The notes beneath the pieces were generated by a model. The model saw nothing but the letters and a program-made list of their open reading frames with translations. It did not search any database and was not told where the DNA came from. The translations under genes were made by a program, and so were the position numbers. Of a stretch of 64,000 bases of DNA, positions 1 to 64,000 are shown one piece after another; positions within the stretch are counted from its first letter, which is position 1; every line of letters begins with the position of its first letter. The stretch comes from an uncultured delta proteobacterium (GTDB lineage Bacteria > Myxococcota_A > Polyangia > Fen-1088): the NCBI GenBank assembly GCA_963737265.1, contig CAVTRY010000008.1:1446-65445 (forward strand), given 5' to 3'.

Positions 1-162
1 CTTCACCCGTTGCACAACTTTCTCGCTGAACGGCTCCACGCCGTCGAGTAAGTCGCCAGGACAGAGAACCATCGTGCAGTCCATCTCACGAATGCGGGCG
101 AGGGCGCTATCGAGGCTGGCGACGTCGCCATGGATGTCCGAGAGGATCCCAACCTTGGTCAC
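1..162 (-). CDS. metallophosphoesterase, N-terminal part (gene runs off window start)
   Basis: Reverse translation is VTKVGILSDIHGDVASLDSALARIREMDCTMVLCPGDLLDG..., with D-x-H...GD metallophosphoesterase motifs. The GTG start overlaps the upstream stop (GTGA). Paralogue of 27361-27549. Confidence 0.6.
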   Translation of the reverse strand, partial: MTKVGILSDIHGDVASLDSALARIREMDCTMVLCPGDLLDGVEPFSEKVVQRVK

Positions 163-359
163 TTGGGCGGCTTTCGCTGGTCAATGAGCTTCCTCCGCTT
201 GCCGGCATCGTATTTGGCGAGCACTGCCAGCATTTCGCGCAAGTCGGCCTCGGCCTCATCTTTGGAATCACCGATGCCGTAGGCGCCTGGCACTTTTGGA
301 TCGTGTGCCGACCAGATGCCTTCTTCCTGGATGACAACTAGAGCGCGATCGTCCGGCAT
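159..359 (-). CDS. HicB-like (UPF0150) antitoxin-type small protein
   Basis: 66-aa reading MPDDRALVVIQEEGIWSAHDPKVPGAYGIGDSKDEAEADLREML.., taken from M31 of the 96-aa ORF. Its size and W.A..P..PG..G.G....EA pattern fit HicB-type proteins. Diverged paralogue at 27140-27364. Confidence 0.55.
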   Translation of the reverse strand: MPDDRALVVIQEEGIWSAHDPKVPGAYGIGDSKDEAEADLREMLAVLAKYDAGKRRKLIDQRKPPK

Positions 360-361
360 GC

Positions 362-543
362 TCACCGCAGTTTTTCCACGAGGATTGGCGCCTCTTCGTG
401 GATGAACTTCCAGATTTCTTCGGGCGTCGGCGGCTGCGGCCAGCCCCATGTGCCGGTTTCGTTATCGTCGCTGAATTCGTCCAGTCGCTCCCAATCGACG
501 CCGGGAAAGCGCTTTCGGGCCTCTGGCGGTTGGCGTTTGGCGC
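362..543 (-). pseudogene. DUF86/HepT-like protein, C-terminal half only (5' part replaced by repeat 544-680)
   Basis: ..[60 protein letters not shown] matches the C-terminal half of the 26818-27143 copy. The N-terminal part of the ORF (MGTYHDRAANLTGFLGPDGAFSSVF) is translation of the 140-bp repeat also found at 24536-24685. Confidence 0.5.
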
Positions 544-680
544 CGAAAACGCTCGAAAACGCCCCGTCAGGCCCCAGAAACCCGGTCAAGTTCGCTGCGC
601 GGTCGTGATAGGTCCCCACCTGATGCGGTCCGGCATGGTTCTCCGACGCTCAGAAAACCCCTTTGATTCGACTATGGTCC
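544..680. repeat. ~140-bp repeat, inverted copy of 24536-24685
   Basis: The reverse complement of 544-680 aligns almost base for base with 24536-24685, apart from one ~13-nt indel and a few substitutions. Confidence 0.85.
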
Positions 681-890
681 TCCCGGACGGTAGCGCATTC
701 GGATGTCGCCAGCCGCTGAGCGGATTGCTCAGTTTCCCTTACCGAGAAGCGGCCTGACCTGTCCGCGGGATTTAGGCACCAGACGGGACGACGGAAGGTA
801 TGCGCACACAGCTCGGCTGGGCGGGATGCTGAACTTCTACTACCGCGAGGCCGCATGACCATCGGCGATCGTTTACCGGACACCACGCGA

Positions 891-1844
891 TCAGAAGCAG
901 CAGCCGGTAACCGGCAGAGCCCAGCAGACTACGGTGCTGTCGGTTCTCACCGCGCAAGCTTCGCCGCCGGTACTCAGCGAAGTGAATATGCCCTGCGGGA
1001 CCGATGGTGGGTTCAATGCTGCCAGCCCCCAGCAAACAATTGTGCCGTCGGTTCTAAGACCGCATGCGGAACCCGTACCAACGCTGACCGAGGTGAAAGG
1101 ACCTCCGGGAATGCCACCTAGGACGCCACAAACCATCGAGCCGTCCGTCAGTATCCCGCAAATGTCGCTGTCGCCTGCGCTGACCGCGGCAAAAGAACCA
1201 CTCAAGGCGGTCCCTGCCCAAATTCCCCAGCAAGCCATACTCCGGTCCATGCGCAAGCCGCAGGCAAACCCATTGCCCGTGCTTACGGAGACGAACGTAC
1301 CCGAAGGCGAAGGAGGCGCCACGCCCCAGCAGGCGACCGTACCGTCGCCCCGCAGGGCGCAGGTACCAGAGCCCCCAGCACTCACGGCGACGAAGCTTCC
1401 GCCTGGCGACTCGATGTCGCCGGCCGAATCGTCGCCCCAGCATTCGATGCCGCCGTCGGTCTTCAGCCCACAGGCAAAGTCACCGCCTACACTAACCGAT
1501 GCGAACGAGCCATCGGGTGCGATCGCCTGGCCAACCTGATTAGCTCCCCAACAGGCAACTGTTCCATCGGTCTTAACTCCGCAGTCAGTGCCATAACCGA
1601 CGCTCACCGAAACGAAGGTCGCTCCGTCGGGCGGCCCCTGGATATAGGTGCTGCCGTCGAGGAGGCTACTTGGCCGCAGTAGATCCCCAGAAGTAGCAAG
1701 CGCAGTTTCGCCAGCGCCAGCGAAGGTGTCATGGACAAGAGAAGAAGAAGCGTCACCTGATGCGTCAGAACGAGTCCCAAGCGGAGGTGTACAGGCAAGG
1801 GTGAATAGCGCGAGCAAGACGGATCGTCTCATCGGTGTAATCAT
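891..1844 (-). CDS. RCC1/BLIP-II-type repeat lipoprotein
   Basis: N-terminal signal with lipobox (LLALFTLAC). Six or more repeats of the ..DG(T/S)(V/I)ACWG.. type, each followed by FxSVSxG..xxCG(L/V), typical of RCC1-like beta-propeller blades. Confidence 0.7.
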   Translation of the reverse strand: MITPMRRSVLLALFTLACTPPLGTRSDASGDASSSLVHDTFAGAGETALATSGDLLRPSSLLDGSTYIQGPPDGATFVSVSVGYGTDCGVKTDGTVACWGANQVGQAIAPDGSFASVSVGGDFACGLKTDGGIECWGDDSAGDIESPGGSFVAVSAGGSGTCALRGDGTVACWGVAPPSPSGTFVSVSTGNGFACGLRMDRSMACWGIWAGTALSGSFAAVSAGDSDICGILTDGSMVCGVLGGIPGGPFTSVSVGTGSACGLRTDGTIVCWGLAALNPPSVPQGIFTSLSTGGEACAVRTDSTVVCWALPVTGCCF

Positions 1845-2072
1845 AATAGCTTACGGTCGGGGAGCGACACCAATCAAGAGATTATTCTCCGCTCCGTCGG
1901 ACACGTGATGCCCTAGCATGAAGCAGCCCGACAATATGCCGCATCAGGTCAGGCCTGCTTTCACGAGAATGGAAAGCTCTCTCCGGTGTTCTGGGACTAT
2001 GCACGACGGGCCATTCCAAGCGACCTGCTGGGGTGGCCAAAGGCCTTCTCCTCGCTTTAGGTACGAAAGTAT

Positions 2073-4103
2073 TCAGGGGGTGCAACACAGAATAGCATGT
2101 GGGGCACCTGGGTAGCCGTCGGTTGAGTAATAGATCGTACTCAACCCTGCGACGTATTGGCCGCTCGGACATTGCCCTTTATAGAACGTATTGTCCCAAT
2201 CGGGACTTGAGTATCCTTGCGAATCACCTGAGTAGAAAATCTCCCGGTGACAGTTGTTGGTGGAGTGAGTAGTCACAGCCAACGGACAGCATAGCAACGT
2301 GTCCACATAGCCAGGTGTCGAGAAGTACGGGGCGGCATCTTGCGCAATTCCCTGTACGATTTCGTTCGGTCCACACTCTCCCTTTACAAAGCGATAGTCC
2401 CATTCCCCTGTATTTGTCGGCGGCACACGATTGTCTGCACCATGAAAGGACACTGCGTGACACTGGGAAGGCGTGCTCAATGTCTTACCAGCCGGGCCAC
2501 ACTGGACCGCATGTGCCTGGTTCGTTCCATTCGGGTACTTGGAAAGTCCGGTCACATAAGAACCTTGGTAGCACTCCCCTTTGTACTCGTACGGCGCCCA
2601 GTCGGCCGACAGCGGATTCCACTGGTACCCATAGTTCGTTAGCCAAAAGTTGCGAGGCGTGTTCCCAATATAAAAGGCTCCATTGGATGAATTGACTAAC
2701 CCGTACTCGACCGGATCTGTCGAACCTGTGCCGCTGGACTGGGTGCCTTGCCCTAGCACGAAGGTGTTGTCGGAGCCCTTGGATGTGACGACGAAGGAAT
2801 TGAAAAAGGACAAAGCTTGGCCGCTTCCCGAACGAGGGTCGGCCCCGCTCCCCATGCGCGTGAGCCAACTGGAATTGGTAGCCGGCATTTCCGCGATTTC
2901 ACCGCCAATTTGGAAACCGTCGGCTGAAGACTCGAAGCCACCACTGAAGTCGGACAGAGAAAAGTAGCCTAGCGTTCCCCCATAGGAACTCGGCTGCCCA
3001 GGATTAAACATGACATAGACGTACCACCCGGGAGGATTAGCCGAGCTGCTCCTGTAGATTTGGACCAACATTGATTGCTGAACTCCGCCTGGCACGCCCG
3101 TAGGAAGCAGAGCGTCTGGCGTTATAATGGAGGTTGTTCCCGGAAGTTGATGCCAGGTGAGTGTATTATGATATCCATTGTTTGTTGCGAGAACTTTGAA
3201 GTGCAGCTGGGTCGGCGCGCTTCCGTACTCTGTCGCGACCATCGAGCCGACCTCGATCGTCCTCATACAAGGAACGAGCGATTGCCCATTAGTGCCCACA
3301 GTCTTATCGTTATCGCAGGTATAGATCCCCTGCGTATTAATGCCACATCCACGCATCAGCCATAGCTGGGTTATGCTATGGTAGTATGTCACTTGTGGCG
3401 TTCCATAAGGAACCCCAGGCGTATATAGCATCCATTGTGTATTGGCTGTGGTAATACCATTGCCAGTGCCCCCCTGTTCCGAATTCTCCACGGCATGTAC
3501 ATACCCGGGAAGCTCAGGAAGGTCGGGGCATTCATAACCAGGCGTAGCAGGTGGGGCCGCGTGGCTCAAAGTTCTGTTTAGGAAAGCATCAAGTCCTCCG
3601 GCAGCTTGAATCTCCGCGAGGGTCTGGCGAAGAATGGGCACCGTCCCTTGCGGACAGACTCGGGGTTGGCCGTGGACGTCCGGGTATCCGTTGAACCAGA
3701 ATTCGTCTGAAGGTACAGGAGAAACGACAAGCAAACTCGTCACACTATCCGGCGGTTCGGGCGGCTGAGGGAGCACTGTATAGGGAGTTCCTTTTGCGGC
3801 CTGCACCTTGGCATCGGGCGTGGCGAAATAGTCCACGCAATCAATGGTCTCTCCCCCCTTGGTCAAGAAGGAATGTCTTATGTCGGCTGGGTGGTAACGA
3901 GCGTCTAGATACGTCTGAATCTTCGAGGTCTCCATCGGACTGAACGTCGAAGCGCTTGGCGTCTGACTTTGACTAGGTTGAGCGGTGGTTATCGGGCTCG
4001 TCACTGTGCTTCCCAGCTCCTGAAAAGGACGTTCGACATCGACACCGTCTGCCCTCGCTGCAAAACCCCGCTGCGCTGCTGAGCGACAATTACATCTCCC
4101 CAA
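2073..4103 (-). CDS. neprosin-like (DUF239, glutamic peptidase-type) domain protein with C-terminal Cys-rich repeats; probably 5'-truncated
   Basis: ..GGETIDCVDYFATPDAK.. resembles the neprosin activation-peptide motif (IDCVD), and ..TIEVGSMVATEYGS..LHFKVLATNNGY.. resembles the neprosin core. The C-terminus has three repeats of YKGEC/VKGEC/YKGQC ... LCC. The first ~30 codons of the ORF overlap an IS91 fragment (4011-4076). No signal peptide remains. The first internal Met is at 3935. Confidence 0.5.
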   Translation of the reverse strand: MGRCNCRSAAQRGFAARADGVDVERPFQELGSTVTSPITTAQPSQSQTPSASTFSPMETSKIQTYLDARYHPADIRHSFLTKGGETIDCVDYFATPDAKVQAAKGTPYTVLPQPPEPPDSVTSLLVVSPVPSDEFWFNGYPDVHGQPRVCPQGTVPILRQTLAEIQAAGGLDAFLNRTLSHAAPPATPGYECPDLPELPGYVHAVENSEQGGTGNGITTANTQWMLYTPGVPYGTPQVTYYHSITQLWLMRGCGINTQGIYTCDNDKTVGTNGQSLVPCMRTIEVGSMVATEYGSAPTQLHFKVLATNNGYHNTLTWHQLPGTTSIITPDALLPTGVPGGVQQSMLVQIYRSSSANPPGWYVYVMFNPGQPSSYGGTLGYFSLSDFSGGFESSADGFQIGGEIAEMPATNSSWLTRMGSGADPRSGSGQALSFFNSFVVTSKGSDNTFVLGQGTQSSGTGSTDPVEYGLVNSSNGAFYIGNTPRNFWLTNYGYQWNPLSADWAPYEYKGECYQGSYVTGLSKYPNGTNQAHAVQCGPAGKTLSTPSQCHAVSFHGADNRVPPTNTGEWDYRFVKGECGPNEIVQGIAQDAAPYFSTPGYVDTLLCCPLAVTTHSTNNCHREIFYSGDSQGYSSPDWDNTFYKGQCPSGQYVAGLSTIYYSTDGYPGAPHAILCCTP
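4011..4076 (+). pseudogene. IS91-family transposase C-terminal fragment
   Basis: Plus-strand translation SQLLKRTFDIDTVCPRCKTPLR matches SQLLKNTFEIDTVCPRCKTPLR of the intact transposase at 24731-26236. It is cut off by the IS21 left end at 4077. Confidence 0.75.
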
Positions 4104-4188
4104 AGACGACAGCTACGTCGCCCCGCTTTGAGGCGCGACGGTGACCGTGAGGTAGACCTCCAAGCCCGCAAGCGGGCAGGAGGCACCT

Positions 4189-5688
4189 TTGAAGCCGGTC
4201 ACCGACGCCCAAGTGAGGCGTTTGATGGAAGAGATGAGCAAGATTGGAAAAGTAGGCCAGGCCGCCATGAAGGCGGGCATGGACCGGAAGACAGGGCGGC
4301 GATACATCGCCGCGGGCAAGCTACCGTCGGAGCTACGGCAGCCGCGGTGGTGGCGGACGCGCCCTGACGCGTTCGCCGAGGACTGGCCAGCCGTGGCCAA
4401 GTTGCTGGAGGAAACGCCTGGGCTGGAGGCTCAGACGGTGCTGGAGCTGCTGGAGGCGAAGCAGCCAGGGCGGTACAACGAGAGCCATCTTCGGACAATG
4501 CAGCGGCGAATCCGTCGCTGGCGGGCCGAGCATGGTCCTGCGCGTGAGATTTGGTTCACGCAGGCGCATCGGCCCGGTGAAGCCGCGCAAACCGACTTCA
4601 CGTCGACGGCGGAGCTTGGTGTGACGATCGTGGGCCAGCTATTTGTGCACCTTTTGTGCGTGACGGTGCTGCCGTACTCGAACTGGCAATGGGCGACCGC
4701 GTGTCTGTCGGAGTCTCTGGCAGCGCTTCGGCGAGGGATCCAGTCGGCGCTGTTCCAGCTTGGGCGGGTGCCGCGATACCACCAAACCGACCACTCGACG
4801 GCGGCGACACATCAGATCGCTCGCGATGCGGAAGATCGCACTTTCAACGATGAATACAAGGCGGTCATGCGGCACCTCGGAATGGAGCCACGAACTACAG
4901 CCGTCGGGGCCAAGGAACAAAACGGCGATGTGGAGGCCAGCAACGGCGCGCTCAAGCGTCGGCTTGAACAAGCGCTGCTGGTGCGTGGCAGCCGCGACTT
5001 CGCGGACCAAGACGACTACGAACGCTTCGTAGCCAAGGTGGTCCGCAAAGCCAACGCTTCGCGAGGCCCGCGCGTCGCCGAGGAGATCGAAGCCATGCGG
5101 CCGCTGGTGGTGGAGCGTTTGCCGGAGTACGCAGAAATGACGGCACCTGTGGCGTCGACGAGCACCATCCGGGTCAAGTCGTGCGCCTACTCGGTGCCGT
5201 CGAGGCTGATCGGCGCACGGGTGAGAGTCCGCGTGTTCGAGCACCGAATCGAGGTGTACTACGCCGACAACTTGGAATTGGCCTGCGACAGGCTGCGAGG
5301 CAAGACCGCGCGCATCGACTACCGGCACGTCATCTGGTCTTTGGTGCGCAAGCCGGGCGCGTTTTCTCGCTACGTCTACCGAGAAGAGCTGTTTCCAAGC
5401 GTGACTTTCAGGCGGGCATACGACGCGATCCAGGCGACCAAGCCTGGAATCAAAGGCGACGTTGAATACCTGCGCATTCTTCACCTGGCCGCCAGCACGA
5501 TGGAAGCCGATGTCGAGCAAGCGCTCACGACTCTGCTTGCCGATGGGACCATCTTGACGGCGGATGCAACCAAGAAGAGATGCACACAGGCGACGGACAG
5601 TACCTATCCACCGAGCGTCCCCGCGCTCGAAGCACCGCTGGTCGATCTCGCGTCCTACGACCTGCTCCTCGAACAGGTGGCATCATGA
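4189..5688 (+). CDS. istA: IS21-family transposase IstA
   Basis: 499 aa with an N-terminal HTH and a DDE integrase core (..AAQTDFT.., ..YHQTDHSTA.., ..KEQNGDVEASNG..). TTG start preceded by AGGAGG. Followed by istB. Confidence 0.85.
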   Translation: MKPVTDAQVRRLMEEMSKIGKVGQAAMKAGMDRKTGRRYIAAGKLPSELRQPRWWRTRPDAFAEDWPAVAKLLEETPGLEAQTVLELLEAKQPGRYNESHLRTMQRRIRRWRAEHGPAREIWFTQAHRPGEAAQTDFTSTAELGVTIVGQLFVHLLCVTVLPYSNWQWATACLSESLAALRRGIQSALFQLGRVPRYHQTDHSTAATHQIARDAEDRTFNDEYKAVMRHLGMEPRTTAVGAKEQNGDVEASNGALKRRLEQALLVRGSRDFADQDDYERFVAKVVRKANASRGPRVAEEIEAMRPLVVERLPEYAEMTAPVASTSTIRVKSCAYSVPSRLIGARVRVRVFEHRIEVYYADNLELACDRLRGKTARIDYRHVIWSLVRKPGAFSRYVYREELFPSVTFRRAYDAIQATKPGIKGDVEYLRILHLAASTMEADVEQALTTLLADGTILTADATKKRCTQATDSTYPPSVPALEAPLVDLASYDLLLEQVAS

Positions 5689-6533
5689 CCAACGTCTCCG
5701 TAGACACGGTCAAGCCGAGCGCGCTCGACGCTCTGCTGGTGCTTCTGCGCGCGCTCAAGCTGCCTGCCTTCACCCGGCACGCCGAGGAGATCGCGATCAA
5801 GGCCAGCCGCGAGGGGTGGACCTTCAGCCAATACCTCCAGCACCTGGCCGAACTGGAAATCGAAGAGCGCCGAACCCGTCGCATCGATCGCGCGCTTCGC
5901 GATTCGGACCTTCCCACGGAGAAAACCCTGGCCACCCTGGAACGTGGTCGGCTGTCACCCAAGGTGATGAAGCAGATGGCGAGCCTGTGTGAGGGTGGCT
6001 TTGTCGAACGTGGGGAGAACCTGCTCGTCTTCGGACTGCCCGGCCGAGGCAAAAGTCACGTTGTGGCTGCCATCGGCCACGAACTCATCCGGCGCGGCTA
6101 CCGGGTCCTCTTCACGCCGACCTTCGCGCTTGTCCAGAGGCTGCTGGCCGCCAAGCGCGACCTTCGCCTGGAACGAGAACTGGCCGCGCTCGACATCTAT
6201 CACGCCGTGATCCTCGACGACATCGGCTACGTCCAGCAGAGCCGCGATGAAATGGAGGTCCTTTTCACCTTCCTGGCCGAGCGGTACGAACGCAAGAGCG
6301 TCCTCATCACCAGCAACCTGGTATTCAGCGATTGGATCCGCATTTTCAAGGATCCCATGACCACCGCCGCCGCCATCGACCGACTGGTCCACCACGCGGT
6401 CATCCTTGAGATGACCGGCCCCAGCTACCGCAGCGAAGAAGCACGAAAGAGAGGCGTCACCACCCCAGCGACAACTACGACAACTACCGATCAACCAACG
6501 ACAACTACCCCCGACAACAATGGGGCGATGTAA
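5685..6533 (+). CDS. istB: IS21-family helper ATPase IstB
   Basis: Walker A GLPGRGKSH and Walker B VILDDIGY, plus the IstB signature ..LITSNLVFSDW... The start at M36 of the ORF overlaps the istA stop (ATGA). Confidence 0.9.
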   Translation: MTNVSVDTVKPSALDALLVLLRALKLPAFTRHAEEIAIKASREGWTFSQYLQHLAELEIEERRTRRIDRALRDSDLPTEKTLATLERGRLSPKVMKQMASLCEGGFVERGENLLVFGLPGRGKSHVVAAIGHELIRRGYRVLFTPTFALVQRLLAAKRDLRLERELAALDIYHAVILDDIGYVQQSRDEMEVLFTFLAERYERKSVLITSNLVFSDWIRIFKDPMTTAAAIDRLVHHAVILEMTGPSYRSEEARKRGVTTPATTTTTTDQPTTTTPDNNGAM

Positions 6534-6569
6534 TTGACGTCACCGGGTGAATGTAGTTGACGTCCAGCA

Positions 6570-7213
6570 CCGAGGGACCGCGCGACACCGCGACACTGCT
6601 AAATGGGGGTGGTCCGGTGGGTTTCAATCCACGCGCGGGCCCGAGGGACCGCGCGACCAACCCTCGCAAGATTTCTCCACATGCTAAGAAGTTTCAATCC
6701 ACGCGCGGGCCCGAGGGACCGCGCGACCGAGCCTTCCGGCCGCCCGACAAGCTGCCAGGAGTTTCAATCCACGCGCGGGCCCGAGGGACCGCGCGACGCT
6801 CTGGCACGATCCCAGCGCGCCCTGATCAAGAGTTTCAATCCACGCGCGGGCCCGAGGGACCGCGCGACTTGCCCGAGTTTTTGCCCCGGCATCATGGGCT
6901 GGTTTCAATCCACGCGCGGGCCCGAGGGACCGCGCGACGAGCTGTCGTCGACGTGGCCGACCCAGCATTGATGTTTCAATCCACGCGCGGGCCCGAGGGA
7001 CCGCGCGACAGTTGAATGAAAGCGTCGGTGACTTCATGCACTTGTTTCAATCCACGCGCGGGCCCGAGGGACCGCGCGACACGGATCGCGACGATACTCT
7101 GGCAATGTCCAATCGTGTTTCAATCCACGCGCGGGCCCGAGGGACCGCGCGACCTGTTGGCGTCTACTCTGCTGGACTCGGGCGCAAGGTTTCAATCCAC
7201 GCGCGGGCCCGAG
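6570..7213 (-). CRISPR. CRISPR array, trailer-side segment (type I-C repeat)
   Basis: Composition: a 17-nt partial repeat (6570-6586), 8 full 37-bp repeats GTTTCAATCCACGCGCGGGCCCGAGGGACCGCGCGAC starting at 6621, 6691, 6761, 6832, 6902, 6973, 7044 and 7117, then a 25-nt partial repeat (7189-7213). Nine spacers of 33-36 bp. The minus-strand repeat ends ..GGATTGAAAC, typical of I-C. Confidence 0.95.
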
Positions 7214-7319
7214 TGTTGCCACGCAAACAGGCTGATGGGTTTGCGGTCCAGATAGCAGATGGGCATCGCGAAGGTGACAGGGTGCCTGTCACTTCCGTGA
7301 TGCCCATCATTGGGTCGGT

Positions 7320-7544
7320 TCAGAAGCAGTCGTCGTGAGGGCCGTCGGGGACAGATTCCCAGACGGCGTCAGGGGGCCTGGGTGTTTCGATCCCGCGCAA
7401 CGCCTGCAGGTCGGCGATGGCATCGCCATGGGCACGCCAGATGGCTGCGATGGCCCGCTCGAACACGTCGACGATGGTCAGGGCATACGATGCGTCCATT
7501 GGAGGCAGATGGATCTGGGCGTGTGGTGGCGGTGGGCGCCTCAT
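7320..7544 (-). CDS. small hypothetical protein (transposon cargo, translationally coupled to the TniB-like gene)
   Basis: 74-aa ORF whose start overlaps the TniB-like stop. No recognisable motifs. Confidence 0.3.
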   Translation of the reverse strand: MRRPPPPHAQIHLPPMDASYALTIVDVFERAIAAIWRAHGDAIADLQALRGIETPRPPDAVWESVPDGPHDDCF

Positions 7545-8356
7545 GCTGGATCCCTGGGTTCGGAGTCGACGATACGGGTGATGGCATCGCGCTCGACGAG
7601 TTTTCGCTTTCTGCGGGCGGCGTCGCGAAGGGCGGCGGTGGCGAGCCGGTCGAGGTCGCGCAAAGATCCGGCGGCGGCTTCGTGGAGCATGGCCAAGGCG
7701 TCGGCCGTGACAAGCTCGCGGTCGCAGCCTGATTGTTTGAGTCTGGAGCGAATGTAGTCGGCGGTGTCGTCCGGGGTCAGGGGCGCGACATTGAGCCGGG
7801 TGTAAATGCGCGAGTACAAGGATCGATTGCGACGGAGGACGAGCCTGTCGGAAAGTTCTGGCAGGCCGACGAGGACGAGGGACAGGAGCGCCCTACTGTC
7901 CCACTGGTAGTTCAGCAAAATGTGCAGATGATCCAGCATGTCTTGGTGGAGCAGGTGGGCCTCATCCAAGAGGAAGACCGGGTGAACACGCTCGCGGCCA
8001 AGATCTTCGACGTGGGAGGAGACGGCGAAGAAGAGAGCCGCGGCGGCGGCGGAAGGCGCGAGCCCCAAGGCGAGACAAAGCTGGCGATAGAAATCGCGGC
8101 GGCCGAGAGTGGCGTTGTGGCAGTAGGTCAGACGGAAACCAGTTTGCGGCAGCCTGTGGCGCAAGGCACGCAGGACGCAGGTTTTGCCGGCGCCGGGATC
8201 GCCAGTGAGGATAATGGACGCACGCTCATGGAGCGCCTCGCACAGCTCGTGTACCAGGGCCTCCTTGGAAGGCGGCATCCACAGGTCGACGTCGGCAATC
8301 TCCTTGGAGAAGGGGGCGCGTTCGAGGGCGAAGTGGCCGAGATAGGCAGGCGTCAT
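7541..8356 (-). CDS. AAA+ ATPase, TniB/ExeA-like transposition helper
   Basis: Walker A GDPGAGKT and Walker B VFLLDEAH. 271 aa. ATGA overlap with the upstream DDE transposase. Confidence 0.75.
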   Translation of the reverse strand: MTPAYLGHFALERAPFSKEIADVDLWMPPSKEALVHELCEALHERASIILTGDPGAGKTCVLRALRHRLPQTGFRLTYCHNATLGRRDFYRQLCLALGLAPSAAAAALFFAVSSHVEDLGRERVHPVFLLDEAHLLHQDMLDHLHILLNYQWDSRALLSLVLVGLPELSDRLVLRRNRSLYSRIYTRLNVAPLTPDDTADYIRSRLKQSGCDRELVTADALAMLHEAAAGSLRDLDRLATAALRDAARRKRKLVERDAITRIVDSEPRDPA

Positions 8357-9717
8357 CGGTCACCTCCTTGTGGCGAAGGGTTTCGGCCGACGGCTCGGTC
8401 GAGCAGCACGGAGGGCGGATCGAAGGGCACCGGTCGCGAGGCTTTTGTCGCATGTCCCCCGCCACGATTTGAGCGCTTTCGGCGGGCGTTCTTAGCAGGG
8501 TCGACGGGATGAAGAGGCAGCGCCTTTCCCTCGTGCTCGACCCACGGAGCTTCGTTCATGTCGACGAGGCAACGGGCCACCATGACCAGTCGCCCTGCGA
8601 GGAAGCCCTGGTCAAGCTCCCAGTCCGTACCCTCCAGTGGCAGCGTGGTATCTCGGCGTACGCGGCGGCGCACGCGCACGGTCAGCGCCTCGCGCAGCTT
8701 GTGCTCGTCAAAGCGGTCGGTGGGACGTTCGGCTGCCTCGTACACGCGCGCGGGCGCGCGGCCGAGCAGCGACGCGTGCGGCGCCTTGTGGTAGTGCTCG
8801 TCGAGAAAGGCCCACAGTCGCACGTTGATGTCGTGTAACGACGACACCTGGCCAAGAAAGTCGAGACATCCCTGGCGCAGGGTGCGCCAGAAGCGCTCCA
8901 TTTTTCCACGTGCCTGCGGGTCGTAGGGACGCGCGTGCAACAGGGAGACGCCCATGCGCGCACAAGCCGTGGACAAGATGTCGCCGCGATAGGTGCTGCC
9001 GTTGTCGAGGTACAAGGCATCGGGTGGCCCATGCCTGCGCAGGGCGCGCACAAACATGCCGAGCATATCCACCTCGCGCTCGGTGTGGTGCGCTTCCAGC
9101 GCGATGATGAAGCGAGAGGCATCGTCGAGAAGTCCGTGAATTCGCACCGGCATGTTTTTGCCGTCGACCGAAATCGCCGGGCCGTAACAGACATCACCGT
9201 GCCAGAGCGCCCCAGGCCGCTCGGCTTCCCAGCGCAGCCTGGTCTTCGGCCCCTTGCTATCGCGCATGGGAATGCGGTCCAGTCCCTCGTCGGCGAAAAG
9301 CCGCCGCACCGTCGAGGCCGACACCGCGTCCTTGCTCAATCGTCCGTCGAGGGTCAGGGTGCGAAGGATCAAGGGCACCGAAGCCGAGGGGTGCTCGCGC
9401 CGGATGTCGCACAGAAGCGTGCGCTGCTCCGCTGTCAGCTCCTGCGCGCGTCCACTATCGCTGCGTGGTTCGGGGCGCAGGGCATCTAGGCTTCCAGCTT
9501 TGTAGGCGTAGTACCAACGCTCCAGCGTCGGAATGGAGAATCTGCGCGTGCTGTCCGCTCCCGGCGGCCGGTAGCGCTCGGCGGCCAGATCTTTCAGCGT
9601 CGCCGCCAACTCTCCGTGGTCGAGATCTCGCCGGGTGAGTGCGCCGACGATCTCGCTGCGAAAGATGGCTACCTCCTCGGCATGGTCCTTGGGCTTCAGG
9701 CTTTGTAGGTCGGTCAT
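8353..9717 (-). CDS. DDE (rve) transposase, TniA/TnsB/MuA-like
   Basis: Integrase-core triad context WHGDV.., ..YLDNGSTY.., ..GKMERFW... Start set at M21 (MTDLQSL), with GAAGGGA upstream. The maximal ORF extends to 9777. Confidence 0.8.
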   Translation of the reverse strand: MTDLQSLKPKDHAEEVAIFRSEIVGALTRRDLDHGELAATLKDLAAERYRPPGADSTRRFSIPTLERWYYAYKAGSLDALRPEPRSDSGRAQELTAEQRTLLCDIRREHPSASVPLILRTLTLDGRLSKDAVSASTVRRLFADEGLDRIPMRDSKGPKTRLRWEAERPGALWHGDVCYGPAISVDGKNMPVRIHGLLDDASRFIIALEAHHTEREVDMLGMFVRALRRHGPPDALYLDNGSTYRGDILSTACARMGVSLLHARPYDPQARGKMERFWRTLRQGCLDFLGQVSSLHDINVRLWAFLDEHYHKAPHASLLGRAPARVYEAAERPTDRFDEHKLREALTVRVRRRVRRDTTLPLEGTDWELDQGFLAGRLVMVARCLVDMNEAPWVEHEGKALPLHPVDPAKNARRKRSNRGGGHATKASRPVPFDPPSVLLDRAVGRNPSPQGGDR

Positions 9718-9834
9718 GGTGTCCCTTCTGCAATCGCGGTGTGCGATGCAGGTAAAGCCATGCTTCATTCCGGCCACGCCTGGCAGGGATCTTCGCGGGT
9801 GGGCGAAGTCCCAGCGACGGGAAAAGTCTGATGG

Positions 9835-10467
9835 TCATCGCATAGCGAGCGTCGCTCCTTGGAAAGCCCGGGTTGCCACAGACGCCTCGTTCGAGGGCGG
9901 CGGCCCGAGTGAAGCGAGTCCCAACGCCGCCCGCTCAGCCGCCTGCCGTGCGGTGAAATCCGACGGCGAAGCGCGCAGTCCGGACAGCAGCGTGCCCGCA
10001 CGAATGGCGCGAATCCAGCGCCGCAACGTGGCCCAACCGGTGATGGCGGTCTCGCCGATGATCGTCCGCGGACTCGTCTGTCGCCGCACTTCCGCAATAG
10101 ACAATTTCTGCACCCCGAACAAGGCCAACGCCCACCCGACCGCAGACGAGGTGTAAAGCCGTCCCGGTATCGTTTCGCAAGGAACCACGGTGAGCACGGC
10201 GCCGCACTTGCAGAGAAAGCGACGGACGAGCAGCAAGACCATCTTGGGCACTTGCCCCGGTCCTGGCGGTCCCCAAAACTGTCTTGAGCGCAGCCCGTGC
10301 CCGATGATCCCAAGACTTGCTCCCGGCGGACAGCCAGCTCGTCCACATAGAGGGCAGGTGCTCGGTCTGAGCAAGTCCACGCCTGGCACTGCCGCCAACC
10401 AGAGCTTGACCCCGACCTTGCCATGCACGATTGTCTGAAGCGCTCCGTTCCTTTCGTTTCCTTTCAC
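9835..10467 (-). CDS. hypothetical zinc-ribbon protein (transposon-borne)
   Basis: 210-aa ORF with CPLCG ... CKCG cysteine pairs and a balanced composition. Two other overlapping frames look like GC artefacts. The function and the start codon are uncertain. Confidence 0.35.
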   Translation of the reverse strand: MKGNERNGALQTIVHGKVGVKLWLAAVPGVDLLRPSTCPLCGRAGCPPGASLGIIGHGLRSRQFWGPPGPGQVPKMVLLLVRRFLCKCGAVLTVVPCETIPGRLYTSSAVGWALALFGVQKLSIAEVRRQTSPRTIIGETAITGWATLRRWIRAIRAGTLLSGLRASPSDFTARQAAERAALGLASLGPPPSNEASVATRAFQGATLAMR

Positions 10468-10700
10468 GTCGGGTGCGGAGCACGACCAGGCAGGGTGGTG
10501 GATACGCCCTCCTGGTCACCTACATAGCTGCGGCCAGCGAGATGCCGATGCTCCTCCTTTCCCTGCCGCCACTACCCTGATTCCCCGCAAGCCGCCATGA
10601 ACATTTCCACGACGGGAATGATGGCGATTGTCCAACCGATGCCATCACGGAGGGAGCACAATCTCCCGCCGCTCAGCCGCACTCACACCGCCTCGGAACA

Positions 10701-13700
10701 CCGAGGGACCGCGCGACCTGGCGCTATCGGTGCGCTGGACTGGCACGTCCGAGGTTTCAATCCACGCGCGGGCCCGAGGGACCGCGCGACGTGTGCCGCC
10801 TTTGTAGTCAACAGGTAGCTCAACTGTTTCAATCCACGCGCGGGCCCGAGGGACCGCGCGACGCTGGCAAACTGCGGACACTGCTTCTCGATTGCAGGTT
10901 TCAATCCACGCGCGGGCCCGAGGGACCGCGCGACCCCACGCGTGCTAGGTGGCATCGTCAAATAGGCTGCGTTTCAATCCACGCGCGGGCCCGAGGGACC
11001 GCGCGACAATCTATTTTGCTCCAAGTGCGGCCGAGGCATGGGTTTCAATCCACGCGCGGGCCCGAGGGACCGCGCGACGGTTTCCTCTTCGGACTCGTCG
11101 GCGCCCTGCTGGTTTCAATCCACGCGCGGGCCCGAGGGACCGCGCGACCCTGCCGCTGACGCCTCTCGGCTCTCCGTTGCTTTTGTTTCAATCCACGCGC
11201 GGGCCCGAGGGACCGCGCGACCTGCCCGACTTGCAAGGGTGCGTGCACGGTCCTAGGTTTCAATCCACGCGCGGGCCCGAGGGACCGCGCGACCTCGACG
11301 ACGTGAGCTGGTTCGTCTGCGAGGAGGTTTCAATCCACGCGCGGGCCCGAGGGACCGCGCGACCTTCACCGAGTGGCACAGCACCAGAACAGACGAGTTT
11401 CAATCCACGCGCGGGCCCGAGGGACCGCGCGACCACCAAGGGTCCGCCGATGTCATGCGCCGTCGCGTTTCAATCCACGCGCGGGCCCGAGGGACCGCGC
11501 GACTTGAAGACAGGCGGCACACGCCGATCATTTTGCATAGTTTCAATCCACGCGCGGGCCCGAGGGACCGCGCGACGACTACAAAGGCGGCACACTGCTA
11601 GCGCCTGACGGTTTCAATCCACGCGCGGGCCCGAGGGACCGCGCGACGTGCGCGGCGATTTGCATGACGTGGAATTTGCAGTTTCAATCCACGCGCGGGC
11701 CCGAGGGACCGCGCGACTTGCTGGCGCCGTTACCATTCAGTATGCGCGCTGGGGTTTCAATCCACGCGCGGGCCCGAGGGACCGCGCGACCCCGCCCGAT
11801 GTTCTGGCATAGTTCAGCGCAATGGTTTCAATCCACGCGCGGGCCCGAGGGACCGCGCGACCCCGTGGAGTATCCCCCCGCTATTGCGACGTTTGTTTCA
11901 ATCCACGCGCGGGCCCGAGGGACCGCGCGACGTTATTCACGGGCGTGAATGACGTTCCAACGTCGGAGTTTCAATCCACGCGCGGGCCCGAGGGACCGCG
12001 CGACAGCCTGCCGTTGAAGTGCAACTAGCTATCCCGCTGGTTTCAATCCACGCGCGGGCCCGAGGGACCGCGCGACCGCCTGGAACGAATGTAATCCCTG
12101 CGGGATTGTGGTTTCAATCCACGCGCGGGCCCGAGGGACCGCGCGACTGACCCACGCGACGATAGACGACGAGCGATCACCGTTTCAATCCACGCGCGGG
12201 CCCGAGGGACCGCGCGACTGGGATACTGGGAGGTGTCACCATGGTGACAAAGTTTCAATCCACGCGCGGGCCCGAGGGACCGCGCGACCCGATGTGTACC
12301 CACTGCCGCCGCTTTCGCCTGTGTTTCAATCCACGCGCGGGCCCGAGGGACCGCGCGACTCGCTAGTTAGCATGTGGAACCTCTGCACAGTAGTTTCAAT
12401 CCACGCGCGGGCCCGAGGGACCGCGCGACACCCGTTGTTGTGGCGTTAGTTGCAAATATGCTTGGTTTCAATCCACGCGCGGGCCCGAGGGACCGCGCGA
12501 CGATCCGCTTGTCAGCACCCGGCTGGGGTAGGTAGGTGTTTCAATCCACGCGCGGGCCCGAGGGACCGCGCGACTACTGTGCCGAGGTACCACATGCTAA
12601 CTAGCGATGTTTCAATCCACGCGCGGGCCCGAGGGACCGCGCGACTGAGCAGCGGCGCGAGGAGCGCACGCGCGATGTTGTTTCAATCCACGCGCGGGCC
12701 CGAGGGACCGCGCGACATGTACTTCTCACCAAGGTACGGCCCGTGTTGTTTCAATCCACGCGCGGGCCCGAGGGACCGCGCGACGGTCGAACTCCGTGGC
12801 GAAGTAGCGGTTCTCCATCACGTTTCAATCCACGCGCGGGCCCGAGGGACCGCGCGACCCGTGGACCAGCCACCATGCGGTGCGGACCAAGGTTGTTTCA
12901 ATCCACGCGCGGGCCCGAGGGACCGCGCGACTCCAGCTAGGCAACCAGAATGCTTTCCAGCGCCCGCGTTTCAATCCACGCGCGGGCCCGAGGGACCGCG
13001 CGACGAGGTGGAGATCCGCCGAGCCGTCTCGCTCATGGTTTCAATCCACGCGCGGGCCCGAGGGACCGCGCGACACGAAACGACGCTTTACCCACGTGTG
13101 CCCCGGACCAGTTTCAATCCACGCGCGGGCCCGAGGGACCGCGCGACTCAATTTGGCCCACTACCGCAACAGTGCTGACCTTGTTTCAATCCACGCGCGG
13201 GCCCGAGGGACCGCGCGACTCGGGCTGTGGCCGCCGGTTGCCTTGCTCCACGAGTTTCAATCCACGCGCGGGCCCGAGGGACCGCGCGACCAGGACGGCC
13301 TCAAGCGGGTGGACATCGAGACCTGGTTTCAATCCACGCGCGGGCCCGAGGGACCGCGCGACCCTGCTGGGGCGCTTTGGCAGCTCACGCTAGACGTTTC
13401 AATCCACGCGCGGGCCCGAGGGACCGCGCGACACGTTGATGCTCGCAAACAACTACAAACAGCAGGTTTCAATCCACGCGCGGGCCCGAGGGACCGCGCG
13501 ACGTCGCCGTGAACAGGAGTATCTCGACAGTGCCAGGTTTCAATCCACGCGCGGGCCCGAGGGACCGCGCGACTATTTTACGGTTTTCAGGCTACGACCG
13601 ACAACCTAGTTTCAATCCACGCGCGGGCCCGAGGGACCGCGCGACGTCCGTCTGACTGATGACGTCGATGTTCATCTGGTTTCAATCCACGCGCGGGCCC

Positions 13701-14856
13701 GAGGGACCGCGCGACTGTGCCCCATCGAGGGACTGTCGAGATGGACGCAGGTTTCAATCCACGCGCGGGCCCGAGGGACCGCGCGACCGGTCATCGTCTC
13801 AAACGCGAATACATCGTAGTCGGTTTCAATCCACGCGCGGGCCCGAGGGACCGCGCGACCCGGCCGGTTACCACTTGTCCGGCACGCAAGCTGTTTCAAT
13901 CCACGCGCGGGCCCGAGGGACCGCGCGACCGCTTCGGCTTCCGCCGCAACCGGAGTTGAAACAGGTTTCAATCCACGCGCGGGCCCGAGGGACCGCGCGA
14001 CTAGAGGGATGGTCAAGGGTGATGGGCACACCATTGTTTCAATCCACGCGCGGGCCCGAGGGACCGCGCGACGTCAGCACAGCAGGCGCGGTAACAGCAT
14101 CAAATATAGGTTTCAATCCACGCGCGGGCCCGAGGGACCGCGCGACGCCAATAGCCAAAGCAAGCGCGTCGGCCCTGGTGAGTTTCAATCCACGCGCGGG
14201 CCCGAGGGACCGCGCGACGGGGGATTGACGTGCTCAAGATGTCCAAGGAAAGGTTTCAATCCACGCGCGGGCCCGAGGGACCGCGCGACGGGTCTTGGCA
14301 GTGTGACCAACGATGCGCAAACGTTTCAATCCACGCGCGGGCCCGAGGGACCGCGCGACCCCACAGCATCTCGCCCTGCCACCGCGTGAAGTATCGTTTC
14401 AATCCACGCGCGGGCCCGAGGGACCGCGCGACCATCATCTTCCAACGCTAAGGAGCTGACCCATGTTTCAATCCACGCGCGGGCCCGAGGGACCGCGCGA
14501 CGGCGCAAGTTCCCGACGGCGCTCATTCGCTCCGATGTTTCAATCCACGCGCGGGCCCGAGGGACCGCGCGACGGCATCAACGCCCTGGCCACGCTCTCC
14601 ACCGGCGAGTTTCAATCCACGCGCGGGCCCGAGGGACCGCGCGACCGCTGCGGGCCTTGTCGGATTATTGGGGTCAGCATGTTTCAATCCACGCGCGGGC
14701 CCGAGGGACCGCGCGACATGGAGCGTAAGCTCCTTCTGCAGATGCTCACGAGTTTCAATCCACGCGCGGGCCCGAGGGACCGCGCGACCCGCTCAGAAAA
14801 GCGTCTTTGCCGACTCCATGTTTCAATCCACGCGCGGGCCCGAGGGACCGCGCGAC
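10701..14856 (-). CRISPR. CRISPR array, leader-side segment (type I-C repeat)
   Basis: Starts with the remainder of the split repeat (10701-10717), then 58 full 37-bp repeats (first at 10754, last at 14820-14856). 58 spacers of 31-37 bp. The leader and cas2 lie directly beyond 14856. Confidence 0.97.
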
Positions 14857-15039
14857 GCACCCCCTTAGAATACAACGAATTCCGCATATCTACGAACGGT
14901 TCGGCGCGAGGGCTGCTTTTTAAGAGCAATTGCGCCACCGTCGCGGGCGGCGCCATGGTTGTACTCTTTGGTTTTCATAGAGCTATCTGACAGGCGCGAA
15001 CCGATCGGGGATTCCATGTCCACTCTACCTTCGCGCGCC
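14857..15039 (-). promoter_or_regulatory. CRISPR leader
   Basis: 183-bp non-coding stretch between the cas2 stop and the first repeat, visibly more AT-rich than its surroundings (..TTAGAATACAACGAATTCCGCATATCTACG..). Its position fits the I-C layout. Confidence 0.6.
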
Positions 15040-15330
15040 CTACACGATAAGGGAGCCCTCGAAGTCGATGCTCGGTTTGATGCCGTGGTGTTCGGCCTGC
15101 GCAAGGTCGTCTTGGCCCAGGAAATAGAAGCGCAGACTGTCCTCGTCGGGATCAAAGAGACGCAGAAGCTCGCCACGTAGCTTGATCCACAGGGCGTCCG
15201 GCAATTTGCACTCGAAGACCGAGAACTGCACGCGTTGCCCATAGCTCTCGCAGGCTTTGGCAATACGACGGAGGCGGCGACGCCCCTCCCTGCTTTCGGT
15301 GGAAACATCGTAGGTGACCAGAACGACCAT
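15040..15330 (-). CDS. cas2: CRISPR-associated endoribonuclease Cas2
   Basis: 96 aa beginning MVVLVTYDVS.., with ..RVQFSVFEC.. Lies beside cas1 and the array. Confidence 0.9.
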   Translation of the reverse strand: MVVLVTYDVSTESREGRRRLRRIAKACESYGQRVQFSVFECKLPDALWIKLRGELLRLFDPDEDSLRFYFLGQDDLAQAEHHGIKPSIDFEGSLIV

Positions 15331-15339
15331 GACCCTATC

Positions 15340-16365
15340 TCAACCAGCCGGATGAAATGGAGGAAATGTATCGAGATCCCCACGAAGCGTTCGCGCCAGC
15401 AGTCGCGCCTCAACATGCGGAACCAATCCCCAGGCTATCTCGTCGCCAAGCAAAGGATGGACGATGCTGGTCGCCTTGCGTTCCTGGTGTGTCTTGATGA
15501 CCAGTTTACGCGCCTCGTCCGTCAATTCGACGGCGCCACTTTCGGTGTGTCGGAAGTCGTCCGAGCGAAGCTGTTGATTGTTGACCATGGACAACACCAG
15601 TCGATCGGCCACCAGGGGACGCAAATGCTCCATCAAATCGAGCGCCAGGCCAGGTCGACCTGGCCTGAACGCGTGAAGGAAGCCAAGCGCTGGGTCCAGG
15701 CCATTGGCTTGAAGCGCGGACAAGCAGTCGTTCATCAGCAATGCGTACGCGAATGAGAGCAAACAATTCAGCGGATCGCGCGGTGGCCTGCGCTGGCGAG
15801 TGGTCCAGCGAAAGTCGTCGCTTTGCTGCCTGACCATGTCGCCGAAGACCTCGAAATATCGCGCTGCCGCCTCGCCTTCGCTGCCGCGCACCTGGTCGTG
15901 GGTCTCCATCCGTTGCGGATCGCTCATCCGCAAAGCCCGCGCAGCATCGCTCAGACGCACGGCCGCCTCGCCTTCGGCTTCCCGTGCTGCCCTTTGCAAG
16001 ACGTGACGTTGGTTTGCGATCTTGCCTTGAACGACGCTCTTCGCGATTGCCAGGCTGCGCCCCACATCCAGATGGCATTGCGTCTGGTTCAACCGCAAGA
16101 GTGCGCCGCTTTGGTTTGTGCCCTCGACTCGCCCACGAAAGCGCCCATGTTCGGTAAGGAACGAAATCCCGACTCCACGTTCGAGGCACAGGTACATCAA
16201 TTCCGGGCTGACGTAGACATGCCCCAGGCAGACGATGGATTCCAGGTGGTGCACGGGAACGCGCAGCCGTTGCTCGCGCTCGACTCGAACCGCGACCGTT
16301 TCGCCCTCCTTCAGCAAGGCCGTGTCCGCGGTCGTCACGTACAGCGTGTTGAGCAGAACAGCCAT
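15340..16365 (-). CDS. cas1: CRISPR-associated integrase Cas1 (I-C type)
   Basis: ~342 aa when started at M21 (MAVLLNTLYV..), directly after the cas4 stop. Lies between cas4 and cas2. The maximal ORF extends to 16425. Confidence 0.85.
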   Translation of the reverse strand: MAVLLNTLYVTTADTALLKEGETVAVRVEREQRLRVPVHHLESIVCLGHVYVSPELMYLCLERGVGISFLTEHGRFRGRVEGTNQSGALLRLNQTQCHLDVGRSLAIAKSVVQGKIANQRHVLQRAAREAEGEAAVRLSDAARALRMSDPQRMETHDQVRGSEGEAAARYFEVFGDMVRQQSDDFRWTTRQRRPPRDPLNCLLSFAYALLMNDCLSALQANGLDPALGFLHAFRPGRPGLALDLMEHLRPLVADRLVLSMVNNQQLRSDDFRHTESGAVELTDEARKLVIKTHQERKATSIVHPLLGDEIAWGLVPHVEARLLARTLRGDLDTFPPFHPAG

Positions 16366-16367
16366 AG

Positions 16368-16991
16368 TCACAGCTCCCGCATATAGGCCAAGAGCCGCCC
16401 ACGCGTTGGCAAGGACGGCATGCACAGGGTTCGTAAGCTACAACGCTCGCACTTCTTGCCCGGCTCTGGCTCAGGTGTTCGCCCATCTTGCAGCATGGAT
16501 GCGATGGCGGCGATGGCCGATTCCGTCTCTTGGCGAAGCCCCGCATCGAACTGCACCTCGCGCCGCCGCCGGGACGCGCCGAAATACAGCGCACCCGCCG
16601 GCACGACAACCTTCAGCATCTCCTCAAGGCACAGCGCCTGTGCATACAGTTGCAGCTCGGCATGGCGAAAGTTGTTGCGCACGCTGCGCTTGTACTCGAC
16701 CGGAAAGGGCCGGCCCGGCGGCGGATAGCCCAGATCGGAGAAGAACACCACCATGTCCGCTTTGCCGGCCAGCCCCAACCGGTCGCACTTGAGCGCCAGC
16801 GCCCGTGACTTCTTCATTCCCGGACGCTGTTCGAGTCCTGGGAGATCCACCTGCTCGTGCATTTCCTTCCCCTTGGCGGTGAGGACATTCTCCGCCCAAA
16901 GCCCCTCAAGGTGGATCAGTCCACACTGGCGCCGGCAGAAGCTCCAGTGCTCGATCGCAGAGATCGAGACGAGGCGTTCGTCGTCGTCCAT
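16368..16991 (-). CDS. cas4: CRISPR-associated exonuclease Cas4
   Basis: 207 aa with an N-terminal Cys (..HWSFCRRQCGL..) and a C-terminal Cys cluster (CERCSLRTLC), as in RecB-like Fe-S Cas4. Confidence 0.85.
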   Translation of the reverse strand: MDDDERLVSISAIEHWSFCRRQCGLIHLEGLWAENVLTAKGKEMHEQVDLPGLEQRPGMKKSRALALKCDRLGLAGKADMVVFFSDLGYPPPGRPFPVEYKRSVRNNFRHAELQLYAQALCLEEMLKVVVPAGALYFGASRRRREVQFDAGLRQETESAIAAIASMLQDGRTPEPEPGKKCERCSLRTLCMPSLPTRGRLLAYMREL

Positions 16992-17041
16992 GCGGCAGAA
17001 CCGATCGAAACGGTTACTGCCGCATGGCGAAGCGTGGGCGA

Positions 17042-17911
17042 TCAGAAGCCATCGATCTCTTCAGGCACTAGGCCGTCGAGTGTGGCAAGGGTGTAGCTGC
17101 CATCGGCCTTCACCGCCAAAGAGCGATGAACCTTGGCCGAAGAATACTGGCCGGACTTGCAGTTGTGGGGCCACCAAATCACCTTCGCGACCTCCATGCT
17201 GCCTTCGGGGCGAGCCGACGAGGCGTCGTTCTCGAATACCTTGGGCAGGAGTGCCTTGATGGTCTGAGCATCGGCGTCCGTGAAGCCAGTCCGCTCAGCG
17301 AGCTGTGGATTCATGGATCCAAACGTCACATATACGCCCTGGTCCACCCGATGTTTCATGCCCATGGTGTCCGAGCCGCGTTTTGAGCCATCGCCTTCAC
17401 CGCTCACACTCTTGGTGATCTGGGTACTGGTGACGCTGACGGGCTCAAGGCTGAATGCGGACTGAATCGTGACAGGGCCTCGGATACCGATCGACACGCC
17501 GGCATCGCCTTCCCCGTCAGCGCGCTTCTTCTTGTCTGCCTTGTAGGCGAACAGTTGACCAAAGGTGCGGACATCTAGCCACGTCTCGCACGCGCTTTTC
17601 GCGATCTTGGCGGCGTCCTTTTCCTTCGCAAGGACGGTATCGGCGCGGTCGCGCAGACTCTTGGCTTTGTCCATCTTGCGATCATCCGACTGAACGAAGA
17701 TGGCTTGCCCGGATCGCTCTCCTTCCGGGAGTGCCTTCCAGCGTTCCATCAAGCGATCACGGAGCTTTCGCTTCAGGCAGACATCGGTGATCTCGCCGAG
17801 GCCTGAATAGTCCGTCCGCGGACGGTTTCCATTGAGTGGATCTCCGTTGGGATTGGCGTTGCGGACCCGAAGGATGATGGCGAAATCGATCTTCTTGTTG
17901 AGACTTGGCAT
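17042..17911 (-). CDS. cas7: Cas7 (Csd2), type I-C backbone subunit
   Basis: ..IDFAIILRVRNANPNGDPLNGNRPRTD.. is the characteristic Csd2 N-terminus. The ATG at 17911 is preceded by GGAGA. Confidence 0.85.
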   Translation of the reverse strand: MPSLNKKIDFAIILRVRNANPNGDPLNGNRPRTDYSGLGEITDVCLKRKLRDRLMERWKALPEGERSGQAIFVQSDDRKMDKAKSLRDRADTVLAKEKDAAKIAKSACETWLDVRTFGQLFAYKADKKKRADGEGDAGVSIGIRGPVTIQSAFSLEPVSVTSTQITKSVSGEGDGSKRGSDTMGMKHRVDQGVYVTFGSMNPQLAERTGFTDADAQTIKALLPKVFENDASSARPEGSMEVAKVIWWPHNCKSGQYSSAKVHRSLAVKADGSYTLATLDGLVPEEIDGF

Positions 17912-17928
17912 GGGGGATCTCCTTGATG

Positions 17929-18339
17929 TCACTCGGCGGTAGCGGGAGTTGATTCGGTGTCCTCAGGTTCATGGCGGAGGGCTTGGCGTTGGCAGTGGTA
18001 GCCAAGCAGAAACTCGCCGGAAAGCGGACGATCATTGGTAAAGGCTTCCTTTTCATCCTGGGGCGAGAAGGCGCCAAGCAGTTGGTCGAGAAGCTTCTCC
18101 ATGTTCCAGAGGAAGCCTGCCCTCGAATTGCGAAGGCGTGCCTTGTACGGGGTGAGGGAGAGTTCGATGGTTCGCCAAGTGCTGTAGGGGTGATCTGCAA
18201 ACCGCTGCAGCAAGCGCGCGGCGGTCGTATCGCGATTCTCGCCCGCTACGTATAGGGCGCGACTTTCAAGGTGTTCCGCGGCGGCCAGCAAGCGACCGTA
18301 AAGGTAGTCCCGGGTCTTCCTGTCTTCTTGGAGAGCCAT
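17929..18339 (-). CDS. candidate Cas11c small subunit from an internal in-frame start within cas8c
   Basis: In-frame ATG at 18339 ([18 protein letters not shown]..) preceded by AAGGAAAGGGG about 7 nt upstream, giving ~136 aa. Type I-C systems are known to make Cas11 by internal translation of the cas8c 3' end. Confidence 0.45.
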   Translation of the reverse strand: MALQEDRKTRDYLYGRLLAAAEHLESRALYVAGENRDTTAARLLQRFADHPYSTWRTIELSLTPYKARLRNSRAGFLWNMEKLLDQLLGAFSPQDEKEAFTNDRPLSGEFLLGYHCQRQALRHEPEDTESTPATAE

Positions 18340-19878
18340 CGAATATCCCCTTTCCTTGTGGAATCCTTTGTACAAAGCACACGCGATGCCGAGGCACTTC
18401 TCCCATTCCCAGGGTTCAAGGCCAGGACGGTTGAAGACCCGGCGGCAACAGCTTGTGACGAGGTCGATCGGAATTGACAGACCGTCCACGATGCAAGGAA
18501 GCAGCCTTTCGACGGTTGCCTTCTTGAGTTTGTCGTCCAACCGTCGGCCGTAGGCGGCCTCCGCGATATCGCGCGGCGCGGGCGCACCAACAAATTTGGT
18601 TTCTTTGCCGAAGTTCTGGGGCCAGGCGAGGACGTCATGCCACGTTTGGATACGAACAAGGAACTCCGAGCCCTTGATCTCACGGTAGAACGTGATGGCC
18701 AACCGTCCTGTGGTCGCGGAATCCAACCCCATCACCACCACGTCATCGGTGTCACTTAGATTCGACCGATACCCAGCTATAGCGCGTTGAAGCCTGCGAG
18801 AGAACTCCTGCCCGACATCACCGACTTCGGCCGTCGGGCTGAGGGGATCCGGGGCATTTTGGTGTTGGTCTTCATTGAGAATATCCATTGTGTCTGCCCA
18901 AGGGTCGGGGATGGATTGGCCATTGACGGCCCACGCGACGAAGACCTGATCCCCGCTACGGGCTGCCTGCTTACGCCCGATTAGCCAGCGAAGGGCACTG
19001 TGCGCCTTCTGCGTGACTTCGAAGGAAACGCCAGCGGCCTGCGCGGCATTCGTGAAACGGCCAAGGAACGTGAAGCCGCTCGTGTCGTTGGCTGATATGA
19101 GCTTGGCCCGATCGGCGCTGTGGCGCAGTTTCTTGGGATGCTGCTCGGCCAATGCGGCGATGCGTCCGTCAACCTGACAGAGCCCCACGACAGACTGCCG
19201 ACTGGCGTAGAAGTCCTGCCAGGACCGAACCAGGTCGACATCCTCCCAGGTGCCGGTCGCCAGTTCGCCGTCACTTTCCACGCGCCACCTGATGAAAGCA
19301 TCTTCGGGTGCCTGCCCATTTGGGAGGCGCCTGAAAATTTCGGGCGCCTCTTCTTGCCCAGTCCATTCCTTGAGGAGCAGGGGCGGATCGGCCACGGGAT
19401 CAATCAATGGCAGGATTCCGGCGCCCACGAGGTCGGCGATGACATTTCCTCGCCCAACATAGGCGCTGATCGCCATCAACTTGGTCTGGCTGGGCGCAAA
19501 GGTAGTCCATCCTTCGAGAAGGTCCATGTAATCTGCACAAGGCGCTCCTGGGATCTTGGCGTATCCGGACGTGACCGTGCCGCCGTAGGTTCGGAAGTCC
19601 TTCGCGACGTATTGCAGGTTGTCGCAGAGAGGGTGTGTGGCGGGTTTGATGCCAGCTCGACCCGCAGAGTCCTCAGTGCATGGAATCAAGGTCTCCTGGT
19701 CATCTTTGGGGATGACCATCGCTCGCCGAAAGTTGCCTTCGCCATCGATCACGATTTCAATGTGCGCCTGCTGCGTGGTGTGCGCGATGGGCAAGAGCGC
19801 CTTGGCGTCCGGCAAATTCGAGCCAGCGCATCTCTCGTAGGTGTCGTAGAGCTTCTGCATCCAGGCCATGTCACGCAC
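17929..19878 (-). CDS. cas8c: Cas8c (Csd1), type I-C large subunit
   Basis: 649-aa ORF between cas5 and cas7, with size and position as in I-C operons. An alternative start is M4 at 19869. Confidence 0.8.
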
Positions 19879-20593
19879 CCCATTCGTCGGCTTCGACGGC
19901 CACTGGGTTCACATTCTCACCGACACCGAACCGCTTCGGGTTCATGTCGCGGACGAATTTGCGAATTGTGCACTCCTCGGGCCGGGGAAATCGCAGGGCA
20001 CCGTTCACCAGCTTTGGCATCCAGAAGCGTGCATGTAACTTCTTGTCGCCCGTCTCATCCGGATAGTCGAAGCCAAGAAACATCAGTCCGAACGCAAGCT
20101 CCCCGGCGCTGTCCAGATCCCCGTTGCCAGACCCGAACTCGCATGGCTCGACGTAGCCCTGGCAGTCTCGGGTGCCAAGGAAGATGTCTTGCCGTCCGCC
20201 CCGTTCCAGCATGCGTTGGGCGATGGCAAAATGCTTTCCGTCAACCCGGTCCTTGGCCAGGTCAGGTTGTGCCTCGTTCCATTCAAAGTGGGCCTGCACC
20301 TGGTATTCCACATCCGCGAGGAATGTGTAGATGGCCAGCGTATTGCCGCCGCCGTACTCCAGCGGCTTGCTTCCCTTGGTCTGCGTGCGGATCCGCTTCA
20401 TCACGCGCATCTGGTCGATGACCCACACAATGGTCGGCTTCCAGTAGATCGCCTTGGCGATGCCTTTCAGCGCCTCGTATGTCGGAATGTGGTACGAGCA
20501 CTTCTCGCCACCGATCTTGGTCAAGGGATCGGTGAAGAGCGCGTAGCGTCCCCAAGTCTTGAACTCAATCGTGTTTTTTTGCTTGTTCGACAT
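19871..20593 (-). CDS. cas5: Cas5d (type I-C, pre-crRNA processing subunit)
   Basis: From M45 of the ORF: [53 protein letters not shown].., a typical Cas5d N-terminus. Overlaps the cas3 3' end by 29 nt. Confidence 0.85.
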
Positions 20594-23063
20594 AGAGGAA
20601 TTCCCCCGGTGACACGGGCTCGGTGGAGAGCCCAAAGTCCCTGCTGTAGTAGCTTTCGTTGAGGTGGAAGATTTCTGTCCCTGGCTGAACTTCGCTAATC
20701 GCGTGCGCGTCCCTGAGCCGGTCAAACTCGTAGCTGAAGACGTTCACCGTGAATTGCTGTGCAGCACGCAGCAACCGGAATTGCTTTTCGACATCCGTCG
20801 CGGCGCATAGCCCTACGATGAGCTGCCGACCCTCCCCGTAAGGAACGACAACGCCTTTCGTTGGTGCATCGATGGCTTGGAAAGCTTCGTTTGCTGTTTT
20901 GAAGGATTGCCGAAAGTAGTTGGCCTTGCCTTGCTTGAATCCGGCCACTACCAGCGAGTTTGTGGACAGCATGTTCAACAGATCGTCGCCATGGCCTGCC
21001 TTGCTGGGATTGATTGGGTATCCCATCTCGTCCTTGCGAGCGAAGAAGTAGTTCTCGTAGAACCACGCCATGGCCTTTGGGGAAAGCAAATCGTTGTCGA
21101 ACCGCGCGGGATCGTCGCGGAAATCGTTGAGCACGCGTGCGGCCTTGTCCCGGGCTATGGCGATGTCTCGGAGTGAAGAGAGCGATTCCTCGGCCGGGTT
21201 GATGACGTGGACGAATCCTGACGGATTTCTTCCGTTTCGGTTGCAGCGGCCAGCGGCTTGCGCAATGGAGTCCAACCCCGCGGCAAACCGAATCACGCAT
21301 CCAAAGTCGACGTCTACGCCGGCCTCGATCAGCTGAGTGCTGACGCAGAGAGTACGCTCGTCATCAAGGAGCTGTTGACGAATCTTCGCCAGCGAGGACT
21401 TGCGGTGGGCCGGGCACATGCTTGTGCTGAGATGATGGGCCGGCAGGCCGGATCCCGTGACCATCTTGAACAAGGCACTTGCGGCTTTCTTGGTGTTCAC
21501 GACCACGAGGCAGCTTCCGGTGCGAGCGACTTCGGACTTGGCCAGGTCCGCGATATCGCGGTCATGCCAGCCGCCCGGCCGACGAGCATCCTTCACCTCG
21601 ACCCTTCGGAGTTTCGCGAAGGTGTCTTGGACGTCTGGGACGATTTCGCTTCCGAAGGTGATTTTCGCTGCGCCCTTCTTCTCGTCTACTTGGCCCAGCA
21701 GCGGTTGGGTCGCGGTGCAAAGGACCACCGTGCTCCCACCCTGCGCGGTAAGAAGGTTGATGGCGTTGTTGAAAAGGTGAATGCACCTGACCGGCAGGCT
21801 CTGGATTTCGTCGAAGATGATCACCGCTCGGGCAAGCTGATGCATGCGCCGGACACCTCGGGTGCCCCCGCCAAGAACAGCTTCGAGAAACTGCACGCTG
21901 GTTGTGTAAACCACAGGTGCATCCCAGTTCTCCGACAGGAGCTTGTTCTTCCAGCCTTGGTGCAGCGGCTCCAGGTTCGAGTGATGTTCCAGGACGACCT
22001 TGCCGCGGTCTTCTGGGCAGGAGTCAGGTTCAAGAATCCGACGGGCGACATCGGCGTTTTGGTCGATGATGGTGGTGAATGGCACCACGTAGATCACGCG
22101 ATCCAGGCCATGGGCACGGGCGTGATGAAGGGCGAAGCGAAGGCTGGCCAGGGTCTTGCCGCCACCAGTGGGGACGGTGAGAGTGAAGATGCCGCGTGGT
22201 CGGGATGCGGCTTGCCGACAGTGCTCGGAGATGTCCTGGCGAATGGCGTCGATCGGGTGTTTGGGCTTGAGCGTGATGAGATGTTCTTCGAGTCGATTTG
22301 CCAGGACATCCCAAGGCATGAACTCGCCATGCTGACGTTCTTGGGCGGCCCGGGGACGTTCGAAGTCGGCCGTATCTTCGCGGTCGGCATCGATCAAGCA
22401 GCTGAATAGAAAACGAACCAACAGTCCAAGCTGGAACTGGGCAACCTGGTTACTGTGGGACTTTTCTGGGGATCCCAGCGCGATGTCGCGGAGGTGTCCA
22501 GTGAAGGACGTGACGAGCGATTCATCCTGCAACAGGGTCGTTGCTCTTGCTCGAAGCCTTGGGTCGAGCTTGCCCAGGGATTCGTCAAAGTGAGATCGTG
22601 CCTCAGCTTTAAGCATCCTCCGGCTGAAGTCGTCGCGTGGTCCCTCGACCGGATCCGCCACCAAGCAGTCAATGAGCCCCGAATGATGGGATGCTATGCA
22701 AAGGGCCAGTGCTTGGCCCACGATGGGCCCCAAGGGACCAGCCTTGGTTAGCTCGTTCCATACTAACTTGGCACCTGCCGTCGAGTGGTCGACCTTACCT
22801 CTCTGCGCAGCCGGCACCTCGTCGTCACCGTCTGGGTTCTCCTTGCCCGTCACGCTTCGCAGGTAGTTTTGAAATGCATCGCTGTGTTTGCCGAGATCAT
22901 GAAGAAGCCCGATCAGCTCGCCGGCTGAACCAAGCCCCAGCTTGTTCGCCGACTGGGCGCATCGCCGGGCTGTTCCCTCAAGGTGATCGGATAGAGAGTG
23001 TTCCGCGCCATTGGACTCGCGCACGTGGGCGATCGGGGGGCGGCGATTCGCTTCCTTCTCCAT
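20565..23063 (-). CDS. cas3: Cas3 HD nuclease/helicase
   Basis: HD region (..[13 protein letters not shown]..; ..SHHSG..) and helicase motifs (TVPTGGGKT; IIFDEIQS; ..CTATQP..). Start set at M18 (MEKEANRR), just after the upstream gene's stop. Confidence 0.9.
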
Positions 23064-23073
23064 CCCCACCACC

Positions 23074-24126
23074 CTACGCCTCCCCTTTGTCACTACTGGA
23101 CAATGAATCGCCACTGAGCTCTGCCTCGATCTCCTCGACCGTGGGCAATCCGTCTTTCAGATCGGCGGGAAGGCTGGCGACGATCTTGGTCTCCCATTCG
23201 GCGACGCCGACGGGCTTTCGCAGGCCGCGCAGGGCGTATTCGGCGACCAGCTTGTTGCGCGAACGGCACAGCAGCAGGCCCACGCTGGGTTTGTCGTCGG
23301 GGTGGCGCAGCAGATCGTCGACGGCTGACAGGTAAAGGTTGATCTGGCCGACGTCGCCGGGACGGAAGGGCGTGGCTTTCAGCTCGATGACCACGTAGCG
23401 GCGCAGTTTCAGGTGATAGAAAAGCAGGTCGAGCAGGAAGGTTTCGTCGCCCACTTCCAAACGCACTTGGCGGCCGACGAAGGCGAAGCCCGAGCCCAGC
23501 TCCAGCAGGAAACGCTGAACGTGATCGACCAGCGCTTGCTCGACTTCGCGTTCGCGGCGCGGGTCGGCGGTACCCAGGAAATCGAAGAGGTAGGGATCTT
23601 TGAATACTTGGCTGGCCAGATCCGAATCCGCCGGGGGCAGGGTGTCCTTGAAGTTGTTGACGGCCTTGCCTTGGCGCTCGTGAGCGCGACCGTCGATCTG
23701 GATGGCCAGGATGTTGCGGCTCCAGCCATTTTGGACGCTTTGACGGATGTACCAGTCGCGAACGTTTCGGTCTTTGATACGTTGAATCAGCCGAACGACG
23801 TGTCCCCAAGGCAATTGTGAAACAAGCTGTTTCACCTTCTGCCTTTCCCGGTACGCATCCGCGAAGGCGCGCATGAAGAGCAGATTTCTCGGGGAAAGCC
23901 CCTTCATCTCGGGAAACGCAGCTTGCAGATCTGCGGCCAGACGATCGATGACGCGCGCGCCCCAGCCCTCGCGTGCCTGTCGATCGAGAATCACCCGTCC
24001 GATGTCCCAATAAAGTAAGACCATGGCCGAATTCGCGGCCAGAACGACACGCAGGCGTTCTTGCCGAACGCGGTCTTTGATTTCGGCCAGAGCCGCGGCG
24101 TAGTCCTTGGGAAGATCCGATCGCAT
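23074..24126 (-). CDS. DUF1016/YhcG-family PDDEXK-type nuclease-like protein
   Basis: ..LYWDIGRVI.., ..LPWGHVVRLI.., ..NGWSRNIL.., ..DPYLFDFLG.., ..GFAFVGRQVRLEVGDETFLLDLLFYHLKLRRYVVIELK.. is the DUF1016 pattern with a D...(D/E)xK-like core. Start set at M44 of the ORF. Confidence 0.7.
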   Translation of the reverse strand: MRSDLPKDYAAALAEIKDRVRQERLRVVLAANSAMVLLYWDIGRVILDRQAREGWGARVIDRLAADLQAAFPEMKGLSPRNLLFMRAFADAYRERQKVKQLVSQLPWGHVVRLIQRIKDRNVRDWYIRQSVQNGWSRNILAIQIDGRAHERQGKAVNNFKDTLPPADSDLASQVFKDPYLFDFLGTADPRREREVEQALVDHVQRFLLELGSGFAFVGRQVRLEVGDETFLLDLLFYHLKLRRYVVIELKATPFRPGDVGQINLYLSAVDDLLRHPDDKPSVGLLLCRSRNKLVAEYALRGLRKPVGVAEWETKIVASLPADLKDGLPTVEEIEAELSGDSLSSSDKGEA

Positions 24127-24488
24127 CGGGGCCACTGGGAACAGTGCCTCCTCGCGCGAGCGTCCGCGGACCATCCGGGCATCCCTACGGGGGCAAGCAG
24201 ATCTTCGGTCAGCATCAGGGCCACGACTTCGGTGGGATTCACGGGTATGGCCCACGAGCTCTCGCTGGTTTCGAGCAGTCGCCAGCGCCCGTCTTCGTTG
24301 GTCAGGGGAAAGCCTGCCTGCTGCAGGACTTCGAGGTCGCGGTAAAGAGTCCGCGTGGACTGCTTTTCCTCTAAGGCGTCCTTCAGCTCAGCGGCTGTCA
24401 TGCCACGCCTCGCGGCCTCAAGCGCACGCAGCAGCCGCCACTGCCGGATGAACTGCGCACCTCGATGGACAGGTCTGTCAGCGGTCAT
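23991..24488 (-). pseudogene. YafY/WYL-type HTH regulator, N-terminal HTH part only (probably truncated)
   Basis: ..FIRQWRLLRALEAARRGMTAAELKDALEEKQSTRTLYRDLEVLQQAGFPL..DGRWRL.. is a DeoR/YafY-type HTH. After ~110 aa the ORF loses similarity and runs into the DUF1016 gene. No WYL domain is seen. Confidence 0.45.
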
Positions 24489-24535
24489 GCCGCACCAGTG
24501 TACTCCCGGTCGGCCAGGTGCGATATGGAACGACG

Positions 24536-24685
24536 GGACCATAGTCGAATCAAAGGGGTTTTCTGAGCCGCGGAAATGAATGCCGGAGAACCATGCCGGA
24601 CCGCATCGGGTGGGGACCTATCACGACCGCGCAGCGAACTTGACCGGGTTTCTGGGGCCTGACGGGGCGTTTTCGAGCGTTTTCG
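24536..24685. repeat. ~150-bp repeat, inverted copy of 544-680; lies just 3' of the IS91-family transposase gene
   Basis: Direct alignment with the reverse complement of 544-680. It sits 46 bp downstream of the transposase stop, so it may be the ori-IS-side end of the IS91-family element. Confidence 0.85.
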
Positions 24686-24730
24686 AGCACGCGAGGCAGT
24701 CTACTCGATCCCGCCCTTGTCGACGTGCCG

Positions 24731-26236
24731 TCAGTTCAGCCAGTCTCCGCCCTCGCCACCAGATTGCGAGGGAGGCGGTCGTGCGGGCCAGAGTTTTGGC
24801 GCACAGGTGGGCAGGCCCATGGCCTTGAGGATTTTCTTGATGGTGTCCTCGGTCTCGATCATGGCGATGAGGCGCAGAGGTGTTTTGCAGCGAGGGCAGA
24901 CGGTGTCGATCTCGAACGTATTTTTCAGAAGCTGGGACCAGGAAATGTAGTGTGAAAGTGGCAGTGAAGGCTTGTCGTCTTCCTCGGGCGCGGCCACGGC
25001 GGCGACTGGGACGACTTGGCTGCGGAGGCTGGAGTGCGAGGAGATGACCCCCGAGTATCTGACGACATGCCGACGAGGAGGGGGAACCAAGGCCGCCAAG
25101 CGCGCAATAAGGGCGAGCGGCGCAAGGTCAACTGACGATGTGCCATCGGACCAAGGCCGCTTGAACTCCAGCCTCACGTGACCGTCGTCGAGGATCTTGA
25201 GGCGGTCGTTGGCCAGGGGCGGGCGCAAGATGTACTTGCACAGGTTCTCGCGACCCTTCTTGTCGTTGGCGGCGACCTTGGTCTGAGCATGCAGGTTAAA
25301 CCCGGCTTGCTGGCCGCATAGCTTGCCCTTGGCCACGGGAGTGGCGTCTGGGTCGAGCACGATACGCACGAGAGCGCGCTTGTGCGCAGGACCGGCGGGA
25401 GAGGCGCCAGCGGTGGCGGCGGCCAACAAGCGGGCCAGGAGCGGATCTTTGTCGCCCATGGTTTCGTCGGTGACGACGGTGACCTCACCGTCGCCGGGGG
25501 CGGTAACGAGGGTGATGACACCGCGACGCTTTAGGAAGCGGAGGATGCGCTTGCTGGCGCGCGCGACGATGGCAAGGACGTCCTGTTGGGCAAGTTCCGG
25601 CGCCGGGTGGAAGATGGGCGCACCGCCGTCGCGCCCAGGGGCGTAGCAGCCATCGAGCTGGAGGACATGAAAATGCGGTGAGAGCCGCAGGTCGCTGTTG
25701 GCGCGCTGGATGACAGTGACGGCGCCACACTCGCCGTCGGCAATACCCCGATCTGCCATGCGCTTGCGATAGTTGGACGCCACGGTGTCGATGAAGATGC
25801 GCAGGACTTGGCCGAGTAGTTTTCCGTCGAAGGCCAAGGGAAACCTCAGAGGGAAAGGCAGCGTAAGCACGAATTGTCGGATGGGCACTTCGGGCAGCAC
25901 GTGGTCGACGAGAGTCAGCGCCCCCGCGTTCATGCGTCTGCCGCCACAGCTCGGACAGAAACCACGACCTTTGCAGGACCAAGCCACCGCATACCGCTCG
26001 TGGCAGGTTTTACAGAAAAGTTGTGCGAAGCCCCGCGCCAAGATTCCACACCCTAGGAAGTCGTGCAGCTCGTCGGTGACGAAGCTGGGCAGCGTGCGGC
26101 CGTCGGACTTGTCGGTCCACTCCTGCTCGAAGGTCAGAAGATGCTGCTGGAGCACCTGGAAAAGGGCGGTCTTTTCCGGCTCCCGGCGGGCATAGGTGTA
26201 CCCGGTCGCAGGTTTTGCGCATGCCGCTGCCTCCAT
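24731..26236 (-). CDS. IS91-family transposase
   Basis: Zinc-binding N-terminus (CKTCHERYAVAWSCKGRGFCPSCGGRRM), HUH-type motif (SPHFHVLQLDG), ..LCKYILRPP.., and C-terminal CPRCKTPL. 501 aa. Confidence 0.85.
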   Translation of the reverse strand: MEAAACAKPATGYTYARREPEKTALFQVLQQHLLTFEQEWTDKSDGRTLPSFVTDELHDFLGCGILARGFAQLFCKTCHERYAVAWSCKGRGFCPSCGGRRMNAGALTLVDHVLPEVPIRQFVLTLPFPLRFPLAFDGKLLGQVLRIFIDTVASNYRKRMADRGIADGECGAVTVIQRANSDLRLSPHFHVLQLDGCYAPGRDGGAPIFHPAPELAQQDVLAIVARASKRILRFLKRRGVITLVTAPGDGEVTVVTDETMGDKDPLLARLLAAATAGASPAGPAHKRALVRIVLDPDATPVAKGKLCGQQAGFNLHAQTKVAANDKKGRENLCKYILRPPLANDRLKILDDGHVRLEFKRPWSDGTSSVDLAPLALIARLAALVPPPRRHVVRYSGVISSHSSLRSQVVPVAAVAAPEEDDKPSLPLSHYISWSQLLKNTFEIDTVCPRCKTPLRLIAMIETEDTIKKILKAMGLPTCAPKLWPARPPPSQSGGEGGDWLN

Positions 26237-26317
26237 GAAGGAGGATGTCGGTCAGCGGGGCACGGAAGTTGCGTGAGCCCCGCAGTGCTCTTGCTCAAGC
26301 CTTGCGGGGCGTTGTGA

Positions 26318-26440
26318 CCGCACCGTCTGAGCCGCTCGCTGCTCGACTTCGCCAAGCTGATGGACCGGTTCAACCGCGCCAACGTCGCGTTCGTGAGCGT
26401 GACCCAGAACTTCTCGACGGCCGATGCCATGGGGGGGCGC
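26318..26440 (+). pseudogene. serine recombinase catalytic-domain fragment
   Basis: [42 protein letters not shown] matches the ..DRLSRS...L...F...GV.FVSVTE.FDT...MGR.. block of resolvase/invertase-type enzymes. It lacks the N-terminal catalytic Ser region and is fused in frame to unrelated sequence. Confidence 0.6.
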
Positions 26441-26866
26441 CTGGGCGATTTTCTGCCCGAGAGCGGAATTGTGCTCGACGTGGGCTGCGGCTTCGGCGTG
26501 GCCGCGGCGTGGACCCTGGCGCGTTCGTCCGACCTGCGCGTGGTCGCGCTTGAGCCCGACGAGGACCGCGCCGATGTCGCGCGCTTCGTGCTGGGCGCGG
26601 CCGGTGAAGTGCATGAGGGCCCGGCGCCCGCGGACTTGCCCGAGGTGGCCGCGGCGGCGGTCTTGTGCCTCGATGTTATCCACCACCTCGACGACCAAGC
26701 CCTGGCCGCGACGCTCGGCCACCTGCGCCGGTGTCTTCCGCTTGCGGGCAAACTGGTGTTGCGGGCGACGGTGCCGGCGGGCAAGGGCAGGGCAGGCTCG
26801 GTGCGAGCCCTGCCTTTGGATTGCCGACATCGTCGAGGCTTGCCGACGGCTCACCAAACTCGTTGA
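26441..26866 (+). pseudogene. class I SAM-dependent methyltransferase fragment
   Basis: ..[23 protein letters not shown].. (motif I and post-I) and ..[18 protein letters not shown]... It has no start codon of its own and its 3' end is out of frame with the next gene. Confidence 0.5.
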
Positions 26867-27143
26867 GGGGGTGGACTTCGCCACCTTCGCCGCAGAATCA
26901 GACGCCGGCATCATCTTGAACGCGAATGCTCAGATGCACCTGTACCACCACGTGGGCGAAGGCGCCAAACAGCAATCGCCCGAAGCCCGGAGACGCTATC
27001 CCGGTGTCGACTGGGCTCGACTAGATAAATTCAGCGATGACAATGAGACCGGCACCTGGGGCTGGCCGCGCCCCCCAACGCCTGAAGAGATCTGGAAGTT
27101 CATCCACGAAGAGGCGCCAATCCTCGTCGAAAAACTGCGATGA
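26818..27143 (+). CDS. DUF86/HepT-like protein (start unclear, possibly 5'-damaged)
   Basis: ..[50 protein letters not shown].. fits the DUF86 N-terminal pattern, followed by ..[23 protein letters not shown]. No canonical start codon lies at the domain boundary. Confidence 0.5.
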
Positions 27144-27364
27144 GCATTTCAGACGATCGCGCTCTCGTCTTCGTCGAGGAAGACGGCTTGTGGTCGGCGC
27201 ACGACCCGGACGTGCCCGGCGCTTACGGCCTCGGTCCTACGCGCGAGGCCGCCGAGGCTGACTTGCGCATGGCCCTGGAGCTGCTGGCCGAGTACGAGGC
27301 CGGCGAGCGGAGGAAGAAGCTCATTGACGAGGACAAAGACCTCTTGCGAAAGCCGTCCGAGTGA
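27140..27364 (+). CDS. HicB-like (UPF0150) antitoxin-type small protein
   Basis: 74 aa, [42 protein letters not shown]... Overlaps both neighbours (ATGA/GTGA). Diverged paralogue of 159-359. Confidence 0.55.
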   Translation: MSISDDRALVFVEEDGLWSAHDPDVPGAYGLGPTREAAEADLRMALELLAEYEAGERRKKLIDEDKDLLRKPSE

Positions 27365-27549
27365 CCAAGGTTGGGATCGTCTCGGAAAACCACGGCGACG
27401 TCACCAGCCTCGACAGCGCTCACGCCCATATTCGCGGGATGGGCTGCACGATGGTTCTTTGCCTTGGCGACCTACTCGACATCGAGCCCTTCGGCGAAGA
27501 ACTCCCCGCGGCCGACGGCGAGCGGGTGCCTAGCCTCGTCGAATGGTGA
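27361..27549 (+). pseudogene. metallophosphoesterase, truncated to 62 codons
   Basis: MTKVGIVSENHGDVTSLDSAHAHIRGMGCTMVLCLGDLLD.. then a premature stop. The paralogue at 1-162 reads on beyond this point. Confidence 0.55.
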
Positions 27550-27575
27550 CTTCTACTCGACCGCCTTCTAGTGGG

Positions 27576-29855
27576 CTATGGAGGCGTCAATTTCTTCTCG
27601 ACGATCTCTATTCCGGTCGCAGCGCGACTGTTGCCCGGATCCAGTTGAATGGCAGCACGATAGTGGTCCATGGCTTCGCGATAGCGACGCATGCTTTGAT
27701 AGTATTTACCGAGGGCGAGATGGGCGCGGAGGCCGCCGCCCATGTCTAGGGCCTGTCGCCCAAGTTGGATAGCCTCGATGCTGTTCCCGGCCTCAAATGC
27801 CCTTTCCGCGTCGAGGAGCAGGCTGTCGGCAGATGGTTCGTCGGTTTGCCCCGTGGAGGAATGCTTTCCCGATCGCGCCGACCGGGGCGGGCTGGGTCTG
27901 GCGGAAACGTCGACCGGCGGGACTCTTTGGACAGGAACCGCGACGTCGGCATCGGGCGGCGAAGTCCTTGGCTGTACGTCAGGGATGGAATTGGAATGCA
28001 CTGGCCGTATCTCGGGCACTTGGACGTTTGGCTTGCCATCGGAGACGGCGTTGCCGCGCCGATTCACGACGAGCAGGGCGGCCCCGCCGGCAAGAACCAG
28101 TGCCGTTGCTGTTCCGGCCAGGGCGACCTTGAACCACGTGCGATGGAACACCGCTGGCGGCGCACCGAGTTTGGCGACAATCTTGTCGATCTCTAGCCCC
28201 AAGGCAGCCATCGTCGCGTGGCGTTCTTCTGGATCTCGCGCCAAACATTTCATGACCAACTGGCAGATTGCCGGCGGCAGGTCAGGCCGATGATGGGAGA
28301 TCGGCGTGGCGTCGAGGGTGGCTTTCCTTGCAAGGATTTCCTCTGCCCCCTCGTGGGGGAGCTTCTTCGTCAGCAGTTCGTAGAGAACTTCGCCCACGGC
28401 ATAGATGTCGATCTTGGGCGTCGCGGGCTTTCCTTGCCCCTGTTCGGGAGCCATGTAGGCGAACGTGCCGATGAGATCCCCGACTCTTGTCAGCGCGGAT
28501 TCGCCGACGTCGAGTCGGGCCAGACCGAAGTCCAGGATCTTCACGAAATCGGGGTTACCGCCCTGGTTCACGAGCATCACGTTGCCCGGCTTCAGATCCC
28601 GGTGAATCACGCCGGCTTCGTGGGCCGCTGCAAGCGCCTGGCAGATCTGCGAGGCAATCGACAAGGCACGCAAGGGCTCGAACGGCCCCTCCTTGAAGAG
28701 GATCCGGTCGAGCGACTCGCCTTGGAGCAGCTCCATCGCGAGGTAGAGAAACTTGCCGTCGCCCGAGGGACCGAAACGTACAATATCGACGACGTGCGGG
28801 TTGGCGATGAGCGAGATCGACTCTGCTTCACGCCGGAAACGCTCTTCGATCTCTCGCGTGCGCCCCCTAGGATGCAGGACCTTGAGTGCAACATGGTTGG
28901 CCGTTTCGAGGTGTTCCGCCTCATAGACGCGACCCATGCCGCCCTCGCCCAGCACCTTTAGGATCTTGTATTCGCCAATCTCATCGCCGGCGGTTGGGTT
29001 CTGTGCCCACCCTCGTTTATCGAGCGAGGCTTGGAGGATCAACTTGATTCCACCGGCCAGCAGTTGCTGGCTTTCTTGGGCCTCGCTTTCGCGCACGCCG
29101 GGGAAAATGTCTTCCAGCCAGGACGCTACTTTCCGCCTGTCACCGTCGGAAGGCGCGTAATCAAGGAGAAAACCTCTTACCGCGGCCAGGGCTTCAGCTG
29201 GCGAGATTCCCTCTTCGAGGAGGCAAGGAACGACCTTGGCCAGCTGCGGTGGAAATGTCGGGAATGGCAGATCGCGGAGAATGCCGGCGAGCGGCAGAAT
29301 ATCCTTGGCGACCCGGATGTCGATCTCGGCGCGAGGGTGAAAACCAAGCCGGTAGCCAGCGACTTTCACGTCTCCCGAATAGCCGACCATGATCGTCCGC
29401 TGCGAGACATTGCCATGCACGCGGTTCGAGCCTTCGAAGTCGTGGAAGTAGTCCACCGCCGCGAAGATGTCGTGGGCCACCACCGCGCCAAGCTCGGGCG
29501 GAAGCGGCACGGACTGTTTCGCGGCTTGGTCGCGGATGGCTCCGAGCGACTTTCCAGCGACATTTTCCATCACGACCCCGACCTCCCCATCCACTTCGGT
29601 GCAGACAAGCACCTTGGCCAGATTGGGCGAAGTCATTCTGGCGAGAACCTTCGCGTCGGCTCTTGCGGCGTCGTCTTTCGCCACCCGAGGGCCGAGAGTT
29701 TTCCCCGCTTGGAGCGGCCTTTTCTTGATCACCCACGGCTCCGTCGCACCGTTGATCGCCAAAAGGTAGACAGATTGCTCGCCCTCGTCGGAGAGCGGCT
29801 TCAACAGCGCGTATGAGCCGTAGAGGCTTGGAAGGGTAGTTGGAATCCGTGACAC
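27576..29855 (-). CDS. Ser/Thr protein kinase with N-terminal kinase-like (degenerate) domain, TM segment and C-terminal TPR
   Basis: The active domain has GEGGMGRVYEAEH, VALKVL, HRDLKPGNVML, DFGLA and APE. The N-terminal ~250 aa are kinase-like, but the catalytic loop reads VHGNVSQRTI and there is no DFG. TM helix VALAGTATALVLAGGAALLVV. TPR-like tail. Confidence 0.85.
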   Translation of the reverse strand: MSRIPTTLPSLYGSYALLKPLSDEGEQSVYLLAINGATEPWVIKKRPLQAGKTLGPRVAKDDAARADAKVLARMTSPNLAKVLVCTEVDGEVGVVMENVAGKSLGAIRDQAAKQSVPLPPELGAVVAHDIFAAVDYFHDFEGSNRVHGNVSQRTIMVGYSGDVKVAGYRLGFHPRAEIDIRVAKDILPLAGILRDLPFPTFPPQLAKVVPCLLEEGISPAEALAAVRGFLLDYAPSDGDRRKVASWLEDIFPGVRESEAQESQQLLAGGIKLILQASLDKRGWAQNPTAGDEIGEYKILKVLGEGGMGRVYEAEHLETANHVALKVLHPRGRTREIEERFRREAESISLIANPHVVDIVRFGPSGDGKFLYLAMELLQGESLDRILFKEGPFEPLRALSIASQICQALAAAHEAGVIHRDLKPGNVMLVNQGGNPDFVKILDFGLARLDVGESALTRVGDLIGTFAYMAPEQGQGKPATPKIDIYAVGEVLYELLTKKLPHEGAEEILARKATLDATPISHHRPDLPPAICQLVMKCLARDPEERHATMAALGLEIDKIVAKLGAPPAVFHRTWFKVALAGTATALVLAGGAALLVVNRRGNAVSDGKPNVQVPEIRPVHSNSIPDVQPRTSPPDADVAVPVQRVPPVDVSARPSPPRSARSGKHSSTGQTDEPSADSLLLDAERAFEAGNSIEAIQLGRQALDMGGGLRAHLALGKYYQSMRRYREAMDHYRAAIQLDPGNSRAATGIEIVEKKLTPP

Positions 29856-29956
29856 CCGGTCCCGACGCTAACCCCGGTTATGGGCAGTGACAAGGATCCA
29901 CGTTCGCGCTGTCTCGATTCAGGCTACTGTAGGCGACTGGAAACGACGGCACCATC

Positions 29957-31672
29957 ATGGCTACCGAAAAGGTTCGCCTCGCCAGCATCGCACTTGGACC
30001 GCTCTTGCGTCGGCGCGGAACATCTCCCGCTGTCGGGGCCACGCAGCGTCGGGCGATCCAGGCGCTGGACAAGGCACTGGTCGAGAACGATCCACGAAAA
30101 CAGGAGGATGCGATTCGCTTGGCGACGGCAGAGCTACGAAACTGCCAGCACTTGGCCGAGCAGTCCAGCCGTGAAGCCGACCGCGGGCAGCTCGACGGTG
30201 TGAACCAAGCCTTGATCCTGATAGCGCCGGCCACAGCACCCGCGCCGCCTAGATCGTCGGTGTTTCTGGCACCCAGCCCCGCCCCAGCCAGCGAAATTCT
30301 CCATCCCCCCGGCCAACCGGTGGCGCCGTTCAAACTTGTGCCACCACCGATTCCACCCCAGGCGCGACCTGCCCCTCTTGCCGCCTCACCAACGGCGGAA
30401 GCGCGCATTCGGACGCCCAAAACCAAGTCGCTCGATTTTCCCACGGCTCGCGTCCGGCTGGACGGCCTTCTCAAGGGAGTCCGGGTTATTCATGTCAGGC
30501 TTGACGATCCGTTGACCACCCTTCGCGAAGTCAGCGTCGCCGGTCTCGAACTCGATAAGATCGTCCAGGTGACAAAGTGGCTTGGGGCCAAGCACATCCC
30601 TGCGTTTCTCGAAGCGGCCGAAAAGGCCGAGAACGTGGAGGAACGGCTTGTAGCCCATGCGGCGCTCGTTCACCTCGGCGTGCCAGATGGTGCCGAGAAA
30701 ATGATAACCATGGTCGCGAAGGCTGCAATGGACAAGCCGCCCGGTACAACTGCCACGATTTTGCGTACCCTCGCCAATGCGGGTGTTCTCGATGGCCTGG
30801 TTAAACTCTTCTTGGGCCGGCCCGAGATCGCGCTTTGCAAGGTGCTCCTGCCTGTTCTTTGGGAAAATGGATTGCTGTCGTCTGACCAACTACTAAATCT
30901 TGCAAACCATCCCGACGACGAGGTGTCCGCTGAAGCGGCGGTAGCGCTTGCGTGGGCTGGCGATGCCCGCGGCGCCCAGATGCTCTTGGCGTGGGCGCGC
31001 GCGACTTCGGACCCGCGACGGGCGAATGCCTTTCTTTTCGCGGCGGTGGCTCTTGGGTTGGTCGAGGCCCTTGCCGAGGTACGAGCGCGGCTCACGGAAT
31101 GCAAAGATAGCGTCCATGGCGCCCACCATCTTATCGAGGCGCTCGCGATCGCTGGCGACGGTTCAGATGCCGTTCGGTTGGTGGCGTTTGCCGCGCGGCC
31201 TGAAGCCGAGGTCGATGTTGATGTCGGCCAGGCCGTTCTCGCGGCTGCCAATTTGGGGTGCGCGGAAATCCTTCCATCGCTGTCCGCTTTCGCGGAGCGC
31301 GTGCGCCCGGACATCCTGACGGAAGCCCGAAGCATGATTCTCGGAGACGGTCGCTCGCACCATCCCGGCACGATTCCATCGCCGTCGACCACCCGAATGC
31401 TTCGAGGTCAGCCGTGGTCGGTAGCCGGGGTGCTTGAGAGCCTCGCCGCGCTTGACCGTCCAGTTTGGTCGCAGCGGCGATCGGCCCTGGAGATCCGCGT
31501 GCGCACGGGGCTGGTGCCCCCGACCGGGTTTCCGCTGCTCGCGTCGGCCGCTGCCCGTGCCGAGCTGTTGGCGAAATGGGAAACGCATTTCGCGAAGGCA
31601 GGTGCGAAGCTCGCGCCAGGTGGATGGTACTACCAAGGCAAGCCCGCCAGATCAGCAGGGGGTATCCGATGA
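29957..31672 (+). CDS. HEAT/ARM-like repeat protein, function unknown
   Basis: 571 aa with a Pro/Ala-rich linker followed by a helical-repeat region (..LVAHAALVHLG..; ..AAVALAWAGD..; ..LFAAVALGL..). Its stop overlaps the DUF2169 start (ATGA). Confidence 0.5.
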   Translation: MATEKVRLASIALGPLLRRRGTSPAVGATQRRAIQALDKALVENDPRKQEDAIRLATAELRNCQHLAEQSSREADRGQLDGVNQALILIAPATAPAPPRSSVFLAPSPAPASEILHPPGQPVAPFKLVPPPIPPQARPAPLAASPTAEARIRTPKTKSLDFPTARVRLDGLLKGVRVIHVRLDDPLTTLREVSVAGLELDKIVQVTKWLGAKHIPAFLEAAEKAENVEERLVAHAALVHLGVPDGAEKMITMVAKAAMDKPPGTTATILRTLANAGVLDGLVKLFLGRPEIALCKVLLPVLWENGLLSSDQLLNLANHPDDEVSAEAAVALAWAGDARGAQMLLAWARATSDPRRANAFLFAAVALGLVEALAEVRARLTECKDSVHGAHHLIEALAIAGDGSDAVRLVAFAARPEAEVDVDVGQAVLAAANLGCAEILPSLSAFAERVRPDILTEARSMILGDGRSHHPGTIPSPSTTRMLRGQPWSVAGVLESLAALDRPVWSQRRSALEIRVRTGLVPPTGFPLLASAAARAELLAKWETHFAKAGAKLAPGGWYYQGKPARSAGGIR

Positions 31673-32727
31673 GCCTGATCGTCAATCTGACGGACTCCGA
31701 AGTCGCCTATGTCCTAGGCATGGGATGCGATGGCCAGTGGCAGGTCACCGCCGTGGTGAAGACCACGTACGTCTGGAATCAGTCGGGCGAGGTGAGTCCC
31801 GTTCCGGCTTCGCCAATCACGACCATGGACGAGATCGCGGGTGAAGGCGCTGCCTCCAGCCTGTTGCGCGCTCGCGAGCTCGCGCCCCCCAAGCCCAATC
31901 TCGATGTCCTGCTCGTCGGGGCCATCGCCTTCCCGAATGCCATCGCCGAGGTCGACGTCGAGCTGAAGGTCGGATCCCGCTTACGCAAAAGAGCCCGAGT
32001 TTTCGGAGATCGCGTTTGGGTGCCCGGCATGGTGGCGGATCTGGTGCCGTCGCAGCCGCGGCCGGTGACTTGTGTACCCATCACCTGGGAACGGAGCTAC
32101 GGCGGCACGGATCCGGACGATTCGACCTACGTCGACCGACGCAATCCGGCGGGCTCGGGCGTGGCCAAGGATTTGAAGACGCTGCACGGCCGACCGGCAC
32201 CCAATTTCGAACATCCCGAGAAAGCCATCGGCGCGCTGATGGGAACGCCCGACCCCATCGCCTTTGGCCCTGTGGCTGCGCATTGGCAGCAAAGGATCGC
32301 CTTGGCCGGGGCCTATGACGAGGCTTGGGAGAAATCGCGCCGCCCCTTGCCGCCCGAGGATTTCTCACCCGCGTTCTTCAATGTCGCCCCCGCAGATCAG
32401 CGGTTGGACGGTTACCTGGCGGGCGAGGAGGTTCGTCTGCATAACCTGACCACGGCGGTCCACGATCATTTCAATCTGCCCGCGTCCGCGATCCCCATCG
32501 CGTTCGTGACCAGCGACGATTTCACGGAAGAAATCGCCGAGGTCGATACCCTCGTGATCGAGCCGGAAGAGCGGCGGTTCTCCTTGCTCTGCAAAGCCCA
32601 GGCGACGCTCGGCGAAGGCCCGCGATCCCTCGGGCGCATTGTCGTCGGCGCGATGACCGACGAAATTCGGGATGCGGTCGGAAGTGGCGGGCCATACATT
32701 CTGGCGGTGGAACCGGAGGGCGAGTAG
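31669..32727 (+). CDS. DUF2169 domain protein (T6SS-associated adaptor family)
   Basis: ..PKPNLDVLLVGAIAFP...VELKVGSRLRKRARVFGDRVW.., ..TWERSYGG.., ..NPAGSG.., ..PNFEHP.., ..FGPVAAHWQQRIALAGAYDEAWEKSRRPLPPEDFSPAFFNVAPADQ..GEEVRLHNL.. follows the DUF2169 consensus along its length. Confidence 0.8.
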   Translation: MSLIVNLTDSEVAYVLGMGCDGQWQVTAVVKTTYVWNQSGEVSPVPASPITTMDEIAGEGAASSLLRARELAPPKPNLDVLLVGAIAFPNAIAEVDVELKVGSRLRKRARVFGDRVWVPGMVADLVPSQPRPVTCVPITWERSYGGTDPDDSTYVDRRNPAGSGVAKDLKTLHGRPAPNFEHPEKAIGALMGTPDPIAFGPVAAHWQQRIALAGAYDEAWEKSRRPLPPEDFSPAFFNVAPADQRLDGYLAGEEVRLHNLTTAVHDHFNLPASAIPIAFVTSDDFTEEIAEVDTLVIEPEERRFSLLCKAQATLGEGPRSLGRIVVGAMTDEIRDAVGSGGPYILAVEPEGE

Positions 32728-33752
32728 TGAGCGGACTCGCCATCGAGGCCGTCGGCGCAATCACGCCGGTGGGCGAGGACGCACCAGCGAGCGTCGGTTC
32801 AATCTTCACGGATGTCCGAACGTTCGATCCGCTTCCCATCGAGGGTGCGGATGGCAAGCTGGTTACGGGAGCGGCCACGCCAATTTCCCGTGCGGTGGAT
32901 GGTCTTGACCGGCTGGTGATGTTGGGTGCGTTCGCCTTGCGCGAAGCGACCGAAAGGCTGGCCAAGGGCACCGAGCTTGGCCTTGTGGTCTGCGCACCGG
33001 CGGAGAAGGACGAGGCCGGTCTCGTCGGACAGACTGCGTCCTTCCTGGCGCGGCTTGCAGCCGAAGCCGATGTCGCAACCACGCCCAAGGCCAGCCGTGT
33101 CTTCTCTTCGGGTAGGAACGCCACGCTTGAAGCCCTTGTCTTCGCGCAGGCAGCGCTACGCTCGCAGGACGTCCCAGCCGTGTGCCTGCTCGGCGTGGAC
33201 AGCCTGGTGACCAAGGCTCGGCTAACGAAGATGGTCAGGAGCGCGTCGGCGGGAGCGGAACCGATTGTGCCCGGTGAAGCGGCGGCGGCTATCCTCCTGA
33301 CCCGTCGTCAAGGACCGAGCTCGCTTGCCATCCTGGTCGGTGCCGGGGCAGCCGAGGCATCGTCGCGTAGCGTACCGCCGAGTCGGCCCAATCCGGGTAG
33401 CGACATCGTCTCGTCCATCGCGAAGACCTCGGCCGAGGCCGGGTTGCCCAAGGGAACATTCACAGCCCTGCTGCACGACCTTCCCGCATCGCAGGCTGGA
33501 TTTGAGGAGCTGACCTGGCTCAAGGGCTGTTCTTCAATTCGTGCTTCGATGAATATTTTGTCACCCTCGTTCTCGGTTGGGGAAACCGGGGCGGCGAGCG
33601 GGGTTCTTTCGTTGGTCACGCTAGCGTTCTTGATCGCGAAAGGGGTGGTGACCGAGCCTGGCCTTTGCCTGTTCACGTTGGAGGGTAATCGTCACGGCGT
33701 GGCGATCATGACGCCTCCGTTGCAGCGGAAAACCAGCAAGGCCGTCGGGTGA
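32727..33752 (+). CDS. beta-ketoacyl synthase-like (thiolase-fold) protein lacking the active-site Cys
   Basis: N-terminal ..IEAVGAITPVGEDA.. and C-terminal ..GETGAASGVLSLVTLAFLI.. resemble KAS enzymes. The position of the catalytic Cys reads ..SGRNATLEAL... The GTG start abuts the DUF2169 stop. Confidence 0.45.
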   Translation: MSGLAIEAVGAITPVGEDAPASVGSIFTDVRTFDPLPIEGADGKLVTGAATPISRAVDGLDRLVMLGAFALREATERLAKGTELGLVVCAPAEKDEAGLVGQTASFLARLAAEADVATTPKASRVFSSGRNATLEALVFAQAALRSQDVPAVCLLGVDSLVTKARLTKMVRSASAGAEPIVPGEAAAAILLTRRQGPSSLAILVGAGAAEASSRSVPPSRPNPGSDIVSSIAKTSAEAGLPKGTFTALLHDLPASQAGFEELTWLKGCSSIRASMNILSPSFSVGETGAASGVLSLVTLAFLIAKGVVTEPGLCLFTLEGNRHGVAIMTPPLQRKTSKAVG

Positions 33753-33762
33753 AGACGGAGAC

Positions 33763-33862
33763 CGTGGCCGTGGTCGTGGCCGTGGCCGTGGCCGAGCAAC
33801 TTTTCCTCTGTGCTGCCACGACCACGACCACGGGGACGGCCACGGCCACGGCCACGGGGACG
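33763..33862. repeat. inverted hexamer microsatellite (GTGGCC/GTGGTC)n ... (GGCCAC/GACCAC)n forming a long imperfect hairpin
   Basis: CCGTGGCCGTGGTCGTGGCCGTGGCCGTGGCC, a 22-nt loop, then GCCACGACCACGACCACGGGGACGGCCACGGCCACGGCCACGG. Located between the KAS-like gene and the kinase. Confidence 0.8.
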
Positions 33863-33989
33863 ACCGCTTTCTTTACCCAGCGGGCTGACGGTGGCCAAGT
33901 CCCCGCTCGCTTACTCCGGCCCTGTTCCGCGCGACGGGGCCGGTATATGTTCCACTCTGCCGTCCCCGCAAGGGGCGGAAGACACGACC

Positions 33990-35795
33990 ATGCTTAGCAA
34001 TATTCTTCTTGGCAATACCTTCGGCAGCTACCGAATCGTGCATAGAATCGGCGAGGGCGGCATGGGTGAGGTCTATCTCGCCGAACACATGCACATGCAG
34101 CGGATGGCCGCCATCAAGGTGCTACGCCCGCAGTACGCCGCGAATGTCGAGCTTGTGGAGCGATTTTTCGCCGAGGCCAGATCCGCGAACCTCATAAACC
34201 ACCCCGCCATCGTCGAAATCTACGACTGCGCAACGCTTCCGGACGGCAGCGCCTACATCGTGATGGAGTACCTGGAAGGCCAGACGCTGGGGGCCGCCCT
34301 CGGACGGCTGGGCTGCGTCAGCGAGGCGCTAACATTGGTGGATCTATCGTGGCAAATCGCCACCGCGCTCCAGGCCGCGCACGACAAGGGCATCATTCAC
34401 CGGGATCTCAAGCCGGACAACATCTTCCTGACCTTCCTGCCCGACCAGGCACCGAACCCGGTGGTCAAGATCCTCGACTTCGGTATCGCCAAGCTCCTGC
34501 ATTCCACCGTCAAGGCCACGCAAACCGGCAGCTTGCTCGGTACCCCGCTTTACATGTCGCCCGAACAGGCGCGCGGTTCGGGCCTGGTCGATCACCGCAC
34601 CGACATCTATTCGCAGGGCTGCATCATGTTCGAGATGACGACCGGCCGTCCGCCATTCGTCCGAGAAGGCGTGGGCGAGCTGATTATTGCCCACGCCTCG
34701 GAGATTCCACCGGCACCGTCGATCATCAAACCGTCGATCCCGCCAGAAATAGACCAGCTCATCATCCAAATGCTGGCCAAGAACCCGGCGCATCGGCCGC
34801 AGAGCATGCAGGAAATCGCCACCCGTCTGGACGTGTTTCGCGTTAAGAAAAGCGCCATGGCGGCGACCCGTCCGTTCCTGCCGGATCTGGATGACGGTCA
34901 CACCAGCCAGTATCGACGACCGCTTCCGTCGGCGCCGGACCCCGGCCCCGAGGCCAAGCCACGCCCGCGAAAGGTAGCTGCGACAGCGATCCTTCCGCCC
35001 TCCGAGCGAGACTTCCGGTCGCCCCGTTCCGTGATCCGACATCCGATGGTTGCCGAGCACTCATGGATCGCACGCGTCCAGGAGACTTCGCCCGGCCGGT
35101 CGCCCCAGCGCGGGGTGGTTCCCATGCCGCGGCCAAGCACGCCCCCCAGCGCCGCGTCCGACGCCGGCACTGTGAATCCAGTTTCGTCCCGCCCCTTCGC
35201 CGGCTACCTTCTTCGGATAGCCGGCGGACTTCTGATTGGCGGCATGATCGTTCTCATCGTGTTGGTGACTCGGAAGACGCGGGAGGCCAAGGACGCCCCA
35301 CAGAGCGCCCCGCAGAGCGCCACCCCGGTGGAAGTCGTGCTTCCCGTGCTGGCGCCTTCACCAAGCCCCGCCGCGGTGCCCACCCCGCAAGCCGCGGCTC
35401 TTCCACCCGCGACGGCGCCGTCGTCCGCCACCGCCACGATGGGCAGCACGACAAACGCAGCACCCGATAAACCTAAGCGACCATCCAATCGCCAGCCGAC
35501 CACCGACACAGGTCGCGACGCCAATCGATTGCGCAAGCGGCTACGCGCCGAAGCCATGGACGCCGCGAAGGACGCGTTTATGGATGGCAACTTTGCCACC
35601 GCCGCGATCCAAGCCGAGCGCGCGATAAGGCACGGGGCGGGCGTGCATGGCTATCTCTTCCTTGCGGAAAGTCAGATGCGCCTTCGAGCTTACCCAGAAG
35701 CTATACGAGCCTACACATCGGTGCTTGAGTTAGATCCCGATAATTCCATCGCGAAGCTTGGAATCCGCGTCTGCATATCTCAAATTTCACACTGA
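33990..35795 (+). CDS. Ser/Thr protein kinase with TM segment and C-terminal TPR
   Basis: GEGGMGEVYLAEH, AIKVL, HRDLKPDNIFL, DFGIA and SPE. TM helix LLRIAGGLLIGGMIVLIVLV. TPR-like tail. Start set at MLSNILLG. It ends 9 nt before cassette gene A1. Confidence 0.85.
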   Translation: MLSNILLGNTFGSYRIVHRIGEGGMGEVYLAEHMHMQRMAAIKVLRPQYAANVELVERFFAEARSANLINHPAIVEIYDCATLPDGSAYIVMEYLEGQTLGAALGRLGCVSEALTLVDLSWQIATALQAAHDKGIIHRDLKPDNIFLTFLPDQAPNPVVKILDFGIAKLLHSTVKATQTGSLLGTPLYMSPEQARGSGLVDHRTDIYSQGCIMFEMTTGRPPFVREGVGELIIAHASEIPPAPSIIKPSIPPEIDQLIIQMLAKNPAHRPQSMQEIATRLDVFRVKKSAMAATRPFLPDLDDGHTSQYRRPLPSAPDPGPEAKPRPRKVAATAILPPSERDFRSPRSVIRHPMVAEHSWIARVQETSPGRSPQRGVVPMPRPSTPPSAASDAGTVNPVSSRPFAGYLLRIAGGLLIGGMIVLIVLVTRKTREAKDAPQSAPQSATPVEVVLPVLAPSPSPAAVPTPQAAALPPATAPSSATATMGSTTNAAPDKPKRPSNRQPTTDTGRDANRLRKRLRAEAMDAAKDAFMDGNFATAAIQAERAIRHGAGVHGYLFLAESQMRLRAYPEAIRAYTSVLELDPDNSIAKLGIRVCISQISH

Positions 35796-35804
35796 GTTGA
35801 CATC

Positions 35805-36698
35805 ATGCGAACAGTCTCCATAGCCGTTCTCCTCCTTCTTGTAGGAGGTTCCGCATTCGCGGGCACACCGGACACCATCGCCATCGCGGTCGATACCGGA
35901 ACCCTGAACCCGAAGATCGCCGCGGACATTCGAGACGGCATTGCCGCCCAGGTCCTGGCCGGCCTGCGGGAGAATAAGATCGATCTCGTGCCGTTCACCG
36001 ACGCCGACGTTCTTGGCGAAGCCGTCGACTGCGCGGGGCCACCTTGCCTTGAGGGAATCGCGCGGCTTTCGCACCTAGCCCTGATAGCCCAGGTGCAGCT
36101 TCGCGCGAAAAAATCTGAACGGAAGGGAAAGCTGGACTACACCGTCGCGATCCTGGCTGCCCGCGCTGTCCCCGAATCCCAGTCATGGCGCGATACGAGC
36201 GCCTGTCCTGGCTGCGATCCCGAAGGCGTGAAAGACGTGGTCTTCCTTCTTGCCTCGACCCTCGGCGAACGCATCGCCGCCGAGATCCGCAAGCCAGCCC
36301 CAGCCCCAGCGCCAGCCCTAGCGCGACCGGTTGCGACCGTGCGCCCAACCCCACCGCCAGCCACCATCGCGATGCCACCGCTACCAGCGCGCGAGCCCGA
36401 CTGGTTCGTGCCGCGGTATTTGTCGGTCGGCGTGCTGGTGGGTGGGGCGGTGGTGGCGGGGACGGGCGTTTATCTGCTGCATCTGAATGGGAAAGGAACG
36501 TGCGACCTGGCGACGCCCAAGAAGCTCTGCACGCGAAGCTACGACACAAAAGCCATCGGCGCGGGTCTGCTGGTCGGTGGCGGATTGGCACTGCTAGGCG
36601 GCGTTGCTGGCCTAGTTTTTTATGGTCCCAATACCGACGGCTCGCACCTGGCCCTAACCTTCACCGGATCGTCAATTTCGGTTTCTGGAGGATTCTGA
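35805..36698 (+). CDS. cassette 1 protein A: signal peptide, globular domain, Pro-rich linker, two Gly-rich TM segments
   Basis: 297 aa beginning MRTVSIAVLLLLVGGSAFAG. Contains ..AVDCAGPPCL.., a PAPAPAP linker, and TM segments LSVGVLVGGAVVAGTGVYLL and IGAGLLVGGGLALLGGVAGLVF. Paralogues at 42813, 49872 and 57925. Confidence 0.7.
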   Translation: MRTVSIAVLLLLVGGSAFAGTPDTIAIAVDTGTLNPKIAADIRDGIAAQVLAGLRENKIDLVPFTDADVLGEAVDCAGPPCLEGIARLSHLALIAQVQLRAKKSERKGKLDYTVAILAARAVPESQSWRDTSACPGCDPEGVKDVVFLLASTLGERIAAEIRKPAPAPAPALARPVATVRPTPPPATIAMPPLPAREPDWFVPRYLSVGVLVGGAVVAGTGVYLLHLNGKGTCDLATPKKLCTRSYDTKAIGAGLLVGGGLALLGGVAGLVFYGPNTDGSHLALTFTGSSISVSGGF

Positions 36699-38716
36699 TG
36701 CGCAACATGCTGAAGGGTATTCCCCTGCTAACCGTGCTGGCGCTCTCCTGCACGAAGCCAACCCCAAACTACTGCGCCAAAAACAGCGATTGCAGCGGCG
36801 GGTTGGTTTGCAATGTGGCGTGGGCGATGTGCGTCGTCCCCGACGCCGCCGTTGCGCCGGTGGTCGACGCGGGGGGCGCCGACGCGCCTGCGGACACGGC
36901 CGTAGACTCGCCGGTGGTGGTCGACGGCGGCGGATCTCCTGTCGACGGCGGCGGATCTCCTGTCGACGCATCCACCGTGGAGGTCGCGCAGACCAGCGAG
37001 GCTGGGCGCCCAGTCGATGGTCGCGTGGCTGATGCTGCCCTGCCGGATGTCTACGTTCCGGATGGACCGGGAACCTGCGGGGTGAACGGCGACTGCACCG
37101 ATCCGACGAAGGCGTTTTGCGTGGCGGGCGTGTGCGTGGGATGCCAGGGAGCGGGCGCGACTGCGTGCGGGGCGCAGGCGTGCGATACGGTTTCGGGGAA
37201 ATGCGTGGAGTGCGTCGCCGATACTGGCTGCACGAAAGATCCGGCAAAGGGTTTCTGCGTGCTGAATGCTTGCACGGCTTGCAGTACCACGGGGGCAACC
37301 GGCTGCGCCCTGCGTTCGGACGGGAGGACGGCTTGCGCACCTAGCGGAGCCTCGGCCGGTCAGTGCGTGGAATGCATCGCGGATGCCGGCTGCACGAAAG
37401 ACCCGGCGAAGGCCTTCTGCGTGGCCAACGCCTGCACGGGCTGCGGTACCAGCGGGGCGACCGGCTGCGCCGCGCGCACGGATGGGAGGACGGCTTGCGC
37501 ACCCAGCGGAGCCTCGGCCGGTCAGTGCGTGGAGTGTCTCGCCGACACGGGCTGCACGAAAGACCCGACGAAGGGCTTCTGCGTGGCCAACGCCTGCACC
37601 GGCTGCAACACGCCCGGCGCGACGGGCTGTACCGGGCGAACCGACGGCAAGCTTGTCTGCGCGCCCAGCGGAACGGCGGCCGGACAGTGCGTGGAATGTG
37701 CCGGGGACAGCCAGTGTACCTCCAATGTGGCCAAGGGCTTCTGCGTGGCGAACGCCTGCACGGGTTGCAACACCCCAGGCGCGACAGGCTGTGCGGCGCG
37801 GACCGATGGCAAGGCCGTCTGTGCCGCCGCCGGGACCCTTGCCGGGCAATGCGTGGCCTGCGCATCCAGCGGCGATTGCAAGGTCGCGACGAGCCCAATC
37901 TGCACTGCCGTCAACGTCTGCGTCGCCTGCACGGCGGACAGCCAGTGCGTTGCAAAGCTCGGCACGACAGGAAACCCCGGCGTGTGCATGAGCAATATCG
38001 ACGGTCATTGCGCGACGGACGCGGAAACCATCTACGTGCATAACGTGACCGGGTGTACGAATAGCACGACCAGCGGGACGGCGGCGGTGCCCTTTTGCGA
38101 TGGCAAATCCGGCGTGAACGCGGTCGCCAGCACGACCGGCAAGATTCTGGCCGTCATGGTGGGTGCCCTGGCCGATTTCAGCATCTCGGTTCCAGCGAAG
38201 GTGGTCACGGTGGTTGGAAAGGGTGCGGTCATCACGCCCGCTGCCTTCAACGACGGCATCGACGTCACGGCCGGCGAGGTGTACCTGCGTGGCATCACAG
38301 TACAAGGAAGCCTGAGCGCGGGAACCAAGATCGGCATCAACGCCGGGACCGGCGTCACCTTGCACATGGACACATGCTCCGTCATCGGCAACCCCGGCGG
38401 CGGCATTCTGCTCAACGGCGCCGCCTTCGACATCGAGGACACCACCGTCACCGGAAATGGGCCGGGGACGACTGGCCCAACCTCATGGGGAGGAATCTTG
38501 GTAAACGCACTTCCCGCCAGCGGCCCGACGACGCTCAACCTGGTGACGGTTCAGAACAACAAGCAGGTGGGGCTGGCCTGCTCCGCCGCCGTCTCCGGCA
38601 CCGGTGTGCTTGCTACCGGGAACGCAGGTGGCGTGGACATCGGCGCCTCCTGCGGCTTCACCTCCTGCTCTACCTCCGCCGCCAGTGCTACCTGCGGAGC
38701 ACAGGGCACCCCGTAA
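36698..38716 (+). CDS. cassette 1 protein B: lipoprotein with six ~54-aa Cys-rich repeats and C-terminal parallel beta-helix-like region
   Basis: Lipobox LTVLALSC. Repeats of CVECxADxGCTKDPxKxFCVxNACTGCxTxGATGC..DG...CAPSG..AGQ. Beta-helix-like ..GNPGGGILLNGAAFDIEDTTVTGNGPG... The start overlaps the A1 stop (TGATG). Confidence 0.75.
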   Translation: MRNMLKGIPLLTVLALSCTKPTPNYCAKNSDCSGGLVCNVAWAMCVVPDAAVAPVVDAGGADAPADTAVDSPVVVDGGGSPVDGGGSPVDASTVEVAQTSEAGRPVDGRVADAALPDVYVPDGPGTCGVNGDCTDPTKAFCVAGVCVGCQGAGATACGAQACDTVSGKCVECVADTGCTKDPAKGFCVLNACTACSTTGATGCALRSDGRTACAPSGASAGQCVECIADAGCTKDPAKAFCVANACTGCGTSGATGCAARTDGRTACAPSGASAGQCVECLADTGCTKDPTKGFCVANACTGCNTPGATGCTGRTDGKLVCAPSGTAAGQCVECAGDSQCTSNVAKGFCVANACTGCNTPGATGCAARTDGKAVCAAAGTLAGQCVACASSGDCKVATSPICTAVNVCVACTADSQCVAKLGTTGNPGVCMSNIDGHCATDAETIYVHNVTGCTNSTTSGTAAVPFCDGKSGVNAVASTTGKILAVMVGALADFSISVPAKVVTVVGKGAVITPAAFNDGIDVTAGEVYLRGITVQGSLSAGTKIGINAGTGVTLHMDTCSVIGNPGGGILLNGAAFDIEDTTVTGNGPGTTGPTSWGGILVNALPASGPTTLNLVTVQNNKQVGLACSAAVSGTGVLATGNAGGVDIGASCGFTSCSTSAASATCGAQGTP

Positions 38717-38738
38717 TCTTCAAGCAAACGGGATCCCC

Positions 38739-39851
38739 ATGGGCAAAGTCTTCATCAACGGTCGTCTCGCCGTCTGGGAAAACGGCCCCGGCATCTCCAT
38801 CGCCTTCCCCGACGTGTGCCTGTGCCCGCCCGGTCCGCCCGCGGGTCCCGTCCCCGTGCCGCTCACCAACACCGTCACCGCCCAAGATCTCGTCAACTGC
38901 GCCGCCACCGTCTTCATCGACGGCCAACCCGTCGCCCACCGCGATTCCTACTTCGCCAAGTCCACCGGCAACGAGGTATCCCGCAACACCGGCGGCGGCA
39001 TCACCAGCCACGCCGTGCAAGGCAAGGCCTACTTCGGCAGCTACTCACCCAACGTCCTCATCGAAGGCAAGCCAGCCGTCCGCCACCTCGACCTCGTGAC
39101 CCACAACCACCTCGACCCCATGCCCACCAACTGCCCGCCCGCCGTATGGGTCTCCGAAGCCAGCCCCGACCTGCCGCCACCAATCCCCAAGAACAAGACC
39201 AACGTTCTTCAGGAAGGCACGGACTGGATCGAGATCTCCTTGGTGGACGAAGCCGACGAGCCCATCCCGTACACGCCGTTTCGCTTCAAGACACCAAAGC
39301 AAGCCTTGGTCGAGGGCCGTTTCCTGTGGGGCGGGAAGCTGACCATTCGCAAAATGGCCCAGGGACGGTGCGAGCTGGTTCTGCCGGAAGTCGATGCCAT
39401 AGCCAACCCAGCCAATCCAAACTCGTCCGCCCGCGCCCCGGCGAACACGATTCGCTATCGTCCGGGGCAGCCGCTCTTGCTGGTGTCGGGAAAAGGCTAC
39501 CGTGTGTTCGTTGCGCAAATGCGAACGCTGTTCGTTGAGTTGCCCCTTCCCCAATCGGCAGCCAAAGCCGACCGCTACACCTTGCGAAGCGATGACGGTA
39601 CGTACGGCGTGTCCAAGACTGTCGCCGACGATCTGGTGAAGGAAGACGACATCCTGACCCTGGCGTTCCCGAAAGTGATCGCAGGGCCGAAGTACGCCCT
39701 GGCCCACGACGACTGCGCCGGACACTCTCACGACATCTTCGCCGGGTTGACCTTCGACAACCTGTTCCCGAAAGAACCGTGCTCGCCTTATGACGAGCCG
39801 GTGGCGGCCACCGATCTACGATTTGGCGTTGGGCAGCGCAGAAACGGATAG
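38739..39851 (+). CDS. cassette 1 protein C: PAAR-like DUF4150 protein with C-terminal extension
   Basis: ..FPDVCLCPPGPPAGPVPVPLTN...VFIDGQPVAHRDSYFAKSTGNEVS..GGGITSHAVQGKAYFGSYSPNVLIEGKPAVRHLDLVTHNH.. matches the DUF4150 (PAAR-like) consensus. 370 aa. Confidence 0.85.
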   Translation: MGKVFINGRLAVWENGPGISIAFPDVCLCPPGPPAGPVPVPLTNTVTAQDLVNCAATVFIDGQPVAHRDSYFAKSTGNEVSRNTGGGITSHAVQGKAYFGSYSPNVLIEGKPAVRHLDLVTHNHLDPMPTNCPPAVWVSEASPDLPPPIPKNKTNVLQEGTDWIEISLVDEADEPIPYTPFRFKTPKQALVEGRFLWGGKLTIRKMAQGRCELVLPEVDAIANPANPNSSARAPANTIRYRPGQPLLLVSGKGYRVFVAQMRTLFVELPLPQSAAKADRYTLRSDDGTYGVSKTVADDLVKEDDILTLAFPKVIAGPKYALAHDDCAGHSHDIFAGLTFDNLFPKEPCSPYDEPVAATDLRFGVGQRRNG

Positions 39852-39855
39852 GACC

Positions 39856-41874
39856 ATGGCCAGGCACAAGATCGACTTCGAGGAAGAAGACCTCAAGCCC
39901 AACTGGCGCTACGAGGTCAAGCCCCGGCTTTACACGCCACCAGGCCAGAACCCGCCGCCGCTGGCGAACAAGAACGGCCCAACACGGGCGGTGGTTCGCG
40001 TAGCGCCAGCGGATCGGCGGCTGGACAACGAGACCCCTGCCGATCCGCAGTCTCCCGACATCACCGGTAGATACCAAAGCGATGGCGCCAAGGAGGCGTC
40101 AGGCAAGCCCGCCTTCCTTCTGCACGTGAACCAGGCCGGCAAGCACGTCGAGGCCTTGCTGGTGCGGCTGCCGCACGGACATCAGCATGGCTCGATCGCG
40201 CAGCAGCGGTTCTATGCGGATCTGAAGGGTGATGGCGTGTTCGCCGCGAGCACGCCCACCGTAGCCGAGGGAGCCACGGTCGAGGGTGTGTCCGGCGAGA
40301 TTCGCCAGCAGGGCGAGGAATTGATCGTCAACCTGCCGGTCTGGGATGGCCTGGACGGGACCACGTTTTATCTGCGCGACAAGCGCGCGACCTTTCTCGA
40401 TCAATCGTTGGATTCCTTGATCGAAGCCGAAGGCGCGGTGGTGGGACAGGATCCGGAGATCAAGGCCCTGGTCGAGAGCATCGAGAACCTGCCGCTTTCG
40501 GATGCCCAACGATCTCGTCTGCGCCAGGTCTTCACACCCGAGATACTCGATCCATTGCTTAAAGATTGCTTCGGCCACGGCTCGAAAGACGACGACATCA
40601 GAAGATCCGCGGTCGTTGGCTCGGCCGAGCAGTTGGACATTTACCTTGGCAAGGCGTTCGACCAGTCAAGCTGGTCACACCAGCAATGGCCGCAGGTGCT
40701 TCAATACGTGCGCACCGTCCTGACGATGCAAACGGTGGTCATCAACGACAGTCGACGCTCCGAGTTAGATTGGATCGAGGCGGTTGCCGCCGAGGCCATT
40801 CCCGATGCCGACTATTTGGTTCATCCGACGGCCACCAACCCAGACAAGGGCCAACCAACAGAGTTACCCAACTTGCGACGCTTGCTGGGGGTGACAGAGC
40901 AATCCGGATACAATGTTGTCCACAAGTACGAGGTGACGGTCGACTTAAAAGCCCACGACACCTCGCCCAAGAGATTCGGTCTGGCACCGTTTCACCTGCG
41001 AGCATACGAGGGAGCCATCAAGATCACCCAGCTCCGCTCGTCCGCCGATGAGGGCTGGCTTTACAGCTACAAGATGATCCTCGTGGGTGGTGCAGCGATA
41101 TTGGGCAAAGGTGGTGCCGAGGACTTGAACGCAAGTGGTTCGTTCAAGTCGAGCACCAACTGGACACCCGCCGACTTTCCGGGGTGGGTGCTTCTTCATG
41201 ACGGCGGGGCCTGGGCTGGAAAGAAACCGCCGAGCGCGAAGGAGACTCTTGGTGTCGGCCACCGAGAAGCGGTCCTGGTCCTGAAAGGCCGGGGCAACCA
41301 TCGCGAGCAACTGTTTCCGCTCAAAGGCGCTGATGCGCTCCGGGATGGGCTCGGTGGTGAGTACTCGTTCACGTGGGGAAGAATCTATGACTTGGATACG
41401 GACCTGTCCGAAATCGACTATAGCCGTCCGATGAAGCACTCGGAACGAGTTGTGACGACGCGAACAGAGGACAACGTCCACTTCGAGTTCGGAAGCGCTC
41501 TGCTCAAAGGCGCCGGGCGATATCAGGTGCGGGTATTGTGCGCAATCTGGTTGCGCTGGTTGGAATCCGCGAGAAGTACCCTTCACATCGTTGGCCACGC
41601 CGACACGGTGGATACGAAACAGCACAACGACGAGCTTTCTCTCATGCGCGCCACGAACGTCGTCCGAGCAATCAAGGGCATTCTCGGCCCCAAGCTCGGA
41701 ATCCCGGATGATGCCATCACGTTCTTTGGTCGAGGGAAACAAGAAGCCGACGAGGACAAATCGGCCAGGGAAAGGGCTGTCGGGCACCGGCTTCGGGATA
41801 CGCCCGACGTTCGATTCCGAAAAGTCGAGATCGAGCTGAATGGGCAATGCGTGCTGGTTCTGTGGGGTGCTTGA
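39856..41874 (+). CDS. cassette 1 protein D: large protein without signal peptide, C-terminal OmpA-like peptidoglycan-binding domain (candidate effector)
   Basis: 672 aa. The C-terminus ..LHIVGHADTVDTKQHNDELSLMRATNVVRAI..FFGRGKQE.. fits OmpA_C (GH.D..G....N..LS..RA..V). It starts 4 nt after the C1 stop. Confidence 0.65.
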   Translation: MARHKIDFEEEDLKPNWRYEVKPRLYTPPGQNPPPLANKNGPTRAVVRVAPADRRLDNETPADPQSPDITGRYQSDGAKEASGKPAFLLHVNQAGKHVEALLVRLPHGHQHGSIAQQRFYADLKGDGVFAASTPTVAEGATVEGVSGEIRQQGEELIVNLPVWDGLDGTTFYLRDKRATFLDQSLDSLIEAEGAVVGQDPEIKALVESIENLPLSDAQRSRLRQVFTPEILDPLLKDCFGHGSKDDDIRRSAVVGSAEQLDIYLGKAFDQSSWSHQQWPQVLQYVRTVLTMQTVVINDSRRSELDWIEAVAAEAIPDADYLVHPTATNPDKGQPTELPNLRRLLGVTEQSGYNVVHKYEVTVDLKAHDTSPKRFGLAPFHLRAYEGAIKITQLRSSADEGWLYSYKMILVGGAAILGKGGAEDLNASGSFKSSTNWTPADFPGWVLLHDGGAWAGKKPPSAKETLGVGHREAVLVLKGRGNHREQLFPLKGADALRDGLGGEYSFTWGRIYDLDTDLSEIDYSRPMKHSERVVTTRTEDNVHFEFGSALLKGAGRYQVRVLCAIWLRWLESARSTLHIVGHADTVDTKQHNDELSLMRATNVVRAIKGILGPKLGIPDDAITFFGRGKQEADEDKSARERAVGHRLRDTPDVRFRKVEIELNGQCVLVLWGA

Positions 41875-42467
41875 TGCGCCGAAGGGCGACGTGCTTCATG
41901 GTCGGGCTCGCCTTCAGTGCAGCGAGTGCTTGCCACAAGAAGACGCCCGAGGGCCTCCCCTTCGCGTACGTCGAGGCCATCTCGGCGATGGCCGACGAGG
42001 CCGTGAAACATTGTGATCGCCTGCTGCACGAGAAGGTTTGCTATGACGTTCTCGGCGACGAGAGAAATCCCAATGCCGATGCTATGGAGGGCGCTCCCCG
42101 CGTCCCCCTCCCTGACAATCCGTTGGGCGGGGCCGCCGAGCTACGCCTGCTTATGGCAAGCTGCGCCTCGACCCACGAACACGACAATCCTCGTCTTTGG
42201 TGCAACGCCAGGAGCCTCGTCAAGACGCGACTCCCGCTGGAGTGCATCGAATTCAGGCTATTCGGTTCGTGGCCTGCGGTGAATCCCCAGGAGAACGAGG
42301 GCATGAGCGTGTCGGTGGCGGCCAACCCGGCATGCAAGGCTCCGTGGGTCGAAGTTGCGGCGGTCCGAAAGACGCCCGGCGGAGACTGGTTCTCGCTCAA
42401 CGCCTACTTCCTACCGAAAAAGTGGCTCGACAAGCATCCAGAGGACGCCAAGGATGCAAAGAAGTAG
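41874..42467 (+). CDS. cassette 1 protein E: small Cys-containing lipoprotein (candidate immunity protein)
   Basis: 197 aa with lipobox GLAFSAASAC. The start overlaps the D1 stop (TGATG). Paralogue at 48908-49486 with a diverged middle and an identical 3' end. Confidence 0.6.
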   Translation: MRRRATCFMVGLAFSAASACHKKTPEGLPFAYVEAISAMADEAVKHCDRLLHEKVCYDVLGDERNPNADAMEGAPRVPLPDNPLGGAAELRLLMASCASTHEHDNPRLWCNARSLVKTRLPLECIEFRLFGSWPAVNPQENEGMSVSVAANPACKAPWVEVAAVRKTPGGDWFSLNAYFLPKKWLDKHPEDAKDAKK

Positions 42468-42535
42468 CGGCACCAGAACAGGCTCGGCGCAAAAAAGCGG
42501 CCTTTTTCGCCGGGGGACCCCTTCGCGATGCTGGA

Positions 42536-42625
42536 AGCGCTTGCCCGAACGCCGGGTAAGGTCCGCAGCCCAACGAATCTGCACGCCGGGCGGCCGGGTG
42601 ACCTTTTCCGCCGACCGGCGGGTGC
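42536..42625. repeat. 42-bp tandem repeat (~1.5 copies) containing palindrome ACCCGGC-G-GCCGGGT variants
   Basis: ..GCCCGAACGCCGGGTAAGGTCCGCAGCCCAACGAATCTGC ACGCCGGGCGGCCGGGTGACC... Followed by a ~190-bp block that is conserved upstream of A2, A3 and A4. Confidence 0.7.
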
Positions 42626-42812
42626 GCCTTGGGCGTCCGGTCAGGCGTTCGGCGTCACGGGTTGGTTCGAGCGAGCGAGTGCGTGCCTATCTTCCGGGTC
42701 GGGGTTAGCATGTCGCGGCTAATAGCTACGTGGATCCGCGGCCCGCGTGTCAAACCGGGCTTCGGTTTCAGCCACCGACCAAATCGACGAATATCCCACA
42801 GAGCCGACCACC

Positions 42813-43721
42813 ATGAGACTACCCGCAGCCTTGCTCTTCCTCATCGCCAGTCATCCCGGTCATCCCGCCAACGCCGGCGTGCCCAACGCCGTGGCCATCG
42901 CGGTGGACACCACCGGCCTCGGCCAGAAAATCGCGGCGCCGGTGCGGGATGGCATCGCGGCCCAGGTCTTGGATGGCCTTCGCGCTGCCAACATCGATTT
43001 CATCCCCACCGAGGAAACGAAGATCGTTGCGCGGATAGTGGATTGCGCTGGACTCGAGTGCCTTCGCAATATCGCCAAGTCCGAGAACCTGGATTGGGTG
43101 GTGCAAGTTCGGGTGCGGGCCAGGGAAGCGACCAAGAAGGGCAAGACCGACTACGTGGTCTCGATCGCCGTGGTCCGCGATGCGCCCGATCGCGGTGCAT
43201 GGCACGAGGAAGCCGACTGCCCCGGTTGCGAGGGCGGCGAGATCGAGCACATGGCTTCACTGATGGCGGGGGAGATCGCTGGACACATTAAGGTCGATGC
43301 TCCGCCAGCCAGCACCGCGCCCGCGCCGGCAAAGGCGCCTTCCGTGGTGGCAACGCAGCCGGCACCGTTGCAAGCACCGCCGCCGCCAGCGACCTTCGTA
43401 AAGCCACCGCTACCAGCGCCGGAGCCTGCCTGGTACGTGCCGCGGTATTGGTGGGTGGGTACGCTCGCGGGCGGGGCGGTGTTGGCGGGGGCGGGTGTTT
43501 ATCTGCTGCACATCGACGGGCGAGGCACCTGCGACTTGGCCGCGCCGAACCAACAATGCGCGGAGAGGTACAAGACGCAGGGCCTTGGCATCGGCATGGT
43601 GGCCGGTGGTGGTTTGGCATTGCTCGGCGGACTTGCGGGGCTGACCCTTTTCGCACCTCCCGCGGGCAGCACGGGCATTGGATTCGATGGCTCTTCAATC
43701 TCGATCTCGGGGGAATTCTGA
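42813..43721 (+). CDS. cassette 2 protein A
   Basis: 302 aa from MRLPAALLFLIASHPG... Near-identical to A3 and A4, and the same architecture as A1. Confidence 0.7.
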   Translation: MRLPAALLFLIASHPGHPANAGVPNAVAIAVDTTGLGQKIAAPVRDGIAAQVLDGLRAANIDFIPTEETKIVARIVDCAGLECLRNIAKSENLDWVVQVRVRAREATKKGKTDYVVSIAVVRDAPDRGAWHEEADCPGCEGGEIEHMASLMAGEIAGHIKVDAPPASTAPAPAKAPSVVATQPAPLQAPPPPATFVKPPLPAPEPAWYVPRYWWVGTLAGGAVLAGAGVYLLHIDGRGTCDLAAPNQQCAERYKTQGLGIGMVAGGGLALLGGLAGLTLFAPPAGSTGIGFDGSSISISGEF

Positions 43722-45763
43722 TGTGGTCACAAAGCGCAACACGCGGACTTCTTCTGGTGGCAATGCTGACAGCGGGTTGCACGGAGCGGAATCCCGACTA
43801 CTGCGCCAAGAACAGCGATTGCAGCGGTCATCGCATCTGCGATGTCGTTCGAGCAACCTGCGTGTCGCCCGACGCCGCCGTTGCGCCGGTAGGCGACGCG
43901 GGGGTCGGCGACGTGGCCGCGGACACGGCCGTAGACTCGCCGGTGGTGGTCGACGGCGGCGGATCTCCTGTCGACGGCGGCGGATCGGCTGTCGACGCAT
44001 CGGCGCCGGTTGACGTCGCGCAGGACAGCGAGGCTGGGCGTCCGGTCGATGCTCGGGTGGCTGATGCTGCCCTGCCGGATGTCTACGTTCCGGATGGACC
44101 GGGAACCTGCGGGGTGAACGGCGACTGCACCGATCCGACGAAGGCGTTTTGCGTGGCGGGCGTGTGCGTGGGATGCCAGGGAGCGGGCGCGACTGCGTGC
44201 GGGGCGCAGGCGTGCGATACGGTTTCGGGGAAATGCGTGGAGTGCGTCGCCGATACTGGCTGCACGAAAGATCCGGCAAAGGGTTTCTGCGTGCTGAATG
44301 CTTGCACGGCTTGCAGTACCACGGGGGCAACCGGCTGCGCCCTGCGTTCGGACGGGAGGACGGCTTGCGCACCTAGCGGAGCCTCGGCCGGTCAGTGCGT
44401 GGAATGCATCGCGGATGCCGGCTGCACGAAAGACCCGGCGAAGGCCTTCTGCGTGGCCAACGCCTGCACGGGCTGCGGTACCAGCGGGGCGACCGGCTGC
44501 GCCGCGCGCACGGATGGGAGGACGGCTTGCGCACCTAGCGGAGCCTCGGCCGGTCAGTGCGTGGAGTGTCTCGCCGACACGGGCTGCACGAAAGACCCGA
44601 CGAAGGGCTTCTGCGTGGCCAACGCCTGCACCGGCTGCAACACGCCCGGCGCGACGGGCTGTACCGGGCGAACCGACGGCAAGCTTGTCTGCGCGCCCAG
44701 CGGAACGGCGGCCGGGCAGTGCGTGGAATGTGCCGGGGACAGCCAGTGTACCTCCAGTGTGGCCAAGGGCTTCTGCGTGGCCAACGCCTGCACGGGTTGC
44801 AACACCCCAGGCGCGACAGGCTGTGCGGCGCGGACCGATGGCAAGGCCGTCTGTGCCGCCGCCGGGACCCTTGCCGGGCAATGCGTGGCCTGCGCATCCA
44901 GCGGCGATTGCAAGGTCGCGACGAGCCCAATCTGCACTGCCGTCAACGTCTGCGTCGCCTGCACGGCGGACAGCCAGTGCGTGGCAAAGCTCGGCACGAC
45001 AGGAAACCCCGGTGTGTGCATGAGCAATATCGACGGTCATTGCGCGACCGATGCGGAAACCATCTACGTGCATAACGTGACCGGGTGTACGAATAGCACG
45101 ACCAGCGGGACGGCGGCGGTGCCCTTTTGCGACGCCACGATCGGCGTGAACGCAGCCGTGAGCACCAACGGAAAGATCCTGGCCGTGCTGACCGGGGCCT
45201 TGAGCAGTTTCTCGGTATCGGTTTCGGCCAAGCCGCTCACCATCGCCGGAAAGGCCACGACGATAACCCCCATTGGATTCAGCGACGGCATCGACGTCAC
45301 GGCCGGCGAGGTCTACCTGCGTGGCATCACGGTGCAAGGAAGCCCGAGCGCGGGAACCAAGATCGGCATCAACGCCGGCACCGGCGTCACCCTGCACATG
45401 GATACCTGCTCCATCGTCGGCAACCCCGGCGGCGGCATCCTGCTCAACGGCGCCGCCTTCGACATCGAGAACACGACCGTCACAGGGAATGGGCCGGGGA
45501 CGTTTAGTGGACTTCCATGGGGTGGTGTCCTTATACAAAACATTCCCGCAAGCGGCCCGACGACGCTCAACCTGGTGACGGTTCAGAACAATAAGCAGGT
45601 GGGGCTGGCCTGCTCCGCCGCCGTCTCCGGCACCGGTGTGCTTGCTACCGGAAATAACAACAACTCACCCAGTCCTTCCGATCAAATCGGCGCCTCCTGC
45701 GGCTTCACCTCCTGCTCCACCTCCGCCGCCAGCGCCACCTGCGGCGCGCAGAGCACCCCCTGA
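43721..45763 (+). CDS. cassette 2 protein B (Cys-rich repeat / beta-helix lipoprotein)
   Basis: Lipobox LVAMLTAGC. The central ~1 kb is almost identical in DNA to B1. TGATG overlap with A2. Confidence 0.75.
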   Translation: MWSQSATRGLLLVAMLTAGCTERNPDYCAKNSDCSGHRICDVVRATCVSPDAAVAPVGDAGVGDVAADTAVDSPVVVDGGGSPVDGGGSAVDASAPVDVAQDSEAGRPVDARVADAALPDVYVPDGPGTCGVNGDCTDPTKAFCVAGVCVGCQGAGATACGAQACDTVSGKCVECVADTGCTKDPAKGFCVLNACTACSTTGATGCALRSDGRTACAPSGASAGQCVECIADAGCTKDPAKAFCVANACTGCGTSGATGCAARTDGRTACAPSGASAGQCVECLADTGCTKDPTKGFCVANACTGCNTPGATGCTGRTDGKLVCAPSGTAAGQCVECAGDSQCTSSVAKGFCVANACTGCNTPGATGCAARTDGKAVCAAAGTLAGQCVACASSGDCKVATSPICTAVNVCVACTADSQCVAKLGTTGNPGVCMSNIDGHCATDAETIYVHNVTGCTNSTTSGTAAVPFCDATIGVNAAVSTNGKILAVLTGALSSFSVSVSAKPLTIAGKATTITPIGFSDGIDVTAGEVYLRGITVQGSPSAGTKIGINAGTGVTLHMDTCSIVGNPGGGILLNGAAFDIENTTVTGNGPGTFSGLPWGGVLIQNIPASGPTTLNLVTVQNNKQVGLACSAAVSGTGVLATGNNNNSPSPSDQIGASCGFTSCSTSAASATCGAQSTP

Positions 45764-45778
45764 CCAAGGCGAGTCCCC

Positions 45779-46891
45779 ATGGGCAAAGTCTTCATCAACG
45801 GTCGTCTCGCCGTCTGGGAAAACGGCCCCGGAATGTCCATCGCCTTCCCCGACGTGTGCCTGTGCCCGCCCGGTCCACCCGCCGGACCAGTCCCGGTTCC
45901 GCTCACCAACAACGTCACCGCCCAAGATCTCGTCAACTGCGCCGCCACCGTCTTCATCGACGGCCAGCCCGTCGCCCACCGCGATTCCTACTTCGCCAAA
46001 TCCACCGGTAACGAGGTATCCCGCAACACCGGCGGCGGCGTCACCAGCCACGCCGTGCAAGGCAAAGCCTACTTCGGCGGCTACTCACCCAACGTCCTCA
46101 TCGAAGGCAAGCCAGCCGTCCGCCACCTCGACCTCGTCACCCACAACCACCTCGACCCCATGCCCACCAACTGCCCGCCCGCTGTCTGGGTCTCCGAAGC
46201 CAGCCCCGACCTGCCGCCGCCAATCCCCAAGAACAAGACCAACGTCCTTCAGGAAGGCACGGATTGGATTGAGATATCCTTGGTGGACGAAGCCGACGAG
46301 CCCATCCCGTACACGCCGTTTCGCTTCAAGACACCAAAGCAAGCCTTGGTCGAGGGCCGTTTCCTGTGGGGCGGGAAGCTGACCATTCGCAAAATGGCCC
46401 AGGGACGGTGCGAGCTGGTTCTGCCAGAAGTCGATGCCATAGCCGACCCAGCCAATCCAAACTCGTCCGCCCGCGCCCCGGCGAACACGATTCGCTATCG
46501 TCCGGGGCAGCCGCTCTTGCTCGTGTCGGGGAAAAGCTACCGTGTGTTCGTCGCGCAAATGCGAACGCTGTTTGTCGAGCTGCCCCTTCCCCCATCGGCG
46601 TCGAAAGCCGACCGCTACACCTTGCGAAGCGATGACGGCACGTACGGCGTGTCCAAGACTGTCGCCGACGATCTGGTGAAGGAAGACGACATCCTGACCC
46701 TGGCGTTCCCGAAAGTGACCGCGGGGCCGAAGTACGCCCTGGCCCACGACGACTGCGCCGGACACTCTCACGACATCTTCGCCGGGTTGACCTTCGACGA
46801 GCTGTTCCCGAAAGAACCGTGCTCGCCTTATGACGAGCCGGTGGCGGCCACCGATCTACGATTTGGCGTTGGGCACCGCAGAAACGGATAG
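45779..46891 (+). CDS. cassette 2 protein C (PAAR-like DUF4150)
   Basis: 370 aa, a few substitutions away from C1 and C4. Same DUF4150 motifs. Confidence 0.85.
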   Translation: MGKVFINGRLAVWENGPGMSIAFPDVCLCPPGPPAGPVPVPLTNNVTAQDLVNCAATVFIDGQPVAHRDSYFAKSTGNEVSRNTGGGVTSHAVQGKAYFGGYSPNVLIEGKPAVRHLDLVTHNHLDPMPTNCPPAVWVSEASPDLPPPIPKNKTNVLQEGTDWIEISLVDEADEPIPYTPFRFKTPKQALVEGRFLWGGKLTIRKMAQGRCELVLPEVDAIADPANPNSSARAPANTIRYRPGQPLLLVSGKSYRVFVAQMRTLFVELPLPPSASKADRYTLRSDDGTYGVSKTVADDLVKEDDILTLAFPKVTAGPKYALAHDDCAGHSHDIFAGLTFDELFPKEPCSPYDEPVAATDLRFGVGHRRNG

Positions 46892-46895
46892 GACC

Positions 46896-48908
46896 ATGGC
46901 CAGGCACAAGATCGACTTCGAGGAAGAAGACCCCAAGCCCAACTGGCGCTACGAGGTCAAGCCCCGGCTCTACACGCCACCTGGCCAGAAGCCCCCGCCG
47001 CTGGCCAACAAGAACGGCCCGACACGGGCGGTGGTTCGCGTGGCGCCCGCGGATCGGCGGCTGGACAACGAGACCCCTGCCGATCCGCAGTCTCCCGACA
47101 TCACCGGTAGATACCAAAGCGATGGCGCCAAGGAGGCGTCAGGCAAGCCCGCCTTCCTTCTGCACGTGAACCAGGCCGGCAAGCACGTCGAGGCCTTGCT
47201 GGTGCGGCTGCCGCACGGACATCAGCATGGCTCGATCGCGCAGCAGCGGTTCTATGCGGATCTGAAGGGTGATGGCGTGTTCGCCGCGAGCACGCCCACC
47301 GTAGCCGAGGGAGCCACGGTCGAGGGTGTGTCCGGCGAGATTCGCCAGCAGGGCGAGGAATTGATCGTCAACCTGCCGGTCTGGGATGGCCTGGACGGGA
47401 CCACGTTTTATCTGCGCGACAAGCGCGCGACCTTTCTCGATCAATCGTTGGATTCCTTGATCGAAGCCGAAGGCGCGGTGGTGGGACAGGATCCGGAGAT
47501 CAAGGCCCTGGTCGAGAGCATCGAGAACCTGCCACTTTCGGATGCCCAACGATCTCGTCTGCGCCAGGTCTTCACACCCGAGATACTCGATCCATTGCTT
47601 AAAGATTGCTTCGGCCACGGCTCGAAAGACGACGACATCAGAAGATCCGCGGTCGTTGGCTCGGCCGAGCAGTTGGACATTTACCTTGGCAAGGCGTTCG
47701 ACCAGTCAAGCTGGTCACACCAGCAATGGCCGCAGGTGCTTCAATACGTGCGCACCGTCCTGACGATGCAAACGGTGGTCATCAACGACAGTCGACGCTC
47801 CGAATTAGATTGGATCGAGACGGTCGCCGCCGAGGCCATTCCCGATGCCGACTATTTGGTTCATCCGACGGCCACCAACCCAGACAAGGGCCAACCAACC
47901 GAGTTTCCCAACTTGACTCGGCTTCTTGGGATCACGGAGCAACACGGGAGCGGCGCCGTTCACAAGTACCTGGTGGATGTCGATTTGACGGCACACGACA
48001 CCTCGCCCAAGAAATTCGGTCTGGCGCCGTTTCACTTGCGGGCATACGAAGGAACAGTCACCGTGTCAAAGATGGATTCGACAGGCCGAAAGGATTGGGT
48101 GCATCCCTACAAGATGGCGCTCGTTGGTCCGGCTGTCATCCTGGGTAAGGGTGGCGCGGAAGACGTCAAGGCAAGGGGCTCATTCGAGTCGAGCACCAAC
48201 TGGACACCCGCCGACTTTCCAGGGTGGGTGATTCTCCACGATGCTGGTGTATGGGCGGGAAATAGGCTTCCAGTAACGAAGGAACTCGTTGCTGTGGGCC
48301 ATCGCGAGCCTGTCCTTGTCCTAAGAGGTCGGGGCAACCATCGTGAGCAACTGTTCCCGCTCAAAGGCGCTGATGCGCTCCGGGAGGGGCTCGGTGGTGA
48401 GTACTCGTTCACGTGGGGAAGAATCTACGACCTGGACACGGACCTGTCCGAAATCGACTACAGCCGCCCGATGAAGCACTCGGAACGAGTGGTGACGACG
48501 CGAACAGGGGACAACGTGCACTTCGAGTTCGGGAGCGCTTTGCTGAAGGGCGCCGGGCGATATCAGGTGCGGGTATTGTGCGCGATTTGGTTGCGCTGGT
48601 TGGAATCCGCGAGAAGCACCCTTCGCATCGTTGGCCACGCCGACACGGTGGATACGAAACGGCGCAACGACGAGCTTTCTCTCATGCGCGCCACGAATGT
48701 CGTCCGGGCGATCGAGGGCATTCTTGGCCCCAAGCTCGCAATTCCGGATATCAAGCCCCTGGGGCTAGGGAAACAAGAAGCCGACGAGGACAAAGCAGCC
48801 AGGGAAAGGGCAGTCGGGCACCGGCTTCGGGATACGCCCGACGTTCGATTCCGAAAAGTCGAGATCGAGCTGAATGGGCAATGCGTGCTGGTGTTGTGGG
48901 GAGCTTGA
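46896..48908 (+). CDS. cassette 2 protein D (OmpA-like C-terminus, candidate effector)
   Basis: 670 aa. The first ~340 aa are essentially identical to D1, the patch at about aa 345-480 is diverged, and the OmpA-like C-terminus is conserved. Confidence 0.65.
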   Translation: MARHKIDFEEEDPKPNWRYEVKPRLYTPPGQKPPPLANKNGPTRAVVRVAPADRRLDNETPADPQSPDITGRYQSDGAKEASGKPAFLLHVNQAGKHVEALLVRLPHGHQHGSIAQQRFYADLKGDGVFAASTPTVAEGATVEGVSGEIRQQGEELIVNLPVWDGLDGTTFYLRDKRATFLDQSLDSLIEAEGAVVGQDPEIKALVESIENLPLSDAQRSRLRQVFTPEILDPLLKDCFGHGSKDDDIRRSAVVGSAEQLDIYLGKAFDQSSWSHQQWPQVLQYVRTVLTMQTVVINDSRRSELDWIETVAAEAIPDADYLVHPTATNPDKGQPTEFPNLTRLLGITEQHGSGAVHKYLVDVDLTAHDTSPKKFGLAPFHLRAYEGTVTVSKMDSTGRKDWVHPYKMALVGPAVILGKGGAEDVKARGSFESSTNWTPADFPGWVILHDAGVWAGNRLPVTKELVAVGHREPVLVLRGRGNHREQLFPLKGADALREGLGGEYSFTWGRIYDLDTDLSEIDYSRPMKHSERVVTTRTGDNVHFEFGSALLKGAGRYQVRVLCAIWLRWLESARSTLRIVGHADTVDTKRRNDELSLMRATNVVRAIEGILGPKLAIPDIKPLGLGKQEADEDKAARERAVGHRLRDTPDVRFRKVEIELNGQCVLVLWGA

Positions 48909-49486
48909 TGCGTGGAAGGAACGCGTGTCTCATCGTCGGGCTCGCCTTCAGTTCAGCGAGTGGTTGCCACAAGAAGACGCCAGCAGGAATTTCCTTCGCC
49001 TATGTCGACGCCGTCTCCGCGTTGGCCGATCAGACGGCAAAATACTGCGATCATCTTTTGCGCGAGAGTGCTTGCTACAGCGCCTTGAGCATAAATCCCG
49101 ACAATGAACACCGACTGGCCGTTCCTTTGCCTGACAATCCGCTGGGTGGCATCCCCGAGCTGCGCCAACTGAAAGCAAAATGCGATTCCGCCGACGAGCA
49201 CAACAACCACCAACTCTGGTGCGACGCCAAGAGCGTAGTCAAAACCCGACTTCCAAGAGAATGTGAAATGTTTAGCCTCTTCGGCTCTTGGCCAGTGGTC
49301 AACCGGCTAGAGAAGGAAGGCGTCACCGTGTCAGTGGTGGACGACCCGGCATGCAAGGCTCCGTGGGTCGAGGTTGCGGCGGTCCGAAAAACGCCCGGCG
49401 GAGACTGGTTCTCGCTCAACGCCTACTTCCTACCGAAAAAGTGGCTCGATGAGCATCCAGAGGACGCCAAGGATGCAAAGAAGTAG
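48908..49486 (+). CDS. cassette 2 protein E (small lipoprotein, candidate immunity)
   Basis: Lipobox GLAFSSASGC. TGATG overlap with D2. About half of its residues are identical to E1, and the last ~45 aa are identical. Confidence 0.6.
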   Translation: MRGRNACLIVGLAFSSASGCHKKTPAGISFAYVDAVSALADQTAKYCDHLLRESACYSALSINPDNEHRLAVPLPDNPLGGIPELRQLKAKCDSADEHNNHQLWCDAKSVVKTRLPRECEMFSLFGSWPVVNRLEKEGVTVSVVDDPACKAPWVEVAAVRKTPGGDWFSLNAYFLPKKWLDEHPEDAKDAKK

Positions 49487-49556
49487 AGGCACCCGAACGG
49501 GCTCGGCGCGAAGAGCGGCCTTTTTCGCCGGGGTACCCCTTCGCGATGCTGGAAAT

Positions 49557-49680
49557 GCTTACCCGACGGCCGGGCAAGGTCTGCGCGCGAGCGGGTCTGC
49601 TCATCCTACGGCCGGGTAAGCTCCGCAGCCCAGCGGATCTGATCTCCGGGCGGCCGGGTAACCTTTTCCGCCCACGGCGG
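49557..49680. repeat. 42-bp tandem repeat (~2.5 copies)
   Basis: TTACCCGACGGCCGGGCAAGGTCTGCGCGCGAGCGGGTCTGC / TCATCCTACGGCCGGGTAAGCTCCGCAGCCCAGCGGATCTGA / TCTCCGGGCGGCCGGGTAACC.. Confidence 0.75.
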
Positions 49681-49871
49681 GTGCGTCTTGGGCCGCCGGT
49701 CAAGCGCTCGGCGTCACGGGTTGGTTCGAGCGAGCGAGTGCGTGCCTATCTCCCGCGTCGGGGTTAGCATGTCGCGGCTAAGATATACGTGAACCCGCGG
49801 CCCGCGCGCCGAGGCGGGCTTCGCTTTCAGCCACCGACCAAATCGACCAACATCCCACAGCGCCGACCACC

Positions 49872-50780
49872 ATGAGACTACCCGCAGCCTTGCTCTTTCT
49901 CCTCGCCAGTCATCCCGGTCATCCCGCCAACGCCGGCGTGCCCAACACCGTGGCCATCGCGGTGGACACCATCGGCCTCGGCCAGAAAATCACGGCGCCG
50001 GTGCGGGGTGGCATCGCGGCCCAGGTCCTGGATGGTCTCCGCGCTGCCAACATCGATTTCATCCCCACCGAGGAAACGAAGATCGTTGCGCGGATAGTGG
50101 ATTGCGCTGGACTCGAGTGCCTTCGCAATATCGCCAAGTCCGAGAACCTGGATTGGGTGGTGCAGGTTCGGGTGCGGGCCAGGGAAGCAACCAAGAAGGG
50201 CAAGTCTGACTACGTGGTCTCGATTACCGTGGTCCGCGATGCGCCCGATCGCGGTGCATGGCACGAGGAAGCCGACTGCCCCGGTTGCGAGGGCGGCGAG
50301 ATCGAGCACATGGCTTCACTGATGGCGGGGGAGATCGCTGGACACATTAAGGTCGATGCTCCGCCAGCCAGCACCGCGCCCGCGCCGGCAAAGGCGCCTT
50401 CCGTGGTGGCAACGCAGCCGGCACCGTTGCAAGCACCGCCGCCGCCAGCGACCTTCGTAAAGCCACCGCTACCAGCGCCGGAGCCTGCCTGGTACGTGCC
50501 GCGGTATTGGTCGGTGGGTACGCTCGCGGGCGGGGCGGTGTTGGCGGGGGCGGGTGTTTATCTGCTGCACATCGACGGGCGAGGCACCTGCGACTTGGCC
50601 GCGCCGAACCAACAATGCGCGGAGAGGTACAAGACGCAGGGCCTTGGCATCGGCATGGTGGCCGGTGGTGGTTTGGCATTGCTCGGCGGACTTGCGGGGC
50701 TGACCCTTTTCGCACCTCCCGCGGGCAGCACGGGCATTGGATTCGATGGCTCTTCAATCTCGATCTCGGGGGAATTCTGA
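49872..50780 (+). CDS. cassette 3 protein A
   Basis: 302 aa, near-identical to A2 and A4. Confidence 0.7.
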   Translation: MRLPAALLFLLASHPGHPANAGVPNTVAIAVDTIGLGQKITAPVRGGIAAQVLDGLRAANIDFIPTEETKIVARIVDCAGLECLRNIAKSENLDWVVQVRVRAREATKKGKSDYVVSITVVRDAPDRGAWHEEADCPGCEGGEIEHMASLMAGEIAGHIKVDAPPASTAPAPAKAPSVVATQPAPLQAPPPPATFVKPPLPAPEPAWYVPRYWSVGTLAGGAVLAGAGVYLLHIDGRGTCDLAAPNQQCAERYKTQGLGIGMVAGGGLALLGGLAGLTLFAPPAGSTGIGFDGSSISISGEF

Positions 50781-52807
50781 TGTGGTCACAAAGCGCAACA
50801 CGCGGACTTCTTCTGGTGGCAATGCTGACAGCGGGTTGCACGGAGCGGAATCCCGACTACTGCGCCAAGAACAGCGATTGCAGCGGTCATCGCATCTGCG
50901 ATGTCGTTCGAGCAACCTGCGTGTCGCCCGACGCCGCCGTCACGCCGGTGGTCGACGCGGGCGTCGCCGACGTGGCCGCGGATACTGCCGTGGACTCGCC
51001 GGTGGTGGTCGACGGCGGCGGATTTCCTGTCGACGGCGGCGGATCTCCTGTCGACGCATCCACCGTGGAGGTCGCGCAGACCAGCGAGGCTGGGCGCCCA
51101 GTCGATGGTCGCGTGGCCGATGCTGCCCTGCCGGATGTCTACGTTCCGGATGGGCCGGGAACCTGCGGGGTGAACGGCGACTGCGCCGATCCGACGAAGG
51201 CGTTTTGCGTGGCGGGCGTGTGCGTGGGATGCCAGGGCGCGGGCGCGACTGCGTGCGGGGCGCAGGCGTGCGATACGGTTTCGGGGAAATGCGTGGAATG
51301 CGTCGCCGATACTGGCTGCACGAAAGATCCGGCAAAGGGTTTCTGCGTGCTGAATGCTTGCACGGCTTGCAGTACCACGGGGGCGACTGGCTGTGCCGCG
51401 CGCGCGGATGGGAAGACGGCTTGCGCACCTAGCGGAACGTTAGCCGGTCAGTGCGTGGAATGCATCGCGGATGCCGGCTGCACGAAAGACCCGACGAAGG
51501 CCTTCTGCGTGGCGAACGCCTGCACGGGCTGCGGCGCCAGCGGGGCGACCGGCTGTGCCGCGCGCACGGATGGGAAGACGTCCTGTGCGGCTAGCGGAGC
51601 CTCCGCCGGCCAGTGCGTGGAGTGTCTCGCCGACACGGGCTGCACGAAAGATCCGGCGAAAGGCTTCTGCGTGGCCAACGCCTGCACCGGCTGCAACACG
51701 CCCGGCGCGACGGGCTGTACCAGGCGAACCGACGGCAAGCTTGTCTGCGCGCCCAGCGGAACGGCGGCCGGGCAGTGCGTGGAATGTACCGGGGACAGCC
51801 AATGTACCTCCAATGTGGCCAAGGGCTTCTGCGTGGCGAACGCCTGCACGGGTTGCAACACCCCAGGCGCGACAGGCTGTGCGGCGCGGACCGATGGCAA
51901 GGCCGTCTGTGCCGCCGCCGGGACCCTTGCCGGGCAATGCGTGGCCTGCGCATCCAGCGGCGATTGCAAGGTCGCGACGAGCCCAATCTGCACTGCCGTC
52001 AACGTCTGCGTCGCCTGCACGGCGGACAGCCAGTGCGTGGCAAAGCTCGGCGCGACAGGAAACCCGGGCGTGTGCATGAGCAACCTCGACGGCCATTGCG
52101 CGACCGATGCGGAGACGGTCTACGTGCAGAACGTGACGGCGTGTTCGAATAATATCGCGACCGGCGGAACGTCGGCGGTGCCCTACTGCGATACCGCGTT
52201 CGGTGTGAACGCGGCGGCGAGCACCAACGGAAAGATCCTGACCGTGCTGGCCGGGGCCTTGAGCAGTTTCTCGGTATCGGTTTCGGCCAAGCCGCTCACC
52301 ATCGTCGGAAAGGCCGCGACGATAACCCCCATTGGATTCAACGACGGCATCGACGTCACGGCCGGCGAGGTGTACCTGCGTGGCATCACGGTCCAAGGAA
52401 GCCTGAGCGCGCAAACCAAGATCGGCATCAACGCCGGCGCCAGCGTCACCCTGCACATGGATACCTGCTCCATCGTCGGCAACCCCGGCGGCGGCATCCT
52501 GCTGAACGGCGCCGCCTTCGACATCGAGAACACGACCATCACAGGGAATGGGCCGGGAACGTTGGGACTCGCTAGCTGGGGTGGAATCGCAGTCAATAAC
52601 CCACCCGCCAGCGGCCCGACGACGCTCAACCTGGTGACGGTTCAGAACAACAAGCAGGTGGGGCTGGCCTGCTCCGCCGCCGTCTCCGGCACCGGTGTGC
52701 TTGCTACCGGGAACGCAGGTGGCGTGGACATCGGCGCCTCCTGCGGCTTCACCTCCTGCTCTACCTCCGCCGCCAGTGCTACCTGCGGAGCACAGGGCAC
52801 CCCGTAA
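50780..52807 (+). CDS. cassette 3 protein B (Cys-rich repeat / beta-helix lipoprotein)
   Basis: 675 aa with the same lipobox and repeat architecture. TGATG overlap with A3. Confidence 0.75.
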   Translation: MWSQSATRGLLLVAMLTAGCTERNPDYCAKNSDCSGHRICDVVRATCVSPDAAVTPVVDAGVADVAADTAVDSPVVVDGGGFPVDGGGSPVDASTVEVAQTSEAGRPVDGRVADAALPDVYVPDGPGTCGVNGDCADPTKAFCVAGVCVGCQGAGATACGAQACDTVSGKCVECVADTGCTKDPAKGFCVLNACTACSTTGATGCAARADGKTACAPSGTLAGQCVECIADAGCTKDPTKAFCVANACTGCGASGATGCAARTDGKTSCAASGASAGQCVECLADTGCTKDPAKGFCVANACTGCNTPGATGCTRRTDGKLVCAPSGTAAGQCVECTGDSQCTSNVAKGFCVANACTGCNTPGATGCAARTDGKAVCAAAGTLAGQCVACASSGDCKVATSPICTAVNVCVACTADSQCVAKLGATGNPGVCMSNLDGHCATDAETVYVQNVTACSNNIATGGTSAVPYCDTAFGVNAAASTNGKILTVLAGALSSFSVSVSAKPLTIVGKAATITPIGFNDGIDVTAGEVYLRGITVQGSLSAQTKIGINAGASVTLHMDTCSIVGNPGGGILLNGAAFDIENTTITGNGPGTLGLASWGGIAVNNPPASGPTTLNLVTVQNNKQVGLACSAAVSGTGVLATGNAGGVDIGASCGFTSCSTSAASATCGAQGTP

Positions 52808-52829
52808 TCTTCAAGCAAACGGGATCCCC

Positions 52830-54047
52830 ATGGGCAAAGTCTTCATCAACGGTCGTCTCGCCGTCTGGGAAAACGGCCCCGGCATCTCCATCGCCTTCCC
52901 CGACGTGTGCCTGTGCCCGCCCGGTCCGCCCGCGGGTCCCGTCCCCGTGCCGCTCACCAACACCGTCACCGCCCAAGATCTCGTCAACTGCGCCGCCACC
53001 GTCTTCATCGACGGCCAGCCCGTCGCCCACCGCGATTCCTACTTCGCCAAATCCACCGGTAACGAGGTATCCCGCAACACCGGCGGCGGCGTCACCAGCC
53101 ACGCCGTGCAAGGCAAAGCCTACTTCGGCGGCTACTCACCCAACGTCCTCATCGAAGGCAAGCCAGCCGTCCGCCACCTCGACCTCGTGACCCACAACCA
53201 CCTCGACCCCATGCCCACCAACTGCCCGCCCGCCGTCTGGGTCTCCGAAGCCAGCCCCGACCTGCCGCCGGTGCAGCCGAGGAGGTACACGAAGGTACTG
53301 CACGAGGGCAAGGAATGGGTCGAGATCGACATGGTGGATCTCGAAGGCGAAGCCGTCGCCTACGAGAACTACAGTGCGAAGACCCCCACCGGCGAAAAGA
53401 TCGAAGGCCGCAGCCTTCTCGCCGGAATCGTCACGTTCAAAGGGCTCGCCAAGGGCGACTGCCGGATCGTCTTTCCCAGTATCGACGCCAACCCGTTTTC
53501 GCCGGGCCGCAAGCCAGCCGACAAGATCGACCCCGGCACGTCCAGCCGGGGCGAGCGCTCGAAGGCGGACAAGATCTACATCGCCGGCAAAACCCTCGCG
53601 CTGGCCACCGGAAGGAAGTACCGGGTCGAGCTTCCCCGCCGGCCGAGCTTTTGGCTTGAGCTGACCATCGAGCACCGCAATGCCGAGCCACAAGGCTGCG
53701 CGTACGTCCTGCGCAGCACCGACGGAACCTACCAAGCGGAGCGGACGTTGGCGGACGACCTATCTCGCAGCGCCGGCTCCCTCGTTTTGCAATTCGCGGA
53801 TCTGCTGGCGGACAAGGCGTACACGCTGATTCACAAGTTGGGCAGGGATGCCGGAACGCGTGTGCTCTTCCACGACATGCCCTACGAGCGCCTGCGCGGG
53901 CACGCGTGGAACGCCTACGAGGCGCAGCCCGACGGCGAGTCCCCCATCGAGGATGTGACGGCCGACTTGCACCGGCTGCTGCATGCCCGCGAGCTCGGCG
54001 ACGACCCCGACGAAGAGACATTGCCGGGTTTCGCGGGGCCGGCATGA
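52830..54047 (+). CDS. cassette 3 protein C': PAAR-like DUF4150 with a divergent C-terminal extension
   Basis: The N-terminal ~150 aa are identical in type to C1, C2 and C4. From ..SPDLPP|VQPRRYTKVLHEGKEWVEIDMVDLEGE.. (about nt 53271) the sequence is a distant variant. 405 aa. Confidence 0.8.
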   Translation: MGKVFINGRLAVWENGPGISIAFPDVCLCPPGPPAGPVPVPLTNTVTAQDLVNCAATVFIDGQPVAHRDSYFAKSTGNEVSRNTGGGVTSHAVQGKAYFGGYSPNVLIEGKPAVRHLDLVTHNHLDPMPTNCPPAVWVSEASPDLPPVQPRRYTKVLHEGKEWVEIDMVDLEGEAVAYENYSAKTPTGEKIEGRSLLAGIVTFKGLAKGDCRIVFPSIDANPFSPGRKPADKIDPGTSSRGERSKADKIYIAGKTLALATGRKYRVELPRRPSFWLELTIEHRNAEPQGCAYVLRSTDGTYQAERTLADDLSRSAGSLVLQFADLLADKAYTLIHKLGRDAGTRVLFHDMPYERLRGHAWNAYEAQPDGESPIEDVTADLHRLLHARELGDDPDEETLPGFAGPA

Positions 54048-56362
54048 GCCCGATTCCAGCCCGTGCCGAGGTTGGCATCAACTTCGTGCGGTGGGATGCG
54101 CGCTTCCTCTTCTATCGCGATCTGCCGCGACCAGCGGGTAGCCCCGGCGACAGGGTGACCACGCCGGTCAAGAACTGCTGGCTCTACATCTTCGACCCAT
54201 TCGGACCATTGCTGTTCGAGGTCTATGCCGATGCCGATGGCCTGTATCACGAGGTCGATACGACGAAGCACGCCGGCAAGGACATCAGACCGTTCGCGCT
54301 GGAAGGCCAGGCGGTGCGCCCCACCCTGCCGCTGCTGGCTGGCCAGCGGACGTCCAAGGGGACGATCCCCATCTTCCACTGGATCTTGCCGTCGCCGTTT
54401 CAATTGCCGTGGTCACGCTTCCCGCACCTCACGCACCTGGAAACAAACAACGACGGCCCGCGTGGCGATTTCAGAAAATGGGCCGAGGGCACCCGCCAGC
54501 TATCTCACTTCGTGCCGAGGTTTCAAGAAGACACAGGGAACCCGTTGCCCGAAACGGCGGTTCCTTCCCCGTGGCTGCATGCCCAGGCCCTCGGCCGATG
54601 CTTCCAAATCGCGCAAGAGCGGTGGCTGTCGGGCTTTCTCGACGACACCGCCCGCATGGAACGCAAGACCCTGCGCTCGTACGTGCGATCCATCGAATCG
54701 ATCGTGGGCAAAGAGCGCTTCGAGCGCGACATGCTGGATCTCATCGACAAGCTCGCCTTCGAGACCGAGGAGAGGCACGACAAGGAGCAAGAGGAGTTTC
54801 CGCCTACCGAGCTGGTCGGGGCGCGCACCGCGCTGATCGGCTACCTGAAAAGCCCACGCTATCTGGCCATGCGCGACGATGCCCTGGCGTCGCCCGACCC
54901 GCGCGCCCTGGCGACTTTCGCCGAGATCCAGGCCACGGCGGAATCGGGCCTGGAAGGCGTGGCCGGCGATCCTGCTTACCGCGCGTCCGTGTTGCGCGAC
55001 AACCCCAAGCTTTTCAAGAAAGAGGCCGAGGAGGTATCGACCGAGGTTAAGTCCTTCATCGAGGCCCACCCGGAAGCCATGTACGACCAGCCCGCGAGCC
55101 TCGGCTGGAAGGAACAGCGCAAGGCCCTCAAATCGTACTGGTACCTGGTCAAGGCGTATATCGCACAGATCGAATGGATCGCGCCGCGCAGGTTGACGAG
55201 GGATCTCAAGACCTTTGGCCGCGAGCTGTTTGGCGTGCTGGTGGAGTTCGATTTGGCCGAAGGGACGGCGGCTCGGCGGATGCCCGACGGAACCATCAAG
55301 TGGCCACGCCTCGTGGTCAGCCCACAGACCAAGGCCCGTCTGTCCGATAGGTATTCGAACAACCTGGAATGGAACACCTTCTTCGTCGTGCTCGATGCCT
55401 ACAACCTCATCATGGCCTGCCAGGAACAAGCCAAAGGCAAGACCGACATGAAGACCGTGGTGAGCGCCATGGGCGCTTTCCTGAACACCGTGGCCGCCGC
55501 CGTCGAGGCGACATTACAGCGGCAAGGAGCGAAGCACCTGATCGTCACCGACAAGATGATCGCCGAGCTGGCCGAGGGCGCGGGCAAAACCAGCGCGAGG
55601 AAAGGATCGGGAAGCTTCGCGGTCACGCTGCGGAAGTTTAACCAGCCGAAGACGATTGGAGCGATGGGGAAGTTGTTGGGGGCACTGGGGTCTGCCTTCG
55701 AGGCTTGGAGCCAAATTCAGCAGGCGAAAGGGGCGGATTCCGAATTGGACCCAGATGTGGCCCTGGCACATCGAGTTTCGGCAGGGGCGAATATTGCAGT
55801 GACAGCAGGCTATTTCATCGGATTTTTCGGGACCGTGTGTGGAATCGCGGTAGGTACAGCCGTCGCCTGGCCGCTGGCCTTGGTGGCAATTGGCTCGTGG
55901 CTGGTTCTCGGCGGGACGGTCACGGATTTGGGGGCAAAGCTGGTCTTGCTGCATCTGAAGAAGGATCCGCTGGAGAATTGGTTGAAGGTCACGCCATGGG
56001 CGCGTGGGGCAAGATTCCGGATTGAAAGCTTCGACGAACAGGTTAAGGCCTTTCATAGGGCGCTGGTAGGACTGCATGTGAACATCCGCCCCGGCCTCAC
56101 CGGCTTCGACGTGACAGTCGAATCACGAGTTGTCCAGTCCCCCGCCCAGGTCTATCTCGAGCTCGAATGGCTGGGCGAAGCCGGTCCTGAGCCGTTGAAG
56201 AACGCTATGGCACCCATGACAGCAGCGGAATACCTGAGTCCAAGCCAATTCAGACATACCGAGTTCGCTTCGCCCGTGAGGACCGTGACAGCCCGCGTGC
56301 GCCTGCTCCTGGATGGCGAGTGGTATCCGGAGGAGCCGGCGGTGTTCAACTACCCGGAGTAG
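54044..56362 (+). CDS. cassette 3 protein D': unrelated large protein with C-terminal Gly/Ala-rich TM helix cluster (candidate membrane-active toxin, possibly VasX-like)
   Basis: 772 aa with an ATGA overlap with C'. N-terminal ..NCWLYIFDPFGPLLFEVYADADGLYHEV... C-terminal hydrophobic cluster ..ANIAVTAGYFIGFFGTVCGIAVGTAVAWPLALVAIGSWLVLGG... No OmpA-like domain. Confidence 0.5.
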   Translation: MSPIPARAEVGINFVRWDARFLFYRDLPRPAGSPGDRVTTPVKNCWLYIFDPFGPLLFEVYADADGLYHEVDTTKHAGKDIRPFALEGQAVRPTLPLLAGQRTSKGTIPIFHWILPSPFQLPWSRFPHLTHLETNNDGPRGDFRKWAEGTRQLSHFVPRFQEDTGNPLPETAVPSPWLHAQALGRCFQIAQERWLSGFLDDTARMERKTLRSYVRSIESIVGKERFERDMLDLIDKLAFETEERHDKEQEEFPPTELVGARTALIGYLKSPRYLAMRDDALASPDPRALATFAEIQATAESGLEGVAGDPAYRASVLRDNPKLFKKEAEEVSTEVKSFIEAHPEAMYDQPASLGWKEQRKALKSYWYLVKAYIAQIEWIAPRRLTRDLKTFGRELFGVLVEFDLAEGTAARRMPDGTIKWPRLVVSPQTKARLSDRYSNNLEWNTFFVVLDAYNLIMACQEQAKGKTDMKTVVSAMGAFLNTVAAAVEATLQRQGAKHLIVTDKMIAELAEGAGKTSARKGSGSFAVTLRKFNQPKTIGAMGKLLGALGSAFEAWSQIQQAKGADSELDPDVALAHRVSAGANIAVTAGYFIGFFGTVCGIAVGTAVAWPLALVAIGSWLVLGGTVTDLGAKLVLLHLKKDPLENWLKVTPWARGARFRIESFDEQVKAFHRALVGLHVNIRPGLTGFDVTVESRVVQSPAQVYLELEWLGEAGPEPLKNAMAPMTAAEYLSPSQFRHTEFASPVRTVTARVRLLLDGEWYPEEPAVFNYPE

Positions 56363-57341
56363 ACACCTTGCCCTTTGGTGGGGCCAGGTATTTGCGCAGG
56401 AAACCGGCGAGCAGATTCGCGGTCCCGCAGATTGGGGAACAGGAGAAAACCCCCTGAACAATGACCAATTCTCCCGCATCACCATCGCCAACGACCCTGA
56501 CCGCACCCTCGTGAGCGTCGAAGGTGCGTACGGTCCCCCGGTGCCGAAGGAAGACTTCCCTCTTTCCTTTCCGAAAGGTAGCCACGCTGGCACGCCGGCC
56601 GTCATAGACAATCCAGCACGGGCCTAGCGTGCTCAGAATGGCGGCCGCCACGGCTATGACCGTTGCGTACGTTGGAAGAAAAACAAATGGGAAGAAGGCT
56701 ATCCCCGGCGCTGTCAGCATGGCTACCCCCACGCCCACGACCCATTGGCGCGCACTGCCGAAGTTGGCGATGGAGACGCTGTTCTCGTCGTACCCGACAA
56801 CATCGGCTCCGGATTCGGCCAACAAGGGAAGAAAACTTCTTTCGGAATCCTCGCCCAGCGACGCTCCTAAAAAGCGTTCGAGGATCGCCGAGGCTTCGAC
56901 CCGTTCGACCTCGTCTGAGGTCACACGTGCGGGAACAGACGCAGTCGGGAAATCCCAGTCCGCTGGGGAGCAGCCATGTGGAAGTTCGATGGTCCACTGA
57001 CCATCCCCCAGATCTATGAACATGCTTCTGGTTCCGCGTTTCAGCACGAGAAAACGCCGACCACGATCGGCTAGCCAAATGAGGAAGAACGTCGGGAACG
57101 CCCCAAGTAGGAGCCAAGGAATCGAAGGCCCGAGCTTGGAATCCACCCATCTGGCAATCACCAAAAAGAGCGCAAGGAGAAACCAGAACATCGTAAACCA
57201 CGCCGCCTTGGCGATGGCGGGAGCCGTCAAGGGAAACACAATCTCGTCGTCGCTGATCTTCTTGATGCGGTAGCAGCGGCGCAAAAGCGCCTTCTCGTCT
57301 TCCGTGAGATGAGCCGCTGGTGTTTGTGCCCCGTCTGACAT
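56346..57341 (-). CDS. multi-pass membrane protein (candidate immunity protein for D')
   Basis: 331 aa with several TM helices (WFTMFWFLLALFLVIA; WLLLGAFPTFFLIWL; VGVGVAMLTAPGIAFFPFVFL; TVIAVAAAILSTL). Convergent with D', overlapping it by 17 nt. Confidence 0.55.
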   Translation of the reverse strand: MSDGAQTPAAHLTEDEKALLRRCYRIKKISDDEIVFPLTAPAIAKAAWFTMFWFLLALFLVIARWVDSKLGPSIPWLLLGAFPTFFLIWLADRGRRFLVLKRGTRSMFIDLGDGQWTIELPHGCSPADWDFPTASVPARVTSDEVERVEASAILERFLGASLGEDSERSFLPLLAESGADVVGYDENSVSIANFGSARQWVVGVGVAMLTAPGIAFFPFVFLPTYATVIAVAAAILSTLGPCWIVYDGRRASVATFRKGKREVFLRHRGTVRTFDAHEGAVRVVGDGDAGELVIVQGVFSCSPICGTANLLAGFLRKYLAPPKGKVSTPGS

Positions 57342-57483
57342 GGCTGCTGCGCCCCAGGCCGGATTTTGCGCACGATTCGCGATGGAGACAAGACAATCCC
57401 CCGCAACGAGAATTCACCGACCGGCGCGAGCCAGCGCCGGTCCCAAGCCACGAGACGAAGTGAGTCGGGATGCGGATCCGGGT

Positions 57484-57735
57484 GTCACACGCCGGCCGTG
57501 TAGGCCCCGCAGCTCAGCGGAAGGGCTCACCCGGCGGCCGGGTAAGGTCCGCAGCTCAGCGGAGGCGCTCACCCGGCGGCTGGGTAAGGTACGCAGCTGG
57601 GCGGATCTGCTTACCCGACGGCCGGGTAAGCTCCGCAGCTCAGCGGATCCGCTCATCCGCCGGCCGGGTAGGGTCCGCAGCCCAACGGATCTGCTTACAA
57701 GGCGGCCGGGTGACCTTTTCCGCCGACCGGCGGGT
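57484..57735. repeat. 42-bp tandem repeat (~5.5 copies)
   Basis: Units such as CTCACCCGGCGGCCGGGTAAGGTCCGCAGCTCAGCGGAGGCG, each carrying ACCCGGC-G-GCCGGGT or a close variant. The 57340-57834 ORF with RRPGKVRSSAE repeats is its translation. Confidence 0.85.
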
Positions 57736-57924
57736 GCGTCTTGGGCCGCCGGTCAAGCGCTCGGCGTCACGGGTTGGTTCGAGCGAGCGAGTGCGTGCCT
57801 ATCTCCCGCGTCGGGGTTAGCATGTCGCGGCTAAGATATACGTGAACCCGCGGCCCGCGCGCCGAGGTGGGCTTCGGTTTCAGCCACCGACCAAATCGAC
57901 GAATATCCCACAGAGCCGACCACC

Positions 57925-58833
57925 ATGAGACTACCCGCAGCCTTGCTCTTCCTCATCGCCAGTCATCCCGGTCATCCCGCCAACGCCGGCGTGCCCAACG
58001 CCGTGGCCATCGCGGTGGACACCACCGGCCTCGGCCAGAAAATCGCGGCGCCGGTGCGGGATGGCATCGCGGCCCAGGTCTTGGATGGCCTTCGCGCTGC
58101 CAACATCGATTTCATCCCCACCGAGGAAACGAAGATCGTTGCGCGGATAGTGGATTGCGCTGGGATCGAGTGCCTTCGCAATATCGCCAAGTCCGCCAAC
58201 CTGGATTGGGTGGTGCAAGTTCGGGTGCGGGCCAGAGAAGCAACCAAGAAGGGCAAGTCTGACTACGTGGTCTCGATCGCCGTGGTAGGCGATGCGCCCG
58301 ATCGCGGTGCATGGCACGAGGAAGCCGACTGCCCCGGTTGCGAGGGCGGCGAGATCGAGCACATGGCTTCACTGATGGCGGGGGAGATCGCTGGACACAT
58401 TAAGGTCGATGCTCCGCCAGCCAGCACCGCGCCCGCGCCGGCAAAGGCGCCTTCCGTGGTGGCAACGCAGCCGGCACCGTTGCAAGCACCGCCGCCGCCA
58501 GCGACCTTCGTAAAGCCACCGCTACCAGCGCCGGAGCCTGCCTGGTACGTGCCGCAGTATTGGTGGGTGGGTACGCTCGCGGGCGGGGCGGTGTTGGCGG
58601 GGGCGGGTGTTTATCTGCTGCACATCGACGGGCGAGGCACCTGCGACTTGGCCGCGCCGAACCAACAATGCGCGGAGAAGTACAAGACGCAGGGCCTTGG
58701 CATCGGCATGGTGGCCGGTGGTGGTTTGGCATTGCTCGGCGGACTTGCGGGGCTGACCCTTTTCGCACCTCCCGCGGGCAGCACGGGCATTGGATTCGAT
58801 GGCTCTTCAATCTCGATCTCGGGGGAATTCTGA
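57925..58833 (+). CDS. cassette 4 protein A
   Basis: 302 aa, near-identical to A2 and A3. Confidence 0.7.
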   Translation: MRLPAALLFLIASHPGHPANAGVPNAVAIAVDTTGLGQKIAAPVRDGIAAQVLDGLRAANIDFIPTEETKIVARIVDCAGIECLRNIAKSANLDWVVQVRVRAREATKKGKSDYVVSIAVVGDAPDRGAWHEEADCPGCEGGEIEHMASLMAGEIAGHIKVDAPPASTAPAPAKAPSVVATQPAPLQAPPPPATFVKPPLPAPEPAWYVPQYWWVGTLAGGAVLAGAGVYLLHIDGRGTCDLAAPNQQCAEKYKTQGLGIGMVAGGGLALLGGLAGLTLFAPPAGSTGIGFDGSSISISGEF

Positions 58834-60862
58834 TGTGGTCACAAAGCGCAACACGCGGACTTCTTCTGGTGGCAATGCTGACAGCGGGTTGCACGGAGCG
58901 GAATCCCGACTACTGCGCCAAGAACAGCGATTGCAGCGGTCATCGCATCTGCGATGTCGTTCGAGCAACCTGCGTGTCGCCGACGCCGCCGTTGCGCCGG
59001 TGGTCGACGCGGGCGTCGCCGACGTGGCCGCGGATACTGCCGTGGACTCGCCGGTAGTGGTCGACGGCGGCGGATCTCCTGTCGACGGCGGCGGATCTCC
59101 TGTCGACGCATCGACGCCGGTGGAGGTCGCGCAGACCAGCGAGGCTGGGCGCCCAGTCGATGGTCGCGTGGCTGATGCTGCCTTGCCGGACGTTTACGTT
59201 CCGGATGGACGGGGAACCTGCGGGGTGAACGGCGACTGCACCGATCCGACGAAGGTGTTTTGCGTGGCGGGCGTGTGCGTGGGATGCCAGGGAGCGGGCG
59301 CGACTGCGTGCGGGGCGCAGGCGTGCGATACGGTTTCGGGGAAATGCGTGGAATGCGTCGCCGATACTGGCTGCACGAAAGATCCGGCAAAGGGTTTCTG
59401 CGTGCTGAATGCTTGCACGGCTTGCAGTACCACGGGGGCAACCGGCTGCGCCCTGCGTTCGGACGGGAGGACGGCTTGCGCACCTAGCGGAGCCTCGGCC
59501 GGTCAGTGCGTGGAATGCATCGCGGATGCCGGCTGCACGAAAGACCCGGCGAAGGCATTCTGCGTGGCCAACGCCTGCACGGGCTGCGGTACCAGCGGGG
59601 CGACCGGCTGTGCCGCGCGCACGGATGGGAAGACGTCCTGTGCGGCTAGCGGAGCCTCCGCGGGCCAGTGCGTGGAGTGTCTCGCCGACACGGGCTGCAC
59701 GAAAGACCCGACGAAGGGCTTCTGCGTGGCCAACGCCTGCACCGGCTGCAACACGCCCGGCGCGACGAGCTGTACCGGGCGAACCGACGGCAAGCTCGTC
59801 TGCTCAACCAGCGGAACGGCCGCTGGTCAATGCGTGGAATGCTCCGGAGACAGCCAGTGCACCTCCAGTGTGGCCAAGGGCTTCTGCGTGGCGAACGCCT
59901 GCACCGGTTGCAACACCCCAGGCGCGACAGGCTGTGCGGCGCGGACCGACGGCAAGGCCGTCTGTGCCGCCGCCGGGACCTTGGCCGGGCAATGCGTGGC
60001 CTGCGCATCCAGCGGCGATTGCAAGGTCGCGACGAGCCCAATCTGCACTGCCGTCAACGTCTGCGTCGCCTGCACGGCGGACAGCCAGTGCGTGGCAAAG
60101 CTCGGCGCGACAGGAAACCCGGGCGTGTGCATGAGCAACCTCGACGGCCATTGCGCGACCGATGCGGAGACGGTCTACGTGCAAAACGTGACCGGGTGTT
60201 CGAATAGCCTGACCAGCGGGACTGCGGCGGCGCCCTTCTGCGATGCCACGATCGGCGTGAACGCAGCCGTGAGCACCAACGGAAAGATCCTGGCCGTACT
60301 GGCCGGGGCCTTGAGCAGTTTCTCGGTATCGGCACCGGCGAAGCCACTCACCATCGTCGGAAAGGCCGCGACGGTAACCCCGGCTGCCTTCAGCGACGGC
60401 ATCGACGTCACGGCCGGCGAGGTGTACCTGCGTGGCATCACGGTGCAAGGAAGCCCGAGCGCGGGAACCAAGATCGGCATCAACGCCGGCACCGGCGTCA
60501 CCCTGCACATGGACACCTGCTCCATCGTCGGCAACCCCGGCGGAGGCATCCTGCTCAACGGCGCCGCCTTCGACATCGAGAACACGACCGTCACAGGGAA
60601 TGGGCCGGGGACGTTTAGTGGACTTCCATGGGGTGGTGTCCTTATACAAAACATTCCCGCAAGCGGCCCGACGACGCTCAACCTGGTGACGGTTCAGAAC
60701 AATAATGGCGGCGGTGTAGCCTGCTCCGGTGCCATCACCGGCACCGGTGTCTTGGCCACAGGGAATACCAATACCGTGAGCCAAATCGGCGCAACCTGCG
60801 GCTTCACCTCCTGCTCCACCTCCGCCGCCAGCTCCACCTGCGGCGCGCAGAGCACCCCCTGA
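58833..60862 (+). pseudogene. cassette 4 protein B, frameshifted after ~49 codons
   Basis: The signal/lipobox exon frame (58833-59057) and the body frame (58790-60862) differ by one base. TGCGTGTCGCC-GACGCC at 58971-58986 lacks one C compared with B2 and B3 (TGCGTGTCGCCCGACGCC). Confidence 0.75.
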
Positions 60863-60878
60863 CCAAGGCGAGTCTTCC

Positions 60879-61991
60879 ATGGGCAAGGTCTTTATCAACG
60901 GTCGCCTCGCCGTCTGGAAAAACGGCCCCGGCATGTCCATCGCCTTCCCCGACGTGTGCCTGTGCCCGCCAGGTCCACCCGCGGGTCCTGTCCCCGTTCC
61001 GCTCACCAACACCGTCACCGCCCAAGATCTCGTCAACTGCGCCGCCACCGTCTTCGTCTACGGCCAGCCCGTCGCCCACCGCGATTCCTACTTCGCCAAG
61101 TCCACCGGCAACGAGGTATCCCGCAACACCGGCGGCGGCATCACCAGCCACGCCGTGCAAGGCAAAGCCTACTTCGGCAGCTACTCACCCAACGTCCTCA
61201 TCGAAGGCAAGCCAGCCGTCCGCCACCTCGACCTCGTCACCCACAACCACCTCGACCCGATGCCCACCAACTGCCCGCCCGCCGTCTGGGTCTCCGAAGC
61301 CAGCCCCGACCTGCCGCCGCCAATCCCCAAGAACAAGACCAACGTTCTTCAGGAAGGCACGGACTGGATCGAGATCTCCTTGGTGGACGAAGCCGACGAA
61401 CCCATCCCGTACACGCCGTTTCGCTTCAAGACACCAAGGCAAGCCTTGGTCGAGGGCCGTTTCCTGTGGGGAGGGAAGCTGACCATTCGCAAAATGGCCC
61501 AGGGACGGTGCGAGCTGGTTCTGCCGGAAGTCGATGCTATAGCCAACCCAGCCAATCCAAACTCGTCCGCCCGCGCCCCGGCGAACACGATTCGCTATCG
61601 TCCGGGGCAGCCGCTCTTGCTCGTGTCGGGGAAAAGCTACCGTGTGTTCGTCGCGCAAATGCGAACGCTGTTTGTCGAGCTGCCCCTTCCCCCATCGGCG
61701 TCGAAAGCCGACCGCTACACCTTGCGAAGCGATGACGGCACGTACGGCGTGTCCAAGACCGTCGCCAACGATCTGGTGAAGGAAGACGACATCCTGACCC
61801 TGGCGTTCCCGAAAGTGATCGCAGGGCCGAAGTACGCCCTGGCCCACGACGACTGCGCCGGACACTCTCATGACATCTTCGCCGGGTTGACCTTCGACGA
61901 GCTGTTCCCGAAAGAACCGTGCTCGCCTTATGACGAGCCGGTGGCGGCCACCGATCTACGATTTGGCGTTGGGCACCGCAGAAACGGATAG
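60879..61991 (+). CDS. cassette 4 protein C (PAAR-like DUF4150)
   Basis: 370 aa, a few substitutions away from C1 and C2. Confidence 0.85.
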   Translation: MGKVFINGRLAVWKNGPGMSIAFPDVCLCPPGPPAGPVPVPLTNTVTAQDLVNCAATVFVYGQPVAHRDSYFAKSTGNEVSRNTGGGITSHAVQGKAYFGSYSPNVLIEGKPAVRHLDLVTHNHLDPMPTNCPPAVWVSEASPDLPPPIPKNKTNVLQEGTDWIEISLVDEADEPIPYTPFRFKTPRQALVEGRFLWGGKLTIRKMAQGRCELVLPEVDAIANPANPNSSARAPANTIRYRPGQPLLLVSGKSYRVFVAQMRTLFVELPLPPSASKADRYTLRSDDGTYGVSKTVANDLVKEDDILTLAFPKVIAGPKYALAHDDCAGHSHDIFAGLTFDELFPKEPCSPYDEPVAATDLRFGVGHRRNG

Positions 61992-61995
61992 GACC

Positions 61996-63945
61996 ATGGC
62001 CAGGCACAAGATCGACTTCGAGGAAGAAGACCCCAAGCCCAACTGGCGCTACGAGGTCAAGCCCCGGCTTTACACGCCACCTGGCCAGAAGCCGCCGCCG
62101 CTGGCCAACAAGAACGGCCCGACGCGGGCCGTGGTTCGCGTAGCGCCCGCGGATCGGCGGCTGGACAACGAGACCCCTGCCGATCCGCAGTCTCCCGACA
62201 TCACCGGTAGATACCAGAGCGAGGGCGCCAAGGAGGCGTCAGGCAAGCCCGCCTTCCTTCTGCACGTGAACCAGGCCGGCAAGCACGTCGAGGCCTTGCT
62301 GGTGCGGCTGCCGCACGGACATCAGCATGGCTCGATCGCGCAGCAGCGGTTCTATGCGGACCTGAAGGGGGACGGCGTGTTCGCCGCGAGCACGCCCACC
62401 GTAGCCGAGGGAGCCACGGTCGAGGGTGTGTCCGGCGAGCTTCGCCAGCAGGGCGAGGAATTGATCGTCAACTTGCCGGTCTGGGATGGCCTGGACGGGA
62501 CCACTTTTCATCTGCGCGACAAGCGCGCGACCTTTCTCGATCAATCGTTGGATTTCTTGATCGAAGCACAGGACGCCATTGTCGGCGCGAACGAGGCCAT
62601 TAGGAAACTGATCGAAAGCACGGAAGAGCAGCCTCTTTCCGATGCCCAAAGAAGCCGTCTGCGCCAGGTGTTCGCCCCGGAGGAGATCAACCCTCTTCTC
62701 AAGGCCTACTACGACTCCAGCTCGGCCGATAGATCGAGCGCTCTGGCCGACCGTCTGAGGCTGGCGGAGAGGCTGGACGGCTATGTTCGGGATGCACTCG
62801 ACCAGTCGAGGTGGGCCGCACAGCAAGAGCCGCAGGTCCTCGAATACGTCCGAACCATCTTGGCCACTCAGCGTGCCGACATGAACCAGAGCCGGCGCTC
62901 CGAACTGGAGTGGATCGAAGCCATCGTCGCGGACTCTTTCGATACCAAGAAAGCGCTGGTGACGGGATACGACGGCGTTTTCGACTGGAGCAAATTTCTG
63001 CCAAACTTGCGTCGCCTGCTGGGCACCTCGGAGCCCCTCAGAGATGGTGCTGTTCGCGAGTATCGAGTCGTGGTCGACCTGAAAGCCCACGATACCTCGC
63101 CCAAGAAATTCGGTCTGGCGCCGTTTCACCTGCGAGCATATGAGGGAACCATCGATATCACCCAGCTCCCATCGTCCGCCGACAAGGGCTGGTTTCACCG
63201 CTATAAGATAATCCTCGTGGGTGGTGCTGCGATTTTGGGCAAGGGCGGCGCGGAAGCCGTCGAGGCAAAAGGTTCGTTCAAGTCGAGCACCAACTGGACT
63301 CCCGCCGACTTTCCAGGGTGGGTGCTTCTTCATGATGGCGGGGCCTGGGCCGGAAAGAAACCGCCCAACGCGAAAGGGACTCTTGGTGTCGGCCACCGAG
63401 AGGTGGTCCTGGTTCTGAAAGGCCGGGGCAACCATCGCGAGCAACTGTTTCCACTCGAAGGTGCTGATGCGCTTCGTGAAGGAATTGGTACCGAGTACTC
63501 GTTCACGTGGGGAAGAATCTACGACCTGGACACGGACCTGTCCGAAATCGACTACAGCCGTCCGATGAAGCACTCGGAACGAGTTGTGACGACGCGAACA
63601 GGGGACAACGTGCACTTCGAGTTCGGGAGCGCCCTGCTCAAAGGCGCCGGGCGATATCAGGTGCGGGTATTGTGCGCGATTTGGTTGCGCTGGTTGGAAT
63701 CCGCGAGAAGCACCCTTCGCATCGTTGGCCACGCCGACACGGTGGATACGAAACGGCGCAACGACGAGCTTTCTCTCATGCGCGCCACGAATGTCGTCCG
63801 GGCGATCGAGGGCATTCTTGGCCCCAAGCTCGCAATTCCGGATATCAAGCCCCTGGGGCTAGGGAAACAAGAAGCCGACGAGGACAAAGCAGCCAGGGAA
63901 AGGGGTTCATCGCGCGTTCGGGTGATTGCGAAGGCAACGGCGTAG
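61996..63945 (+). CDS. cassette 4 protein D, mosaic and 3'-truncated variant
   Basis: The N-terminal ~200 aa match D1 and D2, and aa ~205-400 are strongly diverged. The OmpA-like region is present, but similarity stops at ..EDKAARER| (about nt 63904) and is replaced by GSSRVRVIAKATA*. No E gene follows. Confidence 0.6.
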   Translation: MARHKIDFEEEDPKPNWRYEVKPRLYTPPGQKPPPLANKNGPTRAVVRVAPADRRLDNETPADPQSPDITGRYQSEGAKEASGKPAFLLHVNQAGKHVEALLVRLPHGHQHGSIAQQRFYADLKGDGVFAASTPTVAEGATVEGVSGELRQQGEELIVNLPVWDGLDGTTFHLRDKRATFLDQSLDFLIEAQDAIVGANEAIRKLIESTEEQPLSDAQRSRLRQVFAPEEINPLLKAYYDSSSADRSSALADRLRLAERLDGYVRDALDQSRWAAQQEPQVLEYVRTILATQRADMNQSRRSELEWIEAIVADSFDTKKALVTGYDGVFDWSKFLPNLRRLLGTSEPLRDGAVREYRVVVDLKAHDTSPKKFGLAPFHLRAYEGTIDITQLPSSADKGWFHRYKIILVGGAAILGKGGAEAVEAKGSFKSSTNWTPADFPGWVLLHDGGAWAGKKPPNAKGTLGVGHREVVLVLKGRGNHREQLFPLEGADALREGIGTEYSFTWGRIYDLDTDLSEIDYSRPMKHSERVVTTRTGDNVHFEFGSALLKGAGRYQVRVLCAIWLRWLESARSTLRIVGHADTVDTKRRNDELSLMRATNVVRAIEGILGPKLAIPDIKPLGLGKQEADEDKAARERGSSRVRVIAKATA

Positions 63946-64000
63946 CCGCCGCTCCGGGGGCCGGCAAGGCGCTTCGCGCCTCCTCCGCTTCGCTCCGGCC

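Follow-up and report, generated by a model that had tools for sequence, protein, structure and literature searches.

Mosaic tandem cassettes with candidate type VI effector and immunity genes in a Polyangia genome

Downstream of a DUF2169 chaperone operon, the window (the whole 64,000-nucleotide stretch of DNA analysed here) carries four tandem cassettes of about 7 kb, U1 to U4, with the gene order A-B-C-D-E. The D genes are mosaics of blocks that have different closest relatives among the cassettes, and the internal patches in which they diverge differ from their flanks in age and are not hypervariable. We consider it probable that tandem spike-tip/effector/immunity cassettes were gene-converted into mosaics in which the D patches and the E cores are retained old alleles, with D a type VI secretion system (T6SS) cargo and E its immunity protein.

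The cassette array and its setting

The host belongs to the Polyangia (myxobacteria) and encodes a T6SS. TssC and VgrG are present elsewhere in the genome (contigs C11, C13, and C21), and DUF2169, VgrG, and the T6SS core all occur in this one genome. No VgrG gene adjoins the array itself; an adjacent VgrG was seen only in a related syntenic metagenome contig, where the order HEAT-DUF2169-KS-like-kinase-A-B-C-D recurs downstream of the VgrG gene. Strict co-occurrence of DUF2169 with VgrG and DUF4150 has been reported (PMC11883445). The array is flanked by IS91, IS21, and ISL3 elements. The A and B proteins matched no family in Pfam, NCBIfam, and PADLOC scans; the B protein is Cys-rich. The features outside the D and E genes were:

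31669-32727, plus strand: DUF2169 chaperone gene upstream of the array (PF09937, E = 2.7e-73), context for a VgrG/PIPY-type T6SS spike
38739-39851, plus strand: C1, PAAR-like (DUF4150/PIPY) spike-tip protein with a C-terminal tail of about 240 aa (PF13665, E about 1e-28)
45779-46891, plus strand: C2, PAAR-like spike-tip protein of cassette 2 (PF13665)
52830-57341, unstranded as a module: alternative module of cassette 3, comprising C3 with another tail, D3 (BTH_I2691-like T6SS effector; sub-threshold NF041559 match, E = 8e-17), and E3 on the minus strand
60879-61991, plus strand: C4, PAAR-like spike-tip protein of cassette 4 (PF13665)
63906-64000, plus strand, running past the window end: left end of the ISL3-family element that interrupts D4 (411-aa transposase; PF01610, E = 4e-61, and PF13542)

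PF13665 was matched in each of C1 to C4 (E about 1e-28), and a PAAR-like/DUF4150 gene adjoins the candidate effector gene. The C tail was 96-98% identical among C1, C2, and C4 and differed in C3, which matched C2 only over its first ~323 residues at 63% identity. Non-homologous replacement in the array was found only as the whole C-tail/D/E module of cassette 3, where the BTH_I2691-like effector, scored below the family cut-off, occupies the D slot. Modules of this U3 type also occur in the related loci L031 and L033, which are multi-cassette arrays from other samples with both D-type and U3-type modules.

D4 is interrupted. The first-pass annotation had placed its end at 63945, which proved to be read-through into the ISL3 insertion at about 63905. 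The duplicated GGGAAAGGG stands at both junctions as a clean target-site duplication, and the insertion breaks D4 at about codon 658 of the frame from 61930. The last 34 codons of D4 together with E4 lie about 1.5 kb beyond the insertion and outside the window, at C8:66842-67542.

Mosaic structure and age of the D and E segments

The D and E genes and the segments of D1 were delimited as follows:

39790-41874, plus strand: D1, a 694-aa frame from 39790 with its likely true start at 39856 (672 aa)
39856-40425, plus strand: D1 block 1, a disordered N-terminus and a beta-sandwich bearing the TGRY and NQAGxHxE superfamily motifs, homogenised in D1, D2, and D4
40426-40869, plus strand: D1 patch 1, a helical domain, the same in D1 and D2 and of a different old allele class in D4
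40870-41361, plus strand: D1 patch 2, a beta-rich domain with eight long predicted strands (AF2 secondary structure), with three alleles
41362-41874, plus strand: D1 C-terminal block, an OmpA-like peptidoglycan-binding domain (PF00691)
41874-42467, plus strand: E1, a lipoprotein with six conserved Cys and candidate immunity protein (core 41935-42335, tail 42336-42467)
46896-48908 (frame from 46830), plus strand: D2, with patch 1 and the 5' part as in D1, a unique patch 2 (47910-48401), and the C-terminal block as in D4
48908-49486, plus strand: E2, a lipoprotein with a core allele matching an orphan E of locus L033 at 95% identity
61996-63905 (frame from 61930), plus strand: D4, interrupted, with patch 1 (62566-63003) of the other allele class, patch 2 (63004-63495) D1-like, and the rest D2-like

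The D1 stop overlaps the E1 start (TGATG); E1 has an alternative upstream ATG at 41847.

Segmentation of the codon alignment divided D1, D2, and D4 into four blocks with three different closest-pair patterns, that is, three tree topologies along the gene. All three copies were at least 97% identical over codons 1-212 (39790-40425). Over codons 213-360 (40426-40869) D1 and D2 were 97-99% identical, with D4 at 55-59%. The values for codons 361-524 (40870-41361) were 83% for D1/D4, 74% for D1/D2, and 72% for D2/D4, and over codons 525-662 (41362-41775) D2 matched D4 at 97%, with D1 at 90-91%. Site patterns along D were strongly clustered, with a maximum chi-square of 221 against at most 21 in 1000 shuffles and 94 runs observed against 227 ± 8 expected; the clustering also held with third codon positions alone.

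These results bear out, far beyond chance, the earlier view of D and E as mosaics with similar ends and diverged internal parts, and all the peptides quoted for it are present. The sharp transitions had been ascribed to recombination and not to uniform drift, in agreement with the shuffling test. D1 and D2 had been described as essentially identical for ~340 aa and then diverging, which fits their 97% identity up to codon 360 and 74% in codons 361-524. However, D4 does not resemble D1 again after the variable block as had been stated; downstream of patch 2 it matches D2 (97%) instead. The mosaic is also not particular to D and E, since it runs through all five cassette genes. U2, U3, and U4 agree in A, U1 and U2 in mid-B and in D blocks 1-2, U1 and U3 at the end of B and the start of C, and U2 and U4 in D block 4. 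Cassettes have identical stretches of 250-485 bp in common. The E1 and E2 cores (codons 30-162) showed about 59% protein identity and the last 44 codons differed by one residue; the reported divergence of E1 from E2 up to a conserved end thus holds, with that end not quite identical.

Synonymous divergence (dS) between copies was near 0 to 0.09 in the D flanks versus 0.4 to saturated in the patches. In contrast, dN/dS was 0.09-0.29 across D blocks and pairs, patches and flanks alike, including the unsaturated pairs U1-L009 and U4-L010. Patch 1 of D4 against the others had saturated dS with dN of 0.47-0.49 (dN/dS 0.16-0.22), patch 2 had dN/dS of 0.18-0.29, and block 1 showed dS of 0.05-0.09 among the copies versus 0.43 to the L009 allele. 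The E core had dS of 1.0-2.4 and dN/dS of 0.11-0.21, and the E tail had dS of 0.11-0.35. A dN/dS of about 1.2-1.5 was found for the E signal-peptide codons, with very few changes. No D block or pair showed dN/dS above 1 in young sequence, the sign sought for positive selection or targeted mutagenesis. Because patch dS runs from 0.4 to saturation and dN/dS is low, the patches are read as old alleles rather than fast-evolving spots, and the term "hypervariable" used by the first-pass annotation does not fit them.

The closest relatives of each segment showed the same division. In this genome, C, the D N-block, and the E tail each had their closest match in another cassette (93-98%), with L009 at 86-91%. 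For patch 2 and the E core, U1 was nearest to L009 (90% and 94%, respectively). Patch 1 of U4 was nearest to L010/L031 (79%), and the E core of U2 was nearest to the orphan E of another strain, L033 (95%). Judged from the sequences, concerted evolution has acted on the whole A-B-C-D-E cassette, and old alleles have been retained within it. C, the N- and C-terminal blocks of D, and the E tail are kept near-identical by repeated gene conversion or unequal crossing-over among the tandem copies. Patch 1, patch 2, and the E core are exempt from this homogenisation, and their old classes, found in other strains too, stay under purifying selection.

The sharp boundaries between identity and divergence, together with the few changes in the E signal peptide, are the points in favour of recent duplication, with diversifying selection or targeted hypermutation focused on the patches. 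We regard this as extremely improbable, given patch dS far above that of the flanks, low patch dN/dS even in unsaturated within-class pairs, three topologies along D, and the same patch alleles in other strains (L009, L010/L031, and L033). Comparison of the window with itself also revealed no extra template copy of the patches; on this ground and that of saturated dS, a diversity-generating mechanism was rejected. It is very unlikely, too, that the mosaic is an assembly artefact in which strain variants or repeat copies from the metagenome were misjoined at identical stretches. The genome is in 25 contigs with 7.6% estimated contamination, and the exact shared stretches would let an assembler switch between copies. 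However, the whole U1 combination (C tail, patches 1 and 2, and E1 core) is contiguous in L009, an independent contig from another sample, at 85-98% and with no partner switch. The combination of the D end with E2 recurs in L033, multi-cassette arrays occur in other samples, and the target site of the ISL3 insertion is cleanly duplicated. A single recent tandem amplification, followed by import of patches and E cores from other strains and with no ongoing conversion within the array, deserves more weight but is still rather unlikely. The patch and E-core alleles are indeed nearest to other strains, and the patchy distribution of the D/E module (7 of 89 genomes of the order) fits horizontal transfer. 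However, the cassettes switch near-identical partners repeatedly along their length, which calls for many separate imports or for exchanges among the copies, and no donor closer than 79-95% was seen for any patch. Import and intra-array conversion are not exclusive and can both operate.

D and E as candidate effector and immunity proteins

The C-terminal domain of D belongs to the OmpA family of peptidoglycan-binding domains by profile, fold, and wall-binding Asp/Arg motif. PF00691 matched residues 565-662 of the 694-aa D1 frame with 32 bits against a cut-off of 27.2, and GHADTVD and N..LS..RA were invariant in 12 sequences. The top Foldseek matches of the D model, which is of moderate quality only (pLDDT 61), were the OmpA-like domains of YiaD, OprF, Pal, and TagL at probability 1.0; the beta-rich domain gave weak, non-significant calycin/FABP-like matches. 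The TGRY and NQAGxHxE motifs of block 1 were conserved over about 115 relatives. Pfam, NCBIfam, and PADLOC returned nothing for D except OmpA/MotB, a D-family profile search against PDB sequences returned OmpA-like domains only, and no toxin domain was recognised by any of these or by Foldseek. No signal peptide or hydrophobic N-terminus was detected in D or in about 70 relatives, although an OmpA-like domain is present in most of those scanned; a membrane segment is likewise absent from D. The E lipobox and six Cys were conserved in 13-15 homologues. E matched no Pfam, NCBIfam, or PADLOC family, and Foldseek with the E model (pTM 0.74) found nothing at E ≤0.001. D and E thus have the layout of an effector free of a Sec signal with a lipobox-bearing immunity gene directly downstream.

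This neighbourhood is conserved. Wherever the flank was readable, an E homologue followed D and a C-tail homologue preceded it (14 loci, down to about 26% D identity), and every related locus with flanks had a PIPY and/or C-tail homologue upstream of D. One D relative, L001, is followed by a non-homologous lipoprotein in place of E. E was kept where D was lost, both behind the ISL3 insertion in D4 and behind a premature stop in the L031 D. In L033, downstream of a U3-type cassette, an A-fragment is fused to a D 3' remnant (last 80 codons) and an E2-like gene comes next, and L006 has a D-end remnant (last 45 codons) plus a second E. Such orphan modules of a toxin 3' fragment and an immunity gene are a hallmark of polymorphic toxins.

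The family is rare: a set of 5.8 billion yielded 11 clusters for D and 7 for E. All ten remote D-core clusters that were looked up had metagenome sources only, and the closer D family had one member with an NCBI record, from a Polyangia MAG. Remote D relatives are fused to, or stand beside, proteases and wall hydrolases. An N-terminal MYI motif common to the cargo-like proteins of remote locus L042 was not found in the other remote loci.

Distances between E cores correlated with those between D patch 2 alleles (Mantel r = 0.74-0.78, a level reached in 18 of 5040 permutations) across 7 loci, two of them nearly identical. The same test on 5 loci, before L031 and L034 were added, was not significant (15 of 120). 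The conserved DNA between patch 2 and the E core carries no signal, so the correlation could be plain linkage. For patch 1 and the E core, r was about 0. The paired variation of D and E proposed by the first-pass annotation is therefore seen for patch 2, where linkage could explain it, and not for patch 1. About 30% of core residues differ between E4 and E1, although D4 patch 2 is D1-like. The polymorphic toxin/immunity reading was likewise upheld in part: the context supports effector and immunity roles, but the layout is not the classical one. D1, D2, and D4 align end to end, with variation internal (codons 213-524), not confined to a non-homologous C-terminal toxin tip, and with the C-terminal OmpA-like end conserved.

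The genomic context supports reading D as a putative cargo effector of the T6SS, with E, a periplasmic lipoprotein, as its immunity protein. C, the PAAR-like (DUF4150/PIPY) spike tip, may dock the cargo encoded next to it through its C-terminal tail. D, made without a signal peptide, would be delivered by injection into the periplasm of a neighbouring cell, where its OmpA-like domain would fix it to the wall. The N-terminal (TGRY, NQAGxHxE), helical, and beta-rich domains would then damage the envelope by some putative activity. In the producer's periplasm, the disulfide-rich lipoprotein E, translationally coupled to D, would neutralise D. The contact that sets immunity specificity would most likely lie between D patch 2 and the E core. 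Several effector-immunity specificities would then coexist in the array, which would decay or reshuffle through IS insertion, deletion, and orphaning of E.

D could instead be a non-toxic, delivered or accessory wall-binding protein (an anchor or recognition factor) with E as its periplasmic partner, the alleles reflecting recognition specificity or drift. We judge this unlikely. It accords with the lack of a recognisable toxin fold or catalytic family in D, and OmpA-like domains do anchor the T6SS in TagL (7bba is among the Foldseek matches). Myxobacteria also use polymorphic surface recognition systems, such as TraA/TraB, in which TraB has an OmpA-like domain. However, D has neither signal peptide nor membrane segment and so has no route to its producer's wall to serve as an anchor, and a bona fide effector family fills the D slot of cassette 3. 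E persists beside broken or missing D genes and exists in duplicate orphan copies, as expected for immunity and not for the partner of a lost protein, and a remote D-like protein adjoins M23 and VanY wall hydrolases. Two specific candidates were rejected. TraA/TraB-like outer-membrane exchange, considered for the Cys-rich B and OmpA-like D, does not suit a D without a signal peptide, a B without a known family, and a PAAR-like/DUF2169 context that indicates T6SS. A TagL-type structural anchor does not suit a D without a membrane segment or signal.

A bolder and tentative proposal, which we think somewhat unlikely, is that the D core (beta-sandwich with TGRY and NQAGxHxE, helical domain, beta-rich domain, and OmpA-like anchor) represents an undescribed superfamily of envelope-targeting proteins that lack a signal peptide and leave the cell through injection machines. 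In this lineage the beta-rich domain and E would form an allele-specific lock-and-key pair, and the array would preserve several old specificities while gene conversion holds the delivery parts uniform. If true, the array would be a multi-allelic self/non-self system in a social bacterium.

Comparison with known systems

The general pattern is not surprising, since recombining effector-immunity loci are well known. The array is a clean natural case in which synonymous divergence separates two processes within one gene. Delivery and anchor parts are homogenised in the genome and the putative specificity parts are kept as old cross-strain alleles, which offers a map of the parts of D and E that may govern specificity. 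It also presents an uncharacterised, rare candidate effector-immunity family, and with four PIPY spike-tip genes on one DUF2169 chaperone, cargo choice by the PIPY tail becomes testable.

The nuclease colicins E2-E9 and their Im proteins are homologous alleles with conserved parts, a limited specificity segment, and cognate covariation. Recombination has been invoked for them, and positive selection at the interface has been implicated in their diversification. Unlike the colicins, D and E showed no positive-selection signal at block level, and the delivery route, folds, and compartment differ.

T6SS clusters of V. cholerae are mosaics formed by homologous recombination, in which effectors are displaced, orphan immunity genes are kept, and alleles are common to strains (Kirchberger et al. 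2017, PMC5361080). The orphans in L033 and L006 and E4 behind the broken D4 resemble those orphan immunity arrays. However, whole spike-tip/effector/immunity cassettes repeat four times here and are partly homogenised, the boundaries fall between domains within one effector gene and not between whole modules, and the host is a myxobacterium with an undescribed effector family.

As in the VgrG/DUF4150 (PIPY)/DUF2169 complexes (Sachar et al. 2025, PMC11883445), DUF2169 stands beside DUF4150 genes, with VgrG upstream in the syntenic contig. The PIPY proteins studied there mainly carry their own toxin domains, whereas the PIPY tail here matches a separate downstream cargo, and four PIPY genes follow one another downstream of a lone DUF2169 gene.

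TpeV-TpiV of V. cholerae Aux 4 offers a likeness in function and architecture, drawn from published descriptions. TpeV, a cargo effector with periplasmic toxicity, lacks both signal peptide and membrane segments and has relatives with OmpA-like wall-binding C-termini; the TpiV gene, with an export signal, lies directly downstream (PMC8386463). TpeV has a DUF4123 adaptor context and relatives reported from Gammaproteobacteria, whereas the ten remote D-core clusters looked up were all metagenomic and one closer D family member has a record from a Polyangia MAG.

The T7SS immunity paralogues esaG and tsaI are tandem and non-identical and exchange segments by homologous recombination, with conserved ends as substrate (PMC9484751). 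Like these and the Rhs/CDI orphan modules, the cassettes are tandem paralogues that recombine via conserved ends. However, esaG/tsaI and Rhs/CDI arrays repeat immunity genes, or tips plus immunity genes, whereas a five-gene unit including the delivery protein is repeated here. The variable part of Rhs/CDI is a C-terminal tip that is non-homologous between types, while the variation in D is internal and homologous.

Cassette array and its genomic setting

The window covers positions 1446-65445 of contig C8 in a genome of 6.55 Mb and 25 contigs. The genome is probably metagenome-derived, and the closest database relatives of the cassette genes were in Polyangia/Myxococcales metagenome genomes. 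The first half of the window carried transposition genes of the IS21 family, one more transposase gene of integrase type, an IS91 transposase, a YhcG-like nuclease gene and a type I-C cas operon with two CRISPR arrays. The CRISPR arrays (window 6570-7213 and 10701-14856, period of about 72 bp) flank IS elements, and the cas operon (15340-23114, minus strand) adjoins the arrays. The order after the IS91 transposase was a Ser/Thr kinase gene (minus strand), a HEAT-like gene, a DUF2169 gene (PF09937, E = 2.7e-73), a ketosynthase-like gene, a second kinase gene and an array of four tandem cassettes (U1 to U4) of about 7 kb. Each cassette has five genes, numbered here by cassette (D1, E4):

A: about 300 aa, lipoprotein-like
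B: Cys-rich lipoprotein
C: 370-405 aa, Tox-PAAR-like/DUF4150 domain (PF13665, E about 1e-28) with a C-terminal tail
D: 672 aa from the likely start, C-terminal OmpA domain (PF00691)
E: lipoprotein of about 200 aa

C, D and E were tightly packed, with a C-D gap of 4 nt and the E start overlapped by the D stop (TGATG). In cassette 3, the C tail and D differed from those of the other cassettes; D3 resembled T6SS effectors of the BTH_I2691 family (E = 8e-17, short of the model's cut-off), and E3 was a membrane protein encoded on the opposite strand.

The genome encodes a T6SS (TssC and several VgrG), and its only DUF4150 genes are the four C genes. DUF2169 is reported to co-occur strictly with VgrG and DUF4150 ("PIPY") spike complexes and to chaperone them (PMC11883445). 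A syntenic metagenome contig had the order VgrG, HEAT-like, DUF2169, KS-like, kinase, A, B, C and D. Among related loci from other samples (L-numbers), a C-tail homologue gene preceded D in every locus with readable flanks. About half of these had a PIPY domain ahead of the C tail; in the remainder the upstream gene was cut by the contig end or showed tail homology only. The gene upstream of D matched only the C tail in the distant loci L008 (3624-4499, about 291 aa), L029, L039 and L057, and no PAAR-like domain was detected in these four upstream genes. This hints that the C tail can exist as a separate adaptor. An E homologue followed D wherever downstream sequence was compared, to about 26-34% D identity, with L001 as the one exception observed. 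There (5628-6587) a D homologue (64% identity) was followed by a 319-aa lipoprotein unrelated to E, which may have replaced the immunity gene or be another kind of partner.

Block structure of D, E and the whole cassette

The block borders of D1, D2 and D4 were obtained by likelihood segmentation of the codon alignment.

Blocks of D (codons; window positions; identity)
Block 1: 1-212; 39790-40425; D1, D2 and D4 all at least 97% identical
Patch 1: 213-360; 40426-40869; D1 and D2 97%, D4 55%
Patch 2: 361-524; 40870-41361; D1/D4 83%, D1/D2 74%, D2/D4 72%
Block 4: 525-662; 41362-41775; D2 and D4 97%, D1 90-91%

The protein alignment reproduced the alternation of identity and divergence that the first-pass annotation had described for D1, D2 and D4, including the peptides it quoted. 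Its attribution of the sharp transitions to recombination rather than uniform drift was also upheld by the distribution of the 403 informative sites (D1+D2 in 240, D1+D4 in 95, D2+D4 in 68). These patterns were strongly clustered, with a maximum chi-square of 221 against at most 21 in 1000 shuffles and 94 runs against 227 ± 8 expected, and the clustering was reproduced with third codon positions alone. D4 had been said to resemble D1 again after patch 2, but its partner in block 4 was D2. A lipoprotein signal and six conserved Cys were common to E1, E2 and E4; their cores had diverged and their last 44 codons were nearly identical, in agreement with the conserved E end noted before.

The mosaic was real in D and E and was not confined to them, since A, B and C were also mosaic. 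The A genes of cassettes 2, 3 and 4 were about 100% identical, with cassette 1 at about 55%, while the near-identical partners were cassettes 1 and 2 in mid-B and cassettes 1 and 3 at the B end and C start. Exact tracts of 250-485 bp were common to cassettes, with partner switches along the array.

The last cassette was interrupted by an insertion (C8, contig CAVTRY010000008.1):

Window 63906-64000 and beyond (C8:65351-66835): ISL3-family element of about 1.48 kb, inserted in D4 at about 63905

The element encodes a 411-aa transposase (PF01610 and PF13542) and is flanked by duplicated GGGAAAGGG. The D4 end previously placed at 63945 is therefore only apparent and reflects read-through into the element; the last 34 codons of D4 and an intact E4 lie beyond the window (C8:66842-67542). 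The B gene of this cassette was split (58560-59057 and 58790-60862). With D4 broken by the ISL3 element and B split, cassette 4 is decaying while E4 remains intact.

Block age, homogenisation and D-E covariation

We compared the array with related C-D-E loci from other samples (L001, L002, L004, L006, L008, L009, L010, L031, L033, L034 and L035), and two regimes were found. Across the two domains of C, block 1 of D and the tail of E, same-genome copies were nearest (93-98%), and the best external allele was that of L009 (86-91%). In the second regime U1 was nearest to external L009 in patch 2 (90%) and the E core (94%), the U2 E core was nearest to the orphan E of L033 (95%), and U4 patch 1 was nearest to L010/L031 (79%, versus 59% to U1 and U2). 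From C through E, almost all 120-nt windows showed 85-98% identity between L009 and U1, with no partner switch.

Synonymous sites showed the same split. The dS of D block 1 was 0.05-0.09 between paralogues versus 0.43 between U1 and L009, and the patch 2 dS of U1 was 0.25 to L009 versus 0.43-0.92 to paralogues. Purifying selection on the protein cannot account for the two-regime pattern. The pattern can arise by gene conversion or unequal crossing-over within the tandem array; the diverged blocks would escape homogenisation either because selection protects them or because their divergence prevents recombination. Import of sequence from other strains may add to the mosaic, a possible contribution suggested by the patchy distribution of the D/E module, which was present in 7 of the 89 genomes of the order, with a close form in 0 of 12 sister species. 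Support for the assembly of the repeat array is only indirect and comes from the recurrence of its block combinations on independent contigs.

Nei-Gojobori estimates were made per block, the number of alleles being too small for site-wise selection tests.

Divergence of D and E blocks (dS; dN/dS)
D block 1, among three copies: 0.05-0.09; 0.09-0.15
Patch 1, D4 vs D1 or D2: saturated (>2), dN 0.47-0.49; 0.16-0.22
Patch 2: 0.43-1.12; 0.18-0.29
E core: 1.0-2.4; 0.11-0.21
E tail: 0.11-0.35; 0.03-0.09

Pairs of the same class, which were unsaturated, gave dN/dS of 0.15-0.24 across blocks (U1 and the metagenome allele L009) and 0.14-0.16 (U4 and L010). Since the ratios were the same in every block of these pairs, the D and E blocks are unequal in age and alike in selective regime. 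The term "hypervariable" used for the patches does not hold, as low dN/dS (0.16-0.29) with dS from 0.43 to saturation marks old alleles and not fast evolution. The E signal peptide (window 41847-41933 and 48881-48967) contained the only codons with dN/dS near or above 1 (about 1.2-1.5 between paralogues, from 10-15 non-synonymous changes), and the ratio probably reflects relaxed constraint on the signal peptide.

Paired variation of D and E, as first proposed, may hold for patch 2 and did not show for patch 1. In five close loci, the correlation of E-core distance with patch 2 was not significant (r = 0.65, 15/120 permutations), and with patch 1 r was 0.02, which means that recombination separates patch 1 freely from E. 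In seven loci, two of them nearly identical, the E core and patch 2 gave r = 0.74-0.78 (18/5040 permutations). This weak association fits a specificity contact between patch 2, a beta-rich domain, and the E core. Linkage alone could also produce it; the conserved D blocks separating patch 2 from E on the DNA had r of about 0 against the E core in the same seven loci. A further weakness is that about 30% of core residues differed between E4 and E1, even though D4 patch 2 is D1-like.

Candidate roles of D and E and comparison with known systems

D had no signal peptide or membrane segment, and the wall-binding Asp and Arg motif of its OmpA-like domain was intact. A cytoplasmically made protein with a wall-binding domain would fit injection into the periplasm of another cell. 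E, a lipoprotein with three likely disulfides, should be periplasmic; no solved structure matched its model, a single long helix with a sheet of six strands (pTM 0.74). The AlphaFold model of D was of moderate confidence (pLDDT 61) and predicted the following:

Residues 1-65: disordered N-terminus
Residues 70-176: beta-sandwich
Residues 180-345: helical domain, equal to patch 1
Residues 356-512: domain of eight long strands, equal to patch 2
Residues 545-670: OmpA-like domain

A profile of the N-terminal 525 residues of D recovered 127 representatives at E ≤0.001 from 1.84 billion proteins, and in 17 of 20 relatives scanned the D core was followed by an OmpA-like domain. Conservation in the superfamily was highest at T70-G71-R72-Y73 and N92-Q93-A94-G95-x-H97-x-E99 (80-99% in about 115 sequences), positions that fall in the D block homogenised among the cassettes. 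No signal peptide was found in about 70 D relatives inspected. Some D-core relatives were 870-2216 aa long and carried a subtilase, S10, M15 or trypsin-like peptidase domain at the N-terminus. Six remote relatives (P0039, P0044, P0058, P0059, P0070 and P0046; 1200-2200 aa) combined peptidase domains with a C-terminal D core and lacked signal peptides, four of them with a detectable OmpA-like domain. For D itself no catalytic family could be assigned, and its activity is inferred.

At L042 (5477-13338) a remote D-like protein was followed by PhoD-like, M23 and VanY proteins, a gene set that resembles an arsenal against the cell envelope. Two paralogous proteins of 440-450 aa with no assigned identity were encoded upstream. 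MYI and a similar short motif started three of the four proteins (D-like, PhoD-like and VanY), possibly a shared export or packaging leader, and no such MYI start was found at the remaining remote loci.

E was retained at several loci with a lost or broken D. L033 (9285-10579) carried a U3-type cassette, then a chimeric ORF (167 residues of A, 18-184, joined to the last 80 residues of D), then an E gene whose product is 92% identical to E2; this chimeric unit is a deletion product retaining only the immunity candidate. L006 (4503-5906) carried D, E, a 45-codon remnant of the D 3' end and a second E copy, and this second unit is an orphan of the D end and E. At L031 (7989-10001) a D homologue had an in-frame TAA after residue 238 with an E gene behind it, and this E had a C-terminal extension of about 150 aa (351 aa in total). 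Another cassette, of U3 type, lay on the same contig, so arrays of two cassettes also occur elsewhere. T6SS immunity genes of V. cholerae are retained and orphaned in this way (PMC5361080), and the retention of E where D is lost supports reading D and E as effector and immunity protein. We consider it likely that D is a periplasm-acting cargo effector and E its immunity protein, both as candidate roles. This undescribed candidate family is rare, with 11 clusters for D and 7 for E among 5.8 billion.

By its described function and architecture, TpeV-TpiV would be the nearest functional analogue of D-E in the literature. TpeV, a cargo effector that lacks a signal peptide, acts from the periplasm to permeabilise cells; it has relatives with OmpA-like C-termini and is paired with the immunity protein TpiV, which has an export signal (PMC8386463). 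D is likewise signal-less with an OmpA-like C-terminus, as in the TpeV relatives, and E, like TpiV, has an export signal. Recombining T6SS effector-immunity loci with orphan immunity genes have been described in V. cholerae (PMC5361080) and agrobacteria (PMC8546570), and tandem immunity paralogues recombine in the T7SS (PMC9484751), so the general phenomenon is already established. In contrast to these cases, the repeat unit here is the whole delivery-effector-immunity cassette, the borders lie between domains inside one effector, and all D1, D2 and D4 alleles are homologous with an unswapped C-terminal tip. The polymorphic-toxin pattern proposed in the first-pass annotation therefore does not apply to D1, D2 and D4 in the classical sense.

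Follow-up and report, generated by a model that had tools for sequence, protein, structure and literature searches.

C-terminal extensions of PAAR-like spike-tip proteins covary with the downstream gene in a tandem cassette array from an uncultured member of the Polyangia

The window, meaning the whole 64 kb stretch of DNA analysed here, contains four tandem copies of a spike-tip gene of type VI secretion (T6SS), designated C1, C2, C' (in cassette 3) and C4. The N-terminal tip domain of these proteins is nearly invariant in the array, and across related loci the C-terminal extension that follows it covaries with the next gene. The best explanation is probably that the array provides cargo cassettes for a T6SS spike, with the extension docking the toxin encoded downstream.

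Organization of the array

The accessory block, the standard cassettes and the conserved head of cassette 3 comprise the following features.

29957-31672, + strand: Y, a 571-aa HEAT/ARM-like protein (weak HEAT_2 match) that opens the conserved accessory block Y-DUF2169-X
31669-32727, + strand: DUF2169 (TvpA-type) chaperone gene (PF09937, E 2.7e-73)
32727-33752, + strand: X, a 341-aa accessory protein whose gene separates DUF2169 from the PAAR-like gene in most related loci
38739-39851, + strand: C1, standard PAAR-like carrier, equivalent of C2
39856-41874, + strand: D1, standard cargo with OmpA domain
41847-42467, + strand: E1, lipoprotein, candidate periplasmic immunity protein for D
45779-46891, + strand: C2, standard PAAR-like carrier, 370 aa
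46896-48908, + strand: D2, standard cargo of 670 aa, with an OmpA-like peptidoglycan-binding domain at the C-terminus (PF00691 and NCBIfam OmpA-type matches)
48878-49486, + strand: E2, lipoprotein of ~200 aa (lipobox in the sequence), candidate periplasmic immunity protein for D
49872-50780, + strand: A3, a protein of 302 aa, secreted or lipoprotein-like, with a TM segment at the C-terminus (ORF and hydropathy), conserved cassette head
50780-52807, + strand: B3, a lipoprotein of 675 aa with Cys-rich repeats of 54 aa, beta-helix-like in its C-terminal half, conserved cassette head
52830-54047, + strand: C', PAAR-like tip protein of cassette 3, whole gene
60879-61991, + strand: C4, standard PAAR-like carrier, equivalent of C2
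61996-63945, + strand: D4, standard cargo with OmpA domain

Homologues of Y lie 5' of DUF2169 in 15 related loci, and the Y protein of locus L107 is 83 % identical. The start of the DUF2169 gene was set by homology to the 352-aa gene call of the same locus. This single gene is 5 kb upstream of cassette 1, giving a ratio of one chaperone to four tip genes, and at least 52 of 106 related loci have a homologue of it beside a C homologue. DUF2169 proteins are chaperones for PAAR-like/PIPY tip proteins (PMC11883445, PMC13373197). Homologues of X are present in 66 of the 106 loci, immediately 5' of C in the genome loci inspected. A Pfam search with X gave no match, and X may be a thiolase-like TvpD.

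The cassette heads are 93-96 % similar to one another by self-BLAST. B3 includes 162-nt repeats and has a weak NosD-like profile match. Homologues of A were found in L107-L111 and of A/B in L028, L029, L065 and L107-L111, which rules out that A and B are unique to the source contig.

In the standard cassettes, the OmpA domain of D1, D2 and D4 scores 30.4 bits against PF00691 (cut-off 27.2), each D gene is succeeded by one for a lipoprotein E, and a comparison of D2 with PDB chains returned weak OmpA-like matches only. The three D proteins are mutually mosaic, except for the N-terminal 190 aa, which are 95-100 % identical and lie beside an unchanged C tail. E co-occurs with D-like genes in seven loci, and an orphan E has been kept in L107 after deletion of the D gene. 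As the initial annotation stated, D and E are replaced in cassette 3, where D' and I' (described below) take the place of the OmpA-domain protein and the lipoprotein of the other cassettes.

The breakpoint in C' and the structure of the extension

C' can be divided into two parts.

52830-53270, + strand: C' head, aa 1-147, PAAR-like (DUF4150/PIPY) tip domain and start of the linker (PF13665, alignments)
53271-54047, + strand: C' tail, aa 148-405, comprising the linker, two beta-sandwiches and a disordered acidic tail; proposed cargo dock

C' had been described as a PAAR-like protein of the same type as C1, C2 and C4 as far as about 53271, and beyond it as a distant variant of the same architecture. 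This description was borne out. PF13665 is matched over aa 18/19-125 by C' with 98.8 bits and by C2 with 99.0 bits (Pfam; cut-off 31), and also by all 40 aligned family members. When the four cassettes were aligned pairwise, the left breakpoint was sharp, at 53270/53271, and in self-BLAST cassette 3 ceases to resemble cassettes 1, 2 and 4 at 53269, 53270 and 53270, respectively. The first 441 nt of C' have 8, 11 and 17 mismatches to C1, C2 and C4 (97.5-98.2 % nucleotide identity to C1/C2 and 96 % to C4), and in the protein alignment residues 1-147 are identical or nearly so in all four copies. Past the breakpoint, C' falls to 53 % nucleotide identity (versus C2) and ~35 % amino acid identity, with the architecture unchanged. 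Within the PVPVPL motif of the C family, P37-x-P39-x-P41 is invariant and L42 nearly so; PVPL thus has Leu at the Tyr/Phe place of the PIPY tip motif P(I/V)P(Y/F), which sits near the cone vertex (PMC11883445).

In the AF2 model, the tail of C' is made up of beta-sandwich 1 (approximately aa 150-215), beta-sandwich 2 (approximately aa 250-356) and an acidic disordered segment (aa 358-405), with pLDDT of 80-97 across aa 150-356. Foldseek matched the extension solely to Ig/CnaB/prealbumin-like sandwiches (pilin CnaB-type, TIE protein and teneurin; E 4e-5 to 7e-4). Weak matches in the family were to SpaA ('prealbumin-like') in 3 of 40 members and to CarboxypepD_reg in 1 of 40. Profile scans, the AF2 fold and Foldseek gave no toxin-family or enzyme signal for the extension, which models as non-enzymatic tandem Ig/prealbumin-like beta-sandwiches. 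All extension types have this two-domain architecture at ~35 % identity.

Covariation of the extension with the downstream gene

Covariation was examined in 46 non-redundant related loci, with 42 cases available for a nearest-neighbour test. The nearest neighbour by extension shares the downstream-gene family in 40 of the 42 cases, as against 18 of 42 for the nearest neighbour by tip domain. In a partial Mantel test of extension against downstream gene, with the tip domain controlled, r was 0.21, a value reached by 0 of 2000 permutations; for the converse test the figure was 510 of 2000. The adjusted Rand index (ARI) was 0.45-0.71 for the extension versus 0.11-0.19 for the tip domain. As D' identity drops from 91 % to 25 %, identity of the extension drops from 86 % to 39 % and that of the tip domain is steady at 61-66 %. 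The covariation of the C extension with the next gene that had been suggested from cassette 3 thus extends to the related loci, and the extension type appears to track the cargo encoded downstream, in the sense of a correlation.

The breakpoints also coincide with domain borders, as had been anticipated: in eight independent paralogue pairs, every one falls in the linker past the PAAR domain, at aa 140-163. In other genomes, the tip domains are 83-99 % identical within a genome or sample and carry unlike tails, with the breaks in the same linker. Head/tail mosaics were also seen in L010/L016, L006/L012, L018/L021, L015 (both copies), L027/L030/L053, L033/L039 and L109. The two heads of L109 share ~96 % identity, as against ~65 % with the head in the window, and the tails are orthologous to the C and C' tails of the window.

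Since the extension adjoins D and an apparent breakpoint must sit where homology stops, which is at the end of the conserved PAAR domain, part of this pattern could be due to linkage alone. The extension would then have a role independent of the cargo, such as that of a spacer, in binding the target surface or in stabilizing the spike, and would travel with D' because it lies between the recombinogenic tip-coding DNA and the toxin gene. If the extension does not bind cargo, the finding shrinks to a recombinant effector island of the ordinary kind. The Ig-like sandwich is a generic module, and the retention of one two-domain architecture by all extension types at ~35 % identity is also compatible with such a role. 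However, the pairing of extension and cargo families is kept across genomes whose heads differ by 35 %, even at a cargo identity of 25-30 %, and divergence of the extension keeps pace with that of the cargo, unlike divergence of the tip domain. Furthermore, aa 1-190 of D are fixed beside the C tail when the remainder of D is mosaic, and a cargo-neutral domain would be expected to be homogenized along with the head. We therefore regard linkage alone as an unlikely explanation.

D' and its convergent partner

The two genes downstream of C' and the repeats that follow them are listed below.

54044-56362, + strand: D', 772-aa candidate pore-forming effector
56346-57341, - strand: I', a 331-aa protein with 4-5 TM segments (hydropathy), candidate immunity protein
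57485-57711, + strand: 5.4 copies of a 42-bp repeat that contains a hairpin, where cassette 3 meets cassette 4

The start of D' at 54044 forms an ATGA overlap with the stop codon of C', and 10 homologues align from residue 1. D' has an N-terminal beta+alpha region with MIX-like motifs, a helical region and a C-terminal beta-sandwich (aa 677-770). Hydropathy reveals one strongly hydrophobic stretch, a hairpin at aa 584-629, preceded by Gly/Ala-rich helices, in agreement with the earlier description of Gly/Ala-rich hydrophobic helices towards the C-terminus of a 772-aa protein. In the AF2 model (mean pLDDT 59), aa 427-654 form helices of low confidence and the sandwich has pLDDT of 80-90.

The suggestion that D' is VasX-like gained support from a match to NF041559 (BTH_I2691; 61.2 bits, E 7e-17), which pairs profile positions 662-858 with D' aa 448-675 only. 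This match is limited to the C-terminal third and is below the curated cut-off of 150 bits; distant relatives of D' have similar partial matches. Judged by sequence, D' is a predicted distant relative of VasX/Tke5 (BTH_I2691) and carries a hydrophobic hairpin of helices. Its lineage is rare, with 37 representatives in a set of 1.84 billion.

Strings resembling the MIX motifs (shhPhR, hRxGhhYhh and hhF/YSxxxWS/T) were picked out by eye at aa 12-17 (INFVRW), 41-49 (VKNCWLYIF) and 114-124 (ILPSPFQLPWS), and these include the most conserved N-terminal columns (C45, W46, L47, F50 and W113-W123). MIX and VasX_N were absent in Pfam scans of D', 10 close homologues and 10 distant relatives, and the MIX-likeness of D' is therefore a motif-level lead. 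D' matched no PDB chain by sequence or by profile. A Foldseek search of the PDB with the D' model gave FN3/Ig-like matches alone, all in the C-terminal sandwich, and none to Tke5 or colicins, a result that is uninformative as to toxin fold because the model is poor.

I' is convergent with D', the two genes sharing 17 nt at the D' 3' end; its 4-5 hydrophobic segments fit the multi-TM protein of 331 aa first annotated. In L018 and L107-L111, too, D' has I' (51-86 % identity) as a conserved convergent partner, and multi-TM genes are found 3' of D'-like genes in L008, L010 and L035. As C', D' and I' overlap one another, there is no space for an adaptor gene between them, and DUF4123 (the Tap adaptor) was not matched in any scan (window ORFs and upstream of L004). 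In related loci, roughly half of the toxins of the D' family are encoded one gene further 3', behind a ~400-aa protein, so the dock may sometimes bind an intermediary rather than the toxin.

Secretion-system context

Among the ~30 larger ORFs of the window that were scanned, none was for VgrG, Hcp or a T6SS core component. The scan upstream of L004 detected no VgrG or T6SS core gene, and L017 and L024 have no VgrG-sized ORF upstream. Together with the exported A and B proteins encoded immediately 5' of each C and the association that PAAR genes can have with eCIS (PMC8651086), this is what would be seen if the PAAR-like proteins capped another contractile injection system, or worked with secreted A and B in a surface/exchange system of the myxobacterial type. 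We consider this quite improbable, as a strict co-occurrence of DUF2169 with T6SS spikes of the VgrG-DUF4150 type has been reported (PMC11883445), D' and its relatives match a T6SS effector family, and eCIS sheath or baseplate families were not found among the window ORFs scanned. Complexes of DUF2169, PIPY and VgrG have been published (PMC11883445, PMC13373197), and the largest known PAAR repertoires are those of myxobacteria (PMC8651086).

A further alternative is that the extension is itself an effector domain, making C' a specialized PAAR-toxin like Tse7 or Tde2, with D' loaded by another route. Most characterized DUF4150/PIPY proteins have C-terminal toxins (PMC11883445), and the cassette lacks a dedicated adaptor gene. 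Against this, the all-beta fold, which matches structural sandwiches only, and the absence of family matches led us to reject the extension as a toxin. The sole toxin-family signal in the cassette is on D', and the sole immunity-like gene is for a polytopic membrane protein, suiting a membrane toxin such as D'. The chance that this explanation is right is very slight.

Proposed mechanism

On the reading that we prefer, the region would be one unit in a tandem array of cargo cassettes for a T6SS spike. Each cassette would combine a conserved head, made up of A, B and the C tip domain (PAAR-like/PIPY), with a variable tail (the C extension, the cargo toxin and the immunity gene). The tip domain is near-identical within a genome, probably via gene conversion, which would let every copy fit one shared VgrG spike and the lone DUF2169 chaperone encoded upstream. 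The two sandwiches and flexible tail of the extension would dock the toxin encoded directly downstream on the spike tip. D' may then insert its hydrophobic helical hairpin into the target inner membrane, causing depolarization, with I', a polytopic membrane protein, protecting the producer. In the tails of cassettes 1, 2 and 4, D would be a periplasm-acting OmpA-domain protein and E its lipoprotein partner. Recombination between the conserved heads and the repeats at the junctions would carry the extension, toxin and immunity gene along together, so that a tail moves as one unit. Of all this, domain identities, breakpoints, covariation and the recurrence of the trio were observed, and physical docking, dependence on a T6SS, pore formation and immunity are inferred.

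It is possible, if not yet probable, that this holds more widely and that Polyangia/Myxococcales PIPY tips have a built-in two-sandwich dock, replacing the Tap/DUF4123 route for MIX-like pore-formers of the VasX family. The array would then be a set of recombination-driven cassettes, with heads (A-B-tip) homogenized within a genome to one VgrG/DUF2169 set and tails that are ancient alleles duplicated, deleted and passed between lineages, possibly aided by the 42-bp repeats.

Comparison with known systems

C-terminal extensions of VgrG, including transthyretin-like domains, select cargo encoded downstream, examples being VgrG1-Tle1 of EAEC, VgrG4b-PldA and VgrG5-PldB of P. aeruginosa, and the VgrG C-termini of A. 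tumefaciens. As in these, a spike component here has a non-toxic C-terminal beta-sandwich extension, the genes for the putative cognate cargo and immunity protein are directly 3', and extension and cargo are swapped jointly, the structural part remaining conserved. Unlike in VgrG, the extension is on a PAAR-like tip protein and has two tandem sandwiches and a disordered tail, and the cargo binding is proposed from genes and models. For VgrG extensions and for the accessory proteins Tap, Eag and DUF2169, the matching of cargo toxins to the T6SS spike is already understood in detail. The pattern in the array matches the known rule of spike extensions choosing the toxin; the tip class has not been so described before.

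Rhs/CdiA toxin-immunity arrays include displaced C-termini and orphan modules. The C array resembles them in its conserved heads and variable tails, recombination at the head/tail border, tandem or orphan remnants and retention of an orphan candidate immunity gene (E in L107). It differs in the unit exchanged, in which a proposed docking extension and a toxin gene of its own take the place of a fused toxin tip.

Until now, descriptions of PIPY/DUF4150 tips have been of bare caps or of toxin fusions. C' shares with Tse7, Tde2, PefE, VP1415 and Serratia Paar1 (PMC11883445, PMC13373197) the N-terminal PF13665 domain and a locus with DUF2169 and extra accessory genes. However, described members are single-domain or toxin-fused, whereas C' has a non-toxic two-domain extension and the candidate toxin is a separate gene. 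In addition, one DUF2169 serves four tip genes rather than the usual 1:1, there is no adjacent vgrG, and the motif is PVPVPL rather than P(I/V)P(Y/F).

Tke5 has a loading domain, an alpha-helical toxic region and a beta-rich C-terminus (PMC12909789). D' is like VasX/Tke5/BTH_I2691 proteins (NF041559; PMC12909789, PMC13133200) in its size, N-terminal non-toxic region, helical hairpin region, beta-rich C-terminus, significant partial HMM match and adjacent candidate membrane-protein immunity gene. It is unlike them in its score (61 versus 150 bits), in an N-terminus with motif-like strings that matches no MIX HMM, and in having no Tap/DUF4123 adaptor gene, loading via the tip extension being proposed. 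If that is correct, it suggests a Tap-free loading route for VasX/Tke5-type pore-formers.

RIX tethers (secreted adaptors) of Vibrio T6SS have an N-terminal delivery domain and a polymorphic C-terminal extension that tethers the cargo effector encoded downstream (PMC10435454). C' likewise combines a delivery domain with a polymorphic tail proposed to tether cargo, the delivery domain here being a structural tip domain and not RIX. We note that one cap with differing two-domain tails, each with its own toxin, would amount to a natural experiment on cognate versus swapped specificity, and that concerted evolution of the structural part together with exchange of dock-toxin-immunity units can build the effector arsenals of myxobacteria.

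Age of the C'-D'-I' module and the junction repeats

The initial annotation treated cassette 3 as having exchanged its tail, implying a recent event. Neither the polarity nor the recency is correct. The C'-D'-I' trio recurs, with the overlaps unchanged, in L018 and L107-L111, which makes the module old rather than a late substitution within cassette 3. A recent foreign insertion is ruled out, since the cassette 3 tail is 88 % identical in DNA sequence to L107, where the flanks are 90-91 % identical, and its GC3 is within the range of the neighbouring genes. The module is ancestral and as old as the flanking DNA.

An assembly artefact, in which tandem cassettes that are 90-96 % identical were mis-joined and cassette 3 came from a co-occurring strain, is conceivable for a metagenome-derived contig of an uncultured organism whose relatives are all MAGs or metagenome contigs with a varying array order, but is most unlikely, because the independent assemblies L107, L109, L110 and L111 also have a C'-D'-I' cassette adjoining either A-B heads or C-D-E cassettes, the repeats change in copy number by steps across coherent junctions, and the head/tail mosaic sits in a single gene whatever the array order.

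On the right side of cassette 3, inter-cassette similarity returns at 57561-57663, inside the 42-bp repeat array, and not at the previously given position of about 57700. The same 42-bp unit is present in approximately one copy at 42541-42600 and in 2.3 copies at 49565-49661; the number of matches to this repeat expected by chance was 0, and a separate calculation for the repeat gave z = -4.05.

Organization of the tandem cassettes

The window is high-GC (~63%), and all of its relatives are Myxococcales/Polyangia MAGs or metagenome contigs. Four tandem cassettes of ~7 kb each lie beyond 35.8 kb. Cassettes 1, 2 and 4 carry genes A to E, numbered here by cassette, and in cassette 3 the tip protein gene and the genes that follow it are designated C', D' and I'. 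We refer to A, B and the tip domain of C as the head, and to the C extension, the candidate toxin and the candidate immunity gene as the tail. Among the window ORFs scanned there was neither a VgrG nor any T6SS core gene.

Genes and repeats of the cassette region
29957-31672, Y, HEAT-like gene upstream of the cassettes
upstream of the cassettes, DUF2169 gene (PF09937, E 2.7e-73)
upstream of the cassettes, X, 341-aa gene
upstream of the cassettes, Ser/Thr kinase gene
A, ~300 aa, exported, C-terminal TM segment
B, ~675 aa lipoprotein, Cys-rich repeats and a beta-helix-like half
C, 370 aa, PAAR-like tip protein
D, ~670 aa (D1, 39856-41874; D2, 46896-48908; D4, 61996-63945)
E, lipoprotein, ~200 aa
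52830-54047, C', PAAR-like tip protein
54044-56362, D', candidate toxin
56346-57341, I', candidate immunity protein, convergent with D' and overlapping its end by 17 nt
42541-42600, 42-bp repeat, ~1 copy, cassette junction
49565-49661, 42-bp repeat, ~2.3 copies, cassette junction
57485-57711, 42-bp repeat array, 5.4 copies, hairpin-containing, cassette junction

A and B precede each PAAR-like gene with almost no spacing (35805-38716, 42811-45763, 49872-52807 and 57925-60862). Homologues with 43-82% identity hold the equivalent position in the related loci L107-L111, and A- or B-like matches were also found in L028, L029 and L065; most other related loci examined are without them. A and B are part of the conserved head in the window and in L107-L111. 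A1 is far more diverged than A2-A4.

Boundaries of the variable tail

The four C proteins show no or almost no differences up to residue 147 (…SEASPDLPP), beyond which C' keeps the same architecture at ~35% identity. Over its first 441 nt, C' has 8, 11 and 17 mismatches to C1, C2 and C4, respectively, and the remainder is 53% identical to C2 at the nucleotide level. The initial annotation placed a switch near nt 53271, and this agrees with self-BLAST, in which the similarity of cassette 3 to each of the three other cassettes ends at 53269-53270. Similarity starts again at 57561-57663, within the largest 42-bp repeat array; the resumption had been placed slightly late, at about 57700, and apart from this coordinate the observation on cassette 3 is confirmed.

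The 42-bp repeat is confined to the cassette junctions. The unit includes an 8-bp stem-loop (CTTACCCG…CGGGTAAG), and all 200 shuffles of the largest array fold less well than the array itself (z = -4.05). The repeat may represent either a recombination joint or an element of the terminator/REP-like kind.

The extension varies with the downstream gene

A search with a profile of C homologues yielded 26 loci from genomes and 80 from metagenomes, in which the commonest gene order is Y-DUF2169-X-C-downstream gene. C and the next co-oriented gene were extracted from each locus, and removal of near-duplicates left 46 loci. Three segments were compared, namely the extension (C aa 150-end), the PAAR domain (C aa 1-145) and the downstream gene. 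The nearest neighbour by extension had the same downstream-gene family in 40/42 cases, as against 18/42 when the PAAR domain was used. In partial Mantel tests, extension and downstream gene were correlated with the PAAR domain controlled (r 0.21; 0/2000 permutations as high), whereas PAAR domain and downstream gene with the extension controlled gave r 0.03 (510/2000 permutations). Adjusted Rand indices relative to downstream family were 0.45-0.71 for the extension and 0.11-0.19 for the PAAR domain. It is thus the extension, and not the tip domain, that follows the next gene, and the co-variation proposed from the four cassettes holds over the 46 loci. Linkage together with homology-limited recombination could generate part of this pattern, as the extension adjoins the cargo gene and the apparent breakpoint is forced to sit at the end of homology.

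Paralogues of one genome, contig or sample share tip domains that are 83-99% identical and extensions that are only 25-45% identical (L010/L016, L006/L012, L018/L021, two copies in L015, L027/L030/L053 and L033/L039). In every pair the switch lies in the linker after the PAAR domain (residues 140-163), so that breakpoint and domain border coincide. The clearest mosaic is L109, with the array order C-D-E followed by A-B-C'-D'-I'. The two L109 tip domains are ~96% identical to one another and only ~65% to those of the window, while the two L109 tails are orthologous to the window C and C' tails (85 and 59%). Heads thus group by genome and tails by cargo.

The C'-D'-I' trio, with gene overlaps unchanged, was found in L018, L107, L108/L109, L110 and L111. 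From one end of this series to the other, D' goes from 91% to 25-30% identity with the window, and the extension declines along with it, from 86% to 38-39%. Leaving aside the closest relative, the tip domain is steady at 61-66%.

In about half of the loci with D'-family toxins, a ~400-aa protein lies between C and the toxin, and there the extension may bind an intermediary. The intervening protein (~385-430 aa; L001, L003-L006, L030-L037, L044-L049 and L064) is conserved, is without a known domain and may be an extra adaptor. Short tips of ~225 aa, comprising the PAAR domain and the first sandwich, are found in L007, L014, L050, L051, L053, L065 and L070, and are followed by a ~220-aa protein with LysM-like and PG_binding_1-like motifs (identified by eye). 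Fused tips of 453-458 aa (L013, L073 and L089-L095) have a homologue of this protein as their C-terminal half, and the two forms represent a gene fission or fusion of the extension.

Properties of the tip proteins and their proposed cargo

C and C' match Tox-PAAR-like/DUF4150 (99 bits; cut-off 31), a domain recently renamed PIPY, which reportedly depends on a DUF2169 chaperone for assembly with VgrG into a spike tip (PMC11883445, PMC13373197). PIPY tips have been reported as single-domain proteins or toxin fusions (PMC11883445). An AlphaFold2 model of the C' extension, built with a 40-sequence alignment, contains two all-beta domains (residues 150-356; pLDDT 80-97) and a disordered tail (358-405). 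Foldseek matches in the PDB were structural sandwiches only (E 4e-5 to 7e-4), namely pilin CnaB-type domains, the B. anthracis TIE protein and teneurin, and a few family members have weak Pfam matches to the SpaA 'prealbumin-like fold' and CarboxypepD_reg. No enzyme or toxin signal was found in the C' extension with the model, Foldseek against the PDB or Pfam.

The start of D' (54044) forms an ATGA overlap with the C' stop codon. Alignments with ten D' homologues begin at residue 1; these homologues are 641-808 aa long, and nine fall in the range 767-808 aa. The lineage is rare, with 37 representatives among 1.84 billion. D' has no Pfam match, but residues 448-675 match NCBIfam NF041559 ('T6SS effector BTH_I2691 family'; E 7e-17) with a score of 61 bits, which is significant yet well below the curated cut-off of 150. 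This family includes Tke5, which with VasX belongs to the ion-channel-forming, depolarising toxins (PMC12909789, PMC13133200). The layout of Tke5 is mirrored by D', in which a helical region containing a hydrophobic stretch (aa 584-629) is followed by a confidently modelled C-terminal beta-sandwich. The earlier designation of D' as a candidate VasX-like toxin is consistent with the hydrophobic stretch and with this partial, sub-cut-off match. Strings resembling the three MIX motifs are present in the D' N-terminus and take in the most conserved N-terminal columns of the D' family, though no profile searched confirmed a MIX domain in D'. I', described earlier as a convergent multi-TM protein, indeed has 4-5 TM segments.

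D1, D2 and D4 have an OmpA-type peptidoglycan-binding domain at the C-terminus and E has a lipobox, features that fit a periplasm-acting effector and its lipoprotein immunity partner. The three D proteins are mosaics. Residues 1-190 are 95-100% identical, and the C tail alongside is unchanged. Identity of D4 drops to 35-60% in aa 200-360, and in aa 360-480 D1 and D2 match each other at 65-68%. D4 also ends in 25 residues that bear no relationship to the D1 and D2 termini, a sign that its OmpA domain was frameshifted or truncated near 63900. A mosaic D with its first 190 residues fixed is, weakly, what an interface between the extension and the cargo N-terminus would predict.

The best reading of these data is a family of two-part T6SS spike-tip carriers. 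One part would be a conserved cap whose copies are homogenised in each genome, such that all of them fit one VgrG and DUF2169 chaperone. The other would be an exchangeable dock, built of two prealbumin/Ig-like sandwiches, for loading the protein encoded next. Cassette 3 would then load a VasX/Tke5-like pore-former with a polytopic immunity protein. The proposal that the extension is a cargo-binding adaptor is supported as far as sequence analysis allows; binding, secretion, toxicity and immunity are all properties that we infer. The established case of cargo choice by a spike extension is that of VgrG C-terminal extensions. The same logic is established for RIX tethers (PMC10435454), and here it would operate on a PIPY tip, for which such a dock has not so far been described.

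History of the cassettes

In the close relative L107, flanks and tail are 88-91% identical to the window at the nucleotide level, and C'-D'-I' is in the first and only complete cassette. Past a junction, a truncated A is fused to the last ~78 codons of D and followed by an intact E; this second cassette (L107 15156-16450) is a deletion scar in which E was left behind as an orphan candidate immunity gene. It follows that the C'-D'-I' tail is ancestral and not, as the initial annotation implied, a recent replacement in cassette 3. Cassette arrays expand, contract and reorder.

CRISPR and mobile elements

The first 27 kb of the window contains IS elements, two CRISPR arrays and type I-C-like cas genes, suggesting a type I-C locus.

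CRISPR-cas features
6619-7213, CRISPR array, ~9 repeats, 37-nt repeat GTTTCAATCCACGCGCGGGCCCGAGGGACCGCGCGAC
8353-9777, minus strand, rve-type integrase gene, between the two arrays
10753-14860, CRISPR array, ~57 repeats, with the same 37-nt repeat
17042-23114, minus strand, cas genes (Cas7, Csd1/Cas8c, Cas3), adjoining the arrays

As the integrase gene lies between arrays with a common repeat, one array may have been split by insertion. Inverted copies of ~640 nt, 79-91% identical, flank the CRISPR-cas region (43-680 versus 24536-24685 and 26961-27480), and the window likewise carries an IS21-type IstA/IstB pair and an IS91-family transposase (4189-6533; 24731-26236).

Follow-up and report, generated by a model that had tools for sequence, protein, structure and literature searches.

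Tandem intergenic repeats whose units bear a dyad are a known kind of element, and the 42-bp arrays described here belong with them. REP families are dispersed, with tens to hundreds of copies per genome, and REP and BIME sequences are GC-rich, imperfect intergenic palindromes that often lie just past a stop codon and are sometimes tandem. MIRU-type minisatellites, VNTRs of high-GC bacteria, consist of 40-100 bp tandem units between same-direction genes with a copy number that varies by locus or paralogue, and they form a dispersed family with strain-to-strain polymorphism. Protein-bound arrays offer further points of comparison. In the sopC centromere of plasmid F a 43-bp unit is directly repeated 12 times, and every copy includes a 16-bp inverted repeat to which SopB binds (PMC3177203). 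In Myxococcus xanthus, ahpC, katB and pexR are preceded by interrupted palindromes, three to five in tandem, to which the enhancer-binding protein PexR binds (PMC12754779).

Three of the arrays reported here lie in a window of 64,000 nt (C8:1446-65445) on a 70.8-kb contig, C8, of a 6.55-Mb genome that comprises 25 contigs and has 63-64% G+C. The window holds four tandem secretion-toxin cassettes with genes A-E, 3′ of a Ser/Thr kinase gene (Table 1). Work on the tandem effector and immunity cassettes of contact-dependent weapons has mostly dealt with their proteins, and to our knowledge the switching-on of single cassettes in such arrays is largely unknown, above all in uncultured myxobacteria-like lineages. 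Cassette 1 abuts the kinase gene and has no repeat region, as an earlier preliminary description of this DNA had stated; the A1 start lies 9 nt past the kinase stop. In cassette 3 the tail of C and the D gene are different, and E is replaced by a convergent membrane-protein gene. Head-to-tail 42-bp units, about 1.5 before A2, 2.5 before A3 and 5.5 before A4 in the assembled sequence, precede the internal cassettes. These numbers agree with those of the preliminary description. Tandem Repeats Finder confirms the repeats (period 42, with 5.4 copies at 57485-57711, 80% matches, 0 indels and a score of 251, and 2.3 copies at 49565-49661); in the A2 spacer a single complete unit is followed by a partial one. 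A repeat search returned six copies in register at 42-nt spacing, and the dyad pattern ACCCGGCNGCCGGGT, allowing up to 2 mismatches, has 8 matches, all within three spacers, against 0.83 expected. A fourth array follows E4 beyond the window.

Table 1. Coordinates of the features discussed; positions are those of the window unless a contig is named.
Feature	Position	Strand	Description
Gene A			first cassette gene; 302 aa, signal peptide
Gene B			cassette gene; Cys-rich repeats
Gene C			cassette gene; Tox-PAAR-like
Gene D			cassette gene; OmpA-like C-terminus
Gene E			cassette gene; lipoprotein-like
A2 array	42539-42603	+	a2.1, 42539-42580; partial unit, 42581-42603
A3 array	49557-49663	+	a3.1 (49557), a3.2 (49599); partial unit, 49641-49663
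A4 array	57483-57715	+	a4.0-a4.4 starting at 57483, 57525, 57567, 57609, 57651; partial a4.5, 57693-57715
Fourth array	C8:67607-67767		outside the window; 3.5 units, after E4; cut by IS21-family insertion
5′ flank of A4 array	57417-57482	+	unique, 66 nt; kept with the array in a distant lineage
Post-E hairpin block before A2 array	42497-42538	+	42 nt, in register with the array
Post-E hairpin block before A3 array	49515-49556	+	42 nt, in register; 16/42 consensus matches, null 11.6 ± 2.8
Promoter candidate, A4	57795-57823	+	GTGCCT-17 nt-TAGCAT, sigma-70-like, predicted; invariant core of the conserved block
Promoter candidate, A3	49742-49770		equivalent candidate
Promoter candidate, A2	42683-42711		equivalent candidate
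Hairpin, presumed A4 5′ UTR	57844-57884	+	CCGCGGCCCG...CGGGCTTCGG then TTTC; RNAalifold pairs, columns 149-186
A4	57925-58833	+	first gene of cassette 4; 302 aa, signal peptide, no Pfam match
Membrane-protein gene	56346-57341	-	immunity candidate of cassette 3; divergent from A4, with the A4 array between both
ISL3-family transposase gene	C8:65556-66803		DDE_Tnp_ISL3; beyond the window end
IS21-family element	C8:67770-70665		IstA rve + IstB
CRISPR/Cas3/IS91-family stretches	6619-7081, 10753-14717
CRISPR/Cas3/IS91-family stretches	20565-23114, 24731-26236	-
80-84-bp repeat family	C7:179305-179814, C13:557450-557741, C14:154474-154717, C21:168628-168880, C23:537719-537966
43-bp tandem arrays	C13:208926-209272, C13:377692-377964		8.1 and 6.3 copies

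The consensus of 14 units is GCTCACCCGACGGCCGGGTAAGGTCCGCAGCTCAGCGGATCT. Dyad 1 occupies unit positions 2-22 (15-21 bp, centre CGGCCG), and its consensus, with A at unit position 10, has 7-9 bp arms around a 5-nt centre. Dyad 2, TCCGC-AGCTCA-GCGGA at unit positions 24-39, fills most of the remaining unit. Each unit has a second conserved box, CCGCAGCTCAGCGG, and the box centres are about 20 and 22 bp apart. Read from the sequence, the 42-bp period corresponds to four helical turns, as first proposed, and would place the boxes all on one face of the helix. The dyad that the preliminary description assigned to each unit is present as a symmetry, but its perfect 7-1-7 form occurs in just 3 of the 14 full units.

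Relatives of the locus fall into those that carry an array and those that do not. A homologues of the same genus (41-53% identity) belong to single cassettes with no such repeat upstream. In a Logan assembly from a close lineage (L026), whose coding DNA is 85-88% identical to the window (77-85% at third positions), the order is kinase, A, B, C3, D3′ and membrane gene; the spacer that follows has 3.5 units plus the conserved block and leads to a truncated second cassette. This second cassette (L026:10001-11309) is a deletion derivative: an A2-type A gene breaks off after its first ~470 nt and runs directly into the last part of D and an intact E (94% identical to window positions 48665-49500). 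A more distant group, L053, comprises five contigs from different metagenomes found via E homologues, with coding DNA 64-79% identical to the window and identities at 4-fold-like sites of 51% in E, 60% in D, 73% in C and 27-39% in A. Its array, homologous to those of the window as is that of L026 and found at the corresponding place, has 5.9 units, lies between an E-like gene and the next A, and is identical in five of five independent samples, so that no copy-number instability is seen in the L053 lineage. The terminal E genes of L026, of L052 and of the single-cassette variant L056 have no array, and the array thus goes with the following cassette and not with the E end. Arrays are also absent from L085, which has a membrane gene beside an A gene, and from L071, L077 and L080, where other genes are the neighbours. 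Since L085 has the same promoter core without an array, the array is dispensable.

Comparison with the described systems places the arrays nearest to sopC in layout. Tandem direct repeats of about 43 bp with one inverted repeat each have their counterpart in the 42-bp period and its 15-23-nt dyad, and the head-to-tail order, the single 15-21-bp dyad per unit and the phasing on one face make sopC the closest architecture overall. Unlike sopC, however, the 42-bp arrays occur four times inside a toxin-cassette array, and they have no adjacent parA/parB: ParB_N (PF02195) matches fall on contigs C11, C2 and C10 only, with none on C8. A blastn search of plasmids with the array gave no match, and a partition centromere was rejected on these two grounds. 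With the PexR sites the unit shares short interrupted palindromes in three to five tandem copies (CACCG-n6-CGGTG for PexR, CACCCG-n5-CGGGTR for the 42-bp unit), a position upstream of or over promoters and a myxobacterial genome, the PexR sites serving an oligomerising regulator; it differs in sequence, in its second conserved box and in the lack of a detected sigma-54 promoter, and we do not claim membership in that class.

The likeness to REP and BIME elements is one of form. The unit is an extragenic, imperfect palindrome with a stable stem-loop, but it is not dispersed in many copies. A search allowing 10 substitutions and blastn with 7-nt words place it at four sites in the genome, all on C8, and a covariance model of the unit finds 11 plus-strand units in the genome, all within the arrays. 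The same model detected no array among 89 family genomes, there is no DNA match to the unit among 60 relatives, and exact-pattern scans of 185,579 species genomes and of JGI metagenomes gave single chance matches and no related array. The dyad alone, as ACCCG-N5-CGGGT with other centres, has 12 matches elsewhere in the genome, at or below chance. The repeat is private to this locus: within the 6.55 Mb of the genome it does not leave the cassette array, and the 60 relatives searched do not have it. The reading as a REP-like element of genome-wide spread is refuted by this confinement, which the preliminary description had itself named as the deciding point. Like MIRUs, the arrays are made of tandem intergenic units in the 40-100-bp range with variable copy number (1.5, 2.5, 3.5 and 5.5 here, 3.5 and 5.9 in other lineages); unlike them, the 42-bp family is private to one locus. 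In the one population sampled, that of L053 (5 metagenomes), no polymorphism was seen.

The arrays lie upstream of a conserved promoter-like core. Of the -35/-10-like pairs, GTGCCT-17-TAGCAT (7/12) alone is preserved in all four spacers, and MAFFT aligns it column for column with TTGAAA-17-AAGCAT of L053 and L085. The array ends about 80 nt upstream of this candidate and would span roughly -115 to -350 relative to the presumed start. The hairpin 3′ of the promoter candidate shows one compensatory C-G to U-A change together with G-U/A-U exchanges on the plus strand, and so fits a 5′ UTR. The block that contains the core had been thought to end about 100 bp before the A start; its conservation in fact reaches the ATG, with the weakest patch at ~57834-57870. 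Tandem dyad sites upstream of a promoter are also the layout of the upstream activating sites of enhancer-binding proteins, but the accompanying -24/-12 element was not found in the A2 spacer: a sigma-54 pattern (TGGCAC-N5-TTGCW, up to 3 mismatches) has no match in 42468-42812 among the matches listed. Across the window the pattern occurs at chance level (253 matches versus 266 expected), and the A3 and A4 blocks are 92-97% identical to the A2 block.

The best-supported reading, to which we give a probability of about 0.4, is that the array is a phased platform of dyad sites for a putative DNA-binding protein that controls the internal cassette promoters; the array is plausibly regulatory. The units would be a cis-acting DNA element, a phased row of dyads before the promoter of each internal cassette, and a putative dimeric or oligomeric protein that is not cassette-encoded would bind the boxes cooperatively. 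The bound protein would serve as activator or repressor of the sigma-70-like promoter, which begins about 80 bp further on, and in the A4 context may also act on the divergent membrane-protein gene. Promoter, protein binding and direction of regulation are what we infer. The operator array for a dimeric regulator that the preliminary description had suggested is consistent with the conserved island described below, the lack of codon periodicity and of strand bias, the conserved loop and centre bases and the promoter-like core downstream, and it is backed by the myxobacterial precedent of PexR; a binding protein to go with it was not found. Among the cassette proteins there is no candidate, all being secreted or membrane proteins, and a cassette-encoded regulator was rejected, with E being lipoprotein-like and the divergent gene encoding a membrane protein. 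An HTH gene beside the L026 locus has no counterpart in the source genome. Because the genome has no further copies of the dyad above chance, neither a regulon nor an autoregulatory site lends support to a regulator. Under the regulatory reading, a locus-private, conserved dyad array before each internal cassette promoter would be a handle for finding the regulator and for asking whether the cassettes are controlled separately.

The array is non-coding. Mismatches between the A4 and L053 arrays are spread evenly over the three codon phases (21/20/20), and a 14-aa protein repeat was rejected for want of codon periodicity; the open reading frame at 57340-57834 matches no Pfam family and is not preserved in the A3 spacer. 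A structured RNA or single-stranded DNA element is another alternative. In such a scheme two stem-loops per unit would insulate the cassettes, as a terminator or roadblock lacking a U-tract, as a REP/BIME-like stabiliser of the 3′ end of the upstream mRNA, or as an RNase processing site. Two hairpins and a 3-nt linker account for the whole single-stranded unit, at -12 to -24 kcal/mol per unit, and standard pairs occupy 77.7% of pair cells, compared with 22-43% when the partners are slid. One pair of the palindrome, 7-17 in dyad 1, covaries. With the L053 units included, 12 units have C-G there, 5 have A-T and 3 are unpaired; the covariation score of 0.164, versus 0.138 ± 0.011, was reached by 8 of 500 shuffles, and hairpin 2 of unit j.3 has a T-A to A-T flip. 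The covariation at pair 7-17 and the excess of paired cells indicate that dyad symmetry has been kept through change. The location about 70 nt past the E stop codon in three of the four arrays of the source genome also fits such an element. But the A4 and L026 arrays, called the largest, sit between divergent genes with no upstream sense transcript to stop, and the terminal E genes lack an array altogether.

The finer detail of the units argues in the same direction. Wobble-type cells, tallied from the unit sequences, number about 20 on one strand and about 19 on the other, and the attempt to assign a putative RNA to a strand from its wobble pairs was abandoned because the two strands are equal. 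The centre CGGCCG and the loop AGC.CA are conserved as well as the arms. Folds of the whole spacers are no better than those of shuffles (z-scores -1.7, -2.8 and +1.05), and Rfam holds no family match above noise. An intrinsic terminator was searched for and rejected: scans of the spacers show no hairpin with a U-tract on the plus strand, and the conserved CTTT(T)CC run has no consistent hairpin next to it. A perfect 8-bp hairpin, ACCGGCGC/GCGCCGGT (57415-57436, minus strand), stands shortly before the membrane-protein gene and is followed by a T-rich run; in L053, as read from the alignment, its sequence is conserved and its pairing is not. Recognition as double-stranded DNA is favoured over an RNA hairpin because of this absence of wobble strand bias, the conserved loops, the unremarkable folds, the lack of an Rfam match and of a terminator, and the loss of the flank hairpin in L053, and we regard the structured element as unlikely. 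A sponge RNA of the CsrB/RsmZ type was set aside, there being no CsrA (PF02599) in the genome and no Rfam match.

The main argument for function is an island of conservation. The A4 array aligns with L053:9318-9550 unit by unit and ungapped, at 172 of 233 identical positions (73.8%), and the flank 57417-57482 is 79% identical to L053:9250-9317, where shuffles give 49.6 ± 3.5%. Because the non-coding DNA on both sides of array and flank stands at 50-54% identity to L053, which is the shuffle level, the island stands out as conserved across lineages. Gene C, however, matches L053 at 73% of its 4-fold sites, and a mosaic history could therefore mimic constraint on the island. Per-position variability is uncorrelated between the lineages (Spearman -0.01), so that site-specific constraint is not demonstrated. 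The units resemble one another at only 71-78%, positional orthology is weak, and a unit-by-unit orthology between A4 and L053 was rejected with unit 0 alone standing out.

Parts of this record fit an effectively neutral minisatellite, in which a unit was amplified once in a spacer and copied with the cassettes, units were lost and gained by slippage and unequal crossing-over, and the palindrome merely favours slippage. The uncorrelated variability is what such a history would leave, the L085 lineage has the promoter core with no array, and some 20-25 other intergenic minisatellites in the genome, several with palindromes, keep the reading alive. The edges of the arrays probably consist of decayed units in exact register. 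The post-E block, with its A/T-containing hairpin, is exactly 42 nt long, lies in the register of the array and is probably such a unit, since 15-19 of its 42 positions match the consensus where the null gives 11.6 ± 2.8. L026 has a relic unit (24 of 42 matches) another two registers upstream, and the first two registers past the last unit are weakly unit-like (24-25 and 16-19 matches). Between the paralogues A3 and A4 the array, at 70-88% identity, diverges faster than the adjacent block, at 96.7%. Unit variants are common to arrays and recombined between them: GGCTGGG occurs in a4.2 and e4.3, the second half CCCAACGG is found in the last full unit of A2, A3, A4 and L026, and units a2.1 and l.3 are chimeric, their 5′ half being of the first type and their 3′ half of the last. 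Set against this are the island itself, 74-79% identical and free of array indels amid unalignable non-coding surroundings and with 4-fold sites of E and A at 27-51%, the shared number of about 5.5-6 units in two distant lineages, the identity of the array in the five L053-lineage samples, and the conservation of the unique 66-nt flank, which slippage cannot explain. Neutrality seems to us doubtful on balance, though to be taken seriously. If the arrays are functionless they would be a clean example of minisatellite ageing, visible in the decay of the edges, in the chimeric units and in the deletions that the younger paralogues have undergone.

The number of units suggests a history of loss. 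The chimeric units and the variants common to arrays are a signature of unit deletions. Because the 5.9 units of L053 are collinear with the 5.5 of A4 and because of the chimeric units, the long array appears ancestral and the arrays of 1.5-3.5 units deletion products; most likely the ancestral array had about 5.5-6 units and the copy-number differences arose from deletions by slippage or unequal recombination. The expanding copy number of the preliminary description, proposed as a means of tuning each cassette, finds no support in that form. Its further suggestion of a recombination or slippage substrate survives insofar as these processes can account for the differences in copy number. The regulatory platform could still be read quantitatively, with unit number, from 1.5 to 5.5, setting a fixed expression hierarchy among near-identical cassettes through cooperative loading of the protein on the dyads. 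We hold this to be improbable; if it were so, the arrays would be a hard-wired rheostat that chooses which toxin module is deployed.

An active role in rearrangement would make the arrays a homology or hot-spot for duplication, deletion and gene conversion of cassettes, or a boundary between them. The arrays lie exactly at the cassette boundaries, they mark the switch from the diverged E region to the homogenised region of block and A, the homology of the cassette-3 module with the other cassettes resumes inside the array, and units a2.1 and l.3 are chimeric. Yet several kb of near-identical A, B and C coding DNA would be a far better substrate for homologous recombination, the cassettes are not accompanied by a gene for a recombinase, the deletion junction of L026 (A′ fused to the D end) lies outside the array, and the role needs no conservation of unit sequence. 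Such a role is very improbable in our view.

Mobile elements have also marked the locus. The ISL3-family gene splits D4 from E4, so that the abrupt end of D4 at the window edge reflects an IS insertion and not the end of the cassette array. The IS21-family element has gone into the conserved block directly 3′ of the fourth array of 42-bp units. The stretch before the cassette locus contains two CRISPR arrays (repeat GTTTCAATCCACGCGCGGGCCCGAGGGACCGCGCGAC) together with genes for Cas3 and for an IS91-family (Y2) transposase.

Two possible origins of the unit were considered and set aside. A tRNA-derived element was suggested by the D-arm-like GCAGCTCAGCGG, and ARAGORN finds nothing. In two family genomes the covariance model picks out a single unit-like stretch, antisense and close to the 3′ end of a PIN_3 toxin gene, with scores of 33-35 bits. 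In these genomes (G017 and G102) L087:1501-1544 and L088:1501-1544 are ~80-90% identical to one unit, antisense within PIN_3 and beside an HTH_17 antitoxin. The likeness spans 31-50 nt only and does not extend to the flanks, the source genome has no such gene, and the resemblance is probably due to chance.

Elsewhere in the genome, a dispersed family of 80-84-bp tandem repeats, with 3-6 copies at 94-100% matches and units that carry a palindrome of type GGGAACCCTNAAAGGGTTCCC and a CCCTCCCGCG motif, is a candidate for a true REP-like family. Two 43-bp tandem arrays with ACGTATACGT in the unit are mutual reverse complements (Table 1). In L053, a dead A-gene start (ACACCATGCGCAC..., with a stop after ~10 codons) lies 3′ of the promoter-like core at 9640-9700. 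It is homologous to the live A start of L085, and the functional A start of L053 lies ~100 nt further on.
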